64,000 bases of DNA from Gammaproteobacteria bacterium (GTDB taxonomy: Bacteria; Pseudomonadota; Gammaproteobacteria; Pseudomonadales; Azotimanducaceae), in contig JABJED010000264.1 of NCBI GenBank assembly GCA_018665025.1, positions 6,725 through 70,724 of the forward strand. Reading direction: 5' to 3'. How positions within the stretch are numbered: the first letter of the stretch is position 1; every line of letters starts with the position of its first letter. Of this stretch, positions 1 through 64,000 are shown piece by piece. Under the pieces are notes generated by a model. That model worked only from the letters and a program-made list of their open reading frames with translations. It was not told where the DNA came from and made no database searches. Position numbers and translations under genes: made by a program.

Positions 1-1
1 G

Positions 2-601
2 GATGGCATGGGTCGTAAAGTCCGGCACTTCTTCAATACGATTCAGGCAGAGTACCAGTGCAACTTTCCCGGATAATGATTCCAGAATATTTCGAACCTT
101 CGGCACGGTCTGGATATCCAACCCTTCAAAGGGTTCATCCAACACCAGTACTTCCGGCTGGCTGGTCAGCGCCCTGATCAGCAGGACTTTCCGGGTCTCA
201 CCTGTGGATAATTTACGGAAGCCGCGTTCCAGCAGTGGGCGCATGCCCAGGGTTTCAATCAGCCGATCCAGCAGGACGGGATCTTTCGAATCTTCTGACA
301 ACATCTCATGCACGGGCGTGCCGTCATCGACCTCGTCGGTCAGGTCACTGTCATCGCGCTGGCGTTCTCGCTGGATAAGCCGTGATTGTTCTTCCAGGGA
401 AACTACTGCAACCCGTAAGCCAGATTCGAAATCACCGCTCGCAACAGGGAATTCCCCCGTCAGCGCCGCACCAAGGGCTGACTTGCCCGAACCATTCGGT
501 CCCACAACAACCCAGGTCTGGCCTTGTTCAATCTGCCAATTGAGTGCAGCCAGCGAAAACTTGTCGCTGACCTTAATGTCACACTGGGTAAACCGGATCA
601 T
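2..601 (-). CDS. modF: ABC-transporter ATP-binding protein, ModF-like; N-terminal ~200 aa only, gene runs off the left edge
   Basis: Not in the ORF track because there is no stop in the window. The reverse complement from ATG 601-599 reads MIRFTQCDIKVSDKFSLAALNWQIEQGQTWVVVGPNGSGKSALGAALTG (Walker A). It continues ...FRKLSTGETRKVLLIRALTSQPEVLVLDEPFEGLD (signature LSTGETRK plus Walker B) and LNRIEEVPDF, which resembles the first ATPase domain of E. coli ModF. The + ORF 3..680 is its antisense shadow. Confidence 0.7.
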   Translation of the reverse strand, partial: MIRFTQCDIKVSDKFSLAALNWQIEQGQTWVVVGPNGSGKSALGAALTGEFPVASGDFESGLRVAVVSLEEQSRLIQRERQRDDSDLTDEVDDGTPVHEMLSEDSKDPVLLDRLIETLGMRPLLERGFRKLSTGETRKVLLIRALTSQPEVLVLDEPFEGLDIQTVPKVRNILESLSGKVALVLCLNRIEEVPDFTTHAI

Positions 602-619
602 CCTGCAACCGCCCTGCCA

Positions 620-684
620 AGGTTCTATACAAGGCTTCTATACGAGGCTTCTATACGAGGCTTCTATACCAGGCCTCTAGACGA
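620..684. repeat. 13-nt tandem repeat, 5 copies, between ilvC and the modF-like gene
   Basis: The copies read AGG-TTCTATACAA / GGCTTCTATACGA / GGCTTCTATACGA / GGCTTCTATACCA / GGCCTCTAGACGA. The last copy overlaps the ilvC stop codon (677-679). Confidence 0.9.
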
Positions 685-2149
685 TGCGTTGCATCGCCCC
701 CATATAGCCGCGCAGTACCTGGCCAATCTGCTCAACGCTATGGCTTCTGATATCTGCATTAACTTCAATCAGTCGCTGGTTGTCGACACTGCTGTCGTTC
801 AAGCCAAGCCCCCGACCAATCACATCCGTATCCTGGTCCTTCATGAAATCCTGCAGTAACGGGAAACATGCATGATTAAACAGATAACAACCGTACTCGG
901 CGGTATCTGAGATCGTGCTGTTCATTTCGTAAAGCTTCTTTCGGGCAATGGTGTTGGCAATCAAAGGCGTTTCATGAAGAGATTCGTAGTAAGCGGACTC
1001 TTTCTTGATACCGGCTGAAGTCATCACTTCATAAGCGAGCTCAACACCGGCCTTCACCATGGCAACCATCAGGATGCCATGATCAAAGTATTCCTGTTCT
1101 GAAATTTCATCCGTTGTGACATCCGTTGTTTCAAAGGACGTCTTGCCGGTATCTGCTCGCCAGCCCAGAAGTTTGTCATCGTCATTAGCCCAGTCTTCCA
1201 TCATTCCAGATGAAAAAGCGCCTGTCATGATATCGTCCATACGCTTTTCATAGAGCGGACGCATCAGATCTTTCAGCTCTTCCGCCAGCTCATAGGCGCG
1301 GAGCTTCGCAGGGTTGGACAGCCTGTCCATCATATTGGTGACACCACCATACTTGAGCGCTTCAGTGACCGTTTCCCAGCCATACTGTACAAGCTTGGAG
1401 GCATAGGCTCTATCCACACCCTTCTCAACCATCTTGTCAAAACAAAGCAGCGAACCTGTCTGCAGCATGCCACAAAGAATCGTTTGCTCTCCCATGAGGT
1501 CAGACTTTACTTCGGCAATGAATGACGACAACAGGACGCCGGCCCGGTGGCCTCCGGTACCTGCAGCATAGGCTTTCGCTATCGCCATGCCTTCGCCATC
1601 AGGGTCGTTATCTTCATGGACTGCAATCAGGGTTGGTACGCCGAAACCGCGCTTGTACTCTTCCCGAACTTCTGTACCCGGACATTTCGGCGCCACCATA
1701 ACGACAGTAATGTCTTCGCGAACTTTCATTCCCTCTTCGACAATGTTGAAACCATGCGAATAGGAAAGGCAGGAATTCTTTTTCATGAGCGGCATGATCT
1801 CTGTTACAACCGCGGTGTGCTGCTTGTCTGGAGTCAAATTCAGTACAAGGTCAGCTGTAGGGATCAGCTCTTCATAGGTACCGACTGTGAAACCGTTCTC
1901 GGTGGCATTCTTCCAGGAGTCCCTTTTCTCATCGATAGCCGATTGCCTGAGCGTATAGGACACATCCAGGCCACTATCGCGAAGGTTTAAACCCTGGTTC
2001 AGCCCCTGGGAGCCACAACCAACCACGACCAGTTTCTTTCCTTTCAGGTAATTAGCTTCATCCGCGAACTCCGCGGGATCCATAAATTCACATTTGCCCA
2101 GTTGGGCCAGCTGTTGCCTGAGAGAAAGTGTGTTGAAATAGTTTGCCAT
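677..2149 (-). CDS. ilvC: Ketol-acid reductoisomerase, long (class II) form
   Basis: [23 protein letters not shown]... and about 490 aa are typical of enterobacterial-type IlvC. ATG at 2149 is preceded by AGGAG; the track ORF starts 4 codons earlier at a GTG. Confidence 0.97.
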
Positions 2150-2279
2150 GATACGGTCCACTCCTGGGATGAAGGTTGACGGGTTTTCAAGGTGCGTACT
2201 CTAGTTGATATCCCGTTTTTCGTAAAATGAAATATGCGAGATAACGCCTTGCGAAATCAGCAATCTGGCGTGTAGCCAG

Positions 2280-3341
2280 TTAAAAGGTGTAGGAAAACGA
2301 GAGAGAGCCATAAGAGTGGCATGAATCCTGGCCCGAGAACTCTTTAGTGCGGAAGATCTGGGCGTAGGACAGGCGCCCTCCGCCGACAATATAGGCAATG
2401 CCTACGGCCGCGTCGGCAACAACCGATTCTTTCGTGACCGAGTGACTGTTCTTGAAGCTATTTCCGTCCAGGAAAATATCGTAGCCAACCAGGCGTATAT
2501 CAAACGAAGCAAAGGCATGTAGACCCCACTTTTTTTCTCCAATGAAACGCGGATCCCACGTCGAATCCGGCGTTGAGTTTTGTCCTCCAGGCCGAATGGC
2601 GCTCGTCCCAAAATCATCAGGCAGTGCCCAGCCAATTCGAACTTCAGCACCAGCATTCAGGTGGGTGCTAACATTACCCAGCGACAACCCGGTGTGAGTA
2701 ATTGCGTCATAGCCGAATCGCGTTTCAGGGTTGATGCGCTTCCACTTCTGCTTGTGCTCCCAGGTTGCCGCAATGCCAGGTTCATTGCGGAGCTGATTAT
2801 CCCAACCTTTGAATTTCTCAAAACCACGAAGATCGTGGATAAAATCCTGAGCCTCCTGCCCGTATGCTCCGGGGCCTACTATGCCTAGCTGTACTTCAAG
2901 TGTATCGAGCTGGTCTTCTGCGCGGGTCTGGTAGCCAAGCCCTAAAAATAGCCAGGCAGCATAAGGCCGATCGTCTTCTATCAGATTGGGTTCATTCAGG
3001 TCTTCGGGTGTATAGATCTGCTGCCCAAACGTCATGGTGACATTTCTTTTCAGCCCCTCGTGGGATTGATGAAAGAACGTCAGACTTTGATTCAGTCGAC
3101 GAACCCAGGCAGGGAGCTCTTCGCTTTCCACATAATCACTGATATCCGGAGATACCCAGGACAGCTGGATACCGCTCGTATAATCCTGGTCAGTTTCCGA
3201 GAACAGGTCGTTTTCGACATACAGGTTCAGCGTCCACTCTTCCCGCTGATCCCTGTCTGCGCGAACGGCCCAGGAAAGGAACAGCGACAAGAACAGTAAC
3301 GATCTAACCCATCGGGTAGCGATGTTCGAGAGACACTTCAT
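2280..3341 (-). CDS. Outer-membrane protein, LpxR / lipid A deacylase family (DUF2219)
   Basis: Signal peptide (SLLFLSLFLSWAVRA), the YVENDLFSETDQDYTSGIQLSW motif, and a beta-barrel-like C-terminus ending in F. Confidence 0.6.
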   Translation of the reverse strand: MKCLSNIATRWVRSLLFLSLFLSWAVRADRDQREEWTLNLYVENDLFSETDQDYTSGIQLSWVSPDISDYVESEELPAWVRRLNQSLTFFHQSHEGLKRNVTMTFGQQIYTPEDLNEPNLIEDDRPYAAWLFLGLGYQTRAEDQLDTLEVQLGIVGPGAYGQEAQDFIHDLRGFEKFKGWDNQLRNEPGIAATWEHKQKWKRINPETRFGYDAITHTGLSLGNVSTHLNAGAEVRIGWALPDDFGTSAIRPGGQNSTPDSTWDPRFIGEKKWGLHAFASFDIRLVGYDIFLDGNSFKNSHSVTKESVVADAAVGIAYIVGGGRLSYAQIFRTKEFSGQDSCHSYGSLSFSYTF

Positions 3342-4320
3342 CTATTTTCTTGTTGGCATCAGTGCTAATGGTCAGATACGCGGCTTCGATAATGTCATCC
3401 ATCTGGTCGGGGTGCGTCGCACCCACGATTGTAGAGGCAACAAAATCGGCTTGCTTACTCCAGGCGGTTGCAAGGGTAACGACAGAAACGCCTTCTTCCT
3501 TCGCGATGTCCATAAAGGCCTTGGTTGATGCGATAGACTTATCATTAACAAATCGCTGCGCCATCACCTGTTGCCGTTCGCCTGCGTTCAGGTAATTGGT
3601 AAACCTTGCGCCTTCGGGTCTTGCACCGTCGTTGTATTTACCAGTCAACACGCCACCCGCCAGGGGTGAATAAGGGATCAGGCTTACCTGCTCTTGCCGA
3701 CAGGCTTGCGCCAATTCATCTTCAAAACGGCGATTGTTCAAGCTGTAATTATTTTGAATCGTCTCGTAGCGGGCAAGTCCATGCAGCTCTGAGACCCCAA
3801 GGCTCTTCGTCAGCCCCCAGGTTGTTTCGTTACTACAACCGATGATCCTGACTTTTCCTGCCTGAATCAGTTCATCTAACGCAGCCAGGGTTTCCTCGTA
3901 GGGCATGTCATGATCAGGCCAGTGGGTCTGGTACAGATCAATATAGTCAGTCTGCAACTTCTTCAGGCTGCCTTCGAAGGCTCTGACAATATTGTGACGA
4001 TCAAGTGTCGTCATTCCTTCACGCACGGCGGCCCGTATCCAGCCATGACTAGGTCCGGCGACTTTTGTCGCCAGAATGATCGCATCCCGAGGCTTGGTCT
4101 TTAGCCACCGGCCAACGATTTCTTCCGTGCGCCCAACATAATCAGGGTCTGGAGGTACCGGATACATCTCTGCGGTATCAAAAAAGTCGATACCCGCATC
4201 AAACGCTTTATCCATAATCTTAAAGGCTGTTTTCTCGTCTGCACCAGTACCAAATGTCATGGTGCCCATACAAATATCCGAGACGACAATGCCGCTTCGA
4301 CCCAATCGGTTTCTATTCAT
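3304..4320 (-). CDS. Aldo/keto reductase (Tas-like NADP(H)-dependent oxidoreductase)
   Basis: MNRNRLGRSGIVVSDICMGTMTFG..., DFFDTAEMYP, IDLYQTHWPD. Confidence 0.9.
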   Translation of the reverse strand: MNRNRLGRSGIVVSDICMGTMTFGTGADEKTAFKIMDKAFDAGIDFFDTAEMYPVPPDPDYVGRTEEIVGRWLKTKPRDAIILATKVAGPSHGWIRAAVREGMTTLDRHNIVRAFEGSLKKLQTDYIDLYQTHWPDHDMPYEETLAALDELIQAGKVRIIGCSNETTWGLTKSLGVSELHGLARYETIQNNYSLNNRRFEDELAQACRQEQVSLIPYSPLAGGVLTGKYNDGARPEGARFTNYLNAGERQQVMAQRFVNDKSIASTKAFMDIAKEEGVSVVTLATAWSKQADFVASTIVGATHPDQMDDIIEAAYLTISTDANKKIDEVSLEHRYPMG

Positions 4321-4366
4321 CTGCTTCCTTAGCTTTTAACAAGTCGCGGCCAGTAGTGCGTTCGGG

Positions 4367-5221
4367 CTAGTGTTTCGCTGCTTGTAATGCACAACCCTCA
4401 ATGGTGACTCTGTGCATGACCCTGCGCTGCCCCTGGTAATCGTTCTGTGCGAAATGCCACGTGGCTCGATTGTCCCAAAAGGCAATGGAACCATTTTCCC
4501 ATTTAAACCGCGTGATGTTTTCATCGGCTATCGCCCGCTCATACAGGTATGCGAGGAGTGGCGCTGACTCTTCATCTGTCCAACCATCAAAACGCAGCGT
4601 AAAGCCGGCATTCACATAAAGCGCCTTGCGACCACTTAGTGGGTGGCTGATGACAACCGGATGTATCGGATCTTTCATCTCAACCGCTGCCCCAGCATTT
4701 CCGATCCTGCTGCTTGCAGACCCAGTGGTTTCGTATTCTCCCCGCGGGCCAAAGACGTGCTTGGCTGAATGAACCGCAGACAGTCCTTCAAGGGTTTCTT
4801 TCAAACCATCAGACAGACTGTCATAGGCTTTATACATACTGGTGAACCAGGTATCACCACCTGATGCTGGTAACTCCCTTGCCACCAGAATAGAACCAAG
4901 CGCGGGTTCCTGGTCATAGGAATGATCTGTGTGCCACCCGCCGCCAATGTTCGCGATCTGGTCTGGCTCTTTACTCACCATCGCGATTTGAGGGTATTCA
5001 GGATTCGCGGCAAAGAACCGATTGACGTTGATGTCGCCGAACACTTCGCCAAGGCCAATGTGATCCGCCTCGGAGATTTTCTGGTTCCTGAAAAACACCA
5101 GACCATGCTGTGAAAAGGTCTGTTTGATGGTCTCAAGCTCCGATGAAGCCAGACCGCCAGCAATATCGACACCCAGGATCTCAGCCCCTACGCCGGGCAG
5201 CACTTCGATTGAGATAGCCAT
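4367..5221 (-). CDS. TauD/TfdA-family Fe(II)/2-oxoglutarate dioxygenase
   Basis: GGGWHTDHSYDQEP (HxD), PASGGDTWFTSMYKAYDSL, FWDNRATWHFA...RRVMHRVTIEG. AGGAA Shine-Dalgarno before the ATG. Confidence 0.9.
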   Translation of the reverse strand: MAISIEVLPGVGAEILGVDIAGGLASSELETIKQTFSQHGLVFFRNQKISEADHIGLGEVFGDINVNRFFAANPEYPQIAMVSKEPDQIANIGGGWHTDHSYDQEPALGSILVARELPASGGDTWFTSMYKAYDSLSDGLKETLEGLSAVHSAKHVFGPRGEYETTGSASSRIGNAGAAVEMKDPIHPVVISHPLSGRKALYVNAGFTLRFDGWTDEESAPLLAYLYERAIADENITRFKWENGSIAFWDNRATWHFAQNDYQGQRRVMHRVTIEGCALQAAKH

Positions 5222-5849
5222 GATTTTTATTCCTAGAGTTCCACTGAATTATGTCACAGATCTGACGGTATCTGTATGCCAGACTAACCCGACACCTTGT
5301 AACCTGATACGGGTAGCGACAGCCACCGCCGTAATGATGCCTATGACGACACCTATGATCGGGTCACCGGTGACAGCCATCGCTTTGGCAGCACTAGTAG
5401 CACAGGACACCGACAATCCCGCGCATCAAACCAGAGCAGGACATCTAATAACCTGGTCATAAATCGAACCGCAAAAAAGCTGACCACGGCGGCCCCTCGC
5501 TTTATCCGGATTATGTGCTAAGTAAAGTGAATCAGGCAAAAACCCAGCTTGGCGGAATTAGTATCGCTATTTCCATCGCCTGATATGCCGCCTAAATGAT
5601 ACATAATCCCCACTTATTGTTATTTTAATCATTTTAATGCCTTATATATTACTTATCCCGTATCTTTCTATTTATAGAGAATTATTACATCTACATTCCC
5701 GTTTATTGATATTTTTTATGGGTATTAAACCTAACATCCCTTTATTTTTAGAAAATGGCCGCTGCAGATGACATTGACCAATCTGATAATAATCGCCCCC
5801 CCATGATTCACCTCTAATACCTGCAGGTTCATTGACAAAACCCCAAATG

Positions 5850-5862
5850 TGACAATTTGTCA
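5850..5862. promoter_or_regulatory. Candidate operator: inverted repeat TGACAA-T-TTGTCA upstream of the acyl-CoA dehydrogenase pair
   Basis: Perfect 6-1-6 palindrome about 80 bp upstream of ATG 5940. A third TGACAA half-site lies inside a TTGACA hexamer at 5832-5838. Confidence 0.3.
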
Positions 5863-5939
5863 TTTATAAGGTACAACAGTGCCTCAAATTTTACGCAGTT
5901 GCACAAACATCCGGATTCCCCGGAAAACAGGAGTATTCA

Positions 5940-7184
5940 ATGTCCGAAGCCCAGAAAATGGACACCCCCGAACAGGCAGCATTCCGCGCCCACTGTAAGG
6001 AATGGCTTGCCAACAATCACCCCGGTCGCCCAACCGTAAAATTACCCCTGGGCGCATTGGAACTCAGTGACCCGGACGCGCTGGCCTGGCTCCAAAAATG
6101 GCAGAAGTCTGCTTATGACGCCGGACTCATTGGTTGTGATTACCCCAAGGAAGTAGGTGGCGGCGGAATGGAGAATTGCCAGTCCATTGCCAATGCAGAA
6201 ATGCAGAGGGTACAGACCCCTTACCTGCCCAATATTATTGGTATGGGCATGGCCGCACCGACTGTCCTGTTCCACGCCCGCGACGAGGTAAAAGCAGAAC
6301 TACTGCCAAAGCTACTCTCCGGTGAAGAAATCTGGTGTCAGGGCTTCAGCGAGCCAGGTGCGGGTTCTGACCTTGCTAACCAGCAAACTTTCGCGGAACG
6401 CGATGGCGACAACTGGGTAATCAATGGCCACAAGGTATGGACGTCACTAGCGCATTTCGCGGAGTGGATGATCCTGCTATGCCGAACCAGCAAGGATGAT
6501 AAATACAACGGGCTGTCCTACTTTGTCGTACCGATTGAAAAAGCGCTCGGCAATGGGGTGACTGTACGCCCACTTATTAAGCTAACCGGTGAAACAGGCT
6601 TCAACGAAGTCATCTTTGACAACCTGGTCGTTGATGACAGATACAGACTCGACGAAGTTGGCGCAGGCTGGAAAGTGGCTATGACTACCCTCGCCCATGA
6701 ACGAGGCGCGGGTCCAATGACAACACCTGCCTCTGGCGGCATGGCAGTTGAAGAGCAGGAAGGCGCACAGACAAACAGCGCAATGGCATTAATACAACTC
6801 GCGAAACAACAATACCGCAATGGTAAGACAGCGGCGGACGACCCGCTCATTCGCGATGATATTATCAAGATGATGATTCGCCAGGAAGCTTTCAGGCAAA
6901 ATCAGCGTCGAGCCAGCGTCCCTTCGCTAACCGATCACCCCATGCGTATTCCATTGCAGTTCAAACTGGTCGCTACGGAAATGGCTCAGGATCTGCAGCA
7001 GATAGCTTATGAAGTAGAAGGTGCAGCAGCAACGTTATACGTCAACGACGACAATGCACCCGTCAGTGGTCAGTGGCCACTCGCTTACATGAATTCATTC
7101 GGTATTACGATTGCAGCCGGTGCCAACGAAGTTCAACGCAACATCCTGGGCGAACGTGTCCTGGGCATGCCCAAGTCGAAGTAG
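5940..7184 (+). CDS. Acyl-CoA dehydrogenase family protein
   Basis: IWCQGFSEPGAGSDLANQQT, NGHKVWTSLAHFAEW, C-terminal GANEVQRNILGERVLGMP. AGGAG Shine-Dalgarno. Confidence 0.9.
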   Translation: MSEAQKMDTPEQAAFRAHCKEWLANNHPGRPTVKLPLGALELSDPDALAWLQKWQKSAYDAGLIGCDYPKEVGGGGMENCQSIANAEMQRVQTPYLPNIIGMGMAAPTVLFHARDEVKAELLPKLLSGEEIWCQGFSEPGAGSDLANQQTFAERDGDNWVINGHKVWTSLAHFAEWMILLCRTSKDDKYNGLSYFVVPIEKALGNGVTVRPLIKLTGETGFNEVIFDNLVVDDRYRLDEVGAGWKVAMTTLAHERGAGPMTTPASGGMAVEEQEGAQTNSAMALIQLAKQQYRNGKTAADDPLIRDDIIKMMIRQEAFRQNQRRASVPSLTDHPMRIPLQFKLVATEMAQDLQQIAYEVEGAAATLYVNDDNAPVSGQWPLAYMNSFGITIAAGANEVQRNILGERVLGMPKSK

Positions 7185-7193
7185 GAGATAGAC

Positions 7194-8333
7194 ATGACAG
7201 AACAACCTAAAAACTTTGGCTTCGGTGAAGACGAAACCATGCTCAAAGACTCAGTACAGAAGTTCTTTGCAGACAATTGCAGCCCAGACAAAATCCACGG
7301 CCAGGTCGCTCATGACCCCGGCATCCACAGACCCATTGAATGCATCTGGGACAAGTCCCTATGGCAACAAGTGGTAGAACTCGGATGGACCGCAGTCTGC
7401 ATACCCGAAGCCGCTGGCGGTATTGGTATGCCACTCGTTGCAGCAGTTGCCATTGCAGAAGAAGCCGGAAAATCAGCTTTTCCATCACCGCTCATTAGCA
7501 CTTACTGTGCAACTTTCACGTTGATGGCCTGCGACACCGATTCAGCCAACAAAGCACTGGCCGATATCGCCACCGGAACTGCAACCACACTCGCAATCAC
7601 CAATGAGAAAGGCTCCTGGGAGTCCGCAGACACTGACGTTTCTGTTGCCGATGGCAGGCTGACGGGTACTGCCTGGTTTGTACAGGATGCCAGGAAAGCC
7701 GATCGATTTGTGGTCAGCGCCAAAGGCGAAAATGGTGTTGGACTGTATTTAGTCGAAGCAACTGCCGCCAACATTGACATCATTGCTGACGGCATTATTG
7801 ACCTGACACGGGACCAGGCACACATCGCCTTTAACGCAGCCAAATGTACTGAGCTCGCAGCAGAGGGCGCCGGTGACAAAGCGATCGATGCTGCTATACC
7901 ATCAATCCTGACAATTGTTTCAGCTGACATGGTAGGTGCCGGCGAATGGTTGCTTCAAACCACGACTGAATACGCTAAAACACGGGTTCAGTTTGACCGG
8001 CCACTTGGATTCTTCCAGGCAGTTAAGCACCCACTGGTTAACGTGATGCTGGATATCGACAGAACCAAGTCATTAGTTTACAACGCGGCATGCGCTATTG
8101 ACTCGGGCGAAGCCAGCACAGAATTGAACGCTCGAATGGCTAAGTCACAGGCAAGCGACATGGCAGTATTTTCGTCAAGTCGCGCTATACAATTCCATGG
8201 TGGTATTGGTTTTACCTGGGAATGCTTCGTGCATATCTTCTTTAAGAGACAGATGCACAACCATGTACTTTATGGTGATGCGAAATACCAGCGAGCCAAG
8301 CTTGCCGATATGGTAATTGGCAAAGCGGCTTAA
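7194..8333 (+). CDS. Acyl-CoA dehydrogenase family protein (second, shorter subunit-like paralog)
   Basis: YAKTRVQFDRPLGFFQAVKHPLV, IQFHGGIGFTWECFVHIFFKR. Starts 10 nt after the upstream ACAD with a GGAG Shine-Dalgarno. The tandem layout resembles heteromeric ACAD pairs. Confidence 0.85.
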   Translation: MTEQPKNFGFGEDETMLKDSVQKFFADNCSPDKIHGQVAHDPGIHRPIECIWDKSLWQQVVELGWTAVCIPEAAGGIGMPLVAAVAIAEEAGKSAFPSPLISTYCATFTLMACDTDSANKALADIATGTATTLAITNEKGSWESADTDVSVADGRLTGTAWFVQDARKADRFVVSAKGENGVGLYLVEATAANIDIIADGIIDLTRDQAHIAFNAAKCTELAAEGAGDKAIDAAIPSILTIVSADMVGAGEWLLQTTTEYAKTRVQFDRPLGFFQAVKHPLVNVMLDIDRTKSLVYNAACAIDSGEASTELNARMAKSQASDMAVFSSSRAIQFHGGIGFTWECFVHIFFKRQMHNHVLYGDAKYQRAKLADMVIGKAA

Positions 8334-8343
8334 CCGCAGCTAC

Positions 8344-8407
8344 TTCTACAATACCTGGTAAAAAAAGACCGGCAATTGCCGGTCTTTTTTTACCAGGTAT
8401 TGTAGAA
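8344..8407. terminator. Bidirectional intrinsic terminator: perfect 64-nt palindrome between convergent genes
   Basis: TTCTACAATACCTGGTAAAAAAAGACCGGCAA|TTGCCGGTCTTTTTTTACCAGGTATTGTAGAA. The GC core GACCGGCAATTGCCGGTC is flanked by A7 and T7. Confidence 0.8.
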
Positions 8408-8412
8408 AAGGC

Positions 8413-9222
8413 TTACCGGCCTTTGAACTCCGGTTGCTCTTTATTGACAAATGCCACTGCAGCGCGCTTGTGATCTTCTGTCATGAAGGTTCGCATCATA
8501 TGCGCCGCCTCCAGATCAAACACATCACTCAGCGTTGCGTTCTGGGCTGCATTCAGATTCTTCTTCATGTAGCCAATCGCGACGGTTGGTAAACCTGCAA
8601 GATACTTCGCATAGGCGCGTGATTCTTCTTCAAAGGTATCCGCACCAGCGATTTTAGTCATCATGCCCATGTCATAGGCTTCCTGACCTGTAACAACATC
8701 AGCACCGAAGTAAAGCTCACGCGCCTTTGCAGCTCCAACGAGTTGCGGCAAAAAGTACGATCCACCGTAGTCACCAGATGCGCCAATTTTGGAAAACGCC
8801 GTGGTGATCTTCGCCGTATCCAGACAAAAACGCATGTCACAAGCGAGTGCCAACGAAAGCCCTGCACCTGCAGCAGCACCAGGAATAATCGCAAGCGTTG
8901 GTTTGGGCATGACATGCAGCAAACGTGACAGCTCCATACCCTGACGCAAACCCTGGACGCGGGCTTCCAGCGACGAGGTCTCGCCGGAGGAATTTTCATT
9001 GCTGCCAGCGTCCGACGCAAAACCTTTTACGTCACCACCGGCGCAAAACGCACCACCGGCACCCGTTAACACGACACATCTCACCGCAGGATCGACCGCA
9101 GCCCTGGGAATCGCTGCCTGCATCGCAGACATCATCTCGCCGCTCATCGCATTACGCGCCTTTGGCCGATTCATGGTTAACGTCAGAATGCCGTCTTCAA
9201 ACGACTCTTCAAGATCGCTCAT
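8413..9222 (-). CDS. Enoyl-CoA hydratase/isomerase (crotonase) family
   Basis: VVLTGAGGAFCAGGDVKGF, IIPGAAAGAGLSLALACDMRF. Confidence 0.9.
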   Translation of the reverse strand: MSDLEESFEDGILTLTMNRPKARNAMSGEMMSAMQAAIPRAAVDPAVRCVVLTGAGGAFCAGGDVKGFASDAGSNENSSGETSSLEARVQGLRQGMELSRLLHVMPKPTLAIIPGAAAGAGLSLALACDMRFCLDTAKITTAFSKIGASGDYGGSYFLPQLVGAAKARELYFGADVVTGQEAYDMGMMTKIAGADTFEEESRAYAKYLAGLPTVAIGYMKKNLNAAQNATLSDVFDLEAAHMMRTFMTEDHKRAAVAFVNKEQPEFKGR

Positions 9223-9471
9223 AACTTACCTTGTTTGTTTAACAAAGCAGAGACCTTACATCAAAGCGCGTTGCGCGCCTACTCCCTCATTTTCACCAAG
9301 GCCTTAGCTCGATAAGAATCTAACACCCCATACGACCATACATTGAGTAACAATAATGCTTAGCCGATCAAGCGTCGAGTTATTCAGCGATGAGCCTACC
9401 AAGAACCAAATGGCTTACCAGAAAAAAATTCGCGAGCTGCTAGATTCCTATGTGGAACGGCACATAAAAAG

Positions 9472-12400
9472 TTAACCGACAATCCCATCTCGCAATACCG
9501 GAAATCTAACCTCAAACGTGGTTCCTTGCCCACCAATCAATCGAAACGAACCCTCGAGTTGCTCTACCAGGATCGACACGATCTCGAACCCCATGGATCC
9601 AGCTTCCGTATTGACCTCTATAGGCAAGCCGCGACCGCTGTCGGAAACGAAAATTACACACTCTTTTGCAAGCAGATATAACTTTACTTCTACGGTCCCT
9701 GAACCATGCTGCCTACCTTCAAAACCATGAATCAGCGCGTTACTGAACAACTCATTGATAATAAGCCCGCACGGGACTGCAAGGTCGATCGCAAGATCGA
9801 ACTCTCCCAACTCCTTCAGCAAATTAATTTCCAGCTCTTCAGAAACCAATTTTCGGTACAGCGTCGACAAGAGTACGTCGACATACTCGCCCATTGCGAC
9901 CCGTCTAACCTCTCTTGACTGATAAAGGCGTTCGTGAACTAACGCAATGGAACTGATCCTTCGCTCATTCTCACCCAGGATATTCAATATCACTGGATCA
10001 GAACATTTAGCGGATTGAATACTTAACAAACTCGTTAGCGTTCCAAGGTTGTCATAGACGCGATCATGGATTTCACGGAGGAGTACATCTTTCTCCGCCA
10101 GTACGGCACTGAAGTCAGTTCTTTGATCAGCATTTTTTACCAAGGTAATATCTAGCTGATTGTGCAGATTATTTAATTCTACTGTGAGCTGGCCGTGGCT
10201 AACCCTAAGTGCTTCCTGCTCTCGGCTTCGCTCTGTGACATCCCTCACGATACTGACGTATGCCACGCCGTCTTCAGGGGTTTCCAACGCCGGAGAGACG
10301 CTAATTTCGAGTATTTTTCCGGTCCCATCAGACATCAGGTAGGGAACCTCCTCCCGGAAGTTATTACCGCTATCAACGTACTCTTTTGCCTCATGACGCT
10401 GACCCGCTTGCTGGAACAGTATTTCAAAAAGCGGGTAGCCACCCACCTCGGACGGACGTTTACCAAGAACACCGGCTACCGCATTATTAGAGAACATCAC
10501 ATTCCCCTGTTGATTGGCATTTAGTACGCATTCAGCCGTGTCATCCAGGGATTCAACATAGCCTCTCAATCGTCTATTGAAACGGTCCTCTGCCTGCCGG
10601 TTGATTCTTTTCGAGCTGAATATCATCAGCTGATAGAGCGAAAACAGTGCTAAAGCAACATATACACAATACGCCCACCACGTAGCCCACAGAGGCGGAT
10701 TGATGGTTATGGGAATGCTAAGTCCATCCTCATTCCACACTCCATCACTGTTAGCCCCCTGGACTCGTAACAGATACGATCCAGGGTGGAGGTTTGTATA
10801 GGTGATGTTTCGATTGGTACCGTTGTCGATCCACCGGGCATCATAGCCCTCCAGTTTGTATTGATAACGATTTTTCTGGGGATAGGTGTAATCTAACGCT
10901 GCTACTTCGACTGACAGCCCGTTAACGCCATACTCAAGCTGTAACATTCCCCCGTTGGATAATTCAGCTTTCTTATTGTTTAGAAGAAGCTGTGTAACGC
11001 GAACCGGGGGAACATAATCGTTTCGTCGAACCTGCTCTGTTCGTACTACATTAACTCCCTCGTTTCCTCCAAATAAAAGTATCTCTGGAGTCAAGTTTAG
11101 GTCCGCATTAAAATTTAGCTCACCAACTTGAACACCGTGCTCATGGTCAAATTTCAACACCTTATCGGTACCGTCTAACCTCAATATTGAACCCGCGCTA
11201 GCGATCCAGACACTCTCATCAGCCGCGCTCAAGAGCCCATAAACCGCTGCTCCTTCAGTTAGATTTAATCCAACCTTGCGTTCTAACTCGTTGCTACTGA
11301 AATCGAAATAAAACAGACCTCCTTCCAGACCCCCAAACCAAATGCCATTCTGCGTCGCCAGAACGCTGATAATATCACCGCTAACAACCAATTCAGCTTC
11401 ACCTGTACCCAGTCGAGCCGTATCCCCAGTAACAGGATCCAAGCCGAAAACACCTTCGGCGGTACCTATCCACAAGGTTCCTAATGCATATTCGTCAATT
11501 TCATAACACCTAAGATCAGGAAACTGACCCGAAAGATTGCTCAGTTCAGGATATCTTTCAAAACCCTCTTCAATCGATACGAATCTATTTACACCTCCCC
11601 CGAAAGTAGACGTCCAAACATCACCAGTACTCGACAGATACAAATCAGTTATCGCATTTGAGCTCAAAGAAGCCTCCCTATCCTCCTCGTGAACAAAATG
11701 TGCAACCAATATCTGGTTAGAATAAAGGTAGACCCCATTCGAATAAGTTCCAATCCACAACTGATCGAAATTATCAAACAAAATATTCATCACATGGTCT
11801 GAAAACAATTCCCCAGCAGAATCCCGAAAATCTTGCATGGTTCCCGCTAGTGGATCCCAAATCACCACCCCCGAATGGGTCCCGACTGCGACCTTACCCA
11901 ACGAATCTACTGCTAACGAAGAAATGGAATCATCAACATCCAGACCTTCCAGTCCATAGATGGGGAATTGAGTAGTTTGGGTATTGAATGAACTTACCCC
12001 TTTAAATGTGCTCACCCAAATGACACCGCCAACATCTTGAAATAGGTCGTAAACCAAATCTCCTATTAGCCCCTCAGTCTTACGGGGATCATATGAGTAT
12101 GAATGTAGCTTCTGCTTATCTCTATTCCATTTATGCAGGCCCTTATCTGAACCAATCCAAATGTTTCCTAGATTGTCCTCGAGCAGGGCACGAACCCGCT
12201 TGTCTTCAAGGTCGCCACTTTCCGTAAAGCTCTGGAACACCCCCGTCTTTGAAAGAACCGAAAGACCATCATTGTATGTTGCGATCCACAGGTTACCTTC
12301 CATATCAAAAAGAAGCTCTCGGATATAAGCATCCGGGCCTACCCCATACTTCTCATCCATACCATCAGCCGCAACAAACCGGTTGCCTTCCTGCCGGAAC

Positions 12401-13047
12401 AAGCCATTCCTTTCTGTTCCAACCCAAAGCTGCCCTTCGGTGTCTTGCACTATCGCGCGAACGGGTTCCCTTAAAGAATCCAAATATTGAACTCTTTTAT
12501 CAGCGCCAGTCTTCACTGAGAAAACCCCTAGCGATGTTCCTACCAGAACTTCACCAGATTGAGCCTCATATATGACATAGACTTTTAATTCACTACCTTG
12601 AAGCAGTTCTATATGGCGGAAGCTCTGAGTCCCGGGATCATAGACCGAGAGCCCACCACCGGTGCCAACCCATAAAACACCAGAACTATCGACTAGCAGC
12701 GATCGAACAAAGTCATGTGGTATGGATTCAGCCACATCACCTTTCAAGTACTTCCGAACCTTATACCCATCAAATCGATTTAGACCACTCGTTGTTCCAA
12801 ACCAAATAAAACCGGCACCATCCTGAGCAATCGCTGTCACTTGAGATTGTGTCAACTGCACCTCAGGAGGCAGTCTTCTAAAAACTACCTGTTTCTCATC
12901 GATGGGAGGGACATTTTTGTTTGCGCCATACGCACCAGCGATCAACATTGAGACAAAAAAGGGCAAAAAAATTAGCTTGAGAAATTGAAAGAAAGTAAAT
13001 GAACGAATTTTTATGTTGTTAGAGCGCGCATTCCCTGGCCAGTTCAT
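9472..13047 (-). CDS. Periplasmic beta-propeller / Y_Y_Y sensor histidine kinase (HisKA_2-type), paralog 1
   Basis: N-terminal TM segment, many 'two-component regulator propeller' repeats (GLNRFDGY, LWVGTGGGLSVYD, NIWIGSDKGLHKW). Y_Y_Y module (NRYQYKLEGYDARW...YTNLHPGSYLLRVQG), then TM, PAS, H-box LLREIHDRVYDNLGTLTSLLSIQ and an ATPase domain (GLIINELFSNALIHGF, DSGRGLP). The start overlaps the upstream gene's stop (ATGA). Confidence 0.85.
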   Translation of the reverse strand: MNWPGNARSNNIKIRSFTFFQFLKLIFLPFFVSMLIAGAYGANKNVPPIDEKQVVFRRLPPEVQLTQSQVTAIAQDGAGFIWFGTTSGLNRFDGYKVRKYLKGDVAESIPHDFVRSLLVDSSGVLWVGTGGGLSVYDPGTQSFRHIELLQGSELKVYVIYEAQSGEVLVGTSLGVFSVKTGADKRVQYLDSLREPVRAIVQDTEGQLWVGTERNGLFRQEGNRFVAADGMDEKYGVGPDAYIRELLFDMEGNLWIATYNDGLSVLSKTGVFQSFTESGDLEDKRVRALLEDNLGNIWIGSDKGLHKWNRDKQKLHSYSYDPRKTEGLIGDLVYDLFQDVGGVIWVSTFKGVSSFNTQTTQFPIYGLEGLDVDDSISSLAVDSLGKVAVGTHSGVVIWDPLAGTMQDFRDSAGELFSDHVMNILFDNFDQLWIGTYSNGVYLYSNQILVAHFVHEEDREASLSSNAITDLYLSSTGDVWTSTFGGGVNRFVSIEEGFERYPELSNLSGQFPDLRCYEIDEYALGTLWIGTAEGVFGLDPVTGDTARLGTGEAELVVSGDIISVLATQNGIWFGGLEGGLFYFDFSSNELERKVGLNLTEGAAVYGLLSAADESVWIASAGSILRLDGTDKVLKFDHEHGVQVGELNFNADLNLTPEILLFGGNEGVNVVRTEQVRRNDYVPPVRVTQLLLNNKKAELSNGGMLQLEYGVNGLSVEVAALDYTYPQKNRYQYKLEGYDARWIDNGTNRNITYTNLHPGSYLLRVQGANSDGVWNEDGLSIPITINPPLWATWWAYCVYVALALFSLYQLMIFSSKRINRQAEDRFNRRLRGYVESLDDTAECVLNANQQGNVMFSNNAVAGVLGKRPSEVGGYPLFEILFQQAGQRHEAKEYVDSGNNFREEVPYLMSDGTGKILEISVSPALETPEDGVAYVSIVRDVTERSREQEALRVSHGQLTVELNNLHNQLDITLVKNADQRTDFSAVLAEKDVLLREIHDRVYDNLGTLTSLLSIQSAKCSDPVILNILGENERRISSIALVHERLYQSREVRRVAMGEYVDVLLSTLYRKLVSEELEINLLKELGEFDLAIDLAVPCGLIINELFSNALIHGFEGRQHGSGTVEVKLYLLAKECVIFVSDSGRGLPIEVNTEAGSMGFEIVSILVEQLEGSFRLIGGQGTTFEVRFPVLRDGIVG

Positions 13048-15107
13048 TCCAGGCTACGCAGATACTCGGTCATTTCAGCTGCAGGCATTGGTTTGCTGTA
13101 GTAAAAGCCTTGAATGTAGTCACAGCCATAGTCACGTAAAATCTCTAACTGCTCTTCATTTTCAACGCCTTCGGCCAGCGTCGTCAAATTCAAACTCTGA
13201 CCCATAGCAATAATGGCCTTGGTGATCTCTTTATCGTCTTCATCTATATGAAGGTCTTTGATAAAAGAGCGATCAATCTTTAAGGTCGTCAGTGGAAATC
13301 GTTTCAAGTATGACAATGAGCTATAGCCTGTGCCAAAGTCATCCATGCTGATGTTCACCCCGAGACGGCGTAAATCTTCGAGCATCGTTGTGTAGTGCTC
13401 CACATTCTTCATCGCCAGGCCCTCTGTGATCTCTATAGTCAAAGTCGACGGCTTTATTCCTGAAGTCGCCATCGCATCTTGAACTAGTGCCGACACATCT
13501 GTTTCAAACTGACGCGCACTGAAGTTTACTGCTACTCGAAAGCCGTCTAATCCCATATCTCCCCAGCTACGGATCTGGTTGCATACTTTTCTTAGCACAT
13601 ATTCACCCAGTGGCGTGATCAATCCAGTCGCTTCCGCAATGGGAATAAACTCTTCGGGGTCGATCATTCCTTCTTCCGGATCCGGCCAGCGCAACAGCGC
13701 TTCCATACTGGAAAGCTGTCCTGTTTCCAGGTCAATGATCGGCTGGTATTGAACGTCGAAAACACCCTCGACTAACGCCTTCTGCATCCCGTTTTTTCGA
13801 TCAATAAACCTTACGGCGTCTTCATACATCGCGTTGTCGAACACGACATATGAACCCTGAGCATCTGTCTTCGCACGATTCAGGGCGGTGTCGGCATCAC
13901 GCAGCATTTCATCCGCTGAATGATAATCGCCGCTATTCACTACGACCCCGACCGATGCTGTAATATTCAGCGCATTATCATTGACAGCAATAGGTTCCCG
14001 GACCGCAGTCGTGATTCGCTGACAGGCCTGTATCGACTCGGCCACTGCATCGACTGGATCCAACAGAACCGCAAATATATCGCCGCTAAACCGGGAAACT
14101 GTATCGTCATCGCGAATAATTTCCCTTATTCGCTTTCCAATTTCAGTGATGACCTTATCACCAACCTCGTGACCAAACCCTTCATTAATCACTGCGAAAC
14201 CATCAAGCCCGATGAATAGAACCGAGAACTCCCCCTGTTGGCCATCTCTTTCCCGCCGGTTAATCGATCGATTAAGTCGATCCACGAACAAGGCCCTGTT
14301 GGGAAGCTCTGTCAAACCATCAAAGAAGGCGTTTTTCTGAATTGTTTCCTCGTAACCGAGTTGTTGCGAAATGTCCCTAAAGGTAATAACCGTAAGATTA
14401 GAATCTTTGTCCAAAAAGTTTGCACTTAGTTCAATCGGTACTGTTCGTCCATCGGCTCGCGTAAGCATTTGTCGAATACCACTGAACTGCTTCCAGTAGG
14501 CAAAAGTTTCCGGACTCATCAGGTTGATGACCCCTTGCCCGGATTCGAACGCCTCCAGCTTGAAAAGATCATCGATGCCCATTCCAAATCCAGCCCCGGC
14601 CTCACAACCCACTATCTTCTCTGCCATAGGATTAATCAGGAATATCTTGCCACTTGCATCTGCTGCAATTACACCGTCGCTCACATTATTCAAAGTGGCA
14701 TCCAGGTTTTGCTTGGTGTCTGCCAGGTCTCGCTCTACTTTATGCTTAAAGAGAGCAATTTCTATATTTATAGAAAGTTCTCTGTTATCAAACGGCTTTA
14801 GCACATAGCCAAAAGGAGAGGTGACCTTGGCGCGCTGTAACACTTCATCGTTCGAATACGCGGTGCAGAAAATAACAGGGATCGACCTGGCTTCGTTAAT
14901 CTTCGTTGCTGCCTCAATACCATCCATTTCACCTCGGAGGTTAATATCCATAAGGATCAAATCCGGATTTTCACTCAAGGCAAGTTTTATGGCGTCCTCA
15001 CCTCTGGCAGCAGTACCAGCAACGGTGTAGCCCATACGCTCGAGACGAGCACGAATATCTCTTGCTACCAGCACCTCATCTTCAACAATTAAAACGCTAT
15101 TACTCAT
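13044..15107 (-). CDS. Response regulator REC-PAS-GGDEF(degenerate)-EAL; likely a c-di-GMP phosphodiesterase
   Basis: REC (LIVEDEVLVARDI, DLILMDINL). The GGDEF site reads RFSGDIFAVLL. The EAL domain looks intact (EALLRW, DDFGTGYSSLSYL, KIDRSF, AEGVE). Confidence 0.9.
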   Translation of the reverse strand: MSNSVLIVEDEVLVARDIRARLERMGYTVAGTAARGEDAIKLALSENPDLILMDINLRGEMDGIEAATKINEARSIPVIFCTAYSNDEVLQRAKVTSPFGYVLKPFDNRELSINIEIALFKHKVERDLADTKQNLDATLNNVSDGVIAADASGKIFLINPMAEKIVGCEAGAGFGMGIDDLFKLEAFESGQGVINLMSPETFAYWKQFSGIRQMLTRADGRTVPIELSANFLDKDSNLTVITFRDISQQLGYEETIQKNAFFDGLTELPNRALFVDRLNRSINRRERDGQQGEFSVLFIGLDGFAVINEGFGHEVGDKVITEIGKRIREIIRDDDTVSRFSGDIFAVLLDPVDAVAESIQACQRITTAVREPIAVNDNALNITASVGVVVNSGDYHSADEMLRDADTALNRAKTDAQGSYVVFDNAMYEDAVRFIDRKNGMQKALVEGVFDVQYQPIIDLETGQLSSMEALLRWPDPEEGMIDPEEFIPIAEATGLITPLGEYVLRKVCNQIRSWGDMGLDGFRVAVNFSARQFETDVSALVQDAMATSGIKPSTLTIEITEGLAMKNVEHYTTMLEDLRRLGVNISMDDFGTGYSSLSYLKRFPLTTLKIDRSFIKDLHIDEDDKEITKAIIAMGQSLNLTTLAEGVENEEQLEILRDYGCDYIQGFYYSKPMPAAEMTEYLRSLE

Positions 15108-18100
15108 TTATCGCTCTTGGGAAGCGAATCTGGAAAACAGCCCCATCATCATTATGTGCGGACAGCGTGCCTTCAAGCTGCTCGGTCAAAATTGTTACAA
15201 TTTCCAGCCCCATCGACGTGTTCTTACTAAGATCAAAGTCTGGCGGGAGGCCAGAACCGTTGTCCGATATCCGCAGATCAAAGCTACAATCAGTGGTTAC
15301 AAAATCAATATCTATAATCCCTGTCTCCTCCTTATCATGAAATGCGTGCTTCAAAGAATTCGATACAAGCTCGTTGATTATGAGACCGCATGGAACGGCA
15401 GTCTCCAGGTCCAACACTACATTCTCTACGTTGACTTCCACGAAAACTGAGACTCCCGGAACCACGTATGATCGACTTAAGCTGTTGGTTAGTAACTCTA
15501 TGTAATCTTGAAAGTCTATGTTCAAAAGATCTTTTGATTGGTAGAGCGATTCATGAATCAGCGTCATCGACTTGATTCGCTGCTGACTTTCGTTAAGCAG
15601 GCTTGAATAAACCTCGTCGTCTACACCCTCCGCCTGGATGCTTAACAGGCTGGAGATGACCTGCATGTTGTTCTTCACACGATGATGGACTTCTTTGATC
15701 AATAGTTCTTTTTCAGCTAGTGAATTTTCGAGAGCCTGCTGTTGCAGTAGGCTTTTGCTAACTTCTTCCTCCAACTTACTCGTTCTTTCTATAACCTGCG
15801 TTTCAAGGTTTCTTGAATAGTGCTCCAGCTGAAGTTCAGTTTCCTTTCTCTGCGTGATATCTCGCGCAATCGCAATCAACGTCACGACACCCTGATACTC
15901 AGTTCGCGCAACGCTAATCTCATAAAATTTTTCCACCGCCAGTCGGCGAACCACTTCGGTGGAGAATCGCCCCGACTCCACAACACGAGATTCCACTTCG
16001 GCTCTCTCGTCAGCTGAATCAAAGAGCGTTTCTAGTAACTGACTACCAACGCCAGAGTCTAGCTCTGGGGTTTTAAACAACGCCAAAAACAGTGCATTTT
16101 GGTACTCGATGACGCCTTCTTCCGACGCAATTGCTATCGCGTCCGTGGCTTGCTCTAACGTCTGGATGTACTTTTCAAGGCGTGCTCGATGACTATCTTC
16201 AGCGATCCTCGCCATCCGCTGTGCGTTTAATCTATAGATGCCGGTTAAAACCAATACCGCCAAAATAAGGTAGCCCAAATAGGCCCACCAGCTCTGAAAC
16301 CAGGGAGGAAGTACATTTAGCTCAACCGCTAGCTGGTCACTTGACCATATTCCATCACCGTTGGTCGCCCTTACCCTAAAGGTGTATCTGCCGGGGTCCA
16401 GATTGGTATAAGCCACTGACCTATCGTTACCTGCTTTTACCCAATCAGGTTCGAATCCCTCTAACTGATATTCATACTGGTTTCGTAACGGACTAGAGTA
16501 GTCCATCGCTCCGTATTCAAACTCGATCACGTAGTCGTCGTGTTCAATTTCAATCTGGCTGGACTCAGTAAACGGTCTGTCGAGCGCGAAGTTTTTGTTC
16601 AGTTTTTTAAAACCGGTTAACTCCACCTTGGGTGAAAATGTACTCGACTTAATTTCTAAAGGATTGAAGGCATTAAAACCGGAATTCCCGCCGTACAAAA
16701 AGGTGCCGTCCATCATTCTTAGATAGGCGCCGTTGTTAAAATCGTCCGCTTGAAGCCCATGGCTAGTGTCGTAGATGTCCCACTGCCCCTCTTCCTTCAG
16801 AACTGACAACCCTTTCCCACCGCTCACCCACGCGCCGAGATTATCGTCTTCGAGCACGCCATAGGCTGCTACCGACGAGAGACCGTCTTCTTTAGTGATA
16901 CGAGTGACTTCTAACGTTGTCGGATCCACAAGGCTCAGGCCGGCGTCTCTGGCCCCTACCCACATCCCCCGAGCACCTTTAGAAACGGATACAAGGTTAT
17001 CGGAAGCTATCGTGCTCCGCTCCTCGGCATTGTGCCTGAGCGTTGTCACAACCTCATTCTCGGGATCAAGAATCATCAAGCCACCACCGTTGCTCGCGAT
17101 CCAAATATTACCCAGTACATCCTCTGCAACATCAGTTATTCGGAGGTCGGAAAATTCAGTCTTATTGTTGGGGTAGTGCTTGAACGAGGTACCGCCTTGG
17201 TATAAATCCAGACCGGTTCCATACAAACCAACCCAAATCCGCTTTTGGCTATCGACAAAGACTTTACTTACCTGGTCGCTAGCCAGGCTAGATGCCTTGC
17301 TGCTTGCTGTGTATTGTCGGGTTAACCCTGTGTTCACAGTGAAGGCAGTCAATCCGCCGTTCATCGTTCCAATCCAGACCGTAGAGTTCTCTTCTTGCTC
17401 TTCAACCGCCAAGGCCATCACTCGGTTGTCTCTGAGAGCAAAGTCATCTATTCGGCGGAACTCACCACTCGTTTTGTCATAGGCTGTTAGGCCAGTAAAA
17501 GTTCCAATCCATAAGGTTGTTTTATCTTCAGCAAAAGACGTGATGCTGTTGCCAGCCAGCTCCCCTCCTGTGTTGCGATCCATCTTGTAAAGCGCAAACC
17601 TGGGAGCGGCGGAATTCCATTTCGATATACCATTATAGGTACCCACCCAGATTACCCTGCCCGCATCTTCAAACAACGCGGACACCTTATTATCTGATAA
17701 AGAGCTTGGATCACTGCCTTTGTGCGTGAAATTTGAGGATGTGCCTTCTTCCTGATCTAAAACGAATAATCCATCATCCGTGCCTACCCAAATTCGGCCT
17801 TCGCTGTCGCTTAACAGGTTTCTCGTTCTAGTCGTCGCAGTGCCTTGGACTGACTCTAATGGTTGATATTGGAACTGTAGTGTCGTCGTGTCGCCGCGCC
17901 ATAAACCATTGTTGAAGGTTGCTACCCAAAGAAAACCTTTGGGACCTACCATCAGGCTCCTGATCATGTTGCCTGGTAGGTCAGTATCGTAGAACCCTCG
18001 CGTAAAACGGATAATTTCACCACTGTCAGGGTTCAGCCGCGACAGGCCACTAGGGTCGGTTCCTACCCAGATATTACCCTGGGTGTCTTGTTCAATAGCG

Positions 18101-18642
18101 TGAACTGCACCTTGACCCAGCGTTTGGGGATCAACAGCCTCATGCCGATAGTGTGTTAGCGAACTTTCGCTCGTTATCTTGATCAACCCAGCGCCTGTAC
18201 CAACCCACAAGCTACCATCAGCGTCAACAAACAATGCTCGGATGGAACTATCGCTGCCGGTGACAGGGGTAGTTGCTTCTCTTATATCGACTATATCGAC
18301 GCGGCGGAAGGTTGATGTCGCAGCGTTAAAGACGTTCAATCCGTTGTCAGTACCGATCCATATGTTTCCTTGAGAGTCCTCGACTATCGCCGAAACATAA
18401 TCGTGTGACAGGGATGTCAGGTCAGCTTGAACGTTAAAAAACGTTTCAAACTTCTCTCCGTCGTAAATGTTTAATCCTTCAGTCGTACCTATCCAGACCA
18501 GCCCACTCGAATCTTGAGTGATAACATTTACCGTCGTTTGAGATAGTCCTTCTCTCGTGTTGATTCGCTCAAATGTTGGATTCAGACGGTTTACCAGGTC
18601 AGAGGCGGACACTTCCCCGACACTAATTAACCCTAGAACCAA
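15100..18642 (-). CDS. Periplasmic beta-propeller / Y_Y_Y sensor histidine kinase (HisKA_2-type), paralog 2
   Basis: Same architecture as 9472..13047: propeller repeats, NQYEYQLEGFEPDW...YTNLDPGRYTFRVRA, TM, PAS, canonical H-box EVHHRVKNNMQVISSLLSIQ, and GLIINELVSNSLKHAF...DNGSGLP. The track start is TTG 18642. An in-frame CTG at 18657 would give a better signal peptide (MKYAFLVLGLISVGEVSA). The stop overlaps the REC-EAL start (ATGAGTAA). Confidence 0.85.
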   Translation of the reverse strand: MVLGLISVGEVSASDLVNRLNPTFERINTREGLSQTTVNVITQDSSGLVWIGTTEGLNIYDGEKFETFFNVQADLTSLSHDYVSAIVEDSQGNIWIGTDNGLNVFNAATSTFRRVDIVDIREATTPVTGSDSSIRALFVDADGSLWVGTGAGLIKITSESSLTHYRHEAVDPQTLGQGAVHAIEQDTQGNIWVGTDPSGLSRLNPDSGEIIRFTRGFYDTDLPGNMIRSLMVGPKGFLWVATFNNGLWRGDTTTLQFQYQPLESVQGTATTRTRNLLSDSEGRIWVGTDDGLFVLDQEEGTSSNFTHKGSDPSSLSDNKVSALFEDAGRVIWVGTYNGISKWNSAAPRFALYKMDRNTGGELAGNSITSFAEDKTTLWIGTFTGLTAYDKTSGEFRRIDDFALRDNRVMALAVEEQEENSTVWIGTMNGGLTAFTVNTGLTRQYTASSKASSLASDQVSKVFVDSQKRIWVGLYGTGLDLYQGGTSFKHYPNNKTEFSDLRITDVAEDVLGNIWIASNGGGLMILDPENEVVTTLRHNAEERSTIASDNLVSVSKGARGMWVGARDAGLSLVDPTTLEVTRITKEDGLSSVAAYGVLEDDNLGAWVSGGKGLSVLKEEGQWDIYDTSHGLQADDFNNGAYLRMMDGTFLYGGNSGFNAFNPLEIKSSTFSPKVELTGFKKLNKNFALDRPFTESSQIEIEHDDYVIEFEYGAMDYSSPLRNQYEYQLEGFEPDWVKAGNDRSVAYTNLDPGRYTFRVRATNGDGIWSSDQLAVELNVLPPWFQSWWAYLGYLILAVLVLTGIYRLNAQRMARIAEDSHRARLEKYIQTLEQATDAIAIASEEGVIEYQNALFLALFKTPELDSGVGSQLLETLFDSADERAEVESRVVESGRFSTEVVRRLAVEKFYEISVARTEYQGVVTLIAIARDITQRKETELQLEHYSRNLETQVIERTSKLEEEVSKSLLQQQALENSLAEKELLIKEVHHRVKNNMQVISSLLSIQAEGVDDEVYSSLLNESQQRIKSMTLIHESLYQSKDLLNIDFQDYIELLTNSLSRSYVVPGVSVFVEVNVENVVLDLETAVPCGLIINELVSNSLKHAFHDKEETGIIDIDFVTTDCSFDLRISDNGSGLPPDFDLSKNTSMGLEIVTILTEQLEGTLSAHNDDGAVFQIRFPRAINE

Positions 18643-18861
18643 GAATGCGTACTTCAGTGTCCTTAAATGCTTAAAAATGTATAACCCCTCATTCTTGCTC
18701 TACCCAACGGGCGATCCCTGCGCTATTGAGTTACCACACAAAATCAGACCCTTCTATGTCTGACCAACTTTCACCTTCTATCTTTCCGATAAGCTCTTTA
18801 ATACCCGTGACTAAAGCAGCACTTTGCGATGTATCAGACATCTTGATGCCTAATTCTTCCG

Positions 18862-19761
18862 TTAGGTCTCTAACTGAAGCTCAGGACCACTCGGCAATAA
18901 GGTTGGCGTCGCATCACGCCATAAGAACCTTGCAAGCTGCGGTGCATCTACCTGCTTTTCAGGGGCTTCATCCCACAGGAACCTCGCTAAGTCCTGTTCT
19001 TCCGGCCATTGCTTTTCGTCGTAATCCCGAAGTTGCCAATAAAAACCGGCTAATAGGTGGTCTGGATCTAGCGTGCCCTGCAGCGGGGCCTGCTCACTCC
19101 ATTGAAGCTCAGGACCACTCGGCAATAAGGTTGGCGTCGCATCACGCCATAAGAACCTTGCAAGCTGCGGTGCATCCACCTGCTTTGCAGGGGCTTCATC
19201 CCACAGGAACCTCGCTAAGTCCTGTTCTTCCGGCCATTGCTTCTCGTCGTAATCACGAAGTTGCCAATAAAAACCGGCTAATAGATGGTCTGGATCTAGC
19301 GTGGCCTGCAGCGGGGCCTGCTCACTCCATTGAAGCTCAGGACCACTCGGCAATAAGGTTGGCGTCGCGTCACGCCAGAGGAACCTTGCAAGCTGTGGCT
19401 GAGCATCCTTGCTCAAAGTAACATCCTGTAGCGCGGCACTTTGCTTCGCGGGTTCTTCTTCCCATAAAAAGCGGGCCAATAGTTGGTCCGGGTCAAGCGT
19501 TGCCTGTTCGCTCCATTGAAGCTCCTGGTTGCTCGGCAATGCGGTTGGACTCGCATCCCGCCATAAAAACCGTGCCAGCAGAGGATCAGGCTGGACATCC
19601 CTGCCCACAACTTGCGTGTTGTCAGCCTCCGTGCGCCGTGTCTCATCCACCGATATTAGCGAGTCGTTCTGTCTCAGTATCCCGTCCTCACGTGCCAAGG
19701 ACGAATGGAAGCTGGTCAGACAAAATATTATCGCGACCGTATAAAGAAAAATCTTCTGCAT
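18862..19761 (-). CDS. Secreted acidic Trp-rich tandem-repeat protein ('LARFLW' repeats), function unknown
   Basis: Signal peptide MQKIFLYTVAIIFCLTSFHSSLA. Six LARFLW modules plus one LLARFLW variant and two LLAGFYW modules, including two near-identical 76-aa units. GGAG Shine-Dalgarno 8 nt before the ATG. I recognise no known family. Confidence 0.75.
   Translation of the reverse strand: MQKIFLYTVAIIFCLTSFHSSLAREDGILRQNDSLISVDETRRTEADNTQVVGRDVQPDPLLARFLWRDASPTALPSNQELQWSEQATLDPDQLLARFLWEEEPAKQSAALQDVTLSKDAQPQLARFLWRDATPTLLPSGPELQWSEQAPLQATLDPDHLLAGFYWQLRDYDEKQWPEEQDLARFLWDEAPAKQVDAPQLARFLWRDATPTLLPSGPELQWSEQAPLQGTLDPDHLLAGFYWQLRDYDEKQWPEEQDLARFLWDEAPEKQVDAPQLARFLWRDATPTLLPSGPELQLET
18876..19400. 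repeat. 228-bp tandem DNA repeat: two full copies plus a partial third, inside the repeat-protein gene
   Basis: GAAGCTCAGGACCACTCGGCAATAAGG recurs at 18876, 19104 and 19332 (period 228 = 76 codons). Copies 1 and 2 differ at about 6 positions by eye. A more diverged copy starts near 19518. Confidence 0.9.
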
Positions 19762-19801
19762 CTGCTAGTGCTCCAACAATTGGTTTATCGCCGGTATAGT
19801 A

Positions 19802-19817
19802 TGCAGTCTTTGTGCCA
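19802..19817 (-). promoter_or_regulatory. Sigma-54 (-24/-12) promoter for the repeat-protein / kinase operon
   Basis: The minus strand reads TGGCACAAAGACTGCA. Against the consensus TGGCACG-N4-TTGCW, the GG and GC are at exact spacing. It lies about 40 nt upstream of ATG 19761 and directly downstream of a sigma-54 activator gene. Confidence 0.7.
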
Positions 19818-19903
19818 GCTCTGTAAGAACTTCTATGGCATTGATTTAATTAAAGATTTTTGGGGAGGAAGGTGTTGATCGGTCAAAAATGGTCATTTAT
19901 GGC

Positions 19904-19933
19904 GAAAAATATCGGCGTATTCGCCGTTTTTTT
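19904..19933. terminator. Short hairpin with flanking T/A runs after the activator gene (weak terminator; could also be part of an activator binding site)
   Basis: CGGCG-TATT-CGCCG (19913-19926) with T7 on the + side and ATATTTTT on the minus side. Confidence 0.35.
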
Positions 19934-19951
19934 ACCGCTTATATTTTCATT

Positions 19952-22822
19952 TTAGAAAATATTGGCGAATTCTTCTGTCATTCGACGATAGGTTGGCAGT
20001 GACACACCCAGCAGTTGCGCGCAAACGCTGCGGCTTAGTTTTCGGTCTTGGAGTTCGCTCATCAACAGCGCCGCCAGGATATCCAGCGGCTGCGCTGATT
20101 CCAGCGAAGCCATTTTCATCACTTCATGATACAACTCAGGGGTAACCGGCCATTCAGCTGGTCGTTCAGCCTCGAGAGAGCCGTAGGTTGCCTCCATTTT
20201 CTGGACCTTTCGGCGCAGTGTTGATTCCGGTACCGCAATCGAAAGTGCTGCACGGTTAAGCACACCATCGTGATGTTTAATGCTCATGAGGATGAAATCC
20301 TCCTCAAGGTAGCGTCCAACCGCCACAGGTTTACTGCCGCTGGCCCCCACATCTACCACTGCTTGTAAAATTGGCCGCAGCCCAATAGTTGTTCGAGGCG
20401 GTTCATGGCGCTCGGTTACGCCGCTAAAAACACCTACCTGGATCGCGGTAATCAATTGGTCCTTGCTCAGTATCACCGCCCGGTTAACCACATTCGACAG
20501 CTCTCGGATGTTACCTGGCCAAGCGTAATCCAGAAGAGCTTGTTCAGCATCGGCAGTAAAACCTGTGACCGTTTTGTTGTAGCGGGCAGCAAAATGCTGC
20601 AGGTAGTATCGAGCCACTTTCAAGATGTCGGCCTGTCGATCACGCAGCGGCGGTACAGCAATTGAAAAGACATTGAGCCGGTAATAAAGGTCTTCCCTGA
20701 ACCTGCCTTCACCCACCATCTCCTTAAGATCTCTGTTGGTAGCAGCAATAACCCGGGCATCAACTGTTTCATACTGGTTAGAACCAACTGCCGCGACCTG
20801 CCTGTCCTGGACGAACCGCAGAAGCTTTACCTGAGTGTCTAATGGTAATTCACCAATTTCATCAAGCAAAACTGTTCCACCATTCGCTTCTTTCAGTCGC
20901 CCGGTGAAGTTGGATGTCGCCCCGGTAAAAGCACCCTTGACGTGACCAAAAAGCTCACTCTCAATCAGGCTGGGTGCCACCGCGCCGCAATCCACGACAA
21001 CCAGCGGCTTATTCCTGCGGCTGCCTTCGTGGTGAATGTACCTGGCGACGACTTCCTTGCCGGTACCTGACTCACCTAAGAGCAGTACCGTAACATCTGT
21101 GGGTGCCGCAAGGTCTGCAGTATCAAGCACATGCTGCATTTCCGCAGAATCATAAACCAGCTGCTGATCCGTCGAATCAAGGACCTGAACAGGCTCCGGC
21201 TCAACATCAAAGCGTGAAATACTGCTGCCGAAGTAGGTACTTAATGAGGACAGAAAGGGCTGGTCCTCATCACTAAACTCACCACCCGACAAGAAGAGCA
21301 CCCATCGCCCTGCCAGATCAAACAACGCCGTATCGCTGCTCAACTGATCATGCCAATCTCCTTTTGATACCGCTTTGATAGCGGAAAATTCACGTTCACT
21401 TAATTCCAGACCTGATATATCGCCAGCCTTGCCATTACTTTGGGTATACCCAACCTCAAGATTAATCTTGTCATCGGCAACGCTGAGTAGCGCCGAACGC
21501 TGTGTCCTAAACACATGGAAAAGGTGTCGACAGAATTCATCACACATCGTGTCAAGGTCATTGGCCGTGGCTAGTGCATTCATCACATTCCACAGCAACA
21601 CGACGTGCCGGTAGTCTTGGCTGCCGCTCATCTCTCTCGAATCGATATCGGGTTCACCGCCATCAACCCAAAGACGATTACCACCTGAACGTCTTGCTGT
21701 ATCCAGCGCAGAAGTGGCACGGCGAAACAATTCAATCGGTTCCTGATCCCCTCCGGTGCTATGGGCAAGCCCGGCACTAAAGGTAAACGGCTTGCCCGAA
21801 TGCTCGTATTCATTGAGTTGCTCCAGAAGCGCAAAAGCGATCTGCTCACCAGCTGTCACAGTGGTGTAGGGCAAACTAACAGATACCATAGAATTAGCGA
21901 ATATACTGACCAGGTCGGTCGCTCTCATGGATGAGTCGAGCCTGGCACGCACATCTTCAACAATTTCAGCTAAAACCGCGCTGGTCGCGCCGTCCGGCGA
22001 GATCAACACCTGGCAAAAAGATGATTCACTGGGGGACAGTTGACCTGAGCCAAGCATGGCATATCTTTCTGTAGCGCCAAGTTTTACAGGGTCTTCGATA
22101 TCGCCAAGATCTCTCAGGATCAATACCGCACCCTCGTCCATGGGGCCTACAATACCATCGACCAGCTTGGTGGTACCGGGCGCGCGCTGCATTAGAAAAG
22201 GTGGCAGCTTAGTCAGGTTCTTGTCACGTAGCGCACTTTTTACGTTACCGGCGACTGATGATTTTTCACCAAGCACTTGACGCCAGGCGGCACCCGTATC
22301 CAGGTCCCGCCCCAGCAATTCTCGGGCATCCTGGTTGATGTTGATGATTTTGCCTTCCTGGTCTAAAAAAATCAGTGCATTGCCAATACAGGCAAGTGCG
22401 GTTTCCAGCAGCTGTTGTTTTTCTTTGAGCTCTTTTTCTACGCGAAATTTATACAGCGCCATTTCAATCGTGATTTGTAGATCACGATTCTCAACAGGCT
22501 TAATGATGTATCCAAAGGGAGTGACTGTTTTGGCTCTGGCAACCGTGTCTTCATCAGAGAAGGCCGTGAGAAAAACAATCGGAATGTCCATCAACGCCTG
22601 GATTCTTTCGGCCAGGTCGATACCACTTAAACCGTGGCGCAGCTGAATATCACTTAGCAAGAGGTCCGGCCGGGTTTCAAGCGCGAGTTCAACCGCTTCT
22701 TCGCCGAAAGCAATGCCAACGACTTCCCAACCCATCTTTGTGAGCCTTTGCCGAATTTCATGCGCGATCAGCGCTTCATCTTCTACGATGAGAATTTTTG
22801 CCGGAGCCGATTCCTCAGTCAC
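19952..22822 (-). CDS. Sigma-54-dependent response regulator with extra sensory domains (REC-PAS-degenerate GGDEF-GAF-like-AAA+-HTH)
   Basis: REC (ILIVEDEALIAHEI, DLLLSDIQL). The GGDEF-like fold lacks the motif (SIFANSMVSVSL...FSAGLAHS...ALDTARRSGGNRLWV). AAA+ core (LLLGESGTGKEVVARYIH, ELFGHVKGAFTGA, GGTVLLDEIGEL, RVIAATNRDL). HTH (ALSIAVPESTLRRKVQKM) plus a second HTH-like tail (VCAQLLGVSLPTYRRM). GTG start with a GAGG Shine-Dalgarno. Confidence 0.9.
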   Translation of the reverse strand: MTEESAPAKILIVEDEALIAHEIRQRLTKMGWEVVGIAFGEEAVELALETRPDLLLSDIQLRHGLSGIDLAERIQALMDIPIVFLTAFSDEDTVARAKTVTPFGYIIKPVENRDLQITIEMALYKFRVEKELKEKQQLLETALACIGNALIFLDQEGKIININQDARELLGRDLDTGAAWRQVLGEKSSVAGNVKSALRDKNLTKLPPFLMQRAPGTTKLVDGIVGPMDEGAVLILRDLGDIEDPVKLGATERYAMLGSGQLSPSESSFCQVLISPDGATSAVLAEIVEDVRARLDSSMRATDLVSIFANSMVSVSLPYTTVTAGEQIAFALLEQLNEYEHSGKPFTFSAGLAHSTGGDQEPIELFRRATSALDTARRSGGNRLWVDGGEPDIDSREMSGSQDYRHVVLLWNVMNALATANDLDTMCDEFCRHLFHVFRTQRSALLSVADDKINLEVGYTQSNGKAGDISGLELSEREFSAIKAVSKGDWHDQLSSDTALFDLAGRWVLFLSGGEFSDEDQPFLSSLSTYFGSSISRFDVEPEPVQVLDSTDQQLVYDSAEMQHVLDTADLAAPTDVTVLLLGESGTGKEVVARYIHHEGSRRNKPLVVVDCGAVAPSLIESELFGHVKGAFTGATSNFTGRLKEANGGTVLLDEIGELPLDTQVKLLRFVQDRQVAAVGSNQYETVDARVIAATNRDLKEMVGEGRFREDLYYRLNVFSIAVPPLRDRQADILKVARYYLQHFAARYNKTVTGFTADAEQALLDYAWPGNIRELSNVVNRAVILSKDQLITAIQVGVFSGVTERHEPPRTTIGLRPILQAVVDVGASGSKPVAVGRYLEEDFILMSIKHHDGVLNRAALSIAVPESTLRRKVQKMEATYGSLEAERPAEWPVTPELYHEVMKMASLESAQPLDILAALLMSELQDRKLSRSVCAQLLGVSLPTYRRMTEEFANIF

Positions 22823-22864
22823 TCTAACCTCGCTTCACACAGTGCCTGTATAAGTGGCATGTGG

Positions 22865-25042
22865 TTATGCGCCGAATCGCGCCTTAGCTTCCTTCCGTCT
22901 TGCGTGCAGAACAGGCTCGGTATAACCATTAGGTTGATCCTTACCCTTAAACACAAGATCACACGCCGCCTGGAAGGCAACGTTATCGTCAAAATTCGGG
23001 GCCATGTCCCGATACTCCGCATCTGCTGAATTCTGGCGATCAACTACCGCTGCCATTTTTTTCAACGTTTGCATCACCTGCTCTTCACTACACACGCCAT
23101 GGCGAATCCAGTTAGCAATGTGCTGGGAAGATATTCGCAGTGTCGCCCGATCTTCCATCAAACCCACATCATTAATATCCGGCACTTTCGAACATCCCAC
23201 GCCCTGGTCAATCCAGCGAACAACGTAACCTAAAATTCCCTGGGCGTTGTTCTCAAGTTCCTGCTGCACATCTTGCTCTGACAGGTTTTCACCGCTTAGT
23301 GTCGGAATGGTCAATAAGTCCGCCAGGTTCGCCCGGCTTCGCGCCTTCAGCTCGTCCTGCCTGCTCATCACATTCAACTGGTGATAATGCATCGCATGTA
23401 ATGTTGCAGCCGTCGGTGAAGGTACCCATGCAGTGTTTGCACCTGCGGCCGGGTGGCCTATTTTCTGCTCCATCATCTGGGCCATTTCGTCCGGCATAGC
23501 CCACATGCCTTTGCCGATCTGCGCCTTACCTTGCAATCCGGCCGCCAGACCAACATCCACATTCCAGTCTTCGTAGGATCTGATCCAAACCTGCTGCTTC
23601 ATAGCGGTTTTCTTTACCATCGGACCGGCTTCCATACTGGTGTGAATTTCATCTCCCGTGCGATCAAGAAACCCAGTGTTGATAAAGATCACACGATCTT
23701 TTGCAACGCGGATGCATTCCTTCAGGTTGAGCGTTGTACGCCGCTCTTCGTCCATAATGCCTACTTTCAGCGTATTCACGGGGAGTCCAAATGCCTTCTC
23801 GATTCGCGCAAACAGGTCGACCGTTAGTTGTACTTCTTCGGGGCCGTGCATTTTTGGTTTAACAATATATACGCTGCCCGTCCTGGAGTTGCTGAGCGAA
23901 CCCGTCTTGTTCAGATCATGCATCGCAATCAGACTCGTGAACATGCCGTCCATGATGCCTTCCGGTATTTCACTGCCATCAGCCATCAGGATGGCATCAT
24001 TGGTCATCAGGTGGCCAACATTACGAATCAACAGCAGACTCCGACCGTGCAGCGTCACATCATTCCCATCTGCACCCTTATAAATGCGATCCGGGTTTAA
24101 CGTGCGCCGAACCACCTGGTCGCCTTTTTTGAATTCTTCCATCAACTTGCCTGACATCAGACCAAGCCAGTTGCCATATACAATCACCTTGTCGTCCGCA
24201 TCGACGGCAGCAATGGAATCCTCGCAATCCTGGATAGTGGTGAGCGCAGATTCAACCAAAACATCCTTCATACCAGATTTTTCATTTTTACCAATCGAGT
24301 CTTCGCGATCGATCTGAATTTCGATATGTAAGCCATTGTGTTTCAACAGAATTCCAGAGGGTTCACCTTCATCGCCAAGGTAACCCACAAACTGGTCGGG
24401 GTTAGCCAGGCTCGTCGTTTCACCATTTTCAAGCTGGATTTCAACTGCCCCACCCACAATCCGGTACTGGACAGCATCCTGGTGCTGCGCGCCCTCTAGC
24501 GGATAGGTTTCATTCAGGAAATTCGCTGCGTATGCAATCACGCGATCACCCCGAACGGTGTTATATGCGCCACCTTTTTCGGCGCCACCGCTCTCCGGGA
24601 TAACATCGGTACCATATAGGGCATCGTACAAACTTCCCCAACGTGCGTTAGCTGCGTTCAATGAAAAACGTGCATTCATCACCGGTACGACCAGTTGTGG
24701 CCCGGCTGTTAATGCAATTTCCTTGTCTACATTTTCAGTGGTGATTTCAAAATCCGGCCCCTCTTCCAGGAGGTAGCCGATATCACGAAGAAAGGCGGTG
24801 TATTCGGCTTCATCAATCTGCTGTCCTGCATGCTCCTGATGCCAGCTGTCAATTTTCGACTGGAGCTCATCACGCTTCGCCAACAGAGCTCGATTTCTCG
24901 GCACAAATTCTTCAAGAACAGCCTCCATTTCCGACCAAAAATGCGCTGCCGACACGCCCGTACCCGGCGCAATTTCATTTTCCAGAAGATCACTCAGAAC
25001 CTTCGCGATGTCTAACTGGCCAATCGTCACTCTTTCTGTCAT
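22865..25042 (-). CDS. glcB: Malate synthase G
   Basis: About 725 aa. [30 protein letters not shown]..., [40 protein letters not shown] at 25042; the track ORF starts 5 codons upstream at a TTG. Confidence 0.95.
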
Positions 25043-25218
25043 AGCTCTACTTTCCAACTCACTTTGCTTTATATCGCAGATTCAATATTCAGGCACCTCG
25101 TTGGCACCCTGAAGAAGTCGCATGCTACGCCAATTACCCCTATCTTGCATGTCACGCAATGGTTTTATGAATCATCAAAACCACTTATGCTGGCCAAACC
25201 AGCCCCACAGGAAAGGAA

Positions 25219-26724
25219 ATGGAATTTAACCGGCTACACCATTATGTTCAGATTGTTACCACGCTATTAGTCGATGCTTTTGTAATTGGTTTCACGGCGT
25301 TGATCATCGCAATTATCGTTATGTACATTGCCGATATTACCCAAACATCCCACGCTATTCGCAGGAACTACCCGGTCGTTGGTCGATTCCGCTACCTGTT
25401 TGAGAACATGGGTGAATTCTTTCGACAGTATTTTTTTGCTCAAGACCGAGAAGAATTGCCTTTCAATCGCGCCGAACGCGCCTGGGTGTATCGCTCCGCC
25501 AAAAATGTGGACAGCACGGTCGCTTTCGGCTCGACCAGAAGCCTGAATCCGCCCGGGACTGTTATCTTCTCAAATACTGCCTTTCCTAAACTGACAGGCG
25601 ATTCTGTAGATAGCCAAGAGATGGAGATCGGTCCGCACTGCCGGGAACCCTACCGACCACTGTCGATATTCAATATTTCAGCCATGAGCTATGGCGCCAT
25701 TTCGAAACCGGCCATCCTGGCCCTGTCGAAAGGCGCAAAAATGGCCGGTTGCTGGATAAATACCGGTGAAGGGGGGTTAAGCCCATTTCATCTGCAAGGC
25801 GGCGCCGATATTGTCATGCAAATTGGCACAGCAAAATACGGTGTTCGGGACCAAGAGGGAAAGCTAAGCGACGACAAGCTACGGGAAATCAGTGCTATCG
25901 CTCAGGTTAAAATGTTCGAATTGAAATTGAGCCAAGGCGCCAAGCCTGGAAAGGGTGGCATGCTGCCTGGCGAAAAGGTCAGTGAAGAAATTGCCGCTAT
26001 TCGCGGTATTCCAGAAGGTCAGGATTCCATCAGCCCAAATCGCCATCCTGAAATTGACTCAGTAGAGGATCTGCTGGATACCATCGAACACATCCGTGAC
26101 ATCACAGGGAAGCCCACGGGCTTTAAGATAGTCCTGGGCGACGATCATTTTGTCGACGAGCTTTGTATCGCCATTAACGCGCGGGGAGTAGCGTCAGCCC
26201 CGGATTTCATCACTCTCGATAGCGCTAACGGCGGCACAGGTGCTGCACCTCAAAGCCTCATTGACTACATGGGCTTACCCCTGAGGGAAAGTCTACCAAT
26301 ACTCGCTAATTCCCTTATCAAGCATAATCTTAAGCGCCGGATTCGTGTGATTGCATCGGGTAAGCTGGTCGACCCCGCATCCGTCGCCTGGGCACTTTGC
26401 CTGGGCGCCGACTTCGCCGTTTCTGCTCGTGGTTTCATGTTTGCCTTGGGCTGCATTCAGGCACTCCAATGCAACAAGAACAGCTGCCCTACTGGGATTA
26501 CAACGAATAATCCTTCGCTTCAGAAGGGGCTTGTCGTGAGCGATAAAGCAGAACGTGTCAAAAATTACTGCCACAACATGAACTACGAAGTTGGTGTCAT
26601 CGCTCATGCCTGCGGTGTCGAAGAGCCTCGCCGGTTATCGCGTCATCACGCCAGGGTGGTGACTGATACCGGTCAATCTATCTCTTTGAAAGAGCTACAC
26701 GAGCTACCCATAAACGCTGACTAA
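25219..26724 (+). CDS. FMN-binding glutamate synthase family protein (GltB domain-2-like), membrane-anchored
   Basis: N-terminal TM segment, then ISAMSYGAISKPAILALSKGAKMAGCWINTGEGGLSP, KLSQGAKPGKGGMLPG, LDSANGGTGAAP. Confidence 0.85.
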   Translation: MEFNRLHHYVQIVTTLLVDAFVIGFTALIIAIIVMYIADITQTSHAIRRNYPVVGRFRYLFENMGEFFRQYFFAQDREELPFNRAERAWVYRSAKNVDSTVAFGSTRSLNPPGTVIFSNTAFPKLTGDSVDSQEMEIGPHCREPYRPLSIFNISAMSYGAISKPAILALSKGAKMAGCWINTGEGGLSPFHLQGGADIVMQIGTAKYGVRDQEGKLSDDKLREISAIAQVKMFELKLSQGAKPGKGGMLPGEKVSEEIAAIRGIPEGQDSISPNRHPEIDSVEDLLDTIEHIRDITGKPTGFKIVLGDDHFVDELCIAINARGVASAPDFITLDSANGGTGAAPQSLIDYMGLPLRESLPILANSLIKHNLKRRIRVIASGKLVDPASVAWALCLGADFAVSARGFMFALGCIQALQCNKNSCPTGITTNNPSLQKGLVVSDKAERVKNYCHNMNYEVGVIAHACGVEEPRRLSRHHARVVTDTGQSISLKELHELPINAD

Positions 26725-26746
26725 AAACCATCAAGGAGTGTTAAGA

Positions 26747-27472
26747 ATGCTGGACACAGAAATCGACATCGTCACTAACGATGGAAACATGAACACCTTC
26801 ATTTCACACCCGGAAGAAGGAGGACCGTATCCCGTCATTCTTTTTCTAATGGACGCGCCGGGGTACCGCGAAGAACTTCATGATATGGCTCGAAGAATAG
26901 CCACCGCAGGGTACTACGTAATGTTGCCCAATCTTTACTATCGCCGCACGCGGGAACCCATGATTAATGGTGTGCCAGAAAGCCGTGAGATTATGTTTGG
27001 TCATATGAATAGTCTTTCCAATTCGATGGTCGTGGATGATTGCAAAGCACTGCTGGACTTTGCTGGTTCGCAGGTTGCAGCGCGTGACGGCGCTGTCGGT
27101 TGCACGGGATATTGCATGAGTGGCCCCTTCGCCTTCGCTGCCGCCGCCCAGCTAGCTGATCGCATCAAAGCATCAGCTTCCTTCCACGGGGTCAGACTTT
27201 GCGTTGATACCGAAGATTCACCTCACCTGGATGCCGACAAGATACAGGGCGAAATGTACTTCGGCATGGCAGAGACAGATGACTGGGCACCACCAGAAAT
27301 GGTTGAAGCCCTGGACAAACATATGCAGACTACCGGCGCTAATTACCGCATTGAATGGTACCCGGGCACACATCATGGGTTTGTCTTTCCATTACGCGAG
27401 GGCAAATACCACAAAGAATCAGCAGAACGACATTACGAACGATTGTTTGCGATGTTCGAAAGAAATTTATAA
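26747..27472 (+). CDS. Dienelactone hydrolase family protein
   Basis: PVILFLMDAPGYREEL, GCTGYCMSGPFA, PGTHHGF. ATG 26747 follows AAGGAG; the track ORF starts 3 codons earlier at a GTG. Confidence 0.8.
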   Translation: MLDTEIDIVTNDGNMNTFISHPEEGGPYPVILFLMDAPGYREELHDMARRIATAGYYVMLPNLYYRRTREPMINGVPESREIMFGHMNSLSNSMVVDDCKALLDFAGSQVAARDGAVGCTGYCMSGPFAFAAAAQLADRIKASASFHGVRLCVDTEDSPHLDADKIQGEMYFGMAETDDWAPPEMVEALDKHMQTTGANYRIEWYPGTHHGFVFPLREGKYHKESAERHYERLFAMFERNL

Positions 27473-27481
27473 GGATCTCAA

Positions 27482-28393
27482 ATGTCTCGCCCCCAACGAT
27501 TAAGAAGGTGCCAGTTATCCGTTCCCGGCAGTAGTGAAAAAATGATGGCGAAGTCTGCTGGCCTTGATTGCGACCATGTGTTCCTGGATCTGGAGGATGC
27601 AGTTGCACCCAACGTAAAGTCAGACGCCCGTGGCATGATTGTTGAGGCCTTGAACAAACACGACTGGAAACCCAAAACGCTTTGCGTACGAATCAATGAC
27701 GTCGAAACCGAATACTGTCACGACGATATCATCGAAGTCGTGACAGGTGCCGGTGACAAGCTCGATACGATCATGCTAACAAAAGCAAAAAGCGCACACG
27801 ATGTCATGTTCGTGCATATGATGCTCGACCAGCTCGAAGCAAAACTTGGACTCAAGAACAGAATCGGTATTGAGTGCCTGATCGAAGAAGTCGAAGGCAT
27901 GATGAACGTAGAAGAAATCGCAGCATGCAGCGATAGACTCGAGTGCCTGATTTTTGGTATGGGTGACTACTCTGCATCCCAGGTGATGAATATTGACAAC
28001 ATTGGCGGAGACAGCGCCAGCTATCCACCTGACCTCTGGCACTACCCAAGATACAAGCTGATTATCGCGTGTCGCGCCAATGGCCTGGACCCTGTTGATG
28101 GTCCATTCGCGGATTTCCGCAATCCGGACTTTTTCAGAACGGAGTGTGAGCGAGGTAACGTCCTGGGGATGGCCGGAAAATGGGCAATTCACCCAAGCCA
28201 GGTCGAACTTGCACAGGACGCTTTTTCTCCCAGTGCAAAAGCCGTGAGTTCCGCGAGGAAACAACAAACAGCTTATGACGAGGCGCTGAAACAGGGGCTT
28301 GGTGCCATCCAGGTGGACGGTATCATGGTCGATGCAGCCAGTGTGCGTATCCTGAAGAACATCATCGACAAGGCCGAATTGATCGGCATGTAA
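27482..28393 (+). CDS. HpcH/HpaI aldolase / citrate lyase beta (CitE)-like; malyl-CoA lyase-type
   Basis: RRCQLSVPGSSEKMMAKSAGLDCDHVFLDLEDAVAP, ECLIEEVEG, IFGMGDYSAS. Confidence 0.8.
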   Translation: MSRPQRLRRCQLSVPGSSEKMMAKSAGLDCDHVFLDLEDAVAPNVKSDARGMIVEALNKHDWKPKTLCVRINDVETEYCHDDIIEVVTGAGDKLDTIMLTKAKSAHDVMFVHMMLDQLEAKLGLKNRIGIECLIEEVEGMMNVEEIAACSDRLECLIFGMGDYSASQVMNIDNIGGDSASYPPDLWHYPRYKLIIACRANGLDPVDGPFADFRNPDFFRTECERGNVLGMAGKWAIHPSQVELAQDAFSPSAKAVSSARKQQTAYDEALKQGLGAIQVDGIMVDAASVRILKNIIDKAELIGM

Positions 28394-28413
28394 CGCCAGA
28401 AAATGAACTCAAC

Positions 28414-29646
28414 ATGATTAACAGACGTTTTGCATTGGCTGTTGTTTTTTTTACAGCACTCATGGACTCCATTGGCTTTGGCATCATTCTACCGGTGACG
28501 CCGACTCTGTTGATGGAAGTCAGTGACGAGGGACTTTCAAACTCTGCCGTGTACGGTGGCTGGTTGATGTTTTCCTTCGCTATCATGCAATTCGTCTCTA
28601 TGCCGGTACTTGGGAACCTCTCCGACGCTTACGGACGAAAACCAGTCCTGTTAGGTTCGCTATTGGTACTAAGCATCAACTACCTGATCATGGGCCTGGC
28701 ACAATCCCTGGTGCTGCTGTTTATCGGCAGGTTGATCTCTGGCATCGGGTCTGCGACATTTAGTACCTGTAACGCATACATTGCAGACACTACCTCGGTC
28801 GAAGAACGTGCTCAGTTCTTTGGTTTGATGGGTGCTGCTTTTGGTCTGGGATTCGTTATCGGGCCTGTCCTGGGAGGCTTTCTTGGGGAATATGGAAGCC
28901 GCGTGCCATTCTTTGCCACCGCTGGGCTGATTTTCTTTAACCTGTTAGTCGGGCTGATTTTTCTGCCGGAGTCCCATACGCCGAACAACCGACGCCCCTT
29001 TGAAATACGTCGCGCAAATCCATTTTCTGCCATGAAACAGATGAGTCAATTCAAGATTGCCTTCGGAATTATCGGCGTCCTGTTCCTGTACAACATGGGT
29101 CACCACGCGCTGCCCGCCGTGTGGACTTTTTGGGGCATCGAAAAATTCGACTGGACACCACGTGAGATCGGCTACAGCCTCGGCTTCATTGGTATCCTGA
29201 TGGTATTTTCACAGGGCTACCTGATAAGAATCGTGATACCGGCCCTTGGCATGCGGTGGGCGGGTGTCGTCGGACTCAGCTTCACTATCACCGCCTTCCT
29301 CGGATATGCAATGTCACAAACGCCGACCATGGCCTACATGTTTATGATCGCCGGTGCCCTGGGGGGGCTTGCGGGCCCAGCCATGAGCGGCATTGCTTCA
29401 AGTCAGGTCGGCCCGGATCAGCAAGGGGAATTACAGGGTGCGATTGGTAGCGTGGGGTCACTGACGAACATCATCAGTCCGCTACTTATGACGATGGTTT
29501 TCGGGATCTATACTGGCCCGGATGCCCCCTTCTACTTTCCGGGCGCTCCTTTCATTCTTGCAGCGATACTCACCATGATGAGTCTCGCCTTATTTTTCCG
29601 GATCACTATTGGGTTCGCTCAAAAAGAGGCTGCTGCCCAGGCTTAA
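28414..29646 (+). CDS. MFS transporter (TetA/TCR-like, 12 TM)
   Basis: Hydrophobic throughout. GNLSDAYGRKPVLL (MFS motif A) and IGRLISGIG. Confidence 0.85.
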   Translation: MINRRFALAVVFFTALMDSIGFGIILPVTPTLLMEVSDEGLSNSAVYGGWLMFSFAIMQFVSMPVLGNLSDAYGRKPVLLGSLLVLSINYLIMGLAQSLVLLFIGRLISGIGSATFSTCNAYIADTTSVEERAQFFGLMGAAFGLGFVIGPVLGGFLGEYGSRVPFFATAGLIFFNLLVGLIFLPESHTPNNRRPFEIRRANPFSAMKQMSQFKIAFGIIGVLFLYNMGHHALPAVWTFWGIEKFDWTPREIGYSLGFIGILMVFSQGYLIRIVIPALGMRWAGVVGLSFTITAFLGYAMSQTPTMAYMFMIAGALGGLAGPAMSGIASSQVGPDQQGELQGAIGSVGSLTNIISPLLMTMVFGIYTGPDAPFYFPGAPFILAAILTMMSLALFFRITIGFAQKEAAAQA

Positions 29647-29710
29647 CAAGGTAATCGCTCATAGCCCAAGGCAGGAAAAATTTCACCCATATTATTGTAT
29701 CCTCTATTTT

Positions 29711-30965
29711 ATGAACGAACTTTGCGCAAAAACCGCCGTGGAACTTCGCAACCTGATTGGCGAAAAAGAAATCAGCGCCGTCGAATTACTGGATGCCCAT
29801 CTCGAACAGATCGAGTTAACCAACCCCTCGTTGAACGCCATCGTGACCCTGGTCCCGGATCACGCTAAAGAGATGGCGCAAAAAGTCGACCATCAAATTG
29901 CAAGAGGTGAAAAACCCGGGTTGCTGGCAGGACTCCCTATTGCACATAAAGACCTTGTTCAAACCAAAGCTATCAGAACAACTTTTGGCTCACGGCTGTT
30001 TGAAAATTTCGTCCCTAAGGAAAATGCGCTGATCGTGCAGCGCCTGATTGATGCCGGCGGCAGATGGCAGCGACATGGGTGGTTCGCTCCGGAATCCTGC
30101 TAGCTTCTGTAACGTTGTCGGGTTCAGGACCAGCGCTGGTCGGGTGCCTGCCTATCCTGTCCCTGATGGCTGGAGCAACCTTGGCGTCCTCGGCCCGATG
30201 GCGCGCACTGTTTCAGATTGCGCATTGATGCTGGCCGCCATTACAGGGCCAGATGACAGAACACCCATTTCACTGCCTGATTCTGCAGCGCTATTTCTGC
30301 AAACACTAGATAGCGATCAACAGGGGGCCCGTGTTGCTTTCTCAACTGACTTCGGGGGACAACTCCCGGTCGAACCAGCCGTCCGGAATGTTATTACACA
30401 GGGCGTGCAAGTGTTGTCGGATATTGGTTGCAAGGTCAGTGAAAGCTGTCCTGACTTCAGTGGGGCGGATGAAGTGTTTAAGACTCTGCGAGCATGGAGC
30501 TTTGCGTCACGCCATGGAGAAGATATCAAGCGGTATCCAGAACAGTACAAGGAAACTATTATCTGGAATGTCGAAGCAGGATTGAAACTCTCCGGCACTG
30601 ATGTCTCAGAAGCAAACAAAGCACGCACCCAAATTTACCAGCGCGTTAACAGCTTCTTCCAGGACTATGACTTCCTGGTACTGCCGGTATCCCAGGTAGC
30701 ACCCTTCCCCCTCACCAACGAGTACGTTACCAGCATCAACGGCACCCGGATGGAAACGTACATAGACTGGATGAAATCCTGCTACTACATCACCGTCACA
30801 GGCCTACCAGCGATCTCGATACCATGCGGATTTACGCCGGAGGGGTTGCCGGTCGGCATACAGATCATTGGCAAACCACTACAGGAACTGGCCGTCCTGA
30901 GGATCGCCTATGCCTTTGAACAGGCAACAAACACCTGGAAAACCCAGCCCAACATCTGTATCTAA
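29711..30965 (+). pseudogene. Amidase-signature (GatA-like) amidase disrupted by an out-of-frame internal deletion
   Basis: The N-terminal part (MNELCAKTAVELRNLIGEKEISAVELLDAHL...LIVQRLIDAGG) ends out of frame at 30103. The C-terminal part resumes in another frame at 30051 (MPAADGSDMGGSLRNPASFCNVVGFRTSAGRVP...). The GKTN...GGSSGG block that normally lies between these segments is absent. Confidence 0.75.
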
Positions 30966-31043
30966 CAGCGCTCTTATCGACAAACTTCAACTATCCGCAA
31001 ACTTCATGCATAGGCAAGCAGGATCAGCTATACTGCGCGCAGT

Positions 31044-31116
31044 TCCTTGGGGGTGGTATTACACCTGAGATCAAACCCCAGAACCTGATCCGGTTAGTCC
31101 CGGCGTAGGAAAAGGA
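31044..31116 (+). promoter_or_regulatory. TPP (thiamine pyrophosphate, THI-box) riboswitch aptamer
   Basis: TCCTTGGGGGTGGTATTACACCTGAGATCAAACCCCAGAACCTGATCCGGTTAGTCCCGGCGTAGGAAAAGGA. It has GGGGUG, CUGAGA, ACCC, GAACCUGAUC-CGG...CCGGCGUAGG and a closing P1 (TCCTT/AAGGA). Confidence 0.85.
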
Positions 31117-31147
31117 TGATCGCTAAATCTCCCATTACGTCCATACC

Positions 31148-31177
31148 GGGTCTCTTATTTTTTTACTGGAGAGACTC
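31148..31177 (+). promoter_or_regulatory. Riboswitch expression platform: helix sequestering the Shine-Dalgarno of the TonB receptor gene
   Basis: GGGTCTCTT (31148-31156) pairs with GGAGAGACTC (31168-31177), which contains the GGAGAG Shine-Dalgarno just before ATG 31178. Confidence 0.5.
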
Positions 31178-33259
31178 ATGAGCTTTATTAGAGCCATTGT
31201 TAAAGCCATCCTTAGAAACACCCCTGGGCTGCTGCTTTTCTTTGCCGCCTATACCCATTCAAACGACATCCCGGAAATCGTCGTCACTGCAGACCTTCGG
31301 CAATCAACAACCATGGAGACCGCCAGTAGCCTGACAATCGTGTCCGAGCAGGTCATCGAAGCGAGGTCTGCGCAACATTTCGAAGACATCATAAATGTCA
31401 TCCCCAACGTTAATTTTGCTTCCGGCAGCAACCGGGCTCGATTCTTTCAGATTCGCGGCATCGGCGAGCGCAGCCAGTTTGTCAATCCTGTCAATCCTTC
31501 CGTTGGCGTTCTTATCGATGATGTCGATTTTAGCGGAGCTGGAACCATCGCCACGCTGATGGATGTTCAACAGGTCGAGGTTCTACGGGGCCCTCAGGGA
31601 ACACGATATGGCGCTAACGCACTGGCCGGGCTAATCAACTTTTCCACCAATGAACCGGACGAAGCTTTCTTCACCTCTGTCAAACTATCCGGCGGGGAGT
31701 TTGGGACACAAACCGCCGGCGTCGTCTTAAATGTGCCTATCAGCGAAAAATTCCTTTCCAGGTTTGTCTTTGAGTCACACGAAAGTGACGGTTACGTTGA
31801 AAATGATTTCCAGGACAGCAACACGACGAACGATCGCGAGGAGCTGACCAGCAGAGCAAAATTTTCCTGGCAGGTCAAAAAAAACTGGAGTCTGAACCTC
31901 TCACTAGCCTCTATAGATATCGACAATGGCTATGACGCTTTTTCACTCGACAACAACAGACACACATTGTCGGACGAGCCTGGTTTTGATCGCCAAAACT
32001 CTGCTTACGTGTCCCTGAAAAGCAGCTGGCAGTTGGATGGGATGAACATCGACGTGCTGTGGAACCAATCGGATTCCGACCTTGACTACGGTTACGACGA
32101 GGACTGGTCTTTCACCGGTATCCATCCGTGGGGATACACATCAACTGATCATTACTTCCGTGAGCGCGACACCACCAGCGCCGAAATAAGGCTGTTATCC
32201 AACGAATCCAGTCGAGTTTTTGCCGACACGACGGACTGGGTCCTTGGTTTGTATTACCTTAGATCAAGTGAAGCGCTTCAACGCCAATACACCTTCCTGC
32301 CGTCAGATTTCCTGAGCGACTACGAGTTTGACACCTTCGCGATTTTCTCCCAACTCGATGTCGCCCTCTCGGATCGAATGACACTAAGTGCTGGCTTGCG
32401 ACTGGAAGAGCGTGACACTGAATATGGCGACTCAGATGGCGCAACATTTTCACCTGACGATTCATTCTGGGGCGGTAAGGTTGCCCTCGAATACCTGGCC
32501 GGGGAAAACACACTGGCTTATGGTTCTGTTTCACGGGGCTACAAGGCGGGAGGGTTCAACATCGACGGTTCGCTGGATGCTGACCTTCGATCCTTCGATG
32601 AAGAATACCTGATCGAATATGAGCTTGGTGTCAAAACGCTGCTGGCAAATGAACGCGTTGCGCTTCAACTAGCGATCTTCTACGACGATCGACACGACCA
32701 GCAGGTAAAAAGTTCAGTCGTTCGCTCTCGACCGGACGGGAGTACCGAGTTCATCGACTTTCTGGGTAACGCAGCAGAAGGTACGAACCGCGGCGTAGAG
32801 ATGGACATCAACTGGTTTGTTAATGACAACTTCAACATCAACGCCAATGCAGGTTGGTTAGATGCAGAATTTGACGAATTCATCAATGAGTTCGGTGAAG
32901 ACCTGTCTGGCAGGGACCAGGCCCATGCACCCTCCTACACCTTCAGCCTGAACTTTAACTATCAACAGGGCCCTTGGTTTGCCAGTGTTTCCGCCGACGG
33001 TAAAGATAACTTTTTCTTTTCAGATCGGCACTCAATCAAGAGCAAGCGCTACACCTTGTACAACGCTTCCCTCGGTTTTGAGTCGGGGCAATGGAAAGTC
33101 ACGTTATGGGGAAGGAATCTGGCCGACAAAGACTATTATGTGCGCGGGTTTGGCAGCTTTGGCAACGACCCGCGCAATTTCTATGTTACTGAACCTTATT
33201 TTCAGTATGGCGAACCCAGGGTGACTGGTGTGACCCTGCAATTAACAATGGGTGGGTGA
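31178..33259 (+). CDS. TonB-dependent outer-membrane receptor (riboswitch context suggests thiamine or a thiamine precursor)
   Basis: Signal peptide, plug (IVVTADLRQSTTMETASSLTIV, FFQIRGIG), VEVLRGPQGTRYGANALAGLINF, long beta-barrel. Confidence 0.9.
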   Translation: MSFIRAIVKAILRNTPGLLLFFAAYTHSNDIPEIVVTADLRQSTTMETASSLTIVSEQVIEARSAQHFEDIINVIPNVNFASGSNRARFFQIRGIGERSQFVNPVNPSVGVLIDDVDFSGAGTIATLMDVQQVEVLRGPQGTRYGANALAGLINFSTNEPDEAFFTSVKLSGGEFGTQTAGVVLNVPISEKFLSRFVFESHESDGYVENDFQDSNTTNDREELTSRAKFSWQVKKNWSLNLSLASIDIDNGYDAFSLDNNRHTLSDEPGFDRQNSAYVSLKSSWQLDGMNIDVLWNQSDSDLDYGYDEDWSFTGIHPWGYTSTDHYFRERDTTSAEIRLLSNESSRVFADTTDWVLGLYYLRSSEALQRQYTFLPSDFLSDYEFDTFAIFSQLDVALSDRMTLSAGLRLEERDTEYGDSDGATFSPDDSFWGGKVALEYLAGENTLAYGSVSRGYKAGGFNIDGSLDADLRSFDEEYLIEYELGVKTLLANERVALQLAIFYDDRHDQQVKSSVVRSRPDGSTEFIDFLGNAAEGTNRGVEMDINWFVNDNFNINANAGWLDAEFDEFINEFGEDLSGRDQAHAPSYTFSLNFNYQQGPWFASVSADGKDNFFFSDRHSIKSKRYTLYNASLGFESGQWKVTLWGRNLADKDYYVRGFGSFGNDPRNFYVTEPYFQYGEPRVTGVTLQLTMGG

Positions 33260-33903
33260 TGACGGATTTTTTGTCCTCGGCGCTGGGTGAATTCCACCAG
33301 AACTCGTTACTCGAACTAAGCGCTGTTGTCCTTGCTATTGCCTACCTCTTACTGGCAGTGCGCCAGCACATCGCCTGCTGGTATGCTGCATTCATCTCGA
33401 CAGCTATCTTCCTGTACGTCTTCTGGCAGGTAAATCTGTATATGGAATCTGGTCTACAGGTTTACTACCTGGGGATGGCGGTTTATGGATGGTGGGCATG
33501 GCAACGTGGAAGGAGTGAGGGCAAGTCTGGGTTAACAATCAGCACCTGGTCACTCAGACAACACCTGATCGTAATCGGAATAGTAGTGGCCGCAACCTTT
33601 GTCAGCGGCAGCCTGCTATCCGGCACGGAACAGCGGCTTGGTTATCTGGATTCTTTTACTACCTGGGGCGCTGTCGTCGCGACATTTATGGTGACCAGAA
33701 AGGTCCTGGAAAACTGGCTCTATTGGATCGTCATTGATAGTGCATCGCTCTACCTGTACTTCGACAGAGAGCTTTATTTCACCATGATTCTTTTCCTTGT
33801 GTACCTGGTCATCATCTTCTTCGGTTTCCGAAGTTGGCTCAGGGAGTACAGACTTGAAGCTCAAGATGACCCAACTCACGCAAATCTGGCGATAAAACGA
33901 TAA
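33256..33903 (+). CDS. PnuC-family (nicotinamide riboside / thiamine PnuT-type) inner-membrane transporter
   Basis: About 7 TM segments, WQVNLYMESGLQVYYLGMAVYGWWAW, NWLYWIVIDSASLYLY. The start overlaps the receptor stop (ATGA). Confidence 0.75.
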   Translation: MMTDFLSSALGEFHQNSLLELSAVVLAIAYLLLAVRQHIACWYAAFISTAIFLYVFWQVNLYMESGLQVYYLGMAVYGWWAWQRGRSEGKSGLTISTWSLRQHLIVIGIVVAATFVSGSLLSGTEQRLGYLDSFTTWGAVVATFMVTRKVLENWLYWIVIDSASLYLYFDRELYFTMILFLVYLVIIFFGFRSWLREYRLEAQDDPTHANLAIKR

Positions 33904-33945
33904 CTTTTGCCGCGGAATATCTAACCGCAGGATAGATCATGTTAC

Positions 33946-34968
33946 CTATGTTAACGGCCGCACATTTTTCAGATATTCCTGATTCACACAATTTTCCAAC
34001 TTACCGGTTCGCAGGTATTTAAGCGCGACGGTGATGCCCTTCGTACGCATATCGTAGAGGGATTGCGGCGTATAGAAAGCTGAATGCGGGGTGATGAGTA
34101 ATCGATCACGTATCCACTCGTCCTCACCCTGCCATGCACGGATCAACTTTCGCTCCAGGTTAAGTGGTTCTTCCGGCATAACGTCCAGTCCCACGCCACC
34201 AATCTGGTCAGACAACATCGAGTCATAGAGAGCATCCAGGTCTACTATCTCCCCTCGTGCGGCGTTAATTAACACCATTCCCTTCTTTGCGTGCGCCAGC
34301 ACATCAGCGTTCACCATATCGCGAGTTTCTTCACTCAGCGGCGCGTGCAGGCTAACGATGTCAGATTCAGCAAACAGTGCTTCAAGGCTCTCTACACGGT
34401 TGATATTTAGCGCCAGATCAGCGCCGTTAGAGACATAAGGGTCATAGAAAGAGACCTGCATTCCGAACGCTTTACATCGCAGGGCCATTGCAGTGCCAAT
34501 ACGGCCCAACCCAACAAGACCAACTTTGGCGACCGACAGGCGAAGAGCCAACGGATTATCTCGCTGTTTCCATTCGGTTGGCGCTGAACGCAATCGGTTA
34601 TCCCAGCGATTAATTCCCTTCATTAATCCAAGCAGCATCGCCATTGCATGGTCGGCAACATCCTGTGTCCCATAATCCGGCACATTACAGACAGGGATGC
34701 CAGCATCTGCGTAGAGCTTCAGGTCAACGTTGTCGAATCCGACTTTGGGCGTAACAAATATTTTGCAGTTTGCTATTTTCGGAAGCCGCTCTATATTGAC
34801 AGGATCTGGCACGCTGAGCAGCGCATCCGCCTGCGCCCATTGCTCATCTGCTACGTCTGATGGTCTATCAACAAAAATACATTCCACATCATTTCCTGCA
34901 GTTTCTTTCTCGGGCTGATTGTCGTCACCCCATCGAGTTGCGGGCCAAAGTAAGGTTACAGACATCAT
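33946..34968 (-). CDS. D-isomer-specific 2-hydroxyacid dehydrogenase (CtBP-like)
   Basis: VGLVGLGRIGTAMALRCKAFGM, INAARGEIVD, ITPHSAF. Confidence 0.85.
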   Translation of the reverse strand: MMSVTLLWPATRWGDDNQPEKETAGNDVECIFVDRPSDVADEQWAQADALLSVPDPVNIERLPKIANCKIFVTPKVGFDNVDLKLYADAGIPVCNVPDYGTQDVADHAMAMLLGLMKGINRWDNRLRSAPTEWKQRDNPLALRLSVAKVGLVGLGRIGTAMALRCKAFGMQVSFYDPYVSNGADLALNINRVESLEALFAESDIVSLHAPLSEETRDMVNADVLAHAKKGMVLINAARGEIVDLDALYDSMLSDQIGGVGLDVMPEEPLNLERKLIRAWQGEDEWIRDRLLITPHSAFYTPQSLYDMRTKGITVALKYLRTGKLENCVNQEYLKNVRPLT

Positions 34969-35177
34969 TCCTCCCGGGTTTTATGAAGCCTCAAACCAGT
35001 CACCGGGAAGGATTCCCAGGAAGACCTGCTGAAGACTAAATGTGTGAATACCAGTCGCATCATTACCTTCGCATCATGGCGCTGCTGACTCAACCAGATT
35101 CCTGCCCGCAGCTTTTCATCGTTCTGACCCGTCGCCATCAGCACAAGAGCAATCAGACGCAGTTAATCCTCTGAAAG

Positions 35178-35900
35178 TTAAAGGCTATCGAAGATGAACT
35201 GGCCATTAAGTGACGCCGAATCTCTGATGGCCTTGTATTCAGTTAAGATCGGAAAATAGTGGCAACGTTGTGTGGGAATTATGCCCTTTATGAGCAACGC
35301 TTTTTTCGCGTCAATCGACGCTGGTGATTCAAGTGCGCTGTTTAAGGAACGAAATACCTCCTCGCGATCAACACCACGCCTCACAACATACGGCGGAGAC
35401 GGGGCCTCAGAGCTCCGGTCAACAATTTCTAGCCCTGCTACCTTTGCAGGCGTATCACGCTCGATTATGCTCCAGGTAACTGCATCAATCGCAGCCACAT
35501 CTGCGATACCATTTTTTAACACCTCGAGACTTGCCTGATGAGATCCAGTCACAACGACTCTTTGTGGTGTGCATATCGAAAGAAGTGCCGACCACCCAGA
35601 TCGAGATGAAAGTGAATTAACCGCAGCAACGCGACCATTGACGTTGCCGACGATGTGGCTGAAGTACATACCTGCTTCACAATCCAGATCGAACACGGGC
35701 GATGCAACCGGCTCAATAGGAGCTCCCGATAGAAACAAATCAAGACCACACGCTTGAGTGACCAGTAGATCTGGGTCATGCCAAAGCTCAGACACAGTTT
35801 GATGACGGTTAAGCTCTCCAGGATATCCTGTAGCTTCCCACAAGCTATCGTTTGCCCATTGGACACTGGGAAAGTCGTACCAGGGAAACGAAGCTAGCAT
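35178..35900 (-). CDS. PhnD/SsuA-like substrate-binding-fold protein without a signal peptide
   Basis: MLASFPWYDFPSVQWANDSLWEATGY...ELWHDPDLLVTQACGLDLF, the pattern of cytoplasmic PhnD-like family members. Confidence 0.5.
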   Translation of the reverse strand: MLASFPWYDFPSVQWANDSLWEATGYPGELNRHQTVSELWHDPDLLVTQACGLDLFLSGAPIEPVASPVFDLDCEAGMYFSHIVGNVNGRVAAVNSLSSRSGWSALLSICTPQRVVVTGSHQASLEVLKNGIADVAAIDAVTWSIIERDTPAKVAGLEIVDRSSEAPSPPYVVRRGVDREEVFRSLNSALESPASIDAKKALLIKGIIPTQRCHYFPILTEYKAIRDSASLNGQFIFDSL

Positions 35901-36148
35901 CTATTGCGGTCTATTTGTCGAAAAGCGAAAGACGTCAGCTGTCTGAACAAACCCTCAACGCTCGAATGCTCACCAATATATTCAATCATCCTTCCAACGA
36001 TGGACTCCAAGTCACGATTCGCGAATTTCCTTTCTATTCGCTCTAGACTAAGCACAAATTTGGAGATTTCAAGCCCCGGAAGGCCGGACAGTGCCACACC
36101 TGCCAGGGGTACAAACAAATCCAAGATGCCGTCCTTTCTGAGATTCAC
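35894..36148 (-). CDS. Hypothetical protein (84 aa)
   Basis: GTG-start ORF whose stop overlaps the downstream gene start by 7 nt. Its composition looks more protein-like than the overlapping + ORF 35904..36281. No family recognised. Confidence 0.3.
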   Translation of the reverse strand: MNLRKDGILDLFVPLAGVALSGLPGLEISKFVLSLERIERKFANRDLESIVGRMIEYIGEHSSVEGLFRQLTSFAFRQIDRNRC

Positions 36149-36315
36149 GGTACCGTCGCCTGGTTTTCAATTTCTCGCTAAAGAACTGACGTCAGGTAAC
36201 GGTGCGAACAACGAGCAATTTGACAGCCAACTTTTCACGCAGCCTGGGTCGGAAGCGGCGTCCCGTGAGATGTGCTGGTGAAATAAAACAAAAGTCCGCT
36301 ATTGGACAAGAAGAA

Positions 36316-37359
36316 TCAGGGGCGTCTAAGCTTGTCATAATTTGCTTTAAATAATTCGGCGCGATGAAGTTTATCGCTGATGGACGAATTACCGGGGTCC
36401 AGTGCAAGCGCCTGCTGCCATAGTTCAATAGCGCTGTTTAACTGCCCGTCTGTGTACATACGCTGGCCTTGCTCTGAAAGCTGAGTGACTTTTACGTTGA
36501 CAGCTCTCATCAACATATTTTGTAGTCGTGCCTCCTCCGGTTCATCTTTCCAGGGGATCAGTTGAGGCAATATGGCCTGCGCCTCCAATAACTGGCCGCG
36601 CTCGATTGCATCACGTAGTGACTCTACGGTGCTGATGCGCAGTTTTTCCCGCTGACTGCGATTGCCGCTTTCCTGGATCTTAAGTTCTGATTTAATCCTC
36701 TTTTGAGTCAGTGCAAGCGAATCCTGGAGCTTGGTATCGTCCTTGATTAACAGTGCCAATTGCAAATAGTAATTGGCGGTACGCCAGTTCTGTCGGTCAA
36801 TTTCCTGGCTGGCGGCGGCCATTAGCGTCGCATGGGAAGCGACCAATCGGGATTGCACAGCGGCTAGTGGTACTTTGCTGTCTTGGTCGGATGCCTTTAC
36901 TAATGATTGCAGTAATCGTAGTTCTAAAGGTAGATGTTGCGCTACCTCTATGGCCAGTTGCAGTTGTTGTTGCTTGATGTATTGATCACGCGTGCGTAGC
37001 AATTCAGACTGGATAGCAGTAATTGCCTCGCTCTCGGGCAGGTTTTTCCTGGCCTGGTTGGCTCGGGCGATCGCCTTTGGCCATTCGGTGTTATTGATCA
37101 GGGTTGTAATCGCTTCGGTTTCCCGGTCCTCGTACTGGCTGGCCTGTCGGTTGATCGTTTTTCTTAGGGCGCTACGTTGTGGATAAAGTGGGTCATTCTC
37201 ACTGAGCTGCTCGATTTTCTGTAGCGCTTTATGGTATTTATTTTCGCTAATCAGTTGCTGAAGATAATCTTCGCTGTCTTGTAACAGAGCGGGAAAATTA
37301 CTGCAGCCAACCAGCGTCAGTGCCAATAGAACATGCTGGCCGACCCTTTGTCGTTTCAT
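36316..37359 (-). CDS. Lipoprotein with coiled-coil and TPR-like C-terminus
   Basis: Lipobox LLALTLVGC and C-terminal AIELWQQALALDPGNSSISDKL. Sits 22 nt downstream of the cyclase gene on the same strand. Confidence 0.7.
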   Translation of the reverse strand: MKRQRVGQHVLLALTLVGCSNFPALLQDSEDYLQQLISENKYHKALQKIEQLSENDPLYPQRSALRKTINRQASQYEDRETEAITTLINNTEWPKAIARANQARKNLPESEAITAIQSELLRTRDQYIKQQQLQLAIEVAQHLPLELRLLQSLVKASDQDSKVPLAAVQSRLVASHATLMAAASQEIDRQNWRTANYYLQLALLIKDDTKLQDSLALTQKRIKSELKIQESGNRSQREKLRISTVESLRDAIERGQLLEAQAILPQLIPWKDEPEEARLQNMLMRAVNVKVTQLSEQGQRMYTDGQLNSAIELWQQALALDPGNSSISDKLHRAELFKANYDKLRRP

Positions 37360-37381
37360 GGTGTCATGGTGTCATGGTTTT

Positions 37382-38812
37382 TTAATTGCTGCTTAATACA
37401 TCTTCGATCAGACTGTCCATCGCGCGTTGATATTCCTTCTCGACGTCTTCAACGATATAGGTGTCGATGGGGATTTCTTTACCGCGGATGCTATTTTTCC
37501 GATGGGCTTGGGCGACAATTTTGTGCTCTGCGGATAGCGTCTGAAAAAAATCCTGAGAGATGATGGTTTGCCCCGCCTCTGCTTCTGAACAAAGTCGTGA
37601 TGCGAGATTAACACTGTCACCGACCACAGTATATTCCTTTCGTTGTTGCGTGCCGAGTATGCCAGCGAGCATTTGCCCTGTGTTAATGCCGATGCGTAAC
37701 TCTACCGGAGGCTGATCTTTCAGACGGCGTCTGGCATTATGGCTGCGTGCCAGTTTTTGCATTAACACCGCACACGCAACAGCGTGAAACTGGTGATTGG
37801 GGTTTTCTTTTGGAGCGCCAAATACCACCATAGCGCAATCACCAATAAATTTGTCGACGGTGCCAAAATACATTCGCGCACAGACGATAAAATAATTGAA
37901 CCATTCGTTAAGAAAATCGGCCACTTCTTCCGGTGACATTTTCTCAGATCTGTTGGTAAAACCGACAATATCGACAAATAAGACCGTGGCGGTGACTCTC
38001 TCTCCGCCGACTTGTACTGTGTCAAGTTGGCGTAGTACTTCGTTGGCGATATCTTTCGCCAAAAATTGGTCCAACAGGGATTCGACCTGGTTTTTGCGGT
38101 ACAAACCCTGGCTCATTGAATTGATGGCCTCTGTCAGGCGACCGATTTCATCATAGCGTCGTTCTTTAACCTTAACTTCATAATTTCCAGCTTCAAATTG
38201 ATGAGTAGCAGCGAGTAAATGTGATATGGGCCGTGAGACATGTCGGCTAATATAGTAGGCAGCGACGGCAGCGACGGCAGCGAGCGCCACAGCAACGACC
38301 AGCAGTAAAACGAGCATGTCGGTATACGCCTTTGCGATGCTCTCCGCCTTTAGGTTGATAGCGACGAAACCTGCCGTAACATCGCGGAAGACAATCGGTG
38401 CGACTACTTGCAACATGTTATCTGCGTCACTGCGACTGACCGGAGCAAGCCTGGTCTGAGACTCTTGCAGTAGTATGTGCAGTGACGGTTCGGTACCAAT
38501 ATCGCCCTTTGTCATTAAAGTATTCTGTTCAGCATCAAAAATGGCACCTCCCTGTACCCGGGGAAGATTGAGAAAGTTAATGAGTTGCAGCTCCAGCGAT
38601 AAATTGTCCTCGGTAAACAGGGGTTCTGTTGCGCTGGCCGCCAATTGCATCGCCATAGCATGGCCAAAGTCTCTGATCTGGCTACTTTGCAAGTCCCCCT
38701 GTTTGCTCATCGTGGTAAGACTGATGAGCGAGATAGAACTGAATACCAGTAGCGAAATCAGCACCGTCAGCCTGATTAATAGCGGTATGCTTTTAGTTCG
38801 ATTGAAGCTCAT
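37382..38812 (-). CDS. Membrane-bound HAMP-domain class III adenylate/guanylate cyclase
   Basis: Two TM segments flank a periplasmic segment. HAMP (RPISHLLAATHQFEAGNY), cyclase core ATVLFVDIVGFTNRSE...FIGDCAMVVFGAP...GINTG. Confidence 0.9.
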   Translation of the reverse strand: MSFNRTKSIPLLIRLTVLISLLVFSSISLISLTTMSKQGDLQSSQIRDFGHAMAMQLAASATEPLFTEDNLSLELQLINFLNLPRVQGGAIFDAEQNTLMTKGDIGTEPSLHILLQESQTRLAPVSRSDADNMLQVVAPIVFRDVTAGFVAINLKAESIAKAYTDMLVLLLVVAVALAAVAAVAAYYISRHVSRPISHLLAATHQFEAGNYEVKVKERRYDEIGRLTEAINSMSQGLYRKNQVESLLDQFLAKDIANEVLRQLDTVQVGGERVTATVLFVDIVGFTNRSEKMSPEEVADFLNEWFNYFIVCARMYFGTVDKFIGDCAMVVFGAPKENPNHQFHAVACAVLMQKLARSHNARRRLKDQPPVELRIGINTGQMLAGILGTQQRKEYTVVGDSVNLASRLCSEAEAGQTIISQDFFQTLSAEHKIVAQAHRKNSIRGKEIPIDTYIVEDVEKEYQRAMDSLIEDVLSSN

Positions 38813-39388
38813 GGTTACTGCACTCTACCTGGTGCTCTCTACAGCTACCATTCGCTGTAGTTCGCAAGTCGTGCGGCCATATTGTCACGTTCAGATGGCC
38901 TAGCTGCGCTTGATTATCACATTATCATCGGTCTGATGTTAATTCCTGATAAAAAACCAATCGGCAATGGATTTCCAGGCGGTGCCTGCCGCGAAGACAT
39001 GATTCAAAAGTACCGCGTTTTACTCGCAAATGGTTCACCCCCAGACTGCGTCGTCTGCGCTTTAACAGTGGCTGGGGGTATGGGTGGAACCGAGGCTACT
39101 CGCTGTGATCCCGGAATACGTTAAACGCTGGTCTATACTTACCCTCGGTCATGAACCCATCCACCGCCTCTCACATACGCCTCTCATATAGATTCCAATA
39201 ATTGCTCGACCGCGCAAATAGCTAGTCTCCAATACTCCACGGAATGCCAAAAAAGCCAAAAATGAATAGACCAAAGCTCGTTTAACCGTTAGCCACTATT
39301 CTTCAGCTGCCGTCGTGCCAAAATAGGGGTAAGCTGTGAGGTTAGGATTCCTACAACTTAAGTCAATTAGATAGAGAGAGCGAACAAT

Positions 39389-41188
39389 ATGAGTGACTCA
39401 GCAGCTGAGCTGGTTTTTGACCCTGACGCATTAAGGGAGCGTTATCGCGTTGAACGCGATAAGCGCCTCCGCGAAGACGCCAATGAGCAGTATGTCGAGA
39501 TGACTGGCACTTTCGCGCACTATCTTGAAGACCCTTACGTTGATGAGAAGACGGAACGTAAACCCGTCACCGATGAAGTGGATGTTGTACTGATCGGTGG
39601 CGGTTTTGGCGGCCTTCAGGCCGGCGCACGATTGCGCGATGCTGGCATCAAGGACATCAAGATCATTGAAAAGGGCGGCGCTTTTGGCGGCACCTGGTAT
39701 TGGAATCGTTACCCCGGCGCCCAGTGTGACATTGAAGCCTATTGCTACCTGCCGCTGCTTGAAGAACTGAACTACGTTCCAAAAGAAAAGTATGCCTTCG
39801 CGCGGGAAATTCTGGATCACAGTGAGGCGATTGGTCAGCATTTCGACCTGCACGACTGCGCTTTGTTTCAGACAGAGGTCACAGAACTTCGCTGGGATGA
39901 ATCGATCGAACGCTGGATTGTGTCAACCAACCGCGGTGATGCTATCAAGGCCCGGTTTGTGTCCATGGCCAACGGTCCATTGCATCGTCCAAAGTTGCCG
40001 GGTATCCCGGGTGTCCGCGACTTTAAAGGCCACACGTTCCACACCAGTCGCTGGGACTACGACTACACCGGCGGTGGTCCGGATGGCGGGCTCGACAAAT
40101 TGAGTGACAAGAAGATTGCCATCATTGGTACTGGCGCGACCGCCATTCAATGTGTCCCGTTCCTGGGTGAAGCAGCAGAGCACCTTTATGTGTTTCAACG
40201 CACCCCGTCGACCGTTGATGTTCGTGGCAACTCACCCACTGACCCCGCCTGGGCAGAAGGCCTGCAGCCCGGTTGGCAGAAACACCGTATGGAAAACTTT
40301 AACTCGATGATCTCTGGCGTTCCCCAGGAAGAGGACCTGGTGAACGATGGCTGGACCGACCTCATTGGCAAGATGATCAATCAGTTCCAGAATGCAAAGG
40401 CCGATTCCAACATGAGCCTTGAGCAAATGATCGAGATGGCGAACTTCGAGAAGATGGAAGAAATCCGCGCCCGCGTTGATGAGTTGGTGGAAGACGATGA
40501 CGTTGCGGAAAAGCTCAAACCTTATTACAAAATGTTCTGCAAAAGGCCGACGTTCAATGATGATTATCTACCGACCTTCAATCGATCCAATGTGACCCTG
40601 GTCGATACCGACGGCCAGGGCGTTGAGCGCATCACTGAAAAAGGCCTGATGGTTGATGGCGTCGAATATGAAGTTGACTGCATCATCTATAGCACAGGCT
40701 TTGAAGTCGGCACCAGTTACACCCGCCGGTCCGGTTACGACGTCATCGGCCGGGAGGCAAAATCGCTGAGTGATCACTGGCGTGACGGCACCCGTTCACT
40801 GCACGGCATGGGCAGTCATGGTTTCCCTAATGTTTTCATTATGAATACTTCCCAGGGCGGCTTTACGGCCAACTTCCCGCACCTGCTGGATGAATCGGCA
40901 GTGCACCAGGCACATATCATTGCCCATGCACTGGTTCAGGGCTACAACACGGTTGAGGTCACGGCGACAGCTGAAGAAGAGTGGATCGACACCATTGTCG
41001 GCTTTACAGGCGGCCCGCTCGGAGGTCTCGGCGGACCTGATTGCACCCCCGGTTATTACAACAATGAGGGGCAGCCGAACCCCAATGCCCAGCAATCAGC
41101 GCCTTACGGCGGTGGTTCAATCCGCTTTTTTGAACTGTTGAAAGAGTGGCGCGAGGATGGGAACTTCGAAGGGCTGACGTTTAAGTAA
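39389..41188 (+). CDS. Type I Baeyer-Villiger (flavin-dependent) monooxygenase
   Basis: VLIGGGFGGL, GGTWYWNRYPGAQCD, BVMO fingerprint FKGHTFHTSRWD, IIGTGATAIQ. Confidence 0.9.
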   Translation: MSDSAAELVFDPDALRERYRVERDKRLREDANEQYVEMTGTFAHYLEDPYVDEKTERKPVTDEVDVVLIGGGFGGLQAGARLRDAGIKDIKIIEKGGAFGGTWYWNRYPGAQCDIEAYCYLPLLEELNYVPKEKYAFAREILDHSEAIGQHFDLHDCALFQTEVTELRWDESIERWIVSTNRGDAIKARFVSMANGPLHRPKLPGIPGVRDFKGHTFHTSRWDYDYTGGGPDGGLDKLSDKKIAIIGTGATAIQCVPFLGEAAEHLYVFQRTPSTVDVRGNSPTDPAWAEGLQPGWQKHRMENFNSMISGVPQEEDLVNDGWTDLIGKMINQFQNAKADSNMSLEQMIEMANFEKMEEIRARVDELVEDDDVAEKLKPYYKMFCKRPTFNDDYLPTFNRSNVTLVDTDGQGVERITEKGLMVDGVEYEVDCIIYSTGFEVGTSYTRRSGYDVIGREAKSLSDHWRDGTRSLHGMGSHGFPNVFIMNTSQGGFTANFPHLLDESAVHQAHIIAHALVQGYNTVEVTATAEEEWIDTIVGFTGGPLGGLGGPDCTPGYYNNEGQPNPNAQQSAPYGGGSIRFFELLKEWREDGNFEGLTFK

Positions 41189-41295
41189 AAACGAGCCAGG
41201 CGCTAAAATTCTGCCGGTACCGCCGCGACCGGCGAAACTCGTGTTCCGTACACCAATGGTAAAAAGTACGCAAGCACGTGAAATACCGGTATTTG

Positions 41296-41319
41296 AACCC
41301 TGCAACGTGTTGCAGGGTT
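41296..41319 (+). terminator. 10-bp stem hairpin downstream of the BVMO gene
   Basis: AACCCTGCAA-CGTG-TTGCAGGGTT. No U-tract follows, so its terminator function is uncertain. Confidence 0.3.
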
Positions 41320-41466
41320 AACAACGCCGACAAAGAAACCGCTTGTGTCCTATACTGGTTGCTTCCAGGAAGAAGAAGAAAACCCATCAACATGCAGTCA
41401 GTGTTTCATCAGATGTTGAATACACGTGATGGATAATAAGATTATCCAGCAAGACGATTACACTCT

Positions 41467-42984
41467 ATGAGCGATTATCCACCGGAACCGGAAGTCGACT
41501 GGTTTATATTTGTCGCTGGCAGCCTGTTACTCGTCGCAGTCATCTTACCTATTGTTTTCGCACCTGATGCCAGTCGAGAACTGATTGCTCACGTATTCAC
41601 GTTTCTCACCACCGAAATGGGTGTCGTCTACATCATCGCTGCTACACTTATCTTCGTCTTTCTGCTGGTCGTCGCAGTGAGTGGCTGGGGCAGTATCAGG
41701 CTGGGCGATCAACCCCCACAATATTCCTCGGCCAGCTGGATCGCGATGCTGTTCTCATGTGGCATCGGCGCAAGTCTCATTTACTGGGGCGCCGCTGAGT
41801 GGGTTTTTTATTATCTGGATCCGCCATTCGGTATCGAAGCAAAATCCGATGAAGCGGTATTGTGGGCAATGAGCTACGGCATGTTTCATTGGGGGCCTGT
41901 TGGCTGGGCACTTTACTGTCTTCCCGCCATCGCACTGGCCTGCAGTTATCATATCAAGAAAATTCCTTCACTCAGGCTCAGCGGTGCCTGCGAACCGGTA
42001 CTTGGTTCATACACCCACCGAATACCAGGTCGTATCATTGATCTGCTTTTTATCATTGGCCTTCTAGGAACGGCTGCAACGGGCCTCGGACTTGGAACAT
42101 CCGTCGTTGCCTCTGCTGCAACCCGCATGACCGGTATTGAGGACGGCTTTGAGATGCAGGCAATCATCATCTTCATCGTCACCATCACTATTGCCTACTC
42201 TGTTTATCGCGGCATGGACGATGGCATAAGAGTGCTCAGTAACATCAATATGAGCCTTGCATTGATCCTGGTTACCTTTGTTCTGCTGGTTGGGCCGACT
42301 CGATTCATCCTGGAAATGGCCATTGTCAGCATAGGCCACATCACCAGCAATTTTGTCCGAATGATGACCTGGGCTGACCCACTGGAGCGTTCAAGCTTCG
42401 TTGAGAGCTGGACCGTTTTTTACTGGGCATGGTGGCTGGCGCTTGGACCTTTTGTTGGTATGTTTGTGTGCAAGATTTCACACGGCCGTACCATTAGAGA
42501 AGTGATTTTCGGCATGATGGGTTGGGGTAGTCTTGGCTGTTGGTTGTTTTTTATCGTCCTCGGCAATCACGCTTTCTTCCTCGAACAACAGGGCATTTTA
42601 CCTATTGTTCAGGAAGCGTCCGAGGTCAGCCCTTCCGCCGCGATAGCCAGTATCATCGCGATACTTCCGTTCGGCACCTTCTGGCTCTTTTACCTCGCCG
42701 TCATCGGCATCATATTCACCGCCACCACTTACGACTCTGCGTCCTACACACTGGCTGCAGGTGCCTCGCGCTATCTGGGAGAACATGATCACCCCGCGCG
42801 ATGGCATCGTGTCTTCTGGGCTGCTGCGCTGGGTGTACTGCCAGCGAGTCTTCTCTATCTTGGTGGCATCAGAGTACTTCAGACGGCATCTGTCGTTGCC
42901 TCCCTGCCTCTGTTGTTGGTCTATCTAATGCTTGCTGTATCTATCGTGAGAACACTCTCCTCAGCAGTGGCAACTAGGGATTAG
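41467..42984 (+). CDS. BCCT-family (betaine/carnitine/choline) transporter
   Basis: 12 TM segments, WTVFYWAWWLALGPFVGMFVCKISHGRTIRE (BCCT signature region). Confidence 0.9.
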   Translation: MSDYPPEPEVDWFIFVAGSLLLVAVILPIVFAPDASRELIAHVFTFLTTEMGVVYIIAATLIFVFLLVVAVSGWGSIRLGDQPPQYSSASWIAMLFSCGIGASLIYWGAAEWVFYYLDPPFGIEAKSDEAVLWAMSYGMFHWGPVGWALYCLPAIALACSYHIKKIPSLRLSGACEPVLGSYTHRIPGRIIDLLFIIGLLGTAATGLGLGTSVVASAATRMTGIEDGFEMQAIIIFIVTITIAYSVYRGMDDGIRVLSNINMSLALILVTFVLLVGPTRFILEMAIVSIGHITSNFVRMMTWADPLERSSFVESWTVFYWAWWLALGPFVGMFVCKISHGRTIREVIFGMMGWGSLGCWLFFIVLGNHAFFLEQQGILPIVQEASEVSPSAAIASIIAILPFGTFWLFYLAVIGIIFTATTYDSASYTLAAGASRYLGEHDHPARWHRVFWAAALGVLPASLLYLGGIRVLQTASVVASLPLLLVYLMLAVSIVRTLSSAVATRD

Positions 42985-42987
42985 AAT

Positions 42988-43472
42988 CAAAAAGGGCGCC
43001 ATGGCTGCTACATCCTCGGCGTCAGTAAATTGAAGTATCGAACTCTGGCGCTGATAGGTTTGCCGGATCCTGTTGGCGACCACGCTTTGCTCTTTGGCCG
43101 CCTTTTCTCTGAGGTTATCAATACGTGGGCCGTTTACGCTGCCAGGGAGAAGCTTTACATCTATGGTTTGCCCCTCAGAGTGTAACGCTGAAAAAATTGC
43201 CAAATAAGATCCATGCCCCAACTTTCGAATTCGGCATCCTCAGTCAATCCACAAACCGCCTGTTCCGGCATACTCGGCGATTGAAGCAATGTCGCACAGG
43301 TTGCTATTGCGCCTTTCACGGACATGCCGGGCCATAGGTGACCAGAATCGGGTTGGCCACAACTTACGGCTTCATGGCCTGTTATTGAACAATCTGTATA
43401 GGCTACACATCGCAAGCCATTGTCCTCCGAGAGTTTATTTTTCCACCCGATCGGACCCGATGCACATGACAA
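42988..43472 (-). pseudogene. Decayed short-chain dehydrogenase/reductase (SDR) remnant: N-terminally truncated and frameshifted
   Basis: SDR C-terminal motifs are scattered over different minus-strand frames: ...GMSVKGAIAT (degenerate YxxxK), ...AEYAGTGGLWID, IDVKLLPGSVNGPRIDNL, FTDAEDVAAMAPFL. There is no Rossmann N-terminus. Confidence 0.6.
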
Positions 43473-43481
43473 ACCGTGAGC

Positions 43482-44276
43482 TCAGGCCGCCAAAGTATCA
43501 TCGGCGGTTTCATAAATAAAACCATCAGCAGCAGGTTTACCGTCGCTGCGCACTGTATCGTCTCCCTCCGAGTAGAGATGAAACATAGGAACAGATTGCT
43601 CAGGCGCGCAGGCAAAACCTGGCGCTAATTGCGCAAGGATCGACGCGATGGCTGCGAATCGATGACTCAAGTTGCAACCGAGTCTAAATGCCATCATACC
43701 TCCATTACTCACCCCAAGAGGATAGTGCCGCTGAGGATCAGTATGAAATTCAAGCTCAACGGCATTCAGCACTTTCTCGATAAACCCCAGATCATCACCA
43801 CAGGAAGTCCATGCGCACCGTGAACAATTTGAACAATCCGGCGGGCACGGAAACTTTTGTGCATCAGCAACACAATGTGGCGTTGAATCTGGATCCGAGG
43901 ACGCAAGGTTTGATGCCATATCGTTCCACGACGTAATCTGATAACCAAATCCTGGTTGTTGTGAGGTACGAAAGTGTTGGCCCTGTGGATAGACAGCGAT
44001 GTATCCAAACCTTGCTGCGTGACGGTTAACACCGTGAAAAGCTTCAAAGCCGGTCGCAGTACTCAACTATCCATGAAGGCCAAGGACCAAAGGAGGCGGG
44101 ATAGATTTTTTTGATTTGGGCACATAGACAAAATACTCGCGTTGGACACCATCATGAACCATCGCGCGCTTATGCATCTGTCCGGAGTCAGAGTCATTCG
44201 CTACAGGCAGTGAATGGTAGAAAACCAGGCTAACCAACAATGCTGATACCGACAAAAAACGAACATCAATCACCAC
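43482..44276 (-). pseudogene. PHB-depolymerase-family esterase (LpqC-like) with an in-frame amber stop
   Basis: ORFs 44067..44276 (signal peptide ...PPPLVLGLHG) and 43482..44066 (STATGFEAF...YPLGVSNGGMMAF) share one frame, separated only by TAG 44067-44069. Confidence 0.7.
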
Positions 44277-44277
44277 A

Positions 44278-44481
44278 TTACGCCTCCACGCTCGCTTGCC
44301 AACCCATAGGCCAGAACGGTTGAAAGCACCGCTCCAGAACCCAGAGCCAGATAACCGTTGCCAAAAAAAGCGTCAACAGTATGACCTGCCAGTGCCGATC
44401 ACGGGGAACGTTGGTTGCCGCAGTATGCCAAACGATCCGGGGATTTTCAGCGAATGGACCTGACGGGTCTGCTGCACTCAC
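44278..44481 (-). CDS. Possible small membrane protein (67 aa)
   Basis: Fits exactly between the phosphodiesterase stop (GTGA overlap) and the esterase start (1-nt gap). One TM-like stretch, VILLTLFLATVIWLWVL. No homology recognised. Confidence 0.25.
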   Translation of the reverse strand: MSAADPSGPFAENPRIVWHTAATNVPRDRHWQVILLTLFLATVIWLWVLERCFQPFWPMGWQASVEA

Positions 44482-45455
44482 GGGCAGTCCAGAAAACTGG
44501 CACCGTCAAGATGACGTCTAATCTCTTCAGGCATGGTGATTTTCATGTGTTCGACAATAGATGGCAGGATATCAACGATTCCCGGCATCTTGTAGTAACG
44601 ATCGTTGCGGCACGTACTGTTGGTCACAATCCATGTCGTCCGTTCTCTTGACGACTGACCGCCATGACCTTTGCCACCTTTCTCCTTGCGCCCGTGATCC
44701 GTCGTGACGACCACCAGCCAATTTTCGCCTGACTTTGCCTGCCTGGCCTGAATCGATTGCCAGATATCACCCAGGAGATCATCCGCGAACCGAACGGCGG
44801 CGTCGAACTCTGTGCTCTCGCCGTATCGATGGCCCATATCATCAGTATATTGAAGGTAGACCCAGGTAAGATCGGGACCATGAGCTGCGATGTACTCAGC
44901 TGCCTGACTCGCAACGAAGGTGTCGATATTTTTAATGTTCCCCGAATCCGGTGCTATCGGGAAACGCTTTTGATCGTTTTCCATTCCATCGACATAGTGA
45001 TCCAGTTTCATACCACCGGCCGCATCCAGGCCGTCGCCAATGAGTCGGGTCCGATTATCCTCCCAGGTCGAGAATAGCGCGGTATGCAACGAAGGGTCGT
45101 GAGCTTTGGCGATGCGAAATATTCCCCAGTAGCCATAGTCGGGATTACTAACCCGATTATTCCAGACATTATGTTTGTTCGCCCAGGTCCCGGTCAGCAG
45201 GCTCTGATAGCTCACCGCAGAAACGGTCGGACTCTCTGAGTCGCCGCCCACTTCGCCGCCAACATAAGCTCGAGTGTATCCGCCTTCACCACTGATCAAA
45301 TCGAGGTTGGGCGTTTCGACCCGCTCAATCACATCTGCCGGAATGCCATCGAGTAGCACAAAGAGAGTTTTGCGCGTCGCCATGTGACTGCTCGCATTGA
45401 CCTGGCAGCTTAAGACCAGTGACAGAACAAGGCCGGTGAAACCCGAACTACTCAA
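44478..45455 (-). CDS. Alkaline phosphatase superfamily protein (nucleotide pyrophosphatase/phosphodiesterase type)
   Basis: Signal peptide, LFVLLDGIPADV, SPTVSAVSYQSLLTG, YTDDMGHRYG, VVVTTDHGR...GHGG. Confidence 0.85.
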   Translation of the reverse strand: MSSSGFTGLVLSLVLSCQVNASSHMATRKTLFVLLDGIPADVIERVETPNLDLISGEGGYTRAYVGGEVGGDSESPTVSAVSYQSLLTGTWANKHNVWNNRVSNPDYGYWGIFRIAKAHDPSLHTALFSTWEDNRTRLIGDGLDAAGGMKLDHYVDGMENDQKRFPIAPDSGNIKNIDTFVASQAAEYIAAHGPDLTWVYLQYTDDMGHRYGESTEFDAAVRFADDLLGDIWQSIQARQAKSGENWLVVVTTDHGRKEKGGKGHGGQSSRERTTWIVTNSTCRNDRYYKMPGIVDILPSIVEHMKITMPEEIRRHLDGASFLDCP

Positions 45456-46734
45456 GAGATACTGTCAGAGACTGGTAGATGGCCACCGACAGATCATCAC
45501 GCAACCGCCATGGTGAGGCGAATAGTTGTGACATGCAGATGACGATGACGTCCTCGACCGGGTCCAGCCAATAAACCGTGCCCGCGGCGCCACCCCAGTC
45601 CAGTTCTCCCTTTGAAGACAGCACGCCTCGCCTTATCGGATCTATGTAAACACCAATGCCCAGTCCGTGACCGCCACCAATCCCCAGATTGCGATCATGG
45701 TCAGGTCCAATATTGGCTTCGGTAATCGATCGGGGCAGATGATCTTTGGCCATATACTTGATGAGCTTGGGGCTGAGAAGCCACTTGCCATCCACTTCAC
45801 CGCCCCGACGCAGCATTTCCAGAAATTTCAGATAGTCACCCGCAGTGGATATAAGCCCGAAACCACCGGCATCAAACGGTGCAACTCGATAGCCCGATTG
45901 AAACGGCAAGCCGGAAACGAGCAGCATGCCGTTTTCAGCTTTGTTCCAGGCATGACTGGATGCGAGCCTGTGCAGTTTTTCTGCGGGCACAGCAAAAAAC
46001 GTGTCCTGCATCTGCAGTGGTTCGAACAGGCGTGACTTCATGAATTCGCCGAGGCTCTGCCCGGAAATATTTGCGACAACGGCGCCCAGGACATCCGAGG
46101 AATAACCGTACTTCCAGCCTTCTCCCGGATCATGATGGAGCGGTAATCGCGAGAGCCGTTCGACAAAGGTGTCAACATCCTGACTACCTACCAGGTCTGC
46201 TTCGCCGATCAGCTTTGTCAGCATCTCGTCTCCATAACCGTAACTCAGACCAGACATGTGCGTGAACAGATGATGCATAGTCATTTTTATCTTTGCTGGA
46301 CGCAGCGCACCATTCTCGTAGACCTGCATATCCTTGAAGTCTGGTAAAAATTTCTCGACCGGGTCATCCAAATGAAAATGACCTTCCTCGTAGAGGATGA
46401 GCGCGGCAACAGCAGTTACAGCCTTGGTCATAGAATAAATCCGGAACAGGGTATCTGCCTGAACGGGCAACTCGTTGTCCATGCCAAGCACGCCTTGCGC
46501 GCTCGTCTGCACGAGTTTTCCGTGTCGCGTAATCATCGTCACCATGCCCATGACGCGACCTTCCTCAACATATCTGCTGGCGACCTGATCGACTCGTTGT
46601 AACCTCTCTGCCGAGATACCCAACTCTTCTGCTGGAGTTAGTTCTTCTGCCTGCGCTCCGATCACCGAGCAGCACAACATCACCAGGATGCCCAAGGCAG
46701 CCTGTACATCAAATTTCATCTGTAGCTTTCCCAT
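45448..46734 (-). CDS. Serine hydrolase, beta-lactamase/esterase (class C-like) family
   Basis: Signal peptide and S-x-x-K motif FRIYSMTKAVTAVA. ATG 46734 follows AAGGAG; the track ORF starts 10 codons upstream. Confidence 0.85.
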   Translation of the reverse strand: MGKLQMKFDVQAALGILVMLCCSVIGAQAEELTPAEELGISAERLQRVDQVASRYVEEGRVMGMVTMITRHGKLVQTSAQGVLGMDNELPVQADTLFRIYSMTKAVTAVAALILYEEGHFHLDDPVEKFLPDFKDMQVYENGALRPAKIKMTMHHLFTHMSGLSYGYGDEMLTKLIGEADLVGSQDVDTFVERLSRLPLHHDPGEGWKYGYSSDVLGAVVANISGQSLGEFMKSRLFEPLQMQDTFFAVPAEKLHRLASSHAWNKAENGMLLVSGLPFQSGYRVAPFDAGGFGLISTAGDYLKFLEMLRRGGEVDGKWLLSPKLIKYMAKDHLPRSITEANIGPDHDRNLGIGGGHGLGIGVYIDPIRRGVLSSKGELDWGGAAGTVYWLDPVEDVIVICMSQLFASPWRLRDDLSVAIYQSLTVSLE

Positions 46735-46770
46735 CGTAGTAGGCTCTCCTTGTTCGAGCCGCATCGCGCC

Positions 46771-48294
46771 ATGCTAGACTCATTGCTGGTTCAATTTTTA
46801 TATGGTGACAGGTTTTTGCAGAGAGCCCTCGTACTAATATCGTTTTTATTCTTCTCGCTACCGGGCGTGTCTCTGGCTGGCGGTACCTTTCGTGCTAGCC
46901 ATGCCATGGAATATGGTGGTGCTGAGAATCTAAATCCTTACGACCCCAATCGATTTACCCCAACGATCTACTACCTTTATAGCAGACTCGTCAGACCGGA
47001 CAACAAAGATAGCCCTTCTCCTGATCTGGCTTTGTCGTGGTCAGGGAACGAGACAGCAACGATCTGGCGATTTAATCTGAGGCACGAAGTCACTTTTCAT
47101 GACGGGTCAAGCTTTGATGCCACTGACGTCGCCTATTCAATGTCGTTCATGCTGGATCCCGCCATAGACTCACCACTGATTTCTACACTCGGTATCGTCG
47201 ATCATGTCGAGGTGATCGATCAGTACACTGTCGACATGCATCTCAAGGCAGCTCACGCAGATTTCCCTGTGTTGTTGATGGACTATCGAGCACGAATCAT
47301 TCCGGAAGACATCGGCATGGATATTCGCGAAAAGGGCATCGGCACAGGACCCTTTGTGTTGTCCGATCTTGATCCGGAAGGCATCACCAGACTGGTTGCC
47401 AATCCCGATTATTTCCTGGGTCCACCTGGACTCGATGGTATCGAAATCATCGCGGTTAACGACGCCAACGCTAGAATGCAGGCGTTACTGTCAGATCAGC
47501 TGGACATCGTCGAGCGCATCAGCCCAAGGCTGGAAGGATTATTTCGCGGCAATGATCGCTTCAGTGTGCAACGTTTTCCAACGGGCGACATGAATCCCAT
47601 CGTTTTTCGCACCGACATGCCGCCTTTCGACGATGTGAGGGTTCGGAAGGCCATTCGTGTCGCCGTCGATCGGCAAAAGCTGATTAACACCGCGGTGGGT
47701 CACGGCGGTGCTGTCGTTGCCTGCGACCACCCGGTGTGGCCCGGTGATCCCTATCGCTGGCCCGGCGAGTGTAAACAGGACCAGGCACTGGCGAGACAAC
47801 TGCTGGCAGAAGCGGGATATGAGGACACGCTGGAATTTGATCTTTACACGACCACACTGTTCGCGGCGGGAGTAAGCATTGCCGAGGTTTACCAGAAGCA
47901 GCTTTCTGAAGTCGGCGTGAAGGTTAACATCATCCTGGCTCCGGCTGACGGTTACTACGGGGATGTCTGGTTAACTAAATCTGCCTGTGTCGGCTACTGG
48001 AGTCACCGGCCAGCAGATCAATACCTCAACGAACTCTATCGGTCTGGAGGTGCCTGGAATGAAACCTACTGGAATCGCCCGGACTTCGATGCATTGCTCG
48101 ATGCTGCAAGGGCCGAACTTGATTTCGAAAAACGTAAAGCGCGCTACTGGCAGGCTCAGGAAATGTTGTTTGAAGAAGGTGGCAGTTTCATGCCCATGCA
48201 CTACGTCAACATTCGGGTGTTAAACGCTGCGGTCAAAAACCTTGAGCCCATCATGGAATTTGCTGTGCCGTGGTACAAGGTTACCAAGGACTAG
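46771..48294 (+). CDS. ABC transporter substrate-binding protein, family 5 (peptide/opine/nickel type)
   Basis: Signal peptide (ALVLISFLFFSLPGVSLA) and about 500 aa with family-5 features (LVRPDNKDSPSPDLALSW, FHDGSSFDATDV). The start is uncertain: ATG 46771 or an internal TTG. Confidence 0.85.
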   Translation: MLDSLLVQFLYGDRFLQRALVLISFLFFSLPGVSLAGGTFRASHAMEYGGAENLNPYDPNRFTPTIYYLYSRLVRPDNKDSPSPDLALSWSGNETATIWRFNLRHEVTFHDGSSFDATDVAYSMSFMLDPAIDSPLISTLGIVDHVEVIDQYTVDMHLKAAHADFPVLLMDYRARIIPEDIGMDIREKGIGTGPFVLSDLDPEGITRLVANPDYFLGPPGLDGIEIIAVNDANARMQALLSDQLDIVERISPRLEGLFRGNDRFSVQRFPTGDMNPIVFRTDMPPFDDVRVRKAIRVAVDRQKLINTAVGHGGAVVACDHPVWPGDPYRWPGECKQDQALARQLLAEAGYEDTLEFDLYTTTLFAAGVSIAEVYQKQLSEVGVKVNIILAPADGYYGDVWLTKSACVGYWSHRPADQYLNELYRSGGAWNETYWNRPDFDALLDAARAELDFEKRKARYWQAQEMLFEEGGSFMPMHYVNIRVLNAAVKNLEPIMEFAVPWYKVTKD

Positions 48295-48297
48295 GTT

Positions 48298-48873
48298 ATG
48301 AATACCGTCAGTTTCTCGGCTATGGCAGACGGCACTGAAGCCGACTACCGTTTACTTGATGAATTACAACAGACCCACGTTGACGGTCTGCCAGATAGAA
48401 TTCTGAGCGCGCTGCAGGGGCTGACCAACAGTCTCGATGGCTACAAAATCGATCGCTTGCAGCATTCCCTGCAAGCCGCGACCCGGGCGGAAGCTGACGG
48501 CATGGACATCGAGTGGATCGTCGCTGCCCTGATTCATGATATCGGCGATGACCTTGCACCACTCAACCATTCACAACTCGCAGCGGCACTGATCCGGCCC
48601 TATGTACGGGCTGAGGTCACCTGGGTAGTAGACATGCACGGGCTCTTTCAGATGGTTTATTACGCAGAATTCCTGGGTGAGGATCCTAATGGTCACGACG
48701 CCTACAAGGATCATCCTTTCTATGAAAGCTGTGTCAGGTTTTGTCAGCGCTGGGATCAGTCGTCGTTCGACCCTGACTATCCCATGCAGAGCCTCGAACA
48801 CTTTGCGCCGATGGTGCGGGAGGTTTTCTCAAGACCGGCATTCGATCCGAAGATCATCGGAGAGCTTCCCTAA
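48298..48873 (+). CDS. HD-domain protein of the PhnZ/TmpB (mixed-valent diiron oxygenase) type
   Basis: 191 aa with a six-ligand H...HD...H...H...D pattern: LQHSLQAATRAEADGMDIEWIVAALIHDIGD...LNHSQLAA...VDMHGLF...RWDQSSFD. Starts 3 nt after the SBP stop. Its stop overlaps the convergent ATPase gene stop by 4 nt. Confidence 0.65.
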   Translation: MNTVSFSAMADGTEADYRLLDELQQTHVDGLPDRILSALQGLTNSLDGYKIDRLQHSLQAATRAEADGMDIEWIVAALIHDIGDDLAPLNHSQLAAALIRPYVRAEVTWVVDMHGLFQMVYYAEFLGEDPNGHDAYKDHPFYESCVRFCQRWDQSSFDPDYPMQSLEHFAPMVREVFSRPAFDPKIIGELP

Positions 48874-50681
48874 AGTACTGAATCCAGCAACGAACGAGTG
48901 TACGCATGCTGAGGGTTTCTAAAAACAGCGGCCGCAGCGCCCGCTTCACGTATCTCCCCTTTCTGTAACACAATCACCTCATCACAAAGTGTTTCGACGA
49001 CGGCCAGATCATGTGAGACAAACAGCAGTGACAGATCACTTTCAGATCGCAACACCAGCAACAATTTGATAATTGACGCCTGAACCGACACGTCAAGTGC
49101 TGAAGTAATCTCATCACACAGTATCAGGTCAGGTTTTGCAGCCAGTGCCCGTGCAATAGCAACACGTTGTTTTTCGCCACCAGACAACTGAGCGGGAAAG
49201 CGCCGACGATACGAAACTGGCAGGTTGACCCGCTCAAGTAACGCATCGACTTCATCCTCTATCGCACCACGCTCAAAATCGAAGTACAGTTCGACTGGTC
49301 GGCGTAAAATTTCTTCGATTGTTTTTCTCGGATTGAGCGACGCATCAGGATTCTGGAAGACCAGTTGCACTTTACGCAGACACTCCCGGTGCCGTGACTC
49401 AACCGGCAAAGCAAGATCATGTTCATCCAACAAGGTGATGCGGCCCTGATAAGGCCGCTGCAGTCCCGCGACAGTTTTGAGAATCGTGCTCTTACCACTG
49501 CCGGATTCGCCAACAAGGCCCAGAATCTCCCCACGCCTGATTCGAAAACTGATGTCGCGAGTGGTCAATGTTGGTTCATGGCCCCTCAGTTTTCTGAACA
49601 ACGACGGTCGTTCGTAGCTGACGCCGAGTCCTTCAACTTCAAGCACCGTGTTTTCACCGGGTTCAACCGTGACAATTTCCAGACCAGGACGGATCAGGTC
49701 CTGAGACACCGCCGCTTCTACCAGATTACATTTCACCTCTCGGTCCAGCAACTGCCGGGTCAGCGGTGTCATCTCCCTGCAGTGTTGCTCTACCAGCGGG
49801 CATCGTTCTGCGTAGACACATCCGGCCATCGAACCTCGCTTACCGGGTTGCGGCAACATGCCCTCAATGGCCTGGGGTAAGGTCTGCTGGTGGAGATGAG
49901 GAATGCTGGCGAGCAGACCCTGGGTGTAAGGGTGAACGGGCGATTCCAAAAGGACTTCTCGGCTGCCTTTTTCAACCACCTCACCGGCATACATGATCGC
50001 TATCTGGCGACAGACAGTACTGATTACGCCGATATCATGACTGACGTAGACCATTGCCGTATTAGATTCAGCCGATATTTTCTGAAGCAATTCCAGCACA
50101 TGTGCCTGTGTGGTGACGTCCAATCCCGTGGTCGGTTCATCCAGCAGTAATAGATCAGGTTCTCCTGCCAGCGCCATAGCAATCGCAACACGCTGCTGCT
50201 GACCACCCGAGAGCTCGTGGGGATAGCGGGTCAGGATCTGCTCAGGCGTCGGCAGTCTCACTCGCTCGAACAACTCAATGCACCGTGCATTCCAATGCGC
50301 TGGTGCGATGTTGGCATGCAGACTCAACGCTTCAAACATCTGCGCTTCGATTCTAAGTGTGGGTGTCAACGCCTGCCCCGCATTCTGCGGGATTAGCGCC
50401 ATTCGACCACCACGTAGAAGCTGCAATTGATGGGCGGCGAGCTCTCCAGGGTCCTCACCCTGAAACGTCACTGACCCGTTCAATCGACTTAAGCCTGTTT
50501 TGTAGTAGCCCATAATGGCCAACAGGAGCGTACTCTTACCGCAACCACTCTCGCCCACCAGACCCAGCGTATCGCCCGCCGCTAGTGTCAAATTGACATC
50601 ATGGACTATCGGCACCTCGCGCCCGTCTGAACCGGGGTAGCCAATGGTAAGGTTTTCAATCGAGAGTAACGACTCACTCAT
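48870..50681 (-). CDS. ABC transporter ATP-binding protein, fused double ATPase (DppD/DppF type)
   Basis: Two Walker A sites (GESGCGKST, GESGSGKST), two signatures (LSGGQQQRV, LSGGEKQRV) and two Walker B sites. Confidence 0.95.
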   Translation of the reverse strand: MSESLLSIENLTIGYPGSDGREVPIVHDVNLTLAAGDTLGLVGESGCGKSTLLLAIMGYYKTGLSRLNGSVTFQGEDPGELAAHQLQLLRGGRMALIPQNAGQALTPTLRIEAQMFEALSLHANIAPAHWNARCIELFERVRLPTPEQILTRYPHELSGGQQQRVAIAMALAGEPDLLLLDEPTTGLDVTTQAHVLELLQKISAESNTAMVYVSHDIGVISTVCRQIAIMYAGEVVEKGSREVLLESPVHPYTQGLLASIPHLHQQTLPQAIEGMLPQPGKRGSMAGCVYAERCPLVEQHCREMTPLTRQLLDREVKCNLVEAAVSQDLIRPGLEIVTVEPGENTVLEVEGLGVSYERPSLFRKLRGHEPTLTTRDISFRIRRGEILGLVGESGSGKSTILKTVAGLQRPYQGRITLLDEHDLALPVESRHRECLRKVQLVFQNPDASLNPRKTIEEILRRPVELYFDFERGAIEDEVDALLERVNLPVSYRRRFPAQLSGGEKQRVAIARALAAKPDLILCDEITSALDVSVQASIIKLLLVLRSESDLSLLFVSHDLAVVETLCDEVIVLQKGEIREAGAAAAVFRNPQHAYTRSLLDSVL

Positions 50682-51529
50682 ACCGGCGTTCTCGTCGTTT
50701 TATCCAGGCCCATCGATTTCGCCATGGCGTCCGCGGTCAGATTGATACCGATGATCAATGAACTGAGCGCAATCATTGGAACGAGTACGGGCCACGGAGC
50801 AAGCGGCAGATAAATTCTGGAATTGGCAATCATTAATCCCCAATCCGGCGTTGGTGGCGTCACACCAAAACCGAGAAACGACAGGGCGCTGAATGCCAGC
50901 AGCATCCAAGACCAACGCATCGCGCTTTCCACCATTAGGACATCGCGCACGTTCGGCAAAATCTCTCTGAAAATAACGCTCAGGGTTCCTTCGCCTCGCG
51001 CTCTGGCTGCGAGCACATAGTCCTTTACAACGATCTCAAGTGTCGCAGCACGAGCAAGGCGCACGACGCCAATACCGTAAAAAAATCCGAGTGTGAAAAT
51101 CATCACATGAGCCCCATTGCCGAAACTCGCGATGACCAGCAGCAAAAATATCATCCAGGGAATCGCCAGGAATATGTCAACCGATCGCATAATCAACTCA
51201 TCGAACCGACCGCCCAGGAAGCCAGCAAGAATCCCGAAAAAACCACCCCACGTGACGGCCAGAAAAGTGCCGAAAAGCGTCACCAGAATCGCTTCCCTAC
51301 CACCGAGCATCGTGCGGGTGAGCACGTCCCTACCAAGCGTATCGAGACCTGCCCAGTGTTGCAGCGACGGCCCAATGTGGTCGATGACCTCTGCCTGCGC
51401 ATTAAATTCATAAGGGACGATCCAGGGGGACGCCACTGCCATCACCAGATGAAAGATTACAATCGAGAAACCAATTTTGCCTGATCTTGACGCCAGCACG
51501 CCCTCCAGAATCTCTCGAAGAATATTCAT
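50678..51529 (-). CDS. ABC transporter permease (DppC-like)
   Basis: Six TM segments, EAA-like region ARARGEGTLSVIFREILPNV, 4-nt overlaps on both sides. Confidence 0.9.
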   Translation of the reverse strand: MNILREILEGVLASRSGKIGFSIVIFHLVMAVASPWIVPYEFNAQAEVIDHIGPSLQHWAGLDTLGRDVLTRTMLGGREAILVTLFGTFLAVTWGGFFGILAGFLGGRFDELIMRSVDIFLAIPWMIFLLLVIASFGNGAHVMIFTLGFFYGIGVVRLARAATLEIVVKDYVLAARARGEGTLSVIFREILPNVRDVLMVESAMRWSWMLLAFSALSFLGFGVTPPTPDWGLMIANSRIYLPLAPWPVLVPMIALSSLIIGINLTADAMAKSMGLDKTTRTPV

Positions 51530-52482
51530 GACTGCAGGCTCTGAGTGCGCAGCTTGGGGTTGAGCAGCAAGGACAATAGATCAGCGATAAGATTCAGCGC
51601 GACATAAATCGACGCCATGAGCAAGGCAATAGCCTGCACCAGAGGAAAGTCCCGATCCGAAATCGCATTAACCGACAATCTGCCGATCCCTGGATAGTTG
51701 AACACCACCTCAACCACCAGCACACCGCCAATCAGCCACGCGATATTGAGCGCGATTAGATTGATCGCCGGTAACAGAGCATTGGGTAGCGCGTGCATCA
51801 CGACCAGGCGCAATCGCGGTAAGCCTTTCAGTTGCCCCATCTGGACAAAATCTGAAGCGAGCACATCAATCATGCTGGTGCGAACCATCCGCATGATGTG
51901 TGCCACCATCACAAGCGTCAGCGTCATGACCGGCAGAATGATTTTTGAGAGCACTTCCAGTAGCGGTGCATCGGCCCGCATAATGACAATGCCAGGAAAC
52001 CATCCGAGCCAGACACTAAAAAGAGAGATGAGCAGCGTCCCGGTAATGAATTCAGGGACTGTCATGCAGAAAATGGCCACCGAAGAAATCCACAGATCGG
52101 CTTTCCTGTCACGGTAAAGCGCCGCTATCGCACCGAGAACAATTGCCAGGGGAATGCCAATCAGCGCTGCAGTCAGCCCAAGAATTATCGTGTTGCGAAA
52201 TCGAGGGCCGATGACCTCCTCGAGAGGCTTGCTTCGCTTGATGCTCTTGCCTAGATCGCCCTGCGCCAGGCCGACTGCCCAGTCTTTGTACCTGACATAG
52301 GCCGGTGCGCTGAGATTGTGTTCGGCCCGACAGTTTTCAAGTCGCTTGCCCTGTGCCATCTGACCCAAAAATGCCTGGCAGGCGTCTCCAGGCAACATTT
52401 CGACGGCGCTAAAAACGACAACAGAAACCACCCACAGAGTGATGAGAGCATAAACGAAGCGTCTGCCTATGAGAGCGAGCAA
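51526..52482 (-). CDS. ABC transporter permease (DppB-like)
   Basis: MLALIGRRFVYALITLWVVSVVVF..., DFVQMGQLKGLPRLRLVVMHALPNALLP. Confidence 0.9.
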   Translation of the reverse strand: MLALIGRRFVYALITLWVVSVVVFSAVEMLPGDACQAFLGQMAQGKRLENCRAEHNLSAPAYVRYKDWAVGLAQGDLGKSIKRSKPLEEVIGPRFRNTIILGLTAALIGIPLAIVLGAIAALYRDRKADLWISSVAIFCMTVPEFITGTLLISLFSVWLGWFPGIVIMRADAPLLEVLSKIILPVMTLTLVMVAHIMRMVRTSMIDVLASDFVQMGQLKGLPRLRLVVMHALPNALLPAINLIALNIAWLIGGVLVVEVVFNYPGIGRLSVNAISDRDFPLVQAIALLMASIYVALNLIADLLSLLLNPKLRTQSLQS

Positions 52483-52516
52483 ATAATTTCCCTAATTACA
52501 ATGATGGAAGGGGTTT

Positions 52517-53431
52517 CTACTGGCTCTTGTTATCGAGCGCAGCTGAAAAAGCCCTGATGTCCTCAGGGCCGATGCCACAACAACCGCCAATAATACTGGC
52601 ACCCTGATCGATGAAACGAATGCAGGCATCAACAAAATAGTCAGTCGTCAAATCAGTGTGGCGCTCAGTCTTGAGGTCATTGTCCAGCGTCCAGCCTTCC
52701 GGTACCTGAGCGATTCGGTTAGCGTAACAGCCAAGTGGTTTATCCGTCAGGGCTTTCACTTCCTGCAGCCCAAACTCAATCGCTTCAGGCAGGGTGCAGT
52801 TAAAGAAGAATCCGGCCAGGTCGAGATGCGCAATCTTGTTGTAGGCCGCGGTAATGGACTCGCCGCTGCGCAAACCACTGCCGGGCGTCTCGTTGAGGGT
52901 CCAGGAAACGTAGACCGGTTTACCTCCGCCAAAGGCCAGCGCCTGAGTCGCAGCATTGAGGGCCTCGGTTGCCGAAGACATGGTTTCACAAATGAATACG
53001 TCCACATAGGGGGCCAGCGCTTCAACCAGATTCAGATAAACCGGCATCGCCTCATCAGCAGGTGGCACCATGTCAGGACGATAGCTTTCCGAAAGTGGTG
53101 GCAGCGAACCGGCAATCTGTACGGCTTGACCGCTTTCATCTACTGCTCTTCTGGCAAGTTCGCCGCCCAGTCTTGTCAGCGCAACGTAATCATCCTCCCG
53201 TTCCTCTTTCCCGAGGTAACTAGGGATCGTCGAGTAGGTATTGGTGATAATCATCCGGGCACCGGCATCGATGTAATCCCGATGAATTTCGACAACCAGT
53301 TCAGGCTTTTCAATCAGCACGGTGGCAGACCATAGACCTTGCTGCGCGCCCTGATAGCGTTTAGCTATCTCGGCGCCCATTCCACCATCGAGAACGATGA
53401 CCGACATATCTTTCCCCAGAATTGATTTCAC
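52517..53431 (-). CDS. Homocysteine S-methyltransferase family protein (MmuM/BHMT-like)
   Basis: VLDGGMGAEI, ITNTYS, FICETMSS, IIGGCCGIGPEDI (Zn-Cys motif). Confidence 0.85.
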   Translation of the reverse strand: MKSILGKDMSVIVLDGGMGAEIAKRYQGAQQGLWSATVLIEKPELVVEIHRDYIDAGARMIITNTYSTIPSYLGKEEREDDYVALTRLGGELARRAVDESGQAVQIAGSLPPLSESYRPDMVPPADEAMPVYLNLVEALAPYVDVFICETMSSATEALNAATQALAFGGGKPVYVSWTLNETPGSGLRSGESITAAYNKIAHLDLAGFFFNCTLPEAIEFGLQEVKALTDKPLGCYANRIAQVPEGWTLDNDLKTERHTDLTTDYFVDACIRFIDQGASIIGGCCGIGPEDIRAFSAALDNKSQ

Positions 53432-53464
53432 ACGTTCTTTGACTATATCACTGTTCGACGCAGA

Positions 53465-54490
53465 CTATTTCGGCCAGGCGCATAATCCCAGGCGAACATT
53501 GTCAGTGGCCTGGACTTTCTCTGGTGTAATCAACTTATTTTTGTTGTTTGCGCACACTAGAACATCATCACCATAGCCCGCGATATCCAGCAGGATCTGG
53601 TCCAGGTGGCGATACTGAACGTCATGTCCTTCTCCAGCATATTCCCGCATTGTCACATCGGCTGCCGGAAAAGTATTACGCCAGACCTGCAAGTCCTCTT
53701 CACCCAGCACCGTATCGGCGAGACCGCGATAAACAAAGACCGGGACTTTAACGTTTGACGTGTCGATCGCACCTTCTTTGCAATAAAGGGAGATTTCGTG
53801 ATCCAGTGGCGTTGCATCTGCCATCTGGCCACGCAAATTGTGAGCTCTTGCGGCCTCATCAAACGCAGTGTCCTGAAAGCCTTGTACCTGGTGCATGGGG
53901 CTGTCTGGCGCAAAGCCGAAAAACCGCATCGGCTGGTGCAACATGTCACGATATCCACTGGCCGGTGAATCCTGACCACATCTCGACGGTTGGCCGAGCG
54001 ACGGCGATGTCGCGGCCATGTGGACTGACAAGAGTCGGTTGGTATTACGTGAGGCGATCTTTGCCGTGTATGGACCGCCGCCGGAAATACCAAACACTGC
54101 GAACTTATCAACACCGACATGACTCAATACGGCTTCAACATCTTCGGAAAAATCTGCCATGTCCAGATCAGGATCGTATTCGGTCTGGCCGAAGCCATTT
54201 CGTTCAACCGTAATCACCCGAATCTGCAGCGTTTCCCGCATCGATCTTAAAAAATCGAGCAATCGAATGACACGGACCGAAGTGCCGAGGCCACCTGTAA
54301 ACACCACCGGCAACCAATCTGGTTCGCCATCGTCGATGTAGTGCACTCTTCTGCCATCGGCCAACACCAGTTCTTGAACTGTGGGACCCAGCGAATCGAA
54401 CACTTCCGGCAGCACATTGCCGGGGAGATCAGGTTTTGCCAGAGCAGCGACCGGCATCAATAATCCGATGAGCAACAAGATGATTTTCAT
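53465..54490 (-). CDS. Secreted alpha/beta hydrolase
   Basis: Signal peptide MKIILLLIGLLMPVAALA (ATG 54490) and nucleophile elbow VFGISGGGPY. Confidence 0.8.
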   Translation of the reverse strand: MKIILLLIGLLMPVAALAKPDLPGNVLPEVFDSLGPTVQELVLADGRRVHYIDDGEPDWLPVVFTGGLGTSVRVIRLLDFLRSMRETLQIRVITVERNGFGQTEYDPDLDMADFSEDVEAVLSHVGVDKFAVFGISGGGPYTAKIASRNTNRLLSVHMAATSPSLGQPSRCGQDSPASGYRDMLHQPMRFFGFAPDSPMHQVQGFQDTAFDEAARAHNLRGQMADATPLDHEISLYCKEGAIDTSNVKVPVFVYRGLADTVLGEEDLQVWRNTFPAADVTMREYAGEGHDVQYRHLDQILLDIAGYGDDVLVCANNKNKLITPEKVQATDNVRLGLCAWPK

Positions 54491-54709
54491 GAAAGTTACC
54501 ATCACCATTAAAGTCATGACCCTACCATGGCAGCGCCCTAATCAACTTGCTATATTGAACCTTTAACATGACCCTGAATAACAACACTGTCAGGTCTGGC
54601 ACTGTCTTGATGTCCCCGGCTATGGCCTCGGTGGATTTCTGGGTTACTACTGGGCCGTTGATGCCATTGCCCCCGCCAGGTTGAACCAGGATGCTTTCTT
54701 CGACAGACA

Positions 54710-55222
54710 ATGTCGGGTCATAATGGCGCATTCAGGTCTGAGGCTATACTGACCATGACAACATTATTAAACCGAGCACTAATCCCCACTATGCTGGATC
54801 AGCAAATAGACCTGAGTACTCCGATCATTGGCGGTGACACAATCTGGGCCAATATGTACGCGGCATATGACGCCCTGCAGCAAGCAATGAAATCCATGCT
54901 GCATGAGTTGTCAGCAATCTACGACATGGGCACCCTTAGAAATGATTATCTCGGAGCAACCATGGACACCAATGCCGTCAACCAGGCAATGCGGGAACTG
55001 GGTTCAGCGGTTCACCCGATAACGCCCGTGCATCCTGTGACGGGCAAACGTTTTCTCTACGACCACATCAACCAGCCCGAATTCCAGGTTCGATATCGCT
55101 GGCGAGCCGGCTCCATGGGGCTGTGGGACAATAGGGTGACGCAACACTATGCGATAGCCGATTACCTGCCTCATTACCGCAGGATGCACCGGGTGACGGT
55201 CGTAGACGACGCAAGAGTTTGA
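54710..55222 (+). pseudogene. TauD-family dioxygenase remnant: N-terminal HxD region missing, plus an internal in-frame deletion
   Basis: Retains IIGGDTIWANMYAAYDAL, HPVTGKRFLY and PEFQVRYRWRAGSMGLWDNRVTQHYAIADYLPHYRRMHRVTV. Compared with the intact paralog at 4367..5221, it lacks the first ~95 aa and ~26 aa after ...LY. Confidence 0.7.
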
Positions 55223-55224
55223 CC

Positions 55225-56412
55225 ATGCTGCCTGACGTCCCGGATTTTGATATTTACGCGATTGATCATCTGCCAGAGAAACTCATCGTTGCAGAGCAGA
55301 GGCTCATCATTACCTGGGATGACGGTAAAATCAGCCATTACCCCTTTGTCTGGTTGAGAGAATACAGCCCGGATGCCGGTACTTTTAACGACATCACTCG
55401 GGAACAGAATATCGCCGTGACAGATCTGCCGGATAAACTGAACATCTCGAGCACGGAAATTGGCGCTGACGGCTCAGTCATCGTCAACTGGCAACCCGAA
55501 AACCTGGACAGCCGGTACCACCCGGGATGGCTTCGAGCCCACTGCCCCTCGAACCCAAAACCAAATTTCGAGTTGCCAAAACGAACTCTCTGGACTGCCA
55601 CCAGAACCGCCGCCAGTCAGACCTTCCCACCAACATTTAGTGGCGCACAGATCGACACCGATAAAGAATTTAGCGAGTGGCTGGGCGCTTTACATTCCAG
55701 CGGCGTTGCAGTGATCACAGATCTGCCAATTGAACCCGAAGCACTCGAAAAAGTGGTCGATCGAATCGGTCCCATCAGGACTTCTAACTTCGGTCGGATT
55801 TTCGATGTCGAACTAAAGGCCGAAACAAATTCGAATGCCTATACCTCCCAGCCTCTGAGAGCACACACCGACCTTGCGACCCGCGAATATCAGCCCGGCC
55901 TGCAGTTCTTTTTTTGTATGGAAAATTCAGTCTCCGGCGGAGAAACAATTCTTACAGACGGACTTGCTGTCGCAGAAAAGATTCGCACCGATCACCCTGA
56001 AGAATACGCTTTTCTGACGGAGCAACCCATACCCTTCGTCAATACCGACAGAGATTCTGAATACCGCTACGAAGTCCCTATTTTAGAAACCGATCACCAC
56101 GGCGACATCACTACAGTCCGGTTTACGTATTGGCTTCGCGCGCCGATGACCGGCGATTTGGCGACTCTGGATAACTTATATTCGGCGCTTCGACTATTTC
56201 ATCACTATGCCGACCATGAGGACTACCAGCTTAGATTCCCGCTGAAGCCCGGTGATCTGATCGGGGTTGATAACCGCAGGGTTCTGCATGGGAGAACCGG
56301 CTTTGCACCTGACGCCGGTCATCGTTGGTTGCGTGGTTGCTATATGGAAAGAGAAGAACTCGAGTCACGACTGCGTGTGCTGGATCGGCAAAGGAGAATC
56401 CGATCTGCCTGA
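55225..56412 (+). CDS. Gamma-butyrobetaine hydroxylase-like (BBOX/TmpA-type) Fe(II)/2OG dioxygenase with an N-terminal DUF971 domain
   Basis: N-terminal LIITWDDGKISHYPFVWLREYSPD. Catalytic domain LRAHTDLATREYQPGLQFFFCMENSVSGGETILTDG ... VDNRRVLHGRTGF. ATG 55225 lies 2 nt after the remnant's stop. Confidence 0.8.
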   Translation: MLPDVPDFDIYAIDHLPEKLIVAEQRLIITWDDGKISHYPFVWLREYSPDAGTFNDITREQNIAVTDLPDKLNISSTEIGADGSVIVNWQPENLDSRYHPGWLRAHCPSNPKPNFELPKRTLWTATRTAASQTFPPTFSGAQIDTDKEFSEWLGALHSSGVAVITDLPIEPEALEKVVDRIGPIRTSNFGRIFDVELKAETNSNAYTSQPLRAHTDLATREYQPGLQFFFCMENSVSGGETILTDGLAVAEKIRTDHPEEYAFLTEQPIPFVNTDRDSEYRYEVPILETDHHGDITTVRFTYWLRAPMTGDLATLDNLYSALRLFHHYADHEDYQLRFPLKPGDLIGVDNRRVLHGRTGFAPDAGHRWLRGCYMEREELESRLRVLDRQRRIRSA

Positions 56413-56481
56413 AACCTCCTACGCGACAATCTGCGACTGGGTTTGTGAAGTTGGGGTAGCGCTTCCAGCCTTGTCCGAGCG

Positions 56482-56742
56482 TTATATGTTCCTTGTGCTT
56501 TTATGTGAAGCCTGTCCAGCCAATGTGCCCAGGTTCTTTTCTAACCACTTGATTTTAGAAATTCGCGTTGCTGTAGTCTGGGCCGTAGGGTCAACACAAC
56601 CCGCGTCAAACTCTTCAATCCACTGAAAGTTCATGCCTCTTTCCCAGCAGAATTCCATTTCAGCAGTAGATTGTGTGCCGCTATAAGTAGAGCAACCTGT
56701 GGTCAGTGCGATGAGCAGGAAAGCCAGGATAGTCTTGTACAT
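56482..56742 (-). CDS. Small lipoprotein, function unknown
   Basis: MYKTILAFLLIALTTGCS lipobox, ATG at 56742; the track ORF extends 25 codons upstream. Confidence 0.6.
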   Translation of the reverse strand: MYKTILAFLLIALTTGCSTYSGTQSTAEMEFCWERGMNFQWIEEFDAGCVDPTAQTTATRISKIKWLEKNLGTLAGQASHKSTRNI

Positions 56743-56909
56743 GTTGTTCTCTCTTTTACATATTTGGTTTATGGGAAGAGATTGTAAGGGTGTCTTGTAA
56801 ACGCCGGTTAACGCCAATGTGCACTAATGTAACGGAACGTGACCTATGGGCTTACCGTATGATGTATTTATAAGCTATGGTCCCTGAACAGCTGGCAAAG
56901 GAGTGTTAC

Positions 56910-57284
56910 ATGGCATACCTACCTATCGTAATAGCATTTGGCGTCGGGATTGCGCTTGGCATCGTCATTCACATTTCCATAATGAAACGCAGAAAACCCG
57001 TTTATCTGGTTGTGAGTGCCGAAGTTAGAAACGAAGAAGCACTCGAGCCATACCGGAAACAGGCCGTGCCGCTGGCAGAAGCCGCTGGATTAGAAATACT
57101 CGGCAGCGGTGAAATAGAGTTGATGGAAGGCGACTGGGATCATTTTCCGGCCCTGACTTTGGAAAAATTCGAGTCCAAAGCGGCCTTACATAAGTTCTGG
57201 TATTCCCCCGAATATCAGCAAGCAAAGAAACTTCGTGAAGGGCATCTCGACGTTCAGTTTATCGTCGCCGTCGAAGGCATATAA
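56910..57284 (+). CDS. DUF1330-domain protein with an N-terminal TM helix
   Basis: AAGGAG Shine-Dalgarno before ATG 56910. MAYLPIVIAFGVGIALGIVIHI, then YLVVSAEVRNEEALEPYRKQAVPLAEAAG...FESKAALHKFWYSPEYQQAKKLR. Confidence 0.75.
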   Translation: MAYLPIVIAFGVGIALGIVIHISIMKRRKPVYLVVSAEVRNEEALEPYRKQAVPLAEAAGLEILGSGEIELMEGDWDHFPALTLEKFESKAALHKFWYSPEYQQAKKLREGHLDVQFIVAVEGI

Positions 57285-57601
57285 CCGCTTTACTACATCT
57301 CGGAGATCAGTTGGCCGAGCACCTGGTCGACACGCTACGTTTGCACCCGGTCCGCAAGACTAAACATCGATGCCTGACAATCGCAGACACACATACTCCA
57401 ACTATTGGCGATATTACTGTTACTAACTTGAAGACAGGCGCTAATAACCCTTCTTTGCCTAGAACCTACGACCACCTCTATCCGCTGAGCTAAATCCCTC
57501 GTTCCCGTACACGCAACTGCGGGGTATCATCAGTGGGGTAATTAAACCTGGAACCGTTTCCAAGCCTTTACACCTTACCTGTAACATCTACATAGGTTGT
57601 T

Positions 57602-58486
57602 ATGAAAAATAGGGATGCCATGAAGCCGACGCCAACAGAATATATTCGCCAGACTCGGGAAAGCTACGAAAAACTGGGATTTGAACCCTATCAATGGTTC
57701 CACGCTGAAGATGAACCTAAACTTGCGCCGCTGGCAAAACCATTATCAGAATCAAAGCTGGGGCTAATCTCTACCGCGGGCACGTATGTTCACGGACAGG
57801 TTGCCTACTACTACAAAGATGACACGAGCATCCGCGCGATCCCAAGTGATACCGCCGTCAAAGACATTCGATTCTCGCATATCATGGAAAACTACCTTGA
57901 AGAGGCCCGCCAGGACCCTTGCACAGTCTTTCCCCTGGAGGCTCTCAACCAGCTCGAATCAGAAGGTATTATTGGCGAACTGGCCGGGAACTACTTCTCC
58001 TGCATGGGCGGAATCTATTCAAAGAATCGGGTGATCAACGAGCTGCTACCCAACCTCGAGCAAGCCGTCTCTAAAGAACAGTTAGATCTTCTTCTGTTAA
58101 TTCCTTTGTGACCTGTTTGCCACCAGACCGTGTGTCTGATCGCTCGCCATTTCGAATCACTCGGATTGCCTACGCTGATCCTGGGAAGTGCACTTGATAT
58201 CATGAGCGCGGGGAAACCGCCTCGAGCCAGGTTTGTGAATTATCCGCTGGGATTTGAATCAGGCCGATTCAGGGATAAGACTGATCAGCTTGCCGTTGTT
58301 CGCGAGGCACTGAAAGGGTTCGCAGACATTACCTCTCCGGGCATCGTACCGCTGGACTTCGAGTGGCAGGCAGGCTGGGAGATGCTGAACGAAAGGGAAA
58401 AAGGGAAGCTGGACCATCGAAGCCCACGCACCACAGAACCGCAATACCAGACTGAAGATGATCGACGCGCAGCCAGCGGGCAGTAA
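57602..58486 (+). CDS. GrdB/PrdB-family (glycine/sarcosine/betaine/D-proline reductase selenoprotein B-like) protein with in-frame TGA 58109-58111: candidate selenoprotein
   Basis: Track ORFs 57602..58111 and 58130..58486 share a frame (offset 528 nt) and are split only by TGA plus six sense codons. The joined product reads ...LDLLLLIPL-U-PVCHQTVCLIARHFESLGLPTLILGS...PPRARFVNYPLGFESGRF, family-like on both sides of the TGA. Confidence 0.65.
58124..58138 (+). promoter_or_regulatory. Candidate bacterial SECIS hairpin downstream of the in-frame TGA
   Basis: CAGAC-CGTGT-GTCTG starts 13 nt after the TGA. The loop contains GU about 20 nt from the UGA. The stem can be extended with mismatches (58119-58143). 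Confidence 0.4.
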
Positions 58487-58785
58487 GGGTTAATCAGGCA
58501 CGTTCTACAACGCCCAGGAGCACTACCGGAAAATCTTCAGCGTGAGGATATCGTCGTGGTTAGGGTCTGACGAAAGAACAGCATAAACAGGGCAGGCTCA
58601 ACAAAATACTACTTGAGCAAGCCATTGATCCTATCACCCTGATCGCCAATGAAAGTGCAGACCTGAACCTTGTTACGCAACCAAACCCGCAGGTCATACT
58701 AATGCCCCGCGCGTCAGCATCGTGTGCAGCTTCGTCAAAAAATCCGGTGGATATATCAAAATCGCGTCTGATCCTGACGCTAACC

Positions 58786-59871
58786 TCAGGAGGTTAGCGC
58801 CTGATTTTCCCGCCGCATCAGGTAAGGCGTCTTACCCAGGTTGTCTCGATAACCACGGGCAGCATTCTCGCCAGGGTCCATTACGATATATCGACACAGG
58901 TCCTGCCCATGTGGTGACAACGTATCGAAGACCTCTCTCGGCATACTGATGTGGTGAGGTTCACGATACCAGGGCGCCCAATACTCAACATTCGGCAGCG
59001 CCCGAACATGATTTGACAAGTTTGGTGTCCCACCATGCCACGCCCGGATATCCCGAATGAGTACACTGCCTGCCGAAGCAGGACAGACTGTCGACAATTT
59101 CATCCATTCCGGTTCATCCATCAAGCGCGGGATCGGATCATGATTGTGCTGGGTACCTGGAATCTGGCGCGTGGGACCATTAATTGCTGTGAAATCTATC
59201 ATCAGGAAGTTGCAAACCACGCTGGGCACCGGAAGATCCCTATAGGTAAGAAGGCCACGGTGATCATGAAAGGACCCCGCCACATAATCACCATGAGTTC
59301 GACGATCTCCCATGTCCGAATGCAGCCGCTGATACTCGACAGCTCCAGGAAGACAAAAGTCTCCGGCAGCACCACGGCACATATAGGTAGGCGCACCGAA
59401 TATTGACGTGATGATCGGTGTTACCAACGGCAGATCAACCAGCATAGCCCATTCCAGATGGTGCATTAGCTGGCCCGTTACGCTCGCGCTGCCAAAGGAG
59501 TATCGGTGTGAGCCTCGGTTTCCCTGCCGGTTCCCATCCATTGACATAATTTCACGTATTTCGCGATCGCAACCCTGCTGAATGTAAGTCAGCTGTTCCG
59601 GTGTCAGAACATCTCGCACCACCACAAAACCGTCTCTGTGGAATATCTCTGTGGCCCGCTCGACTTCATCGGGTGAGACAACCTCTAGACCCCGGATGCC
59701 ATTATTTTCAGACAAGTTCTCCCTTAATTCGACAACCTCTTCACTCATTGGGTCGACTTCCACCCAACCCAGATCGTCAAAGGGCACTTTCAGTGCATTA
59801 TTATCCGGTTCTAGTTTTTGTTCCGGCACAGTCATTTCACCTATTTTTTGAACACGTATTGAAACAGCCAA
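58786..59871 (-). CDS. Phytanoyl-CoA dioxygenase (PhyH) family Fe(II)/2OG oxygenase
   Basis: ATEIFHRDGFVVVRDVLTPEQL, QRLHSDMG (HxD), IRAWHGGTPN. The start is either TTG 59871 (track) or ATG 59835 (MTVPEQ...). Confidence 0.8.
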   Translation of the reverse strand: MAVSIRVQKIGEMTVPEQKLEPDNNALKVPFDDLGWVEVDPMSEEVVELRENLSENNGIRGLEVVSPDEVERATEIFHRDGFVVVRDVLTPEQLTYIQQGCDREIREIMSMDGNRQGNRGSHRYSFGSASVTGQLMHHLEWAMLVDLPLVTPIITSIFGAPTYMCRGAAGDFCLPGAVEYQRLHSDMGDRRTHGDYVAGSFHDHRGLLTYRDLPVPSVVCNFLMIDFTAINGPTRQIPGTQHNHDPIPRLMDEPEWMKLSTVCPASAGSVLIRDIRAWHGGTPNLSNHVRALPNVEYWAPWYREPHHISMPREVFDTLSPHGQDLCRYIVMDPGENAARGYRDNLGKTPYLMRRENQALTS

Positions 59872-59953
59872 AAATTCTTGAGGTCAATATAGCGATGGAA
59901 CTCACCAAAGGGTTCAGTGGTTTGCTTCAGTTCTTCCAGGGTCGGGAAATTTT

Positions 59954-60109
59954 TCAATACCTGATGCCTGATGCCAGCTCCCCACAGCCATCAAACATCT
60001 CCTGTAGATGGACCCCAAGAAACCGCAGATCAGCCTCGCGCTCCGGGTAGCTAAAAACGAGATTGTAGCCCGGCGCACGCTCTTTGTAGTAGTGAGACAT
60101 TTCATCCAT
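59954..60109 (-). pseudogene. Remnant of a class I SAM-dependent methyltransferase (N-terminal ~50 aa only)
   Basis: MDEMSHYYKERAPGYNLVFSYPEREADLRFLGVHLQEMFDGCGELASGIRY* resembles the N-terminus up to the start of motif I (E-L-A-S-G), then stops. A tandem CCTGATG duplication sits at 59960-59973. Confidence 0.5.
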
Positions 60110-60223
60110 TGGGCGCAAGTTTAGCGGATAACGACCCAGAGTCAGGTTAGTTTGTCTTATCAAAGTAGATGCATTTCGCTATGCTGCACGACTTCTTTGA
60201 CCATTATTGGGCCAACCCTATAT

Positions 60224-61747
60224 ATGTACCCAGGAAATTTTGACCCCGATCGTCCAGCTTATATCATGGCAGACGCTGGCCTGACCGTCAGCTACGGCGA
60301 ACTGGAAGCTGTTTCTAACCAGATCGCTCATCTGTTCAGGGATTTGGGCCTGAAACGCGGCGATAGTATCGCGCTCTGTCTGGAAAACCACCGCACCTTC
60401 TTCCAGATCTGTTGGGCAGCTCATCGTTCCGGCATCTACTTTACGGCGATCAGCTACCGCCTGCAGGCAGACGAAGTCGAATATATTGTCAACGACTGCG
60501 GTGCGAAAATTTTGATCACGTCCGCCCTGCTCGAAGACACATTCAATGGTTTTAAAGACAAGCTGGTTAACAAGCCTGCGTGTTACATGCTCGATGGCAC
60601 TGCGCAGGGAGCCAGTTCATTCGAAGACGCAATCAAGCCCTACCCGACAGAGCCAATAGCTGATCAGTCCTATGGCCAGAGTCTGCTTTATTCCTCTGGA
60701 ACCACCGGCATGCCGAAAGGCATAAAAAAACCCATGGTTGATGTTCCCTGGGGGGAGCCAGACCCGGTTTTTGAAGCCCGACGAATTCGATACGAATTCG
60801 ATGAAGACGCTATCTATTTGTCCCCGGCGCCGCTTTACCATGCCGCGCCTTTAGGGTTCACGATGAATGTTCTGCGATACGGTGGCACCTGTATTGTGAT
60901 GGAACATTACGAGTCAGAACGCGCGCTTGAGCTTATTGAGCAGTTCAAGGTCACTCACAGCCAATGGGTACCAACTATGTTTGTTCGTATGCTGAAGTTA
61001 CCCGAGGGCGATCGAAGCAGGCACGACCTGAGCAGCCACCGGGTGGCCATTCACGCAGCGGCGCCTTGCCCTATTAGTGTGAAGGAACAAATGATTGATT
61101 GGTGGGGACCCATTGTTCACGAGTACTATGCGGGAACCGAAGGTAACGGTTCAACAACCATTACCTCCGAAGAATGGCTGAGTCACAAAGGCTCCGTCGG
61201 AAAGCCCGCCGGTGAGTGCAAAGTGCACATCATGGATGACGAAGGTGTCGTATTGCCAACAGGCGAAGCCGGCGGCGTGTATTTCGAAGGTGGTGGGCAG
61301 TTCGAATATCTCCACGACGAAGAAAAAACCAATGCCAGCCGAACCTCGAATGGCTGGTCGACCCTGGGAGATATCGGACACCTTGATAAAGAAGGTTACC
61401 TGTACCTTACTGACCGAAAGTCTTTCATGATCATCTCGGGCGGCGTCAACATCTACCCGCAGGAATCAGAAAACGCGCTAATTACCCACCCTGCAGTGAT
61501 AGACGTTGCAGTTTTCGGTGTCCCTAATGAAGAATTCGGGGAAGAAGTGAAAGCCGTGGTGCAACTAGCTGATTTTGGATCCGCTGGACCAGCACTGGCA
61601 GCCGAGTTGATGAATTACGCCAGGCAGAAGATATCGCACATCAAATGTCCCCGATCCATCGATTTTATAGCGGAGCTGCCACGGCATCCAACAGGTAAAC
61701 TCTACAAACGACTCCTCAAAGACAAGTACTGGGAAACAACAAGCTAA
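60224..61747 (+). CDS. Acyl-CoA synthetase / AMP-dependent ligase
   Basis: LLYSSGTTGMPKG (AMP motif), YYAGTEGNG, GDIGHLDKEGYLYLTDRK, PRHPTGKLYKR. ATG 60224; the track ORF starts 24 codons earlier. Confidence 0.9.
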   Translation: MYPGNFDPDRPAYIMADAGLTVSYGELEAVSNQIAHLFRDLGLKRGDSIALCLENHRTFFQICWAAHRSGIYFTAISYRLQADEVEYIVNDCGAKILITSALLEDTFNGFKDKLVNKPACYMLDGTAQGASSFEDAIKPYPTEPIADQSYGQSLLYSSGTTGMPKGIKKPMVDVPWGEPDPVFEARRIRYEFDEDAIYLSPAPLYHAAPLGFTMNVLRYGGTCIVMEHYESERALELIEQFKVTHSQWVPTMFVRMLKLPEGDRSRHDLSSHRVAIHAAAPCPISVKEQMIDWWGPIVHEYYAGTEGNGSTTITSEEWLSHKGSVGKPAGECKVHIMDDEGVVLPTGEAGGVYFEGGGQFEYLHDEEKTNASRTSNGWSTLGDIGHLDKEGYLYLTDRKSFMIISGGVNIYPQESENALITHPAVIDVAVFGVPNEEFGEEVKAVVQLADFGSAGPALAAELMNYARQKISHIKCPRSIDFIAELPRHPTGKLYKRLLKDKYWETTS

Positions 61748-62529
61748 TGATAAATAAACTGTTCGATCTCTCTGGCCGCGTTGCACTGATCACCGGTGGT
61801 AATGGTGGCATTGGCCTTGGCATGGCAGAGGGGCTGGCCTCTCAGGGTTGCGAAGTCAGTATCTGGGGCACCAACCCTGATAAAAATGCCAAAGCGCTCG
61901 AAACGCTGCAGCAGTATGGCCCTAAAGTTTCAGCCCTGAAATGCGATGTCGCAGACCAGCAGGCAGTAGAAGCCTGCTTCAAGCAAACACTTGCAACTCA
62001 CGGCCGGGTAGACGGATGTTTTGCAAATGCCGGTATCGGTGGTCGGCCAACGCAATTCGACCAGATGGAAAAGGAAGAATGGACACGCATCATGGAGGTT
62101 AACCTTGATGGTGTCTTCCATACTTTTCGTTGCGCGGCGGAACATATGCGCCTGCGCTCTGAAGCAGGCGACCCCTTTGGCCGCCTTATCTCAACCGCCA
62201 GCTTAGCGGCGATATCCGGGCAGGCACGCGGCGAACATTATGCGGCAACCAAAGGTGGCCTGATCTCGATGAACAAGGCGCTCGCTGTCGAATACGCCAG
62301 GCATAATGTCACTGCCCACACTATCCTTCCCGGGTGGATCGAAACTGAAATGACGCAGCAGACCTTCAACTCAGAAAAATTTGTGGGCAACGTTATGCCA
62401 CGCGTTCCGATGCGCCGCTGGGGACAACCCGAAGATTTCGCAGGCATTGCCGTTTACATTATGAGCAGCGCCAGCAGCTACCACACGTCAGAAACCTTTT
62501 TGATTGATGGTGGATACGCAAATTTCTAG
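61747..62529 (+). CDS. SDR-family oxidoreductase (FabG-like)
   Basis: ALITGGNGGIGLG, NAGI, YAATKGGL. The start overlaps the upstream stop (TAATG). Confidence 0.9.
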   Translation: MINKLFDLSGRVALITGGNGGIGLGMAEGLASQGCEVSIWGTNPDKNAKALETLQQYGPKVSALKCDVADQQAVEACFKQTLATHGRVDGCFANAGIGGRPTQFDQMEKEEWTRIMEVNLDGVFHTFRCAAEHMRLRSEAGDPFGRLISTASLAAISGQARGEHYAATKGGLISMNKALAVEYARHNVTAHTILPGWIETEMTQQTFNSEKFVGNVMPRVPMRRWGQPEDFAGIAVYIMSSASSYHTSETFLIDGGYANF

Positions 62530-62568
62530 AGCCCCTTAGTTACAGAGGCCCTAAAAGGTTAGTCGTTT

Positions 62569-63768
62569 ATGACCACTGCATTTGATGGCATCAGAATTCT
62601 TGATTTTACGCAGGTACTTGCTGGCCCTTTCGCCGTCATGCAACTGGCGCTACTCGGCGCGGATGTTATCAAGGTAGAACAACCTATTACCGGCGATCAG
62701 ACTCGCGGCCTGATGAACGCAGGTGAAGACCTAAAAATGTCTCCGTCGTTCATGGGCATGAATCTTAACAAGCGAAGCCTTACCCTGAATTTGAAAGCTG
62801 AAAATGCGGCGGGAATTATCAAGAAACTTTTGCCCACGGTTGACGTGATCGTTGAGAACTTTAAAGCGGGCACCATGCAACGCCGCGGTCTTGACTATGA
62901 GACTCTCAGGCAACTGAAACCCGACCTCATTTACTGTTCCATCACCGGCTACGGCCAGACTGGACCCAAAGCCGGAGAAGCCGCTTATGACGGCGCGATT
63001 CAGGCATCCAGCGGCATGATGTCCCAGAACGGACACCCGGAAACAGGCCCAACCCGAACAGGCTATATGCCAGTAGATATGTCCACTGGACTTAATTCAG
63101 CATTTGCCATTTCAGCGGCCCTTTACCGCAAAGCTACTACGGGCGAAGGCCAGTACATCGATGTCGCTATGCTAGATACCGCGATCATTATGCAAGCATC
63201 CCAGTTCAGCAACTACCTTAACCAGGGCACCCTCATTGGGCTTCGTGGAAATGCTTCCCCCACGGGCCAGCCCACTGCCAACGTGTTCCCCACCATGGAC
63301 GGACACATCCAGATAACCGCGCTCCGACAACCACAGGTTGAAAAACTGTTTACCGAACTCGGTCTCGAGCAAATGCTGGAAGATAAAAAATTCGCTACCC
63401 CTGATTCACGTATCAATCATCCAGAGGCAATTTTTGACGCCATGTCCCTGGCGCTTAACCGGCAGACCACCGCGGCGTGGATGAAACAGCTTGCACCAGC
63501 AGGCATTCCCGTCGCCGAAGTGCGTGAACTTCCAGAGGTTGCCAGCGACCCGGATATCACACATAGAAACGCCCTGGTCACCCTGCCTTCGCCGTTGGAC
63601 CCAGATGCAACGGTGACTGTGGCAAAGGCAGGCTATGTCACCAACGTGGACGGGCCCGAGGTGCGCAGCGGACCACCAATGCTTGGCGCCGATACTGACG
63701 ACATTCTGGCCGAGCTGGGTTACGAACCCAAAGAAATAGAACGCTTAAGAAATACAGGTATTATTTGA
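62569..63768 (+). CDS. Family III CoA-transferase (CaiB/BaiF type)
   Basis: GIRILDFTQVLAGPFAVMQLALLGADVIKVE, VIVENFKAGTMQRRGL, ITGYGQTGP. Confidence 0.9.
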   Translation: MTTAFDGIRILDFTQVLAGPFAVMQLALLGADVIKVEQPITGDQTRGLMNAGEDLKMSPSFMGMNLNKRSLTLNLKAENAAGIIKKLLPTVDVIVENFKAGTMQRRGLDYETLRQLKPDLIYCSITGYGQTGPKAGEAAYDGAIQASSGMMSQNGHPETGPTRTGYMPVDMSTGLNSAFAISAALYRKATTGEGQYIDVAMLDTAIIMQASQFSNYLNQGTLIGLRGNASPTGQPTANVFPTMDGHIQITALRQPQVEKLFTELGLEQMLEDKKFATPDSRINHPEAIFDAMSLALNRQTTAAWMKQLAPAGIPVAEVRELPEVASDPDITHRNALVTLPSPLDPDATVTVAKAGYVTNVDGPEVRSGPPMLGADTDDILAELGYEPKEIERLRNTGII

Positions 63769-63784
63769 TGACTGGCTCACGCTA

Positions 63785-64000
63785 ATGGCAGACAAACCCC
63801 TCAATTTTCACCAAAGCACAGACCAAATCGCGACATCAGGGCAACCCGATCGCCGCCAGTTTCACTGGATCGCTGATGAAGGTTACGAGGTCGTGATTAA
63901 CCTTGCGATGCATGATTCGAACAACGCCATCCCCGAGGAAGGTAGCCTTGTGGCATCCCTTGGCATGCAGTACATCAACATTCCGGTTCCGTTTGACGAA
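63785..64000 (+). CDS. DUF442 / TIGR01244-type phosphatase-fold protein, N-terminal 72 aa (runs off the right edge)
   Basis: MADKPLNFHQSTDQIATSGQPDRRQFHWIADEGYEVVINLAMHD...YINIPVPFDE. Not in the track because there is no stop in the window. Confidence 0.5.
   Translation, partial: MADKPLNFHQSTDQIATSGQPDRRQFHWIADEGYEVVINLAMHDSNNAIPEEGSLVASLGMQYINIPVPFDE

Follow-up and report, generated by a model that had tools for sequence, protein, structure and literature searches.

Sensors made of two periplasmic Reg_prop beta-propellers and a Y_Y_Y domain are described from the hybrid two-component systems (HTCS) of Bacteroides (BT4663, PDB 4A2L/4A2M; 3V9F; 3OTT/3VA6), in which HisKA, HATPase_c, REC and an AraC DNA-binding domain lie in one chain that controls polysaccharide-utilisation loci. 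Kinases of the HWE/HisKA_2 class with PhyR-type receivers (PhyK-PhyR, LovK and EL346, PDB 4R39/4R3A) are mostly cytoplasmic or light/stress sensors of Alphaproteobacteria. Response-regulator phosphodiesterases with a REC-(PAS)-GGDEF-EAL order include RavR and PdeR of Xanthomonas, and those with a REC-EAL order include PvrR and RocR. In FleQ, c-di-GMP binds to the AAA+ domain, and VpsR is another c-di-GMP-responsive enhancer-binding protein. Polymorphic signal/receptor cassettes are known from Staphylococcus (agrBDC) and Bacillus (comQXP), and in yeast an S8 kexin cuts a multi-copy pheromone precursor (alpha-factor/Kex2). HWE/HisKA_2 systems signal into a partner-switching sigma-factor cascade, in many cases through single-domain receivers (PMC5964349, PMC12148442), and FleQ is an AAA+ activator of the sigma-54 family that works in a c-di-GMP context (PMC3424551). 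The only mention that we found of a propeller/Y_Y_Y sensor outside Bacteroides calls its function unknown (PMC6637768). Marine gammaproteobacteria of Pseudomonadales type (OM182/Azotimanducaceae, Halieaceae and relatives) share a conserved regulatory module, of which the region described here is one copy and which brings together elements of several of these systems. The reading we favour, and consider reasonably probable, is that of a conserved sigma-54/propeller-kinase/phosphodiesterase module with two outputs, from which a protease has been deleted in this strain and to which a second kinase has been appended.

The window, a 64,000-nt stretch of a Gammaproteobacteria bacterium genome (GCA_018665025.1, JABJED010000264.1:6725-70724), carries five minus-strand ORFs, which in order of transcription we call ACT (19952-22822), X (18862-19761), K1 (15100-18642), RECEAL (13044-15107) and K2 (9472-13047). 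K1 and RECEAL overlap by 8 nt, reading ...AATGAGTAATAGC..., with the K1 stop codon TAA within ATGAGTAA; RECEAL and K2 overlap by 4 nt (ATGA), reading ...GGAATGAACTGG.... A preliminary description of this DNA had reported five consecutive minus-strand genes with the last three coupled; the ORFs and both overlaps were as it had stated, and Pfam searches returned every domain it had called. A scan of the window revealed no terminator-like site on the minus strand between X and K1, and because this gap is free of such a site and the downstream genes overlap, co-transcription of X, K1, RECEAL and K2 is plausible. Across the window we counted 8 sigma-70 promoter-like sites (20.8 expected from shuffles) and 18 terminator-like sites (17.0 expected), so that neither scan exceeded shuffled sequence. 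The sole Rfam match in the window was a TPP riboswitch outside the module, and no rpoN was found among the ORFs scanned within the 64 kb. The neighbouring genes encode malate synthase G, enoyl-CoA hydratase, acyl-CoA dehydrogenases and similar proteins, and the cargo gene is X. Plus-strand ORFs across the region (e.g. 18726-19421, 231 aa) fall within repeat DNA and are without support.

The linkage of ACT, X, a kinase (K) and RECEAL persisted in loci whose activators are as little as 38% identical, and across differing genomic neighbourhoods. This order, or X-K-RECEAL, was found in a complete OM182 genome (L016, 60% ACT identity), in L010, in a Halieaceae locus with a different neighbourhood (L015, 38% ACT identity), and in L090-L095, L097-L099 and L105. 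All K homologs of at least 40% identity with sufficient upstream flank had X upstream and RECEAL downstream, and the X-to-K spacing in this clade was often 3-8 nt. Distant K homologs lacked X and lay directly 5' of REC-PAS-LytTR regulators with the same REC type. In two variants (L019 and L053), the activator, X and K1 had all apparently been lost. K2 was present in L094, L097 and L016 but absent from L090-L093 and L010, and its propeller was deleted in a sister lineage (L006-L009). Judged from this synteny, the conserved core consists of the activator, a sigma-54 promoter, X, one propeller HisKA_2 kinase and the REC-PAS-GGDEF*-EAL regulator, and K2 is a lineage-specific gene outside it. The gene order proposed earlier was thus kept for activator, X, kinase and REC-EAL regulator, whereas the second kinase, which had been counted as part of the module, is missing from most orthologous loci.

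ACT is predicted to be a 956-aa sigma-54 enhancer-binding response regulator. Its start codon is GTG, with GAGG 5 nt upstream, and 42 nt separate it from the preceding malate synthase G gene. Pfam matches (Response_reg PF00072, E 1.2e-19; Sigma54_activat PF00158, E 6.7e-66; AAA_lid_14), an alignment of 28 orthologs and an AlphaFold2 model (pLDDT 76), which supports the domain boundaries, together give the order REC, PAS, degenerate GGDEF-like, GAF-like, AAA+ and two putative C-terminal helix-turn-helix units. The receiver residues D58, T86 and K108 and the GAFTGA region were invariant in the 28 orthologs, and both the GAFTGA loop and the Walker A motif (GESGTGKE) are intact, placing ACT in the NtrC class by its AAA+ and receiver sequences. 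The C-terminus had no Pfam HTH_8 match in the window protein, PF02954 was matched in several orthologs, and the model contains helical bundles at 815-880 and 896-955, with the conserved motifs PESTLRRK and SLPTYRR. In the GGDEF-like domain, alignment to the GGDEF structures 5euh and 4zmm identified a retained RxxD site (R300, T302 and D303, invariant in all 28 orthologs), and the GG[DE]EF motif itself is replaced by ANSMV, so ACT is not a diguanylate cyclase by this measure. The searchable literature yielded no described activator with this domain order and no GGDEF-containing enhancer-binding protein. With its inserted degenerate GGDEF domain and invariant RxxD site, this sigma-54 activator is a candidate for a new c-di-GMP-to-sigma-54 coupling.

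Between ACT and X, about 40 nt 5' of the X ATG, lies an intergenic -24/-12 element, TGGCACAAAGACTGCA (19802-19817, minus strand), that matches the sigma-54 consensus at 10/11 positions and fits TGGCAC-N5-TTGCW, with its GG and GC dinucleotides ten bases apart. This is the near-consensus promoter noted earlier at 19817-19802. Within the window alone, 4 promoter matches with at most one mismatch were found against 2.9 expected, so significance from the window alone was rejected and conservation across loci was used instead. The element was kept between the activator and the downstream gene in 9 diverged loci at no fewer than 10/11 positions; those with such a match at the orthologous position included L094, L006, L010, L016, L012, L015, L090 and L091, against a background of 0.012 matches per kb over 2.9 Mb of loci. 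We therefore regard TGGCACAAAGACTGCA as significant by its position and its cross-locus conservation, which, with the intact GAFTGA loop and Walker A motif of ACT, supports the sigma-54 wiring proposed in the preliminary description. L090 and L091 kept the promoter with no activator adjacent, and in L013 the activator has an ortholog but the rest of the module is missing; the pairing of activator and promoter is therefore not obligate.

Upstream of the promoter, 19899-19969 (minus strand) forms a candidate enhancer (UAS) with direct TTCGCCAW copies at 19969-19962 and 19906-19899; two exact TTCGCCA-type copies within 100 nt occur nowhere else in the window. In 9 lineages TCGCC[AG]/[CT]GGCGA was present at 2.44 per 200 nt upstream of the promoter, about 9-fold above the background of 0.28, and TCGCCA, the top non-A/T hexamer there, occurred in 8/9. 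The candidate UAS also holds an inverted copy, CGGCGAAT, forming a hairpin at 19926-19913 that was also scored as terminator-like. L094 has not conserved the stem, which moreover overlaps repeats of TTCGCCA type; we therefore read this hairpin behind the activator gene as a possible UAS and not as a proven terminator.

The first gene behind the promoter, X, encodes a 299-aa protein that begins with a signal-peptide-like segment (MQKIFLYTVAIIFCLTSFHSSLA) and continues as an array of short motifs, 7 of LARFLW type and 2 LAGFYW variants, in the forms LARFLW[RDE][DE] and LAGFYWQL. AlphaFold2 predicted a disordered protein with a short helix at each motif (pLDDT 29). The array had no Pfam or NCBIfam family; weak matches to VERL and Fibrinogen_BP were rejected as compositional noise. 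Its homologs range from 165 to 384 aa. Tandem Repeats Finder identified a tandem duplication of 228 nt (2.3 copies, 96% identical) at 18875-19395 on the minus strand; this duplication is recent, enlarged the motif array, and varies in copy number among strains.

At 12 or more related loci, the X slot holds a secreted subtilisin-like (S8) protease of 700-1150 aa. These full-length relatives combine an N-terminal LARYLWDE array, an I9-like propeptide, the protease domain (Peptidase_S8, E 2e-49 in X of L016 and L010; a full domain also in P0143) and a C-terminal array of W-centred repeats, and the family includes P0130-P0140, P0143 and P0152. The N-type motif, with a consensus built from 151 instances, is identical across all cassette types; the C-type motifs differ by lineage (GFIWNL, GTLWNT, GQVWNV, GLLWTY and GFLWQY). 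Neither the LARYLWDE array, nor the W-repeat array, nor the [KR]WVxQE tail has a Pfam or NCBIfam model, and the searchable literature holds no description of these motifs; secreted subtilases with two W-centred short-motif arrays thus form a family not covered by any database model.

What became of the protease was seen when the window, L006 and L094 were translated by reading frame and set against P0143 and L005. A decayed remnant of about 180 nt in one frame (18689-18868, minus strand) begins with DLTEELGIK, the start of the I9-like propeptide, continues to SQSAALVTGIKELI with the catalytic-Ser motif GTSQSAAVVSGI, and ends in SDFVW*LNSAGIARWVEQE*, the C-terminal tail with an internal stop. 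BLASTN homology to L094 stops at 19445 and restarts at 18613, and beyond these ~60 decayed codons no S8 domain or gene was found anywhere in the 64-kb window. X, taken earlier for a dedicated repeat protein, is by this comparison a deletion derivative: the stand-alone N-terminal array of a subtilase gene whose catalytic part has been deleted here and is intact in close relatives. Loss of the protease with survival of the array also occurred independently in L015. The array-only X is still under purifying selection (dN/dS 0.24 over 215 codons against L006, dS 0.73, motifs invariant), and its haplotype was seen in two genomic backgrounds and several samples. Where this locus is annotated as a "hypothetical repeat protein" followed by a 220-nt "spacer", the proper reading is thus a split pseudogene that carries a neo-ORF.

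In K1, a double beta-propeller and a Y_Y_Y domain lie in the periplasm, followed by a single TM helix and by PAS, HisKA_2 and HATPase_c domains. Pfam matches for K1 and K2, respectively, were Reg_prop (E 5e-46 and 3e-36), Y_Y_Y (2e-19 and 1e-19) and HisKA_2 (6e-28 and 3.5e-18), besides PAS and HATPase_c. K1 matched PDB entries 3V9F (6e-82), 4A2L (8e-80) and 4R39 (9e-14), and matches of the propeller/Y_Y_Y sensor to 3V9F, 4A2L and 3OTT spanned E 1e-43 to 1e-82. Its H-box, EVHHRVKNNMQ, is of the HisKA_2 kind, and H986, N1090 and D1127-G1129-G1131 were invariant in 9 sequences. The TTG start listed for K1 gives a poor signal peptide, and a start-codon comparison pointed to a conserved GAGG-N8-ATT at 18678, which would yield FKHLRTLKYAFLVLGLISVGEVSA; no canonical start codon in this strain gives a good signal peptide. 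No matching description of such Reg_prop/Y_Y_Y kinases was found in the searchable literature.

The sensor part of K1 is hypervariable between strains. Sliding nucleotide identity and identity per 100 aa delimited a block at 16050-19650 (minus strand) that comprises the body of X and K1 residues 1 to ~860, and the block was seen against both L094 and L097. Identity to L094 falls to 44-72% inside it, versus 93-96% in the flanks, and ACT, the phosphodiesterase and K2 are 93-97% identical. Between K1 and its L097 counterpart, dS is saturated in the periplasmic part and 0.083 in the cytoplasmic part. Of the two sensors, only that of K1 is hypervariable; that of K2 is conserved. Survival of the array after the protease, together with wholesale exchange of the K1 sensor between near-identical strains, suggests a specific and evolutionarily dynamic input. 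Our initial reading that X and the K1 block co-vary strictly, as in a pherotype, was weakened by the comparison of L094 with L097, which have nearly the same X C-terminus yet K1 sensors only 60-75% identical; sensor variation thus does not strictly follow X type.

This block raises the possibility that X itself supplies the ligand of K1, in a self-inducing peptide-signalling circuit with c-di-GMP output. The W-motif arrays, either intact or cut by the fused S8 or other proteases, would be bound by the K1 propellers while in the periplasm or once they had re-entered it, and X and the K1-sensor block would define specificity types. Such a pair, in Gram-negative marine bacteria, would consist of a Sec-exported precursor with short W-centred motifs in many copies, fused to its own S8 maturation protease, and an HTCS-like beta-propeller receptor, with specificity cassettes exchanged between strains; it would drive sigma-54 autoinduction and c-di-GMP hydrolysis, and the window strain would represent a variant that has no protease but continues to produce the array. 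Several observations fit: X and K are always adjacent where K identity is at least 40%, the array has remained under selection after protease loss here and in L015, X is an exported protein whose short linear motifs form an array in a chain predicted to be disordered, the block that differs from L094 covers the X body and K1 sensor and ends near the transmitter, and the C-type motifs vary by lineage. However, the L094 and L097 sensors differ despite their near-identical X C-termini, the N-type motif is the same in every cassette type, homology ties the sensor to glycan-binding domains of HTCS, X is missing beside distant K homologs, and adjacency alone can make neighbouring segments recombine jointly. 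On balance we regard both the circuit and the signal-receptor pairing on which it depends as rather unlikely.

RECEAL is the second regulator of the module. Its EAL domain (Pfam E 4e-73) kept all motifs (EAL, N, ExTE, DDFGTGYSS, KID, EG[VI]E and QG) in 13 lineages, and its GGDEF motif reads SGDIF, in agreement with the degenerate GGDEF marked earlier; the A-site is degenerate in all 13 orthologs, which sets the domain apart from diguanylate cyclases, and the RxxD site is unconserved outside the window's subclade. NCBIfam returned partial matches (DibA, PvrR and similar), all under cutoffs. RECEAL is predicted to be a phosphorylation-controlled c-di-GMP phosphodiesterase. Its REC domain is 44% identical to that of ACT over 169 aa (E 2e-42), and the likeness of the two regulators, already suggested to be paralogs, extends past REC into PAS and the degenerate GGDEF domain. 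The REC strings pointed out in the preliminary description as an unusual signature are both present, but at least 600 stretches across bacterial and archaeal phyla match [IV][VI]EDEAL[VI]A / P[FY]GYIIKP, and we rejected this common motif as a sign of a special shared kinase. By its matches, the signature instead marks the PhyR-type receiver class that goes with HisKA_2 kinases: PhyK was the best NCBIfam match of both kinases, the best REC-only match of RECEAL was PhyR (101 bits, versus 65 for AtoC), and the ACT receiver also matched PhyR. A family-level fit of PhyK-like kinases with PhyR-like receivers is thus supported by these profiles. As HisKA_2 kinases often signal via single-domain receivers (PMC5964349), transfer from K to REC might be indirect.

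The module had originally been proposed to rest on two paralogous kinases sensing one periplasmic signal, with a purpose-built repeat protein and branches to c-di-GMP and sigma-54. K1 and K2 are indeed alike in architecture and flank the phosphodiesterase in overlapping reading frames, and the two receivers are clearly related. But K2 is only 30% identical to K1, also across the sensors (~30%), its H-box is a variant (EIHDRVYDN, in EIHDRVYDNLG) in which the His is kept and neighbouring residues are off consensus, and the gene is missing, or without its propeller, at the loci listed above. Because the sensors are so diverged and only that of K1 is hypervariable, a shared signal is unlikely, and with the repeat protein derived from a protease gene we hold the original model to be very doubtful. 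Equally improbable is that the locus is simply decaying, with a broken cargo gene, an array ORF left over and open only because slippage comes in 228-nt (76-codon) units, and regulatory genes orphaned or disappearing: the protease body is plainly a pseudogene, no canonical start gives K1 a good signal peptide, the K2 sensor is deleted in the sister lineage and L019 and L053 have apparently lost three genes, but the array is selected, recently expanded and present in two backgrounds, and K1, RECEAL and K2 have dN/dS of 0.1-0.2 with intact catalytic motifs.

We return to the two-output module, in which a sigma-54 activator and an enzyme that degrades c-di-GMP probably both answer to a membrane sensor kinase; the phosphotransfer partners, the ligand, the feedback and c-di-GMP binding by ACT are the parts that we infer. 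ACT would be transcribed separately, and the promoter preceded by TTCGCCA repeats would drive the cargo X, the kinase and the phosphodiesterase. X is normally a Sec-exported subtilisin-like protease between two arrays of short tryptophan-centred motifs; in the window strain, an internal deletion has taken the protease, gene debris fills the spacer, and the diverged K2 has been appended. K1 would bind a periplasmic ligand and K2 probably another one, and the kinases would autophosphorylate and pass phosphate to both paralogous PhyR-type receivers. Phosphorylated ACT would then bind the TTCGCCA sites and open the sigma-54 promoter, raising X, K1, the phosphodiesterase and K2 in positive autoregulation, while the phosphorylated phosphodiesterase would lower c-di-GMP. 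The invariant RxxD site of ACT may offer a route for c-di-GMP feedback on transcription.

Compared with known systems, the module shares parts with several and coincides with none. K1 has the two Reg_prop propellers and Y_Y_Y domain of HTCS, but K1 and K2 use PAS and HisKA_2 and end after HATPase_c, without REC or HTH; the outputs lie on separate proteins (sigma-54 AAA+ and EAL), and the cargo is a protease/motif-array gene, with no linked polysaccharide-utilisation genes among the neighbours. The DHp/CA and REC types match those of HWE/HisKA_2 systems, whereas here the sensor is large and periplasmic, the host is a gammaproteobacterium, and REC-PAS is fused to enzymatic or AAA+ outputs. RECEAL resembles response-regulator phosphodiesterases in its intact REC phospho-acceptor residues, degenerate GGDEF and full EAL catalytic set; it differs in its propeller and HisKA_2 partner kinase and in its place in a sigma-54-driven operon with a secreted protease gene. 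ACT and FleQ are both sigma-54-family AAA+ activators in a c-di-GMP context, but the putative c-di-GMP site of ACT is the invariant RxxD of an inserted degenerate GGDEF domain. The X relatives share Peptidase_S8 and an I9-like propeptide with subtilisin-like S8 proteases ("AprX" in some sources) and add the LARYLWDE array, the W-repeat array and the [KR]WVxQE tail, the window copy being without the catalytic domain. A hypervariable, repeat-bearing, precursor-like gene and sensor half next to a conserved kinase half and regulators recall agrBDC, comQXP and alpha-factor/Kex2; unlike in agrBDC and comQXP, the sensor is a periplasmic propeller and not a polytopic membrane domain, its variation does not strictly follow X type, and the peptide product is hypothetical. 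The building blocks (two-component system, sigma-54 activator and EAL phosphodiesterase) are known, and their combination, which appears undescribed, has been conserved in a marine clade that is widespread and mostly uncultured, where it would represent a split, non-Bacteroides version of the HTCS propeller sensor with another transmitter class.

All five minus-strand open reading frames lie where the preliminary description had placed them, and a Pfam search of these ORFs recovered every domain it had listed. The sigma-54 activator (19952–22822) carries a REC domain and the sigma-54 AAA+ domain with its lid. The adjacent gene, X (18862–19761), encodes 299 amino acids with a signal-peptide-like N-terminus and repeated LARFLW motifs. 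The two propeller kinases, K1 (15100–18642) and K2 (9472–13047), are only 30% identical and each contain Reg_prop repeats, Y_Y_Y, PAS, HisKA_2 and HATPase_c, and the REC-EAL phosphodiesterase between them (13044–15107) is a REC-PAS-GGDEF-EAL protein. The overlaps joining the last three genes, ATGAGTAA and ATGA, can be read directly from the sequence. Identical copies of X occur in GCA_018700415.1, GCA_018661335.1 and two metagenomes, and the window comes from a marine gammaproteobacterial MAG lineage. The activator gene follows malate synthase G (glcB) after a gap of 42 nt (22823–22864), as in almost all loci fetched for comparison (L001–L016, L090–L099), and may be co-transcribed with it; in L090 and L091, where the activator is absent, glcB is still followed by X.

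Outside the module, genes for a TonB-dependent receptor (31178–33259) and a PnuC-family transporter (33256–33903) lie behind a TPP riboswitch (Rfam RF00059, 65 bits), together likely a thiamine-uptake unit (31039–33903, plus strand). An amidase ORF (30048–30965, plus strand) covers only Pfam model positions 143–445, its N-terminal third seemingly missing or frameshifted, and a HAMP-domain class III adenylate/guanylate cyclase gene (37382–38812, minus strand) adjoins an ORF without a Pfam family (36316–37359).

The sigma-54-type element TGGCACAAAGACTGCA is present at 19817–19802, as claimed. Within the window, matches with at most one mismatch number 4 versus 2.9 expected, and by itself this match is no more than chance. 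Across loci, we required a match at 10 or more of 11 positions, with GG and GC fixed, between the activator (or malate synthase) and the downstream gene. Such elements read TGGCACAAAGGCTGCA in the window and L094, TGGCACAGGGATTGCT in L006, TGGCACGGCATGTGCA in L010, TGGCACGGCTTGTGCT in L016 and L091, TGGCACGCCTTCTGCA in L012, AGGCACGGTCTTTGCT in L015 and TGGCACGGGTTGTGCT in L090; over the 2.9 Mb fetched, such matches occur at a background rate of 0.012 per kb, and the promoter clearly recurs across orthologous loci more than by chance. Among non-A/T hexamers in the DNA upstream of the promoters, TCGCCA/TGGCGA (extended, TTCGCCAW) is shared most widely, in 8 of 9 lineages, at 2.44 per 200 nt versus 0.28 in background. 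The window holds two exact TTCGCCAW copies and one inverted copy at 19969–19899; nowhere else in the 64 kb do two exact copies lie within 100 nt of each other. We propose the TTCGCCA repeats as candidate enhancer sites.

Layouts at the related loci were derived from tblastn and gene calls (L005 is a long-read contig full of frameshifts). Of the five-gene order originally described, activator-X-kinase-REC-EAL is kept at L016, L010, L015, L092, L093, L094/95, L098, L099 and L105, but only the window group and L016 have K2. L090 and L091 retain X-kinase-REC-EAL with no adjacent activator, L012 has an array ORF downstream of the promoter, and in L026 the activator follows the C-terminal part of an X-type gene and precedes two propeller proteins. 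Malate synthase G lies upstream of most loci but not of L015 or L026, so the linkage is more than inherited position. In a sister lineage (L006–L009, and also L096), an internal deletion has cost K2 residues ~184–658, most of the propeller, and kept PAS-HisKA_2-HATPase_c (565 amino acids at L006:16492–18189). More distant kinase homologs (25–31% identity) lack both X and the activator and are directly followed by REC-PAS-LytTR regulators with the REC type unchanged (L103:1770–6328, L111:6800–11325); the wider family thus consists of two separate partners, a propeller-HisKA_2 kinase and a REC-PAS-output regulator. This comparison shows a REC-PAS cassette that travels with the kinase while its outputs are exchanged between lineages. 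At L019:10001–12472 and L053:333–2396, malate synthase precedes an activator-like REC that is fused to, or lies beside, REC-EAL, with the activator body, X and K1 missing; this layout resembles a product of recombination between the paralogous REC-PAS cassettes of the two regulators.

X had been described as a dedicated repeat protein; comparison with its relatives instead traces it to a secreted subtilisin-like (S8) protease gene. Close homologs of X are few and vary in repeat number (165–384 amino acids), and a recent 228-nt tandem duplication has enlarged the motif array of the window X. More distant orthologous loci carry a large secreted protein in the same slot, 1029 amino acids long in a complete OM182 genome (L016) and 779 in L010. 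These proteins comprise, in order, a signal peptide, an array of the motif L-A-R-Y/F-L-W-D/E-E/D (consensus of 151 instances in 20 proteins), an I9-like propeptide, Peptidase_S8 (E 2e-49), a C-terminal W-centred array and a [KR]WVxQE tail. The C-terminal repeat varies in form with lineage (GTLWNT, GQVWNV, GFIWNLSxPENA, QGLLWTYGDVEN, GFLWQYSDFENQ). All complete family members (P0131, P0132, P0143, P0152, L010:8037–10376, L016:13147–16236) end in [KRQ]WV.[QSP]E, with variants KWVSQE, RWVESE, ARWVKQE and QWVLPE, and the window has only ARWVEQE* in pseudogene debris; this tail may serve in sorting or recognition.

The closest comparison is with L094/L095, a strain whose flanks share ~94% identity with the window and whose gene layout is the same, where X is an intact 702-amino-acid protease (P0143) with nearly the signal peptide of the window X. 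BLASTN homology between the window and L094 ends at 19445 and restarts at 18613. One frame of the 220-nt "spacer" between X and K1 encodes three recognisable protease pieces: DLTEELGIK, the propeptide start; SQSAALVTGIKELI, corresponding to the catalytic-serine motif GTSQSAAVVSGI; and SDFVW*LNSAGIARWVEQE*, the C-terminal tail with an internal stop. Because of this debris, the BLASTN break and the lack of any S8 domain within the 64-kb window, we read the window X as the product of an internal deletion that left an array-only ORF with protease remnants downstream. L006–L009 share the deletion junctions, and a stand-alone array of independent origin (VAGYVWEF/VAGFVWED) occurs in L015 (Halieaceae). 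Between the window and L006, the array-only ORF has a dN/dS of 0.24 at dS 0.73, a value that gene conversion can distort on repeats, versus 0.13–0.15 for neighbouring genes; this ratio, the invariant array motifs and the presence of the haplotype in two genomic backgrounds argue that the ORF is not dead. AlphaFold2 predicts no fold for the array (pLDDT 29) and only a short helix per motif, the pattern that a disordered series of short linear motifs would give. The motifs match no Pfam or NCBIfam model, and we found no paper on them in the searchable literature.

No ATG or GTG yields a normal K1 signal peptide, and the listed TTG at 18642 gives MVLGLISVGEVSA. The in-frame sequence upstream (18642–18702, minus strand; ...IFKHLRTLKYAFLVLGLISVGEVSA) aligns with ortholog signal peptides. 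A conserved GAGG-N8-ATT, also in L094, makes ATT at 18678 a possible start codon; it would give a proper signal peptide, and L097 has ATG there. The Shine-Dalgarno sequence in front of this ATT runs across the stop codon of the former protease gene.

Nucleotide identity between the window and L094 is 93–96% in the activator, phosphodiesterase and K2, versus 44–72% from ~19650 down to ~16050, which spans the X body and K1 residues 1–~860. In successive 100-residue segments, K1 of the window and K1 of L097 are 65, 50, 45, 61, 52, 75, 70, then 92, 99, 97, 96, 92% identical, and the phosphodiesterases of the two are 94–97% identical. The periplasmic part of K1 has dN ~0.3 with dS saturated; dS of the cytoplasmic part against L097 is 0.083. 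The at least three sensor alleles (window/L006, L094, L097) are old alleles swapped by recombination, not products of recent mutation, and the pattern resembles polymorphic signal-receptor cassettes. As L094 and L097 differ in the K1 sensor although their X C-termini are nearly the same, strict co-variation of sensor and X is not established.

Among NCBIfam models, the kinase model PhyK ranks first for both K1 and K2, the receiver model PhyR is the top REC-only match of the phosphodiesterase, and the activator REC also matches PhyR, so kinases and receivers match at the family level. Both quoted REC strings are present and the regulators are indeed paralogous (RECs 44% identical over 169 amino acids), but the signature called unusual is that of the PhyR-type receiver class, found in hundreds of genomes from several phyla. 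The window phosphodiesterase aligns over ~400 amino acids to the activator in more distant orthologs, and therefore both regulators share a REC-PAS-GGDEF cassette. In 13 lineages the phosphodiesterase keeps every EAL catalytic motif and its GGDEF site is degenerate; it is predicted to be a dedicated phosphodiesterase. In the AlphaFold2 model of the activator (pLDDT 76), REC and PAS are followed by a GGDEF-like and a GAF-like domain, AAA+ and a pair of putative HTH units. The GGDEF-like segment can be aligned with GGDEF domains of known structure, RATD-LVSIF-ANSMV opposite RxxD-x5-GGEEF, and across 28 orthologs (41–90% identity) R300, T302 and D303 do not vary. The cyclase site is lost and the inhibitory-site motif kept, which suggests that the activator may bind c-di-GMP.

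Gene and domain structure, conservation of the promoter and its repeats, synteny, the history of the deletion and selection on the genes are what the sequences show; how the module operates is what we infer from them. K1 would sense a periplasmic ligand and K2 probably a different one, because the K2 sensor is 30% identical to that of K1 and not variable. Both kinases would phosphorylate the paralogous receivers. The activator, at the TTCGCCA sites, would fire the sigma-54 promoter to produce X-K1-REC-EAL-K2, presumably as a single transcript, since the minus strand has no terminator-like site between X and K1 and the downstream genes overlap. The phosphodiesterase would lower c-di-GMP, which may act back on the activator through RxxD. 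We consider this general scheme, from kinases through paralogous receivers to the sigma-54 promoter and c-di-GMP hydrolysis, somewhat better than even. As for the K1 ligand, the homology of the sensor suggests a glycan-like molecule. That X itself is the ligand would fit the persistent X-kinase linkage and the retained array, and seems to us improbable.

Literature searches found no description of the split HTCS-like/HisKA_2 architecture, a sigma-54 activator bearing a degenerate GGDEF, motif-array subtilase cargo or propeller-sensor hypervariability. The parts of the module belong to known kinds. The K1 periplasmic region is a clear homolog of the sensors of Bacteroides hybrid two-component systems (HTCS; 3V9F, 6e-82; 4A2L, 8e-80), and the K1 transmitter has a relative in the HWE/HisKA_2 kinase EL346 (4R39).

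Follow-up and report, generated by a model that had tools for sequence, protein, structure and literature searches.

The locus described here raises the question of what a protein made up of a signal peptide and LARFLW-type modules is, where it came from, and what it does directly in front of a propeller sensor kinase gene. It was examined within the whole 64-kb stretch of DNA that was analysed (the window), and the initial annotation had left it as a secreted repeat protein of no recognisable family. The ORF and the modules into which it was mapped are as follows.

18862..19761 (-), LARFLW-array ORF, 299 aa, ATG start
19693..19761 (-), codons 1–23, Sec-type signal peptide MQKIFLYTVAIIFCLTSFHSSLA, assigned from sequence features
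19393..19692 (-), N-terminal linker and older modules A0 and C', common to the intact alleles L001, L014 and P0132
codons 24–61 (-), linker after the signal peptide
19578-19480 (-), module A0 (LARFLWRDASPTALPSNQELQWSEQATLDPDQL)
19479-19393 (-), module C' (LARFLWEEEPAKQ...)
18937..19392 (-), two 228-bp (76-aa) A-B-C units, Tandem Repeats Finder period 228
19392-19165 (-), unit 1 (A1-B1-C1)
19164-18937 (-), unit 2 (A2-B2-C2)
18936-18874 (-), third A module A3, truncated after ...PSGPELQ at the deletion junction
18873-18862 (-), L-E-T-stop, the deletion junction

This map agrees with the modular organisation first described, including a third copy cut off by the stop codon. Seven LARFLW and two LAGFYW motifs give nine occurrences of LA[R/G]F[L/Y]W, and 14 Trp residues of the product fall inside the repeat modules. 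Tandem Repeats Finder reports a repeat of period 228 with 2.3 copies at 18875..19395, and with a score of 979 and 96% matches this repeat is far above chance. The near-identity of units 1 and 2 holds, with nine nucleotide differences over 228 bp (96.1% identity) in place of the earlier estimate of about 6 of 228 (about 97%); seven of the nine are synonymous, in six codons, and two are nonsynonymous. The window, P0002 and P0003, which are independent assemblies, all show the 2.3-unit architecture, and with the units differing at nine positions an assembly artefact was ruled out. Comparison across array-bearing relatives, in which the copy number of each genome was read from a single short-read assembly, showed the variation among strains that had been anticipated, with products of 165–405 aa that have 1.3 to 3.3 units of 76 aa and between one and four B modules in tandem. 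Since 228 and 63 are both multiples of three, units of these lengths (in nt) can be gained or lost without ever breaking the frame, and both units appear to keep expanding and contracting by unequal recombination.

A probable Sec signal peptide (SPase I type) was recognised by inspection (MQK, the hydrophobic stretch IFLYTVAIIFCLTSF, HSSLA and then the cleavage site), in agreement with its earlier assignment, and the intact L014 subtilase of 766 aa begins with this peptide too. A lipobox is absent, Phe preceding the Cys, and a lipoprotein reading was rejected. AlphaFold2 predicts a helix at residues 2–24 and short helices exactly at every LARFLW, with a mean pLDDT of 29.9 from an 8-sequence alignment. 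The acidic array chain is predicted to be disordered, for which a low pLDDT from so few sequences is weak evidence, and a fold search on the model is meaningless because of that same low mean pLDDT. The only Pfam match of the ORF is to VERL at E 0.007, below its cut-off, NCBIfam gave nothing meaningful and no PDB sequence matched at E≤1, so that the ORF itself matches no known repeat, domain or solved-structure family there, as had been suspected for repeat families. We define the pattern, which has no name, as the N-terminal Trp-motif array of sigma-54-linked subtilases, made up of a signal peptide and then four or more [LVM]A[RK][FY][LM]W[DEGRQ][DE] motifs spaced 15–40 residues apart on an acidic chain that is predicted to be disordered. 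The ORF, with its nine motifs and low pLDDT, displays this pattern, as do L014, P0137–P0140, L101, L103 and L107–L110. A genome scan based on P0140 yielded no relatives, and a degenerate two-motif DNA pattern then succeeded.

The surroundings of the ORF comprise the following features, with domains assigned by Pfam.

19952..22822 (-), response regulator/sigma-54 enhancer-binding protein, 956 aa (Response_reg, Sigma54_activat, AAA_lid_14)
19913..19926 (-), terminator-like GC hairpin and T-run, 3' of the activator gene
19802..19817 (-), sigma-54-type promoter element TGGCAC-N5-CTGCA (TGGCACaaagaCTGCA), 41 nt 5' of the ATG, one mismatch to consensus
15100..18642 (-), HK1, Reg_prop double-propeller/Y_Y_Y/PAS/HisKA_2 sensor kinase
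13044..15107 (-), response regulator with PAS-GGDEF-EAL output, kept in the cassette
9472..13047 (-), HK2, second Reg_prop/Y_Y_Y/PAS/HisKA_2 sensor kinase

The ORF thus lies directly after the activator gene and before a Reg_prop/Y_Y_Y kinase, and the proposed adjacency to propeller sensors is substantiated by the Pfam assignments of the downstream genes. The sigma-54-type element taken by itself is not above chance within the window; every intact or truncated allele nevertheless has it in identical or recognisably kept form, reading TGGCACAGGGATTGCT in L002 within an upstream region that is otherwise diverged, and the proposed promoter gains credence from this. A GGAG ribosome-binding site is kept across alleles together with the promoter. 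No terminator-like site was found between the ORF and HK1, and the ORF is predicted to be the first cistron of the sensor operon. The periplasmic domain of HK1 covers residues of about 20–790, and there is a hypervariable segment at residues 120–300. The HK2 orthologue in L002, L004 and L005 is only 565 aa long and its periplasmic domain is gone.

The origin of the ORF is revealed by its intact relatives. In L014, P0132, L001 and L016 the promoter, signal peptide and LARFLW array are as in the window, and beyond the array these genes encode an I9 propeptide, then an S8 subtilase domain and finally a C-terminal Trp-repeat tail (702–766 aa). The L014 gene (810..3110) is a single clean 766-aa ORF in which the window's signal peptide and LARFLW modules precede I9, S8 and GFLWQY repeats, its S8 domain (Pfam Peptidase_S8) containing the DTG, HGTH and SGTSQS motifs; the architecture is the same in P0132 (702 aa), L016 and L001. 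L001 and the window are 93.5% identical in DNA across 4.1 kb of alignment, which takes in the activator gene and the 5' part of the ORF. The gene order of activator, gene and HK1 is common to L014, L016 and the window, with an identical promoter element, and by promoter, signal peptide and flanking genes the ORF is positionally orthologous to a bona fide subtilase gene. A match to PF00082, present in intact L014 and P0132, is absent from the window ORF. Pfam I9 gave no match at E≤0.01 in the intact relatives; their I9-region segment aligns with the I9 region of the family and is confidently folded in P0101.

Remnants of the lost portion are found in the window in the expected order, collinear within 170 bp between the ORF stop and HK1.

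18842..18859 (-), I9 propeptide fossil (EELGIK), untranslated, an 18-nt exact match to L001 10745-10762 and collinear with L014
18800..18841 (-), S8 catalytic-serine motif fossil MSDTSQSAALVTGI, where intact genes read MSGTSQSAAVVTGI
18689..18799 (-), protease C-terminus fossil (...GESWSDIEGSDFVW, stop, LNSAGIARWVEQE, stop), matching the C-terminal end of L014 and P0011 (...GEGMQDSGFLWQYGSPEIARWVKQE)

The junction itself, at 18862..18873, consists of three out-of-frame I9 codons (L-E-T) and a TAA stop. The third copy is thus cut short where a deletion shifted the frame, PELQ-LET-stop being an A module fused out of frame to the I9 region. In the I9 frame this point reads DKDLTETKRLAEELGIK in L002 and GKDLSEMKRAAEELGIK in intact L001, and L010 retains CAGGTAAAGAC. 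All truncated alleles share one and the same junction, L010, L002, L122, L123 and L124 among them. The I9 propeptide is not retained in the window ORF, being reduced to the untranslated EELGIK (18859-18842) and the three out-of-frame codons. The catalytic-serine fossil comprises 14 codons after the stop, in another frame and with Gly changed to Asp; it is 80% identical to L001 11775-11815 (blastn, E 1.5e-4) and matches L014 at 35 of 47 nt. The C-terminus fossil contains an internal stop at 18733-18731 and reads IARWVEQE before the ancestral stop at 18691-18689, so the terminal WVEQE persists only untranslated.

Because the intact alleles share the promoter, signal peptide and array, and the window keeps collinear fossils, the ORF is almost certainly the surviving 5' part (N-terminal pro-region) of an S8 subtilase precursor whose I9 and catalytic parts have been lost, and the description as belonging to no recognisable family has to be abandoned. 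The ancestral gene was sigma-54-controlled and its product a Sec-exported subtilase, with a signal peptide, an N-terminal [L/V]A[R/K][F/Y]LW[D/E/R] array, I9, S8 and a Trp-repeat tail ending in ...WVxQE. Through a deletion at a TCA microhomology an A module then became fused, in the wrong frame, with the I9 coding region, giving ...PELQ-L-E-T-stop, and two more deletions cost the gene about 1.9 kb that had encoded I9, the catalytic domain and the tail. The closest solved structure to the parent family is Tk-SP from Thermococcus kodakarensis, P0011 matching PDB entry 3afg at E 8e-37. With such S8 pre-pro-enzymes with I9 (also 9ues) the parent gene (L014, P0132) shares the signal peptide, the I9-like propeptide and the S8 Asp-His-Ser triad. 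It differs from them in having a 150–300-aa LARFLW/ARYLWDE array between signal peptide and I9 and a tail, predicted to be disordered, of 6–12-residue Trp repeats ending in NxWVxQE, whereas the window gene is entirely without I9 and catalytic domain.

The C-terminal tail characterises an unnamed, AprX-like S8 subfamily, in which repeats of 6–12 residues with the pattern G-[YF]-[LIVM]-W-[TSNR]-[DEN] are followed by NxWVxQE; the first search returned 1280 matches. Neither this tail and terminus nor the N-terminal array is modelled in Pfam or NCBIfam, and searches of the literature on Trp-rich repeats in subtilases, on Reg_prop/Y_Y_Y with peptidases and on sigma-54 with subtilisin found nothing relevant. 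The tail of P0101 is predicted to be unstructured (pLDDT below 30, from a poor alignment of variable-length repeats). When Trp contexts were scored with a matrix built from the C-terminal tails of the family, ARFLWRD fell in the top 1–2% and ARFLWDE in the top 5%, and as the other Trp contexts of the ORF did not score high, the likeness of LARFLW to the C-terminal repeats is moderate. The B module (GFYWQLRDYDEKQ) clearly resembles the L014 repeat GFLWQYSDFENQ at the protein level, and a transplantation of B (LAGFYWQLRDYDEKQWPEEQD) from the C-terminal repeats was considered; in DNA, however, the two are no more than about 60% identical when compared by eye.

Other Pseudomonadales also have the cassette, made up of sigma-54 activator, Trp-array subtilase, propeller kinase and RR-GGDEF-EAL. 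Activator homologues lie directly 5' of Trp-array subtilase genes in L014, L098, L099, L103 and L107–L110, the P0138 and P0140 genes are likewise placed after the activator, and HK1 homologues lie directly 3' of the intact subtilase in L006, L014, L016, L107 and L108. An N-terminal ARYLWDE-type array is present in seven Pseudomonadales MAG loci (L101, L103, L104 and L107–L110), five of which combine it with S8, four of these with a recognisable I9; the L104 sequence ends within the array. C-terminal Trp repeats are found in L103, L107, L108 and L110, and for L107 and L108 the WVxQE end could be read as well. Six of the seven have the RR-sigma-54 activator upstream, and the propeller kinase is downstream in L107 and L108. 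In the wider family, 40 of 72 complete Trp-tailed S8 genes are followed on the same strand by a Reg_prop/Y_Y_Y gene within 700 bp and nine further ones have such a gene within 6 kb, among taxa that include Alteromonadales, Kangiellaceae, Acidobacteriota, Holophagae and Gemmatimonadota. Candidate culturable carriers are Colwellia psychrerythraea, Thalassotalea and Pseudoalteromonas sp. C2R02, and the P0101 gene has a sensor gene beside it. The remaining 23 of the 72 are without an adjacent sensor, and therefore the tail cannot depend strictly on a neighbouring sensor gene. Judged by gene order, the array-sensor association appears to run through the parent protease family.

There is then the question of whether the beheaded gene still makes a useful product. 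The ORF may merely lie open upstream of a frameshifting deletion, with a product that is degraded without a role, repeat expansion that is neutral slippage, and transcription that follows from its place between the promoter and the sensor genes; we consider this unlikely, though far from negligible. The stop does stem from an out-of-frame junction, what else is left of the gene is breaking down, with deletions, an internal stop and a 1-nt indel, and HK2 is eroded in a sister lineage (L002) with loss of its sensor domain. The product, predicted to be disordered, is also without the domains that give the parent its activity, and with units in multiples of three the frame is never at risk. Set against this is the polymorphism of the five truncated alleles, in which 23 synonymous and 21 nonsynonymous events give a pN/pS of 0.26 (binomial P = 1.4e-5 against neutrality), with a value of about 0.22 for the B-module and terminal part specific to truncated alleles and 0.13 for the adjacent activator gene. 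Between the repeat units of the window 6 of the 8 changed codons are synonymous, the motif Trp residues are all invariant and the LARFLW cores nearly all so. No frameshift or stop occurs within the array in at least 10 distinct truncated alleles, compared with about 10% segregating sites and a 1-nt indel in the untranslated fossil. The window thus shares with pseudogene remnants that retain an open 5' frame the frameshifting deletion, the premature stop and the decaying downstream fossils, and differs from them in the constraint on its frame and in ongoing in-frame repeat expansion.

These figures have to be read in light of the clearly mosaic nature of the locus, and some polymorphisms may have recombined in from intact alleles, in which it is the whole protease that is under selection, inflating the apparent constraint. 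Over the 5' 100 codons dS between the window and L002 is about 2.4, as against 0.31 in the activator gene, and dN/dS of this segment is uninformative on selection after truncation because the L002 segment is an anciently diverged mosaic piece. Conservation of promoter and ribosome-binding site would be explicable by the need to drive HK1, RR and HK2 alone, and the leader ORF could still be translated for no other reason than to spare the downstream genes a polar effect. On balance the truncated alleles appear to be under purifying selection and to be more like a retained domain-loss variant than neutral debris, and the product is probably still functional.

The interpretation we lean towards overall is that of a retained, exported Trp-motif array that would act with the adjacent sensors. 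The product would be made and kept by selection, and the array, a multivalent string of short Trp motifs, would act in the periplasm or outside the cell on HK1 and HK2, whether itself or by supplying Trp peptides; feedback from the kinases would pass via the receiver domains of the sigma-54 activator and of the GGDEF-EAL regulator. The idea of a sensor partner gains contextual support because 40 of the 72 protease genes precede a sensor and the cassette is conserved in Pseudomonadales. Granted a functional product, its assignment as sensor ligand or peptide source is tentative, falling a little short of an even call. LARFLWRDA, LAGFYWQLRDYDEKQW and GFLWQYSDFENQ are single-motif candidate peptides for putative docking on the periplasmic domains of HK1 and HK2.

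A function that bypasses the sensors strikes us as rather improbable. The product might serve as a decoy substrate or competitive inhibitor of subtilases, those of neighbours or of paralogues, or bind membranes or surfaces through amphipathic Trp helices, each LARFLW being a predicted short amphipathic helix. The I9 propeptide of subtilases inhibits the mature enzyme and is then digested by it, and Phe-, Leu- and Trp-rich motifs are good subtilisin P1 sites; the parent array sits on such a propeptide, its motifs would suit P1, and the constraint on the ORF is equally in line with this reading. However, no I9 fold remains in the window, where six residues survive out of frame, no paralogous Trp-array subtilase is found within its 64 kb, and the conserved gene order with the sensors is left unexplained. 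It is most improbable that the array is an independent orphan family and the subtilase-fused versions secondary fusions: the ORF by itself has no match in the databases searched and an exhaustive phmmer search gave only 15 relatives, but fossils of I9, the Ser motif and the C-terminus follow one another correctly in the window, the fused form occurs in more distant lineages (30–40% array identity, 45–68% activator-gene identity), and the stand-alone form is limited to one shallow clade with a single junction. A multi-core RiPP or Trp-rich antimicrobial peptide precursor, superficially suggested by repeated short Trp cores with acidic spacers, was rejected as having next to no probability, the modules being acidic and not cationic, a Sec signal peptide standing in place of a leader, and the neighbours being only regulators and central-metabolism genes, with radical-SAM, cyclase, methyltransferase and ABC-exporter genes absent from this cassette and those of the relatives.

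Returning to an array that acts with the sensors, several known systems offer comparison. To our knowledge, ligands of Reg_prop/Y_Y_Y sensors have been characterised mainly for hybrid two-component systems of Bacteroides. These sensors, BT4663 for example, bind breakdown products made by enzymes of their own locus, and the window shares with them the Reg_prop/Y_Y_Y periplasmic architecture beside a secreted hydrolase; the partner here is a protease and not a glycanase, and the outputs are HisKA_2 or GGDEF and not an AraC-type fusion. In Bacillus, Phr/CSF pro-peptides are cut by subtilisin, Epr and Vpr, and in Myxococcus the A-signal is sensed via SasS and the sigma-54 activator SasR. The analogy would be one of working principle only, comprising a Sec-exported precursor, subtilisin-type processing and kinase read-out (in Myxococcus through a sigma-54 activator). 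There is no sequence relation, the putative precursor here is part of a protease (for the window, the pro-region left behind by one), and a periplasmic propeller would serve as receptor. The clathrin box, L-phi-x-phi-[DE], is a short linear motif that docks on beta-propellers, and the likeness to it, a hydrophobic-hydrophobic-Trp-x-acidic motif repeated many times on a chain predicted to be disordered, is purely formal.

A more far-reaching proposal, which we hold to be speculative and on the whole doubtful, is that the N-terminal LARFLW/ARYLWDE and C-terminal GYLWTD arrays are cognate ligands of the Reg_prop/Y_Y_Y sensors, the protease carrying its own reporter. Maturation or self-digestion would free Trp peptides that would bind the neighbouring propeller sensor, which would thereby report active protease outside the cell, and the signal would feed back through sigma-54 and c-di-GMP. 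The window lineage would have discarded the enzyme and kept the reporter array, now an autoinducer or decoy that needs no protease. Strains with intact alleles exist alongside this lineage, whose sensor allele is anciently diverged, a situation that, were the proposal right, would be akin to the pherotype polymorphism known from peptide quorum sensing.

The ORF, at first sight an orphan among secreted repeat proteins, is accounted for as a subtilase pro-region left without its enzyme. The case is a caution that repeat ORFs taken for "novel" may derive from the front part of a broken gene, with the fossil evidence lying just past the stop codon. Beyond this locus, three features appear to be undescribed in Pfam, NCBIfam and the literature searched: a large S8 subfamily with predicted-disordered tandem Trp repeats and an invariant NxWVxQE, a Pseudomonadales branch of it that also bears an N-terminal Trp-motif array, and a strong cross-phylum pairing of Trp-tailed proteases with Reg_prop/Y_Y_Y propeller sensors. 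The pairing yields concrete ligand candidates for these sensors, namely Trp peptides or protease products, and the presence of intact and beheaded alleles in close marine relatives amounts to a natural experiment in which a "public-good" enzyme has been lost and the sensing circuit kept.

The repeat ORF lies on the minus strand at 18862..19761, starts with ATG and encodes 299 residues, and Tandem Repeats Finder places a single array at 18875..19395 (period 228, 2.3 copies, 96% matches, score 979). The protein was divided into modules by cutting at every LA[R/G]F motif, which gives the following layout.

Residues 1-23, minus strand: signal peptide
After the signal peptide, minus strand: linker of 38 residues
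Between the linker and the 76-residue units, minus strand: modules A0 and C', older and more diverged copies
19392-19165, minus strand: A-B-C unit 1, 76 residues
19164-18937, minus strand: A-B-C unit 2, 76 residues
18936-18874, minus strand: third A module, ending ...PSGPELQ
Right after the third A module, minus strand: L-E-T-stop

The ORF call, the array and this layout bear out the initial annotation's description, with the correction that 9 nt, and not about 6, separate the two full units; seven of these differences, in six codons, are synonymous. Homologues are few, with only 9 found among 5.8 billion clustered proteins and only 15 relatives by exhaustive phmmer over 1.84 billion representatives. 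As had been predicted, copy number varies: relatives carry between 1.3 and 3.3 of the 76-aa units and from 1 to 4 tandem B modules, so that their lengths range over 165–405 aa, and such counts call for caution when taken from short-read assemblies, since several assemblies are broken at contig ends (L007, L012, L013, L015) or masked by runs of N (L110) inside Trp-motif arrays. Unequal recombination of the 228-bp and 63-bp units is still going on. Alternative-frame and antisense ORFs of 231 aa (18726-19421, plus strand) and 77 aa (19413-19646, minus strand) overlap the repeats and are by-products of the repeat structure; the related protein P0009 is mis-called, partly in an alternative frame, on a frameshifted contig.

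The corresponding locus of relatives is bounded by malate synthase G and the RR/sigma-54 activator at one end and by a Reg_prop/Y_Y_Y kinase at the opposite end. In one of these relatives, L014, an uninterrupted frame of 766 aa follows the same promoter as in the window. It begins with the signal peptide MQKFILYTVAIIFCLTSFHSSLA, which matches the window's except that two residues are transposed; next come four LARFLW motifs (modules A, C', A, C''), then a propeptide of I9 type, and then an S8 domain that carries DTG, HGTH and SGTSQS (Pfam PF00082, E 4e-46). A run of GFLWQYSDFENQ repeats follows the S8 domain, and the protein ends in ...IARWVKQE. The same type of gene is found in P0132 (702 aa), in locus L016 and in the noisy contig L001, which is 93.5% identical to the window over a 4.1-kb alignment that takes in the activator gene and the ORF's 5' portion. 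Array length varies among intact-type alleles too, with at least three A-C' units in L012 and a triplicated C' in L015.

Past the ORF stop the window reads, in another frame, EELGIK, then MSDTSQSAALVTGI, then KELIGKIEGESWSDIEGSDFVW and LNSAGIARWVEQE, each of the last two followed by a stop. The first of three untranslated fossils in this region is a piece of the I9 propeptide (L001 counterpart AAEELGIKVTHELP, with an 18-nt exact match), the second a piece of the catalytic-serine motif (protease MSGTSQSAAVVTGI) and the third a piece of the extreme C-terminus; all three are collinear with the protease, and the same blocks were recovered by blastn and by gap-tolerant alignment. Read in the I9 frame, the junction gives DKDLTETKRLAEELGIK in the truncated allele L002 against GKDLSEMKRAAEELGIK in the intact gene, and L010 retains CAGGTAAAGAC; these readings show that the A module was fused to I9 by a deletion at a TCA microhomology (CTTCA/ATGG joined to GCGTCA/GGTAAAGA), one base out of frame. 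The out-of-frame junction reads Q-(L/V/I)-(E/K)-(T/V)-stop. Every truncated allele examined (the window, L010, L002-L005, L122-L124, P0001, P0003-P0008) has this one junction, so the deletion happened once, and the third repeat copy, correctly described at the outset as cut off by the stop, marks the point at which the protease gene lost its enzyme part. The ORF thus originated by deletion from a subtilase gene, which replaces the initial assignment to no recognisable family. It is a subtilase gene by position and descent but not by content, as neither the catalytic domain nor I9 is present in it; the fitting annotation is a truncated subtilase precursor (N-terminal Trp-array fragment), not a peptidase.

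The parent protease belongs to an S8 subfamily with 1280 matches at E<=1e-10, some of them labelled 'AprX' by JGI; the closest solved structure is Tk-SP (3afg). Its members comprise a signal peptide, I9, S8, a small C-terminal domain, tandem Trp repeats of 6–12 residues (GYLWTD, GGFIWRD, GSVWNE, TDALIWRMNFE and others; P0011-P0129, L018-L097) and a near-invariant terminus, ...NxWVxQE. The period and sequence of the repeats vary from clade to clade, and the tail has no Pfam or NCBIfam model, as both cover the catalytic domain only. A scan of species-representative genomes gave 80 loci (L018-L097) from Colwellia, Thalassotalea, Pseudoalteromonas, Kangiella, Woeseia, Thiocystis, Acidobacteriota, Chloroflexota and Gemmatimonadota. 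Seventy-two of the genes are complete and have 1.5 kb or more of sequence downstream; in 68 of them the Trp tail and the conserved terminus are both present. A Reg_prop/Y_Y_Y sensor gene lies downstream, on the same strand and no more than 700 bp away, in 40 of the 72, and in 9 more there is one within 6 kb. Protease and double-propeller sensor are thus paired, with neighbours found in Gammaproteobacteria, Acidobacteriota, Holophagae and Gemmatimonadota, and the sensor output varies, being GGDEF in Alteromonadales (Pseudoalteromonas L009, 11828-14965) and a HisKA_2 kinase in the window.

The N-terminal Trp array is rarer, yet it also occurs outside the clade of the window. Among the hits of the exhaustive search are distant proteins (P0137-P0140) with a signal peptide and ARYLWDE-type arrays; in P0138 and P0140 the array runs into I9 and the gene directly follows an RR-sigma-54 activator. 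A two-motif DNA pattern search added seven loci in Pseudomonadales MAGs, one a Candidatus Azotimanducaceae chromosome. Five of the seven have a 4–10-motif array followed by S8, with I9 recognisable in four; the sequence of L104 stops within the array. C-terminal Trp repeats are also present in L103, L107, L108 and L110, the WVxQE end being readable in L107 and L108. The activator is upstream in six of the seven (45–68% identity); on the downstream side, L107 has a propeller kinase and RR-GGDEF, and L108 the beginning of a propeller kinase. Because it recurs in distant Pseudomonadales, the conserved cassette of activator, Trp-array subtilase, propeller kinase and RR-GGDEF-EAL is ancestral, and the window holds a degenerate copy.

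In the window the second kinase, HK2 (9472-13047), possesses a complete Reg_prop/Y_Y_Y periplasmic domain, whereas in L002 (16492-18189), L004 and L005 it is only 565 aa of PAS-HisKA_2-HATPase without propeller; the cassette may have eroded further in this way. In the activator (19952-22822), residues about 289-383, between receiver and AAA+, match GGDEF weakly (E 2e-4, which does not reach the Pfam cut-off); such a middle domain is unusual for an enhancer-binding protein. The ancestral protease stop is only about 45 nt before the start of the first kinase gene, HK1, which points to a tight operon. As called from TTG (18642-18700), HK1 has a very short N-terminus, MVLGLISVGEVSA; read from a few codons upstream, MKYAFLVLGLISVGEVSA, it has a better signal or anchor sequence, for which a CTG start is required.

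The locus is a recombination mosaic. Between the window (15100-18642) and the intact-protease haplotype L016 (2053-5586), the HK1 periplasmic domain is 43–77% identical and synonymous sites are saturated over codons 1-1000, while the flanking activator and RR-GGDEF genes are 92–96% identical; in the comparison with L002 (10900-14439), too, divergence is greatest at residues 120-300. The pattern looks like an ancient dimorphism of alleles, or else like recombination that has recurred at the sensor. In L002 (10001-10300 and upstream, against window 19460-19900) the 5' 100 codons and upstream region are very diverged (dS about 2.4; activator gene 0.31), whereas only about 8% divergence from the window is seen across its 3' repeats, the junction and the fossil. 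The truncated allele itself is thus mosaic, and it seems to have moved between lineages.

The ORF product probably still has a role. The main rival, that it is a dead remnant, is less likely. The sigma-54 element (19802-19817) and GGAG site are conserved in all alleles, and L002 keeps TGGCACAGGGATTGCT at the same distance although the DNA around the promoter has diverged; this says little for the ORF, however, because the same promoter serves the sensor genes, and no terminator-like site was found between the ORF and HK1. Polymorphism is more telling. Over the non-redundant ORF skeleton of five closely related truncated alleles there are 23 synonymous and 21 nonsynonymous events (pN/pS 0.26; binomial P = 1.4e-5 against neutrality; adjacent activator gene 0.13), and two of the 21 affect the three tail codons that are out of frame. 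Paralogous units likewise differ mostly at synonymous positions, all Trp residues and nearly all LARFLW cores are invariant, and in the untranslated fossil about 10% of sites segregate and there is a 1-nt indel. As the locus is a mosaic, some of these variants may have been filtered by selection in intact genes.

AlphaFold2 gives the product a mean pLDDT of 29.9, with short helices exactly at every LARFLW, and the C-terminal Trp tail of the subfamily is likewise unstructured in P0101; as modelled, array and tail look like strings of short linear motifs and not domains. The product would be exported by Sec and remain a multivalent Trp-motif chain acting on the cassette's propeller sensors, directly or once cleaved into peptides, and the sensors would pass their signal to the sigma-54 activator and the GGDEF-EAL regulator by way of the receiver domains of these two proteins. 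We infer this because gene order is conserved across phyla, because array and sensors are what selection kept upon loss of the enzyme, and because its hydrophobic-hydrophobic-Trp-x-acidic motifs formally resemble, by analogy only, peptides that dock on β-propellers. That the same chain serves independently of the sensors, as a decoy substrate, an inhibitor or a membrane binder, is distinctly less probable. An independent orphan family, contradicted by the fossils, is very improbable, and a RiPP or antimicrobial polyprotein is the most improbable of all.

Action of the chain on the propeller sensors would work like, without membership in, the hydrolase-linked Reg_prop/Y_Y_Y sensors of Bacteroides and the protease-generated peptide signals Phr/CSF of Bacillus and A-signal, with SasS and SasR, of Myxococcus. 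The ORF itself is the lesser part of the novelty; more of it lies in two things that the ORF brought to light, an apparently undescribed Trp-repeat feature in a large subfamily of S8 and the tight pairing of that subfamily with propeller sensors.

Follow-up and report, generated by a model that had tools for sequence, protein, structure and literature searches.

Two open reading frames on the forward strand of the window (the whole 64,000-nucleotide stretch of DNA analysed here), at 57602-58111 and 58130-58486, raise the question of whether they are separate genes, the pieces of a damaged one, or a single selenoprotein gene in which UGA is decoded as selenocysteine (Sec), and, in the last case, whether the product is the proline reductase subunit PrdB whose name some of its close database entries carry.

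Reading frame and in-frame UGA

Translation of the window places both ORFs in one frame, with the TGA at 58109-58111 as the sole interruption. Past this codon come P-V-C-H-Q-T and the GTG at 58130, and the frame stays open as far as the stop codon TAA at 58484-58486. The shared frame and single internal TGA agree with the preliminary description of the locus, which had taken the two ORFs for one gene, and every peptide string quoted there is present in the translation. Its observation that GTG 58130 lacks a Shine-Dalgarno sequence also holds, as no purine-rich stretch is found upstream on reading the sequence. The true start is likely to be the ATG at 57620 rather than 57602, because close homologues are called as 163-residue proteins that match this Met and because an AGGGA precedes it. 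Sec164 is flanked by ...LLLIPL-U-PVCHQTVCLIAR, and the C-terminal tail, within 58112-58486, is conserved as ...R-S-P-R-x-x-x-P-Q-Y-Q-T-E-D-D-R. A scan for a promoter and terminator around the gene gave nothing informative. The features of the locus are as follows.

57602, + strand: alternative upstream ATG, the start of a longer reading
57611-57615, + strand: putative Shine-Dalgarno-like AGGGA, read from the sequence, 4 nucleotides upstream of ATG 57620
57620-58486, + strand: full read-through coding sequence of a PrdB-like candidate selenoprotein, ATG to TAA with one TGA, 288 amino acids, Sec as residue 164
58109-58111, + strand: in-frame UGA, proposed codon for Sec164, with TGA in this column in 47/49 genome and 74/79 metagenome loci
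58109-58120, + strand: putative U-P-V-C redox motif, with Sec164 and the presumed resolving Cys167 (codon 58118-58120)
58112-58486, + strand: post-UGA part of the protein, 124 amino acids, its frame conserved in at least 46 genome loci
58122-58140, + strand: predicted SECIS hairpin, core stem 58124-58128/58134-58138, loop CGUGU 58129-58133

Searches with the read-through protein as query returned 515 relatives. At 66-94% identity nearly every one is a fragment of about 163 amino acids ending at the same place, whereas the relatives at about 50% identity are full length, with 288-296 amino acids. Of 14 full-length homologues in the alignment, 13 have Cys in the TGA column, within the motif L-[U/C]-P-V-C-H-Q, in which P, C, H and Q are invariant (39 sequences), and the C-terminal half is conserved as well. 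At the DNA level, a set of 49 genome loci was assembled from marine gamma- and alphaproteobacterial MAGs; the 47 with TGA at the column continue with about 120-140 in-frame conserved codons, and the remaining two comprise one TGT and one frameshifted locus (L049). One relative, L020, has extra stops. A metagenome scan supplied 79 further usable loci, five of which have TGT or TGC in place of TGA, so that both sets together hold 121 TGA and 6 Cys-codon loci. The alignment proposed in the preliminary description thus finds Cys or Sec at the TGA column, and the Sec/Cys pairing expected there is present both among the full-length homologues and in the six Cys-codon loci.

Selection acts similarly on the two sides of the codon. 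Among pairs with unsaturated dS, omega is 0.05-0.25 after the TGA and 0.05-0.22 before it, with similar dN in both halves. In the six codons between the TGA and the GTG (PVCHQT) the first and second positions are invariant and the variation is synonymous only, which suggests that the ribosome reads straight through the UGA. Purifying selection and the kept frame indicate that the region downstream of the TGA is translated, as in a selenoprotein gene. A reassigned genetic code was considered and rejected for this organism, since 9 of the window's 40 long ORFs use TGA as an ordinary stop. Separately, among 40 pairs of same-frame ORFs that a TGA divides in the window, the 57602-58486 pair alone combines a plausible size with a redox motif. 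A sequencing or assembly error, for which it might be argued that TGA lies one base away from TGC, TGT and TGG as the true codon, is vanishingly improbable, as independent assemblies from many projects and technologies have TGA at the same place and GOS Sanger reads show it too. Decoding of UGA 58109-58111 as Sec is supported by these comparisons.

The hairpin downstream of the UGA

The hairpin CAGAC-CGTGT-GTCTG is found exactly at 58124-58138, where the preliminary description had placed it. The core stem in the window consists of five pairs, between CAGAC (58124-58128) and GTCTG (58134-58138). Most relatives have a stem of seven pairs; in the window the core is followed outward by a C58123/A58139 mismatch and an A58122-T58140 pair. 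The loop bases G58130 and U58131 lie 21-22 nucleotides after the U of UGA. An independent RNAalifold prediction has the same core. An Rfam search gave no match to a SECIS family, the sole hit above threshold being a TPP riboswitch.

The statistics of the hairpin were collected over 98 non-redundant TGA-type sequences. Its codons are nearly frozen, with CAG in 96, ACC in 97, GTG in 96, [U/A]GU in 96 and CUG in 96, and the synonymous positions +17, +20, +23, +26 and +29 are invariant in 96-98 of the 98, whereas third positions just outside the hairpin (+5, +8, +35 and +38) use all four bases. The residue eight codons past the Sec codon alternates between Cys and Ser (UGU or AGU in 96/98, GGU in 2/98); the first base of its codon is free in the loop and the other two are paired. 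Pairing is observed in 96.1% of the cells of this alignment, compared with 17-36% when the 3' partners are slid. One stem pair changes from U-A to C-G in 19 sequences, with G at +30 occurring almost only together with C at +14 (Fisher p=1e-7), and a second changes from G-C to A-U in two sequences (L027 and L073). Most stem pairs are invariant, and the covariation signal comes from these two pairs; none of 500 shuffles reached the observed covariation score. The hairpin is kept in every TGA-type sequence and is absent in all six Cys-codon loci (L042, L107, L112, L113, L121 and L125), where the region has diverged and 4 of 7 pairs are left. The suggestion that the hairpin is SECIS-like is therefore upheld by its co-occurrence with TGA, its frozen synonymous sites, its covariation and its degradation in the Cys forms.

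The minimal element of E. coli fdhF lies about 11 nucleotides after the UGA and has essential loop bases G23 and U24. The geometry here is similar, with the stem starting 10-12 nucleotides after the UGA and the loop G and U at +21 and +22, and in both cases the hairpin is positioned inside the coding region, directly downstream of the UGA, with a G in a small loop. Unlike the fdhF SECIS, the present element is very short (5-7 bp) and perfectly regular, is without a bulged U and has a family-specific sequence. A stem-loop right after the UGA and a small apical loop containing G are the features of bacterial SECIS elements given in PMC1088965, and 58122-58140 has both, as a stem-loop 3' of the UGA with G in its small loop. 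We predict that the hairpin is a minimal bacterial SECIS within the coding sequence, composed of a 5-7 bp stem and a 5-nucleotide loop CGUG(U/A), starting 13 nucleotides after the U of UGA and overlapping the codons for H-Q-T-V-C-L-I. By analogy with E. coli fdhF, it would presumably recruit SelB together with Sec-tRNA(Sec).

The machinery for Sec decoding is positioned beside the gene in one relative, L025, in which the orthologue (9995-10870) is head-to-head with selA (TIGR00474, 575 bits vs a cutoff of 268), selB (TIGR00475, 407 bits vs a cutoff of 242) and tRNA-Sec (6359-6452). In the 64-kb window itself ARAGORN detected no tRNA, and hence no tRNA-Sec, and tblastn gave no match to the SelA or SelB of L025 or to an E. 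coli SelD query. It is thus only the relatives that suggest a Sec-decoding capacity in the window's host.

These data bear on two further explanations of the interrupted frame. A nonsense mutation in a Cys-type GrdB/PrdB-like gene would have made this a pseudogene with the downstream ORF as a decaying remnant, and the databases, which annotate just the 163-residue N-terminal piece, together with damaged-looking relatives such as L049, with its frameshift, and L020, with its extra stops, could be taken to point that way. In 121 loci, with protein identity down to about 50%, the same TGA is nonetheless present, the 124 downstream codons are under purifying selection equal to that on the upstream part, and a dedicated RNA hairpin co-occurs with the codon; by these three observations a pseudogene is effectively refuted, and we give it next to no probability. 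A split gene, in which translation stops at the UGA and restarts at GTG 58130 to yield two polypeptides that assemble, with the hairpin serving coupling or regulation in place of Sec insertion, would account for the conservation of GTG 58130-58132 in 96/98 sequences and for the two ORFs listed in databases, but it is very improbable. The synonymous-only variation of the P-V-C-H-Q-T codons indicates that they are translated in frame, the GTG is positioned inside the hairpin loop without a Shine-Dalgarno sequence, the TGA column corresponds to a conserved Cys of C-x-x-C in unsplit homologues, and selABC adjoins the orthologue in L025. The conserved TGA, the purifying selection and the PVCHQT codons together lead us to reject the pseudogene, sequencing-error and stop-restart explanations in favor of a UGA read as Sec.

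Family placement and proposed chemistry

The best family model for the read-through protein is TIGR04483 (PrdB), which matches residues 38-255 (218 residues, spanning the Sec column) with E=1.7e-30 and is covered over positions 17-234 of 238. The score of 106.2 bits is far below the 300-bit equivalog cutoff. Models for GrdF, GrdH and GrdB, and TIGR01918, give weak matches in the part surrounding the Sec (E 1e-4 to 6e-7), all below cutoff, with TIGR01918 at 22.7 bits vs a cutoff of 65.45, and Pfam GRDB (PF07355) scores 17.6 bits vs a gathering score of 22. The preliminary description had assigned the gene to the GrdB/PrdB family; since every curated cutoff is missed, membership stands at the superfamily level only, and on profile scores the gene is a distant PrdB/GrdB-superfamily member and an equivalog of neither enzyme.

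Comparison with the characterized enzymes shows both shared and divergent features. In authentic PrdB, D-proline bound to the PrdA pyruvoyl group is attacked at its alpha-carbon by the Sec (U151 in Clostridioides difficile; PMC11229817). PMC13188914 gives the PrdB motif as UxxC and the GrdB motif as U-x-x-C-x-x-C. The U-P-V-C at 58109-58120 has the former arrangement, with Sec at a place comparable to U151 (approximately profile position 149 here), and homology to PrdB of C. difficile and Clostridium sticklandii extends over about 218 residues. Unlike PrdB, the present protein has about 30 extra N-terminal and about 40 extra C-terminal conserved residues relative to the 238-position model. Distant homology to GrdB, GrdF and GrdH is observed near the Sec, which is again the first residue of U-x-x-C, but the protein is about 290 amino acids long vs about 430 for these enzymes, and its motif, U-P-V-C-H-Q-T-V-[C/S], follows the pattern U-x-x-C-x-x-x-x-[C/S] and is not the GrdB motif.

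An AF2 model was made for a 52%-identical Cys homologue of the window protein and is of high confidence (pLDDT 90.9, pTM 0.92). In this model the Cys/Sec column is positioned between the strand 155-159 and the N-terminus of the helix 163-178. A strand-to-helix placement of this kind is typical for redox CxxC centres. Searches of the PDB gave by sequence a marginal E=0.42 chance match for the single protein and none for the profile, and by fold (Foldseek with the AF2 model) no match at E<=0.001, the best TM-score being 0.31; no solved structure matches the fold, and transfer of function from one is therefore impossible. By homology, Sec164 and Cys167 at the strand-to-helix junction are predicted to form a selenol/thiol redox pair, with Sec164 as the putative nucleophile toward an electrophilic carbon of the substrate or toward a disulfide-like bond. 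Resolution of the adduct by Cys167 would leave a selenenyl-sulfide, which would be returned to the reduced state by a thiol system of the cell.

In Clostridia the prd and grd genes form operons (PMC11229817, PMC13188914). Within about 6-10 kb of 128 related loci, no prdA, prdC, prdD, prdE, prdH, grdA, grdC or grdE was found, nor did a search near the locus find a thioredoxin or thioredoxin-reductase gene. The gene thus differs from clostridial PrdB in having no PrdA pyruvoyl subunit, PrdC, PrdH or proline racemase nearby, and from the GrdB, GrdF and GrdH systems in having no GrdA, GrdE or GrdC genes nearby; in the window, as near the 128 loci, the Stickland-reductase partners reported missing by the preliminary description are indeed missing. 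That description had also drawn attention to a DUF1330 protein, a PhyH dioxygenase and a BBOX-like dioxygenase as context. O2-dependent dioxygenases do adjoin the gene and fit an aerobic host, but these genes are not conserved partners. The window is 97.5% identical in DNA to its nearest relative, L001, with a match only from 56826 onward, so the BBOX-like dioxygenase is not a conserved neighbour, and the DUF1330/BBOX link was rejected on this break in synteny. PhyH, acyl-CoA synthetase, SDR and a CaiB-type CoA-transferase are syntenic in the close gammaproteobacterial clade only; no partner was found to be conserved beyond that clade, and the distant lineages have no neighbour in common. Acyl-CoA synthetase, CoA-transferase, enoyl-CoA hydratase, acyl-CoA dehydrogenase and MetY are recurring neighbours in several lineages and give the surroundings a theme of acyl-CoA, osmolyte or sulfur-amino-acid metabolism, but this loose recurrence of acyl-CoA-type genes and MetY is a hint and not evidence.

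The gene could still encode a bona fide B subunit of D-proline reductase (or of glycine, betaine or sarcosine reductase) for which the genes of the pyruvoyl partner (PrdA or GrdE) and of the electron-transfer proteins lie in another part of the genome. PrdB is the best family match and has the same U-x-x-C motif, and its name is the label used by JGI and in the selenoproteome papers. We consider this reading quite improbable given the score of 106 vs 300 bits and the failure to reach the TIGR01918 and Pfam GRDB cutoffs, the conserved N- and C-terminal extensions relative to the PrdB model, the lack of any prd or grd partner within about 10 kb across the 128 loci for genes that are operonic in Clostridia, and aerobic marine proteobacterial hosts in which O2-dependent dioxygenases lie near the gene, whereas PrdB belongs to Stickland-fermenting clostridia. 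Being monocistronic, lacking any conserved partner and falling far below the PrdB cutoff, the gene most likely does not encode a D-proline reductase, and a stand-alone or differently partnered reductase of aerobic marine Proteobacteria appears more likely. The more specific proposal, that the marine PrdB-like family is a self-contained U-x-x-C selenol/thiol reductase of aerobic Proteobacteria that has no pyruvoyl partner and is a subunit of neither proline nor glycine reductase, has in our estimate an even chance of being correct.

We are thus highly confident in the overall reading of the locus as one gene for a 288-residue GrdB/PrdB-superfamily selenoprotein of the marine "PrdB, UxxC" clade, in which UGA would be read as Sec by means of the SECIS and whose product is most likely not D-proline reductase. 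The central proposal of the preliminary description, a genuine SECIS-bearing selenoprotein gene that belongs to no Stickland operon, is sustained.

The family in ocean selenoproteomes

The family is not new, having been published in 2005 and 2008 with its Sec codon and UxxC motif. In the Sargasso Sea catalogue of Zhang, Fomenko and Gladyshev 2005 (PMC1088965), "Proline reductase (PrdB), UXXC" is the third most abundant selenoprotein family, with 42 genes. The GOS study of Zhang and Gladyshev 2008 (PMC2398784) lists 235 Sec vs 110 Cys sequences for the PrdB-labelled family and describes it as abundant in surface-ocean samples, mostly in the Sec form. In the "#Proline reductase" section of GOS Dataset S1, UPVCHQ occurs in at least 86 sequences. 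One of the GOS sequences, JCVI_READ_1092215059895, aligns to the window protein over 276 residues, ungapped and at 70% identity, has U at the same position and contains the segments ...LLLIPLUPVCHQTVCLIARHFE...LGFESGRF.... The U-PVCHQ motif and this match place the window protein in the marine "Proline reductase PrdB" family, from whose Sargasso and GOS members it shows no substantive difference, and a bias toward Sec is common to our loci (121 TGA vs 6 Cys) and to the GOS counts. In the text searched, the PrdB label, assigned by homology in the 2005 and 2008 papers, is retained in those papers and in later reviews, with no discussion of either the function or the absence of PrdA, and a literature search for proteobacterial PrdB homologues without PrdA found nothing.

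As a discovery the locus adds little, and its uses are the correction of annotation and a clean example of a SECIS. Automated annotation truncates the gene at the UGA, so that close database entries are nearly all 163-residue fragments, some of them named "D-proline reductase PrdB"; the locus should be annotated as a single 288-residue selenoprotein. The missed cutoffs, the missing PrdA, the lack of a conserved operon and the aerobic hosts argue that "PrdB" is a misnomer. The hairpin would be a clean natural minimal SECIS, whose 15-nucleotide core freezes five synonymous sites and limits one residue to Cys or Ser, and which vanishes where Cys replaces Sec. If the reading as a self-contained reductase is true, a selenoprotein that ranks among the most abundant in the ocean would have an enzymology of a new kind.

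Sec-decoding genes and a second paralogue

The genes of selenocysteine decoding were found beside one orthologue of the PrdB-like selenoprotein gene. At locus L025 the gene is directly adjoined, in divergent orientation, by selA, selB and tRNA-Sec (region 4079-9821), and this group is flanked by genes for two further proteins. A tRNA near another orthologue, at locus L012, was left untyped by ARAGORN with a two-base anticodon ("tc") and may be a mis-parsed tRNA-Sec.

L025 660-4049: large NRPS-like adenylation protein
L025 4079-5284: KamA-family radical-SAM aminomutase
L012 17215-17303 (-): 89-nt tRNA of undetermined type

A divergent second paralogue of the gene lies approximately 3 kb from the main gene at locus L070, adjoined in divergent orientation by a small CxxC protein.

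L070 9609-10493 (-): second paralogue of the PrdB-like gene
L070 10630-10872: small glutaredoxin-like CxxC protein

The paralogue shares approximately 33% identity with the main PrdB-like protein in its N-terminal part, and the module V-U-P-V-C-H-Q-T-V-S-L is present unchanged, with a hairpin (ACCAGAC-CGTGA-GTCTGGT) that forms a perfect 7-bp stem. Identical copies are found at L026 and L069-L072, and this arrangement was observed in that one lineage alone.

Altered homologues

The reading frames of two orthologues appear damaged: the L049 gene is frameshifted along its length, and in L020, of the 110 codons 3' of the TGA, two are additional stops, the earlier of which comes after 27 codons. 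Each may be a genuine pseudogene or the product of a long-read assembly error. In P0115, a full-length protein homologue of 347 aa, the Cys/Sec of the active-site column is replaced by Thr (V-T-P-V-C-H-Q), which suggests that the redox pair was lost in its lineage.

The region upstream of the main gene in the window

Two dioxygenase reading frames lie upstream of the main gene, the stop of the first overlapping the start of the second at 55219.

54710-55222 (+): 170-aa ORF, match limited to the C-terminal half of TauD/TfdA dioxygenases (profile positions 123-267 of 267)
55219-56412 (+): GBBH-like Fe/2OG dioxygenase

No TauD/TfdA N-terminal half was found in any frame upstream of the first ORF, and it thus looks like a truncated gene remnant. 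The GBBH-like protein scores below the cutoffs for both gamma-butyrobetaine dioxygenase (312 versus 414.75 bits) and TmpA (279 versus 400 bits). Farther upstream, a TPP riboswitch (31039-31128, (+); Rfam RF00059, 65.1 bits) is positioned just before a 693-aa ORF (31178-33259).

The window and its closest relative, L001, are 97.5% identical in nucleotide sequence over 56826-64000, and synteny ends abruptly at approximately 56826. Because synteny stops there, the catabolic genes of trimethylammonium and osmolyte type that precede this point belong to a strain-variable region.
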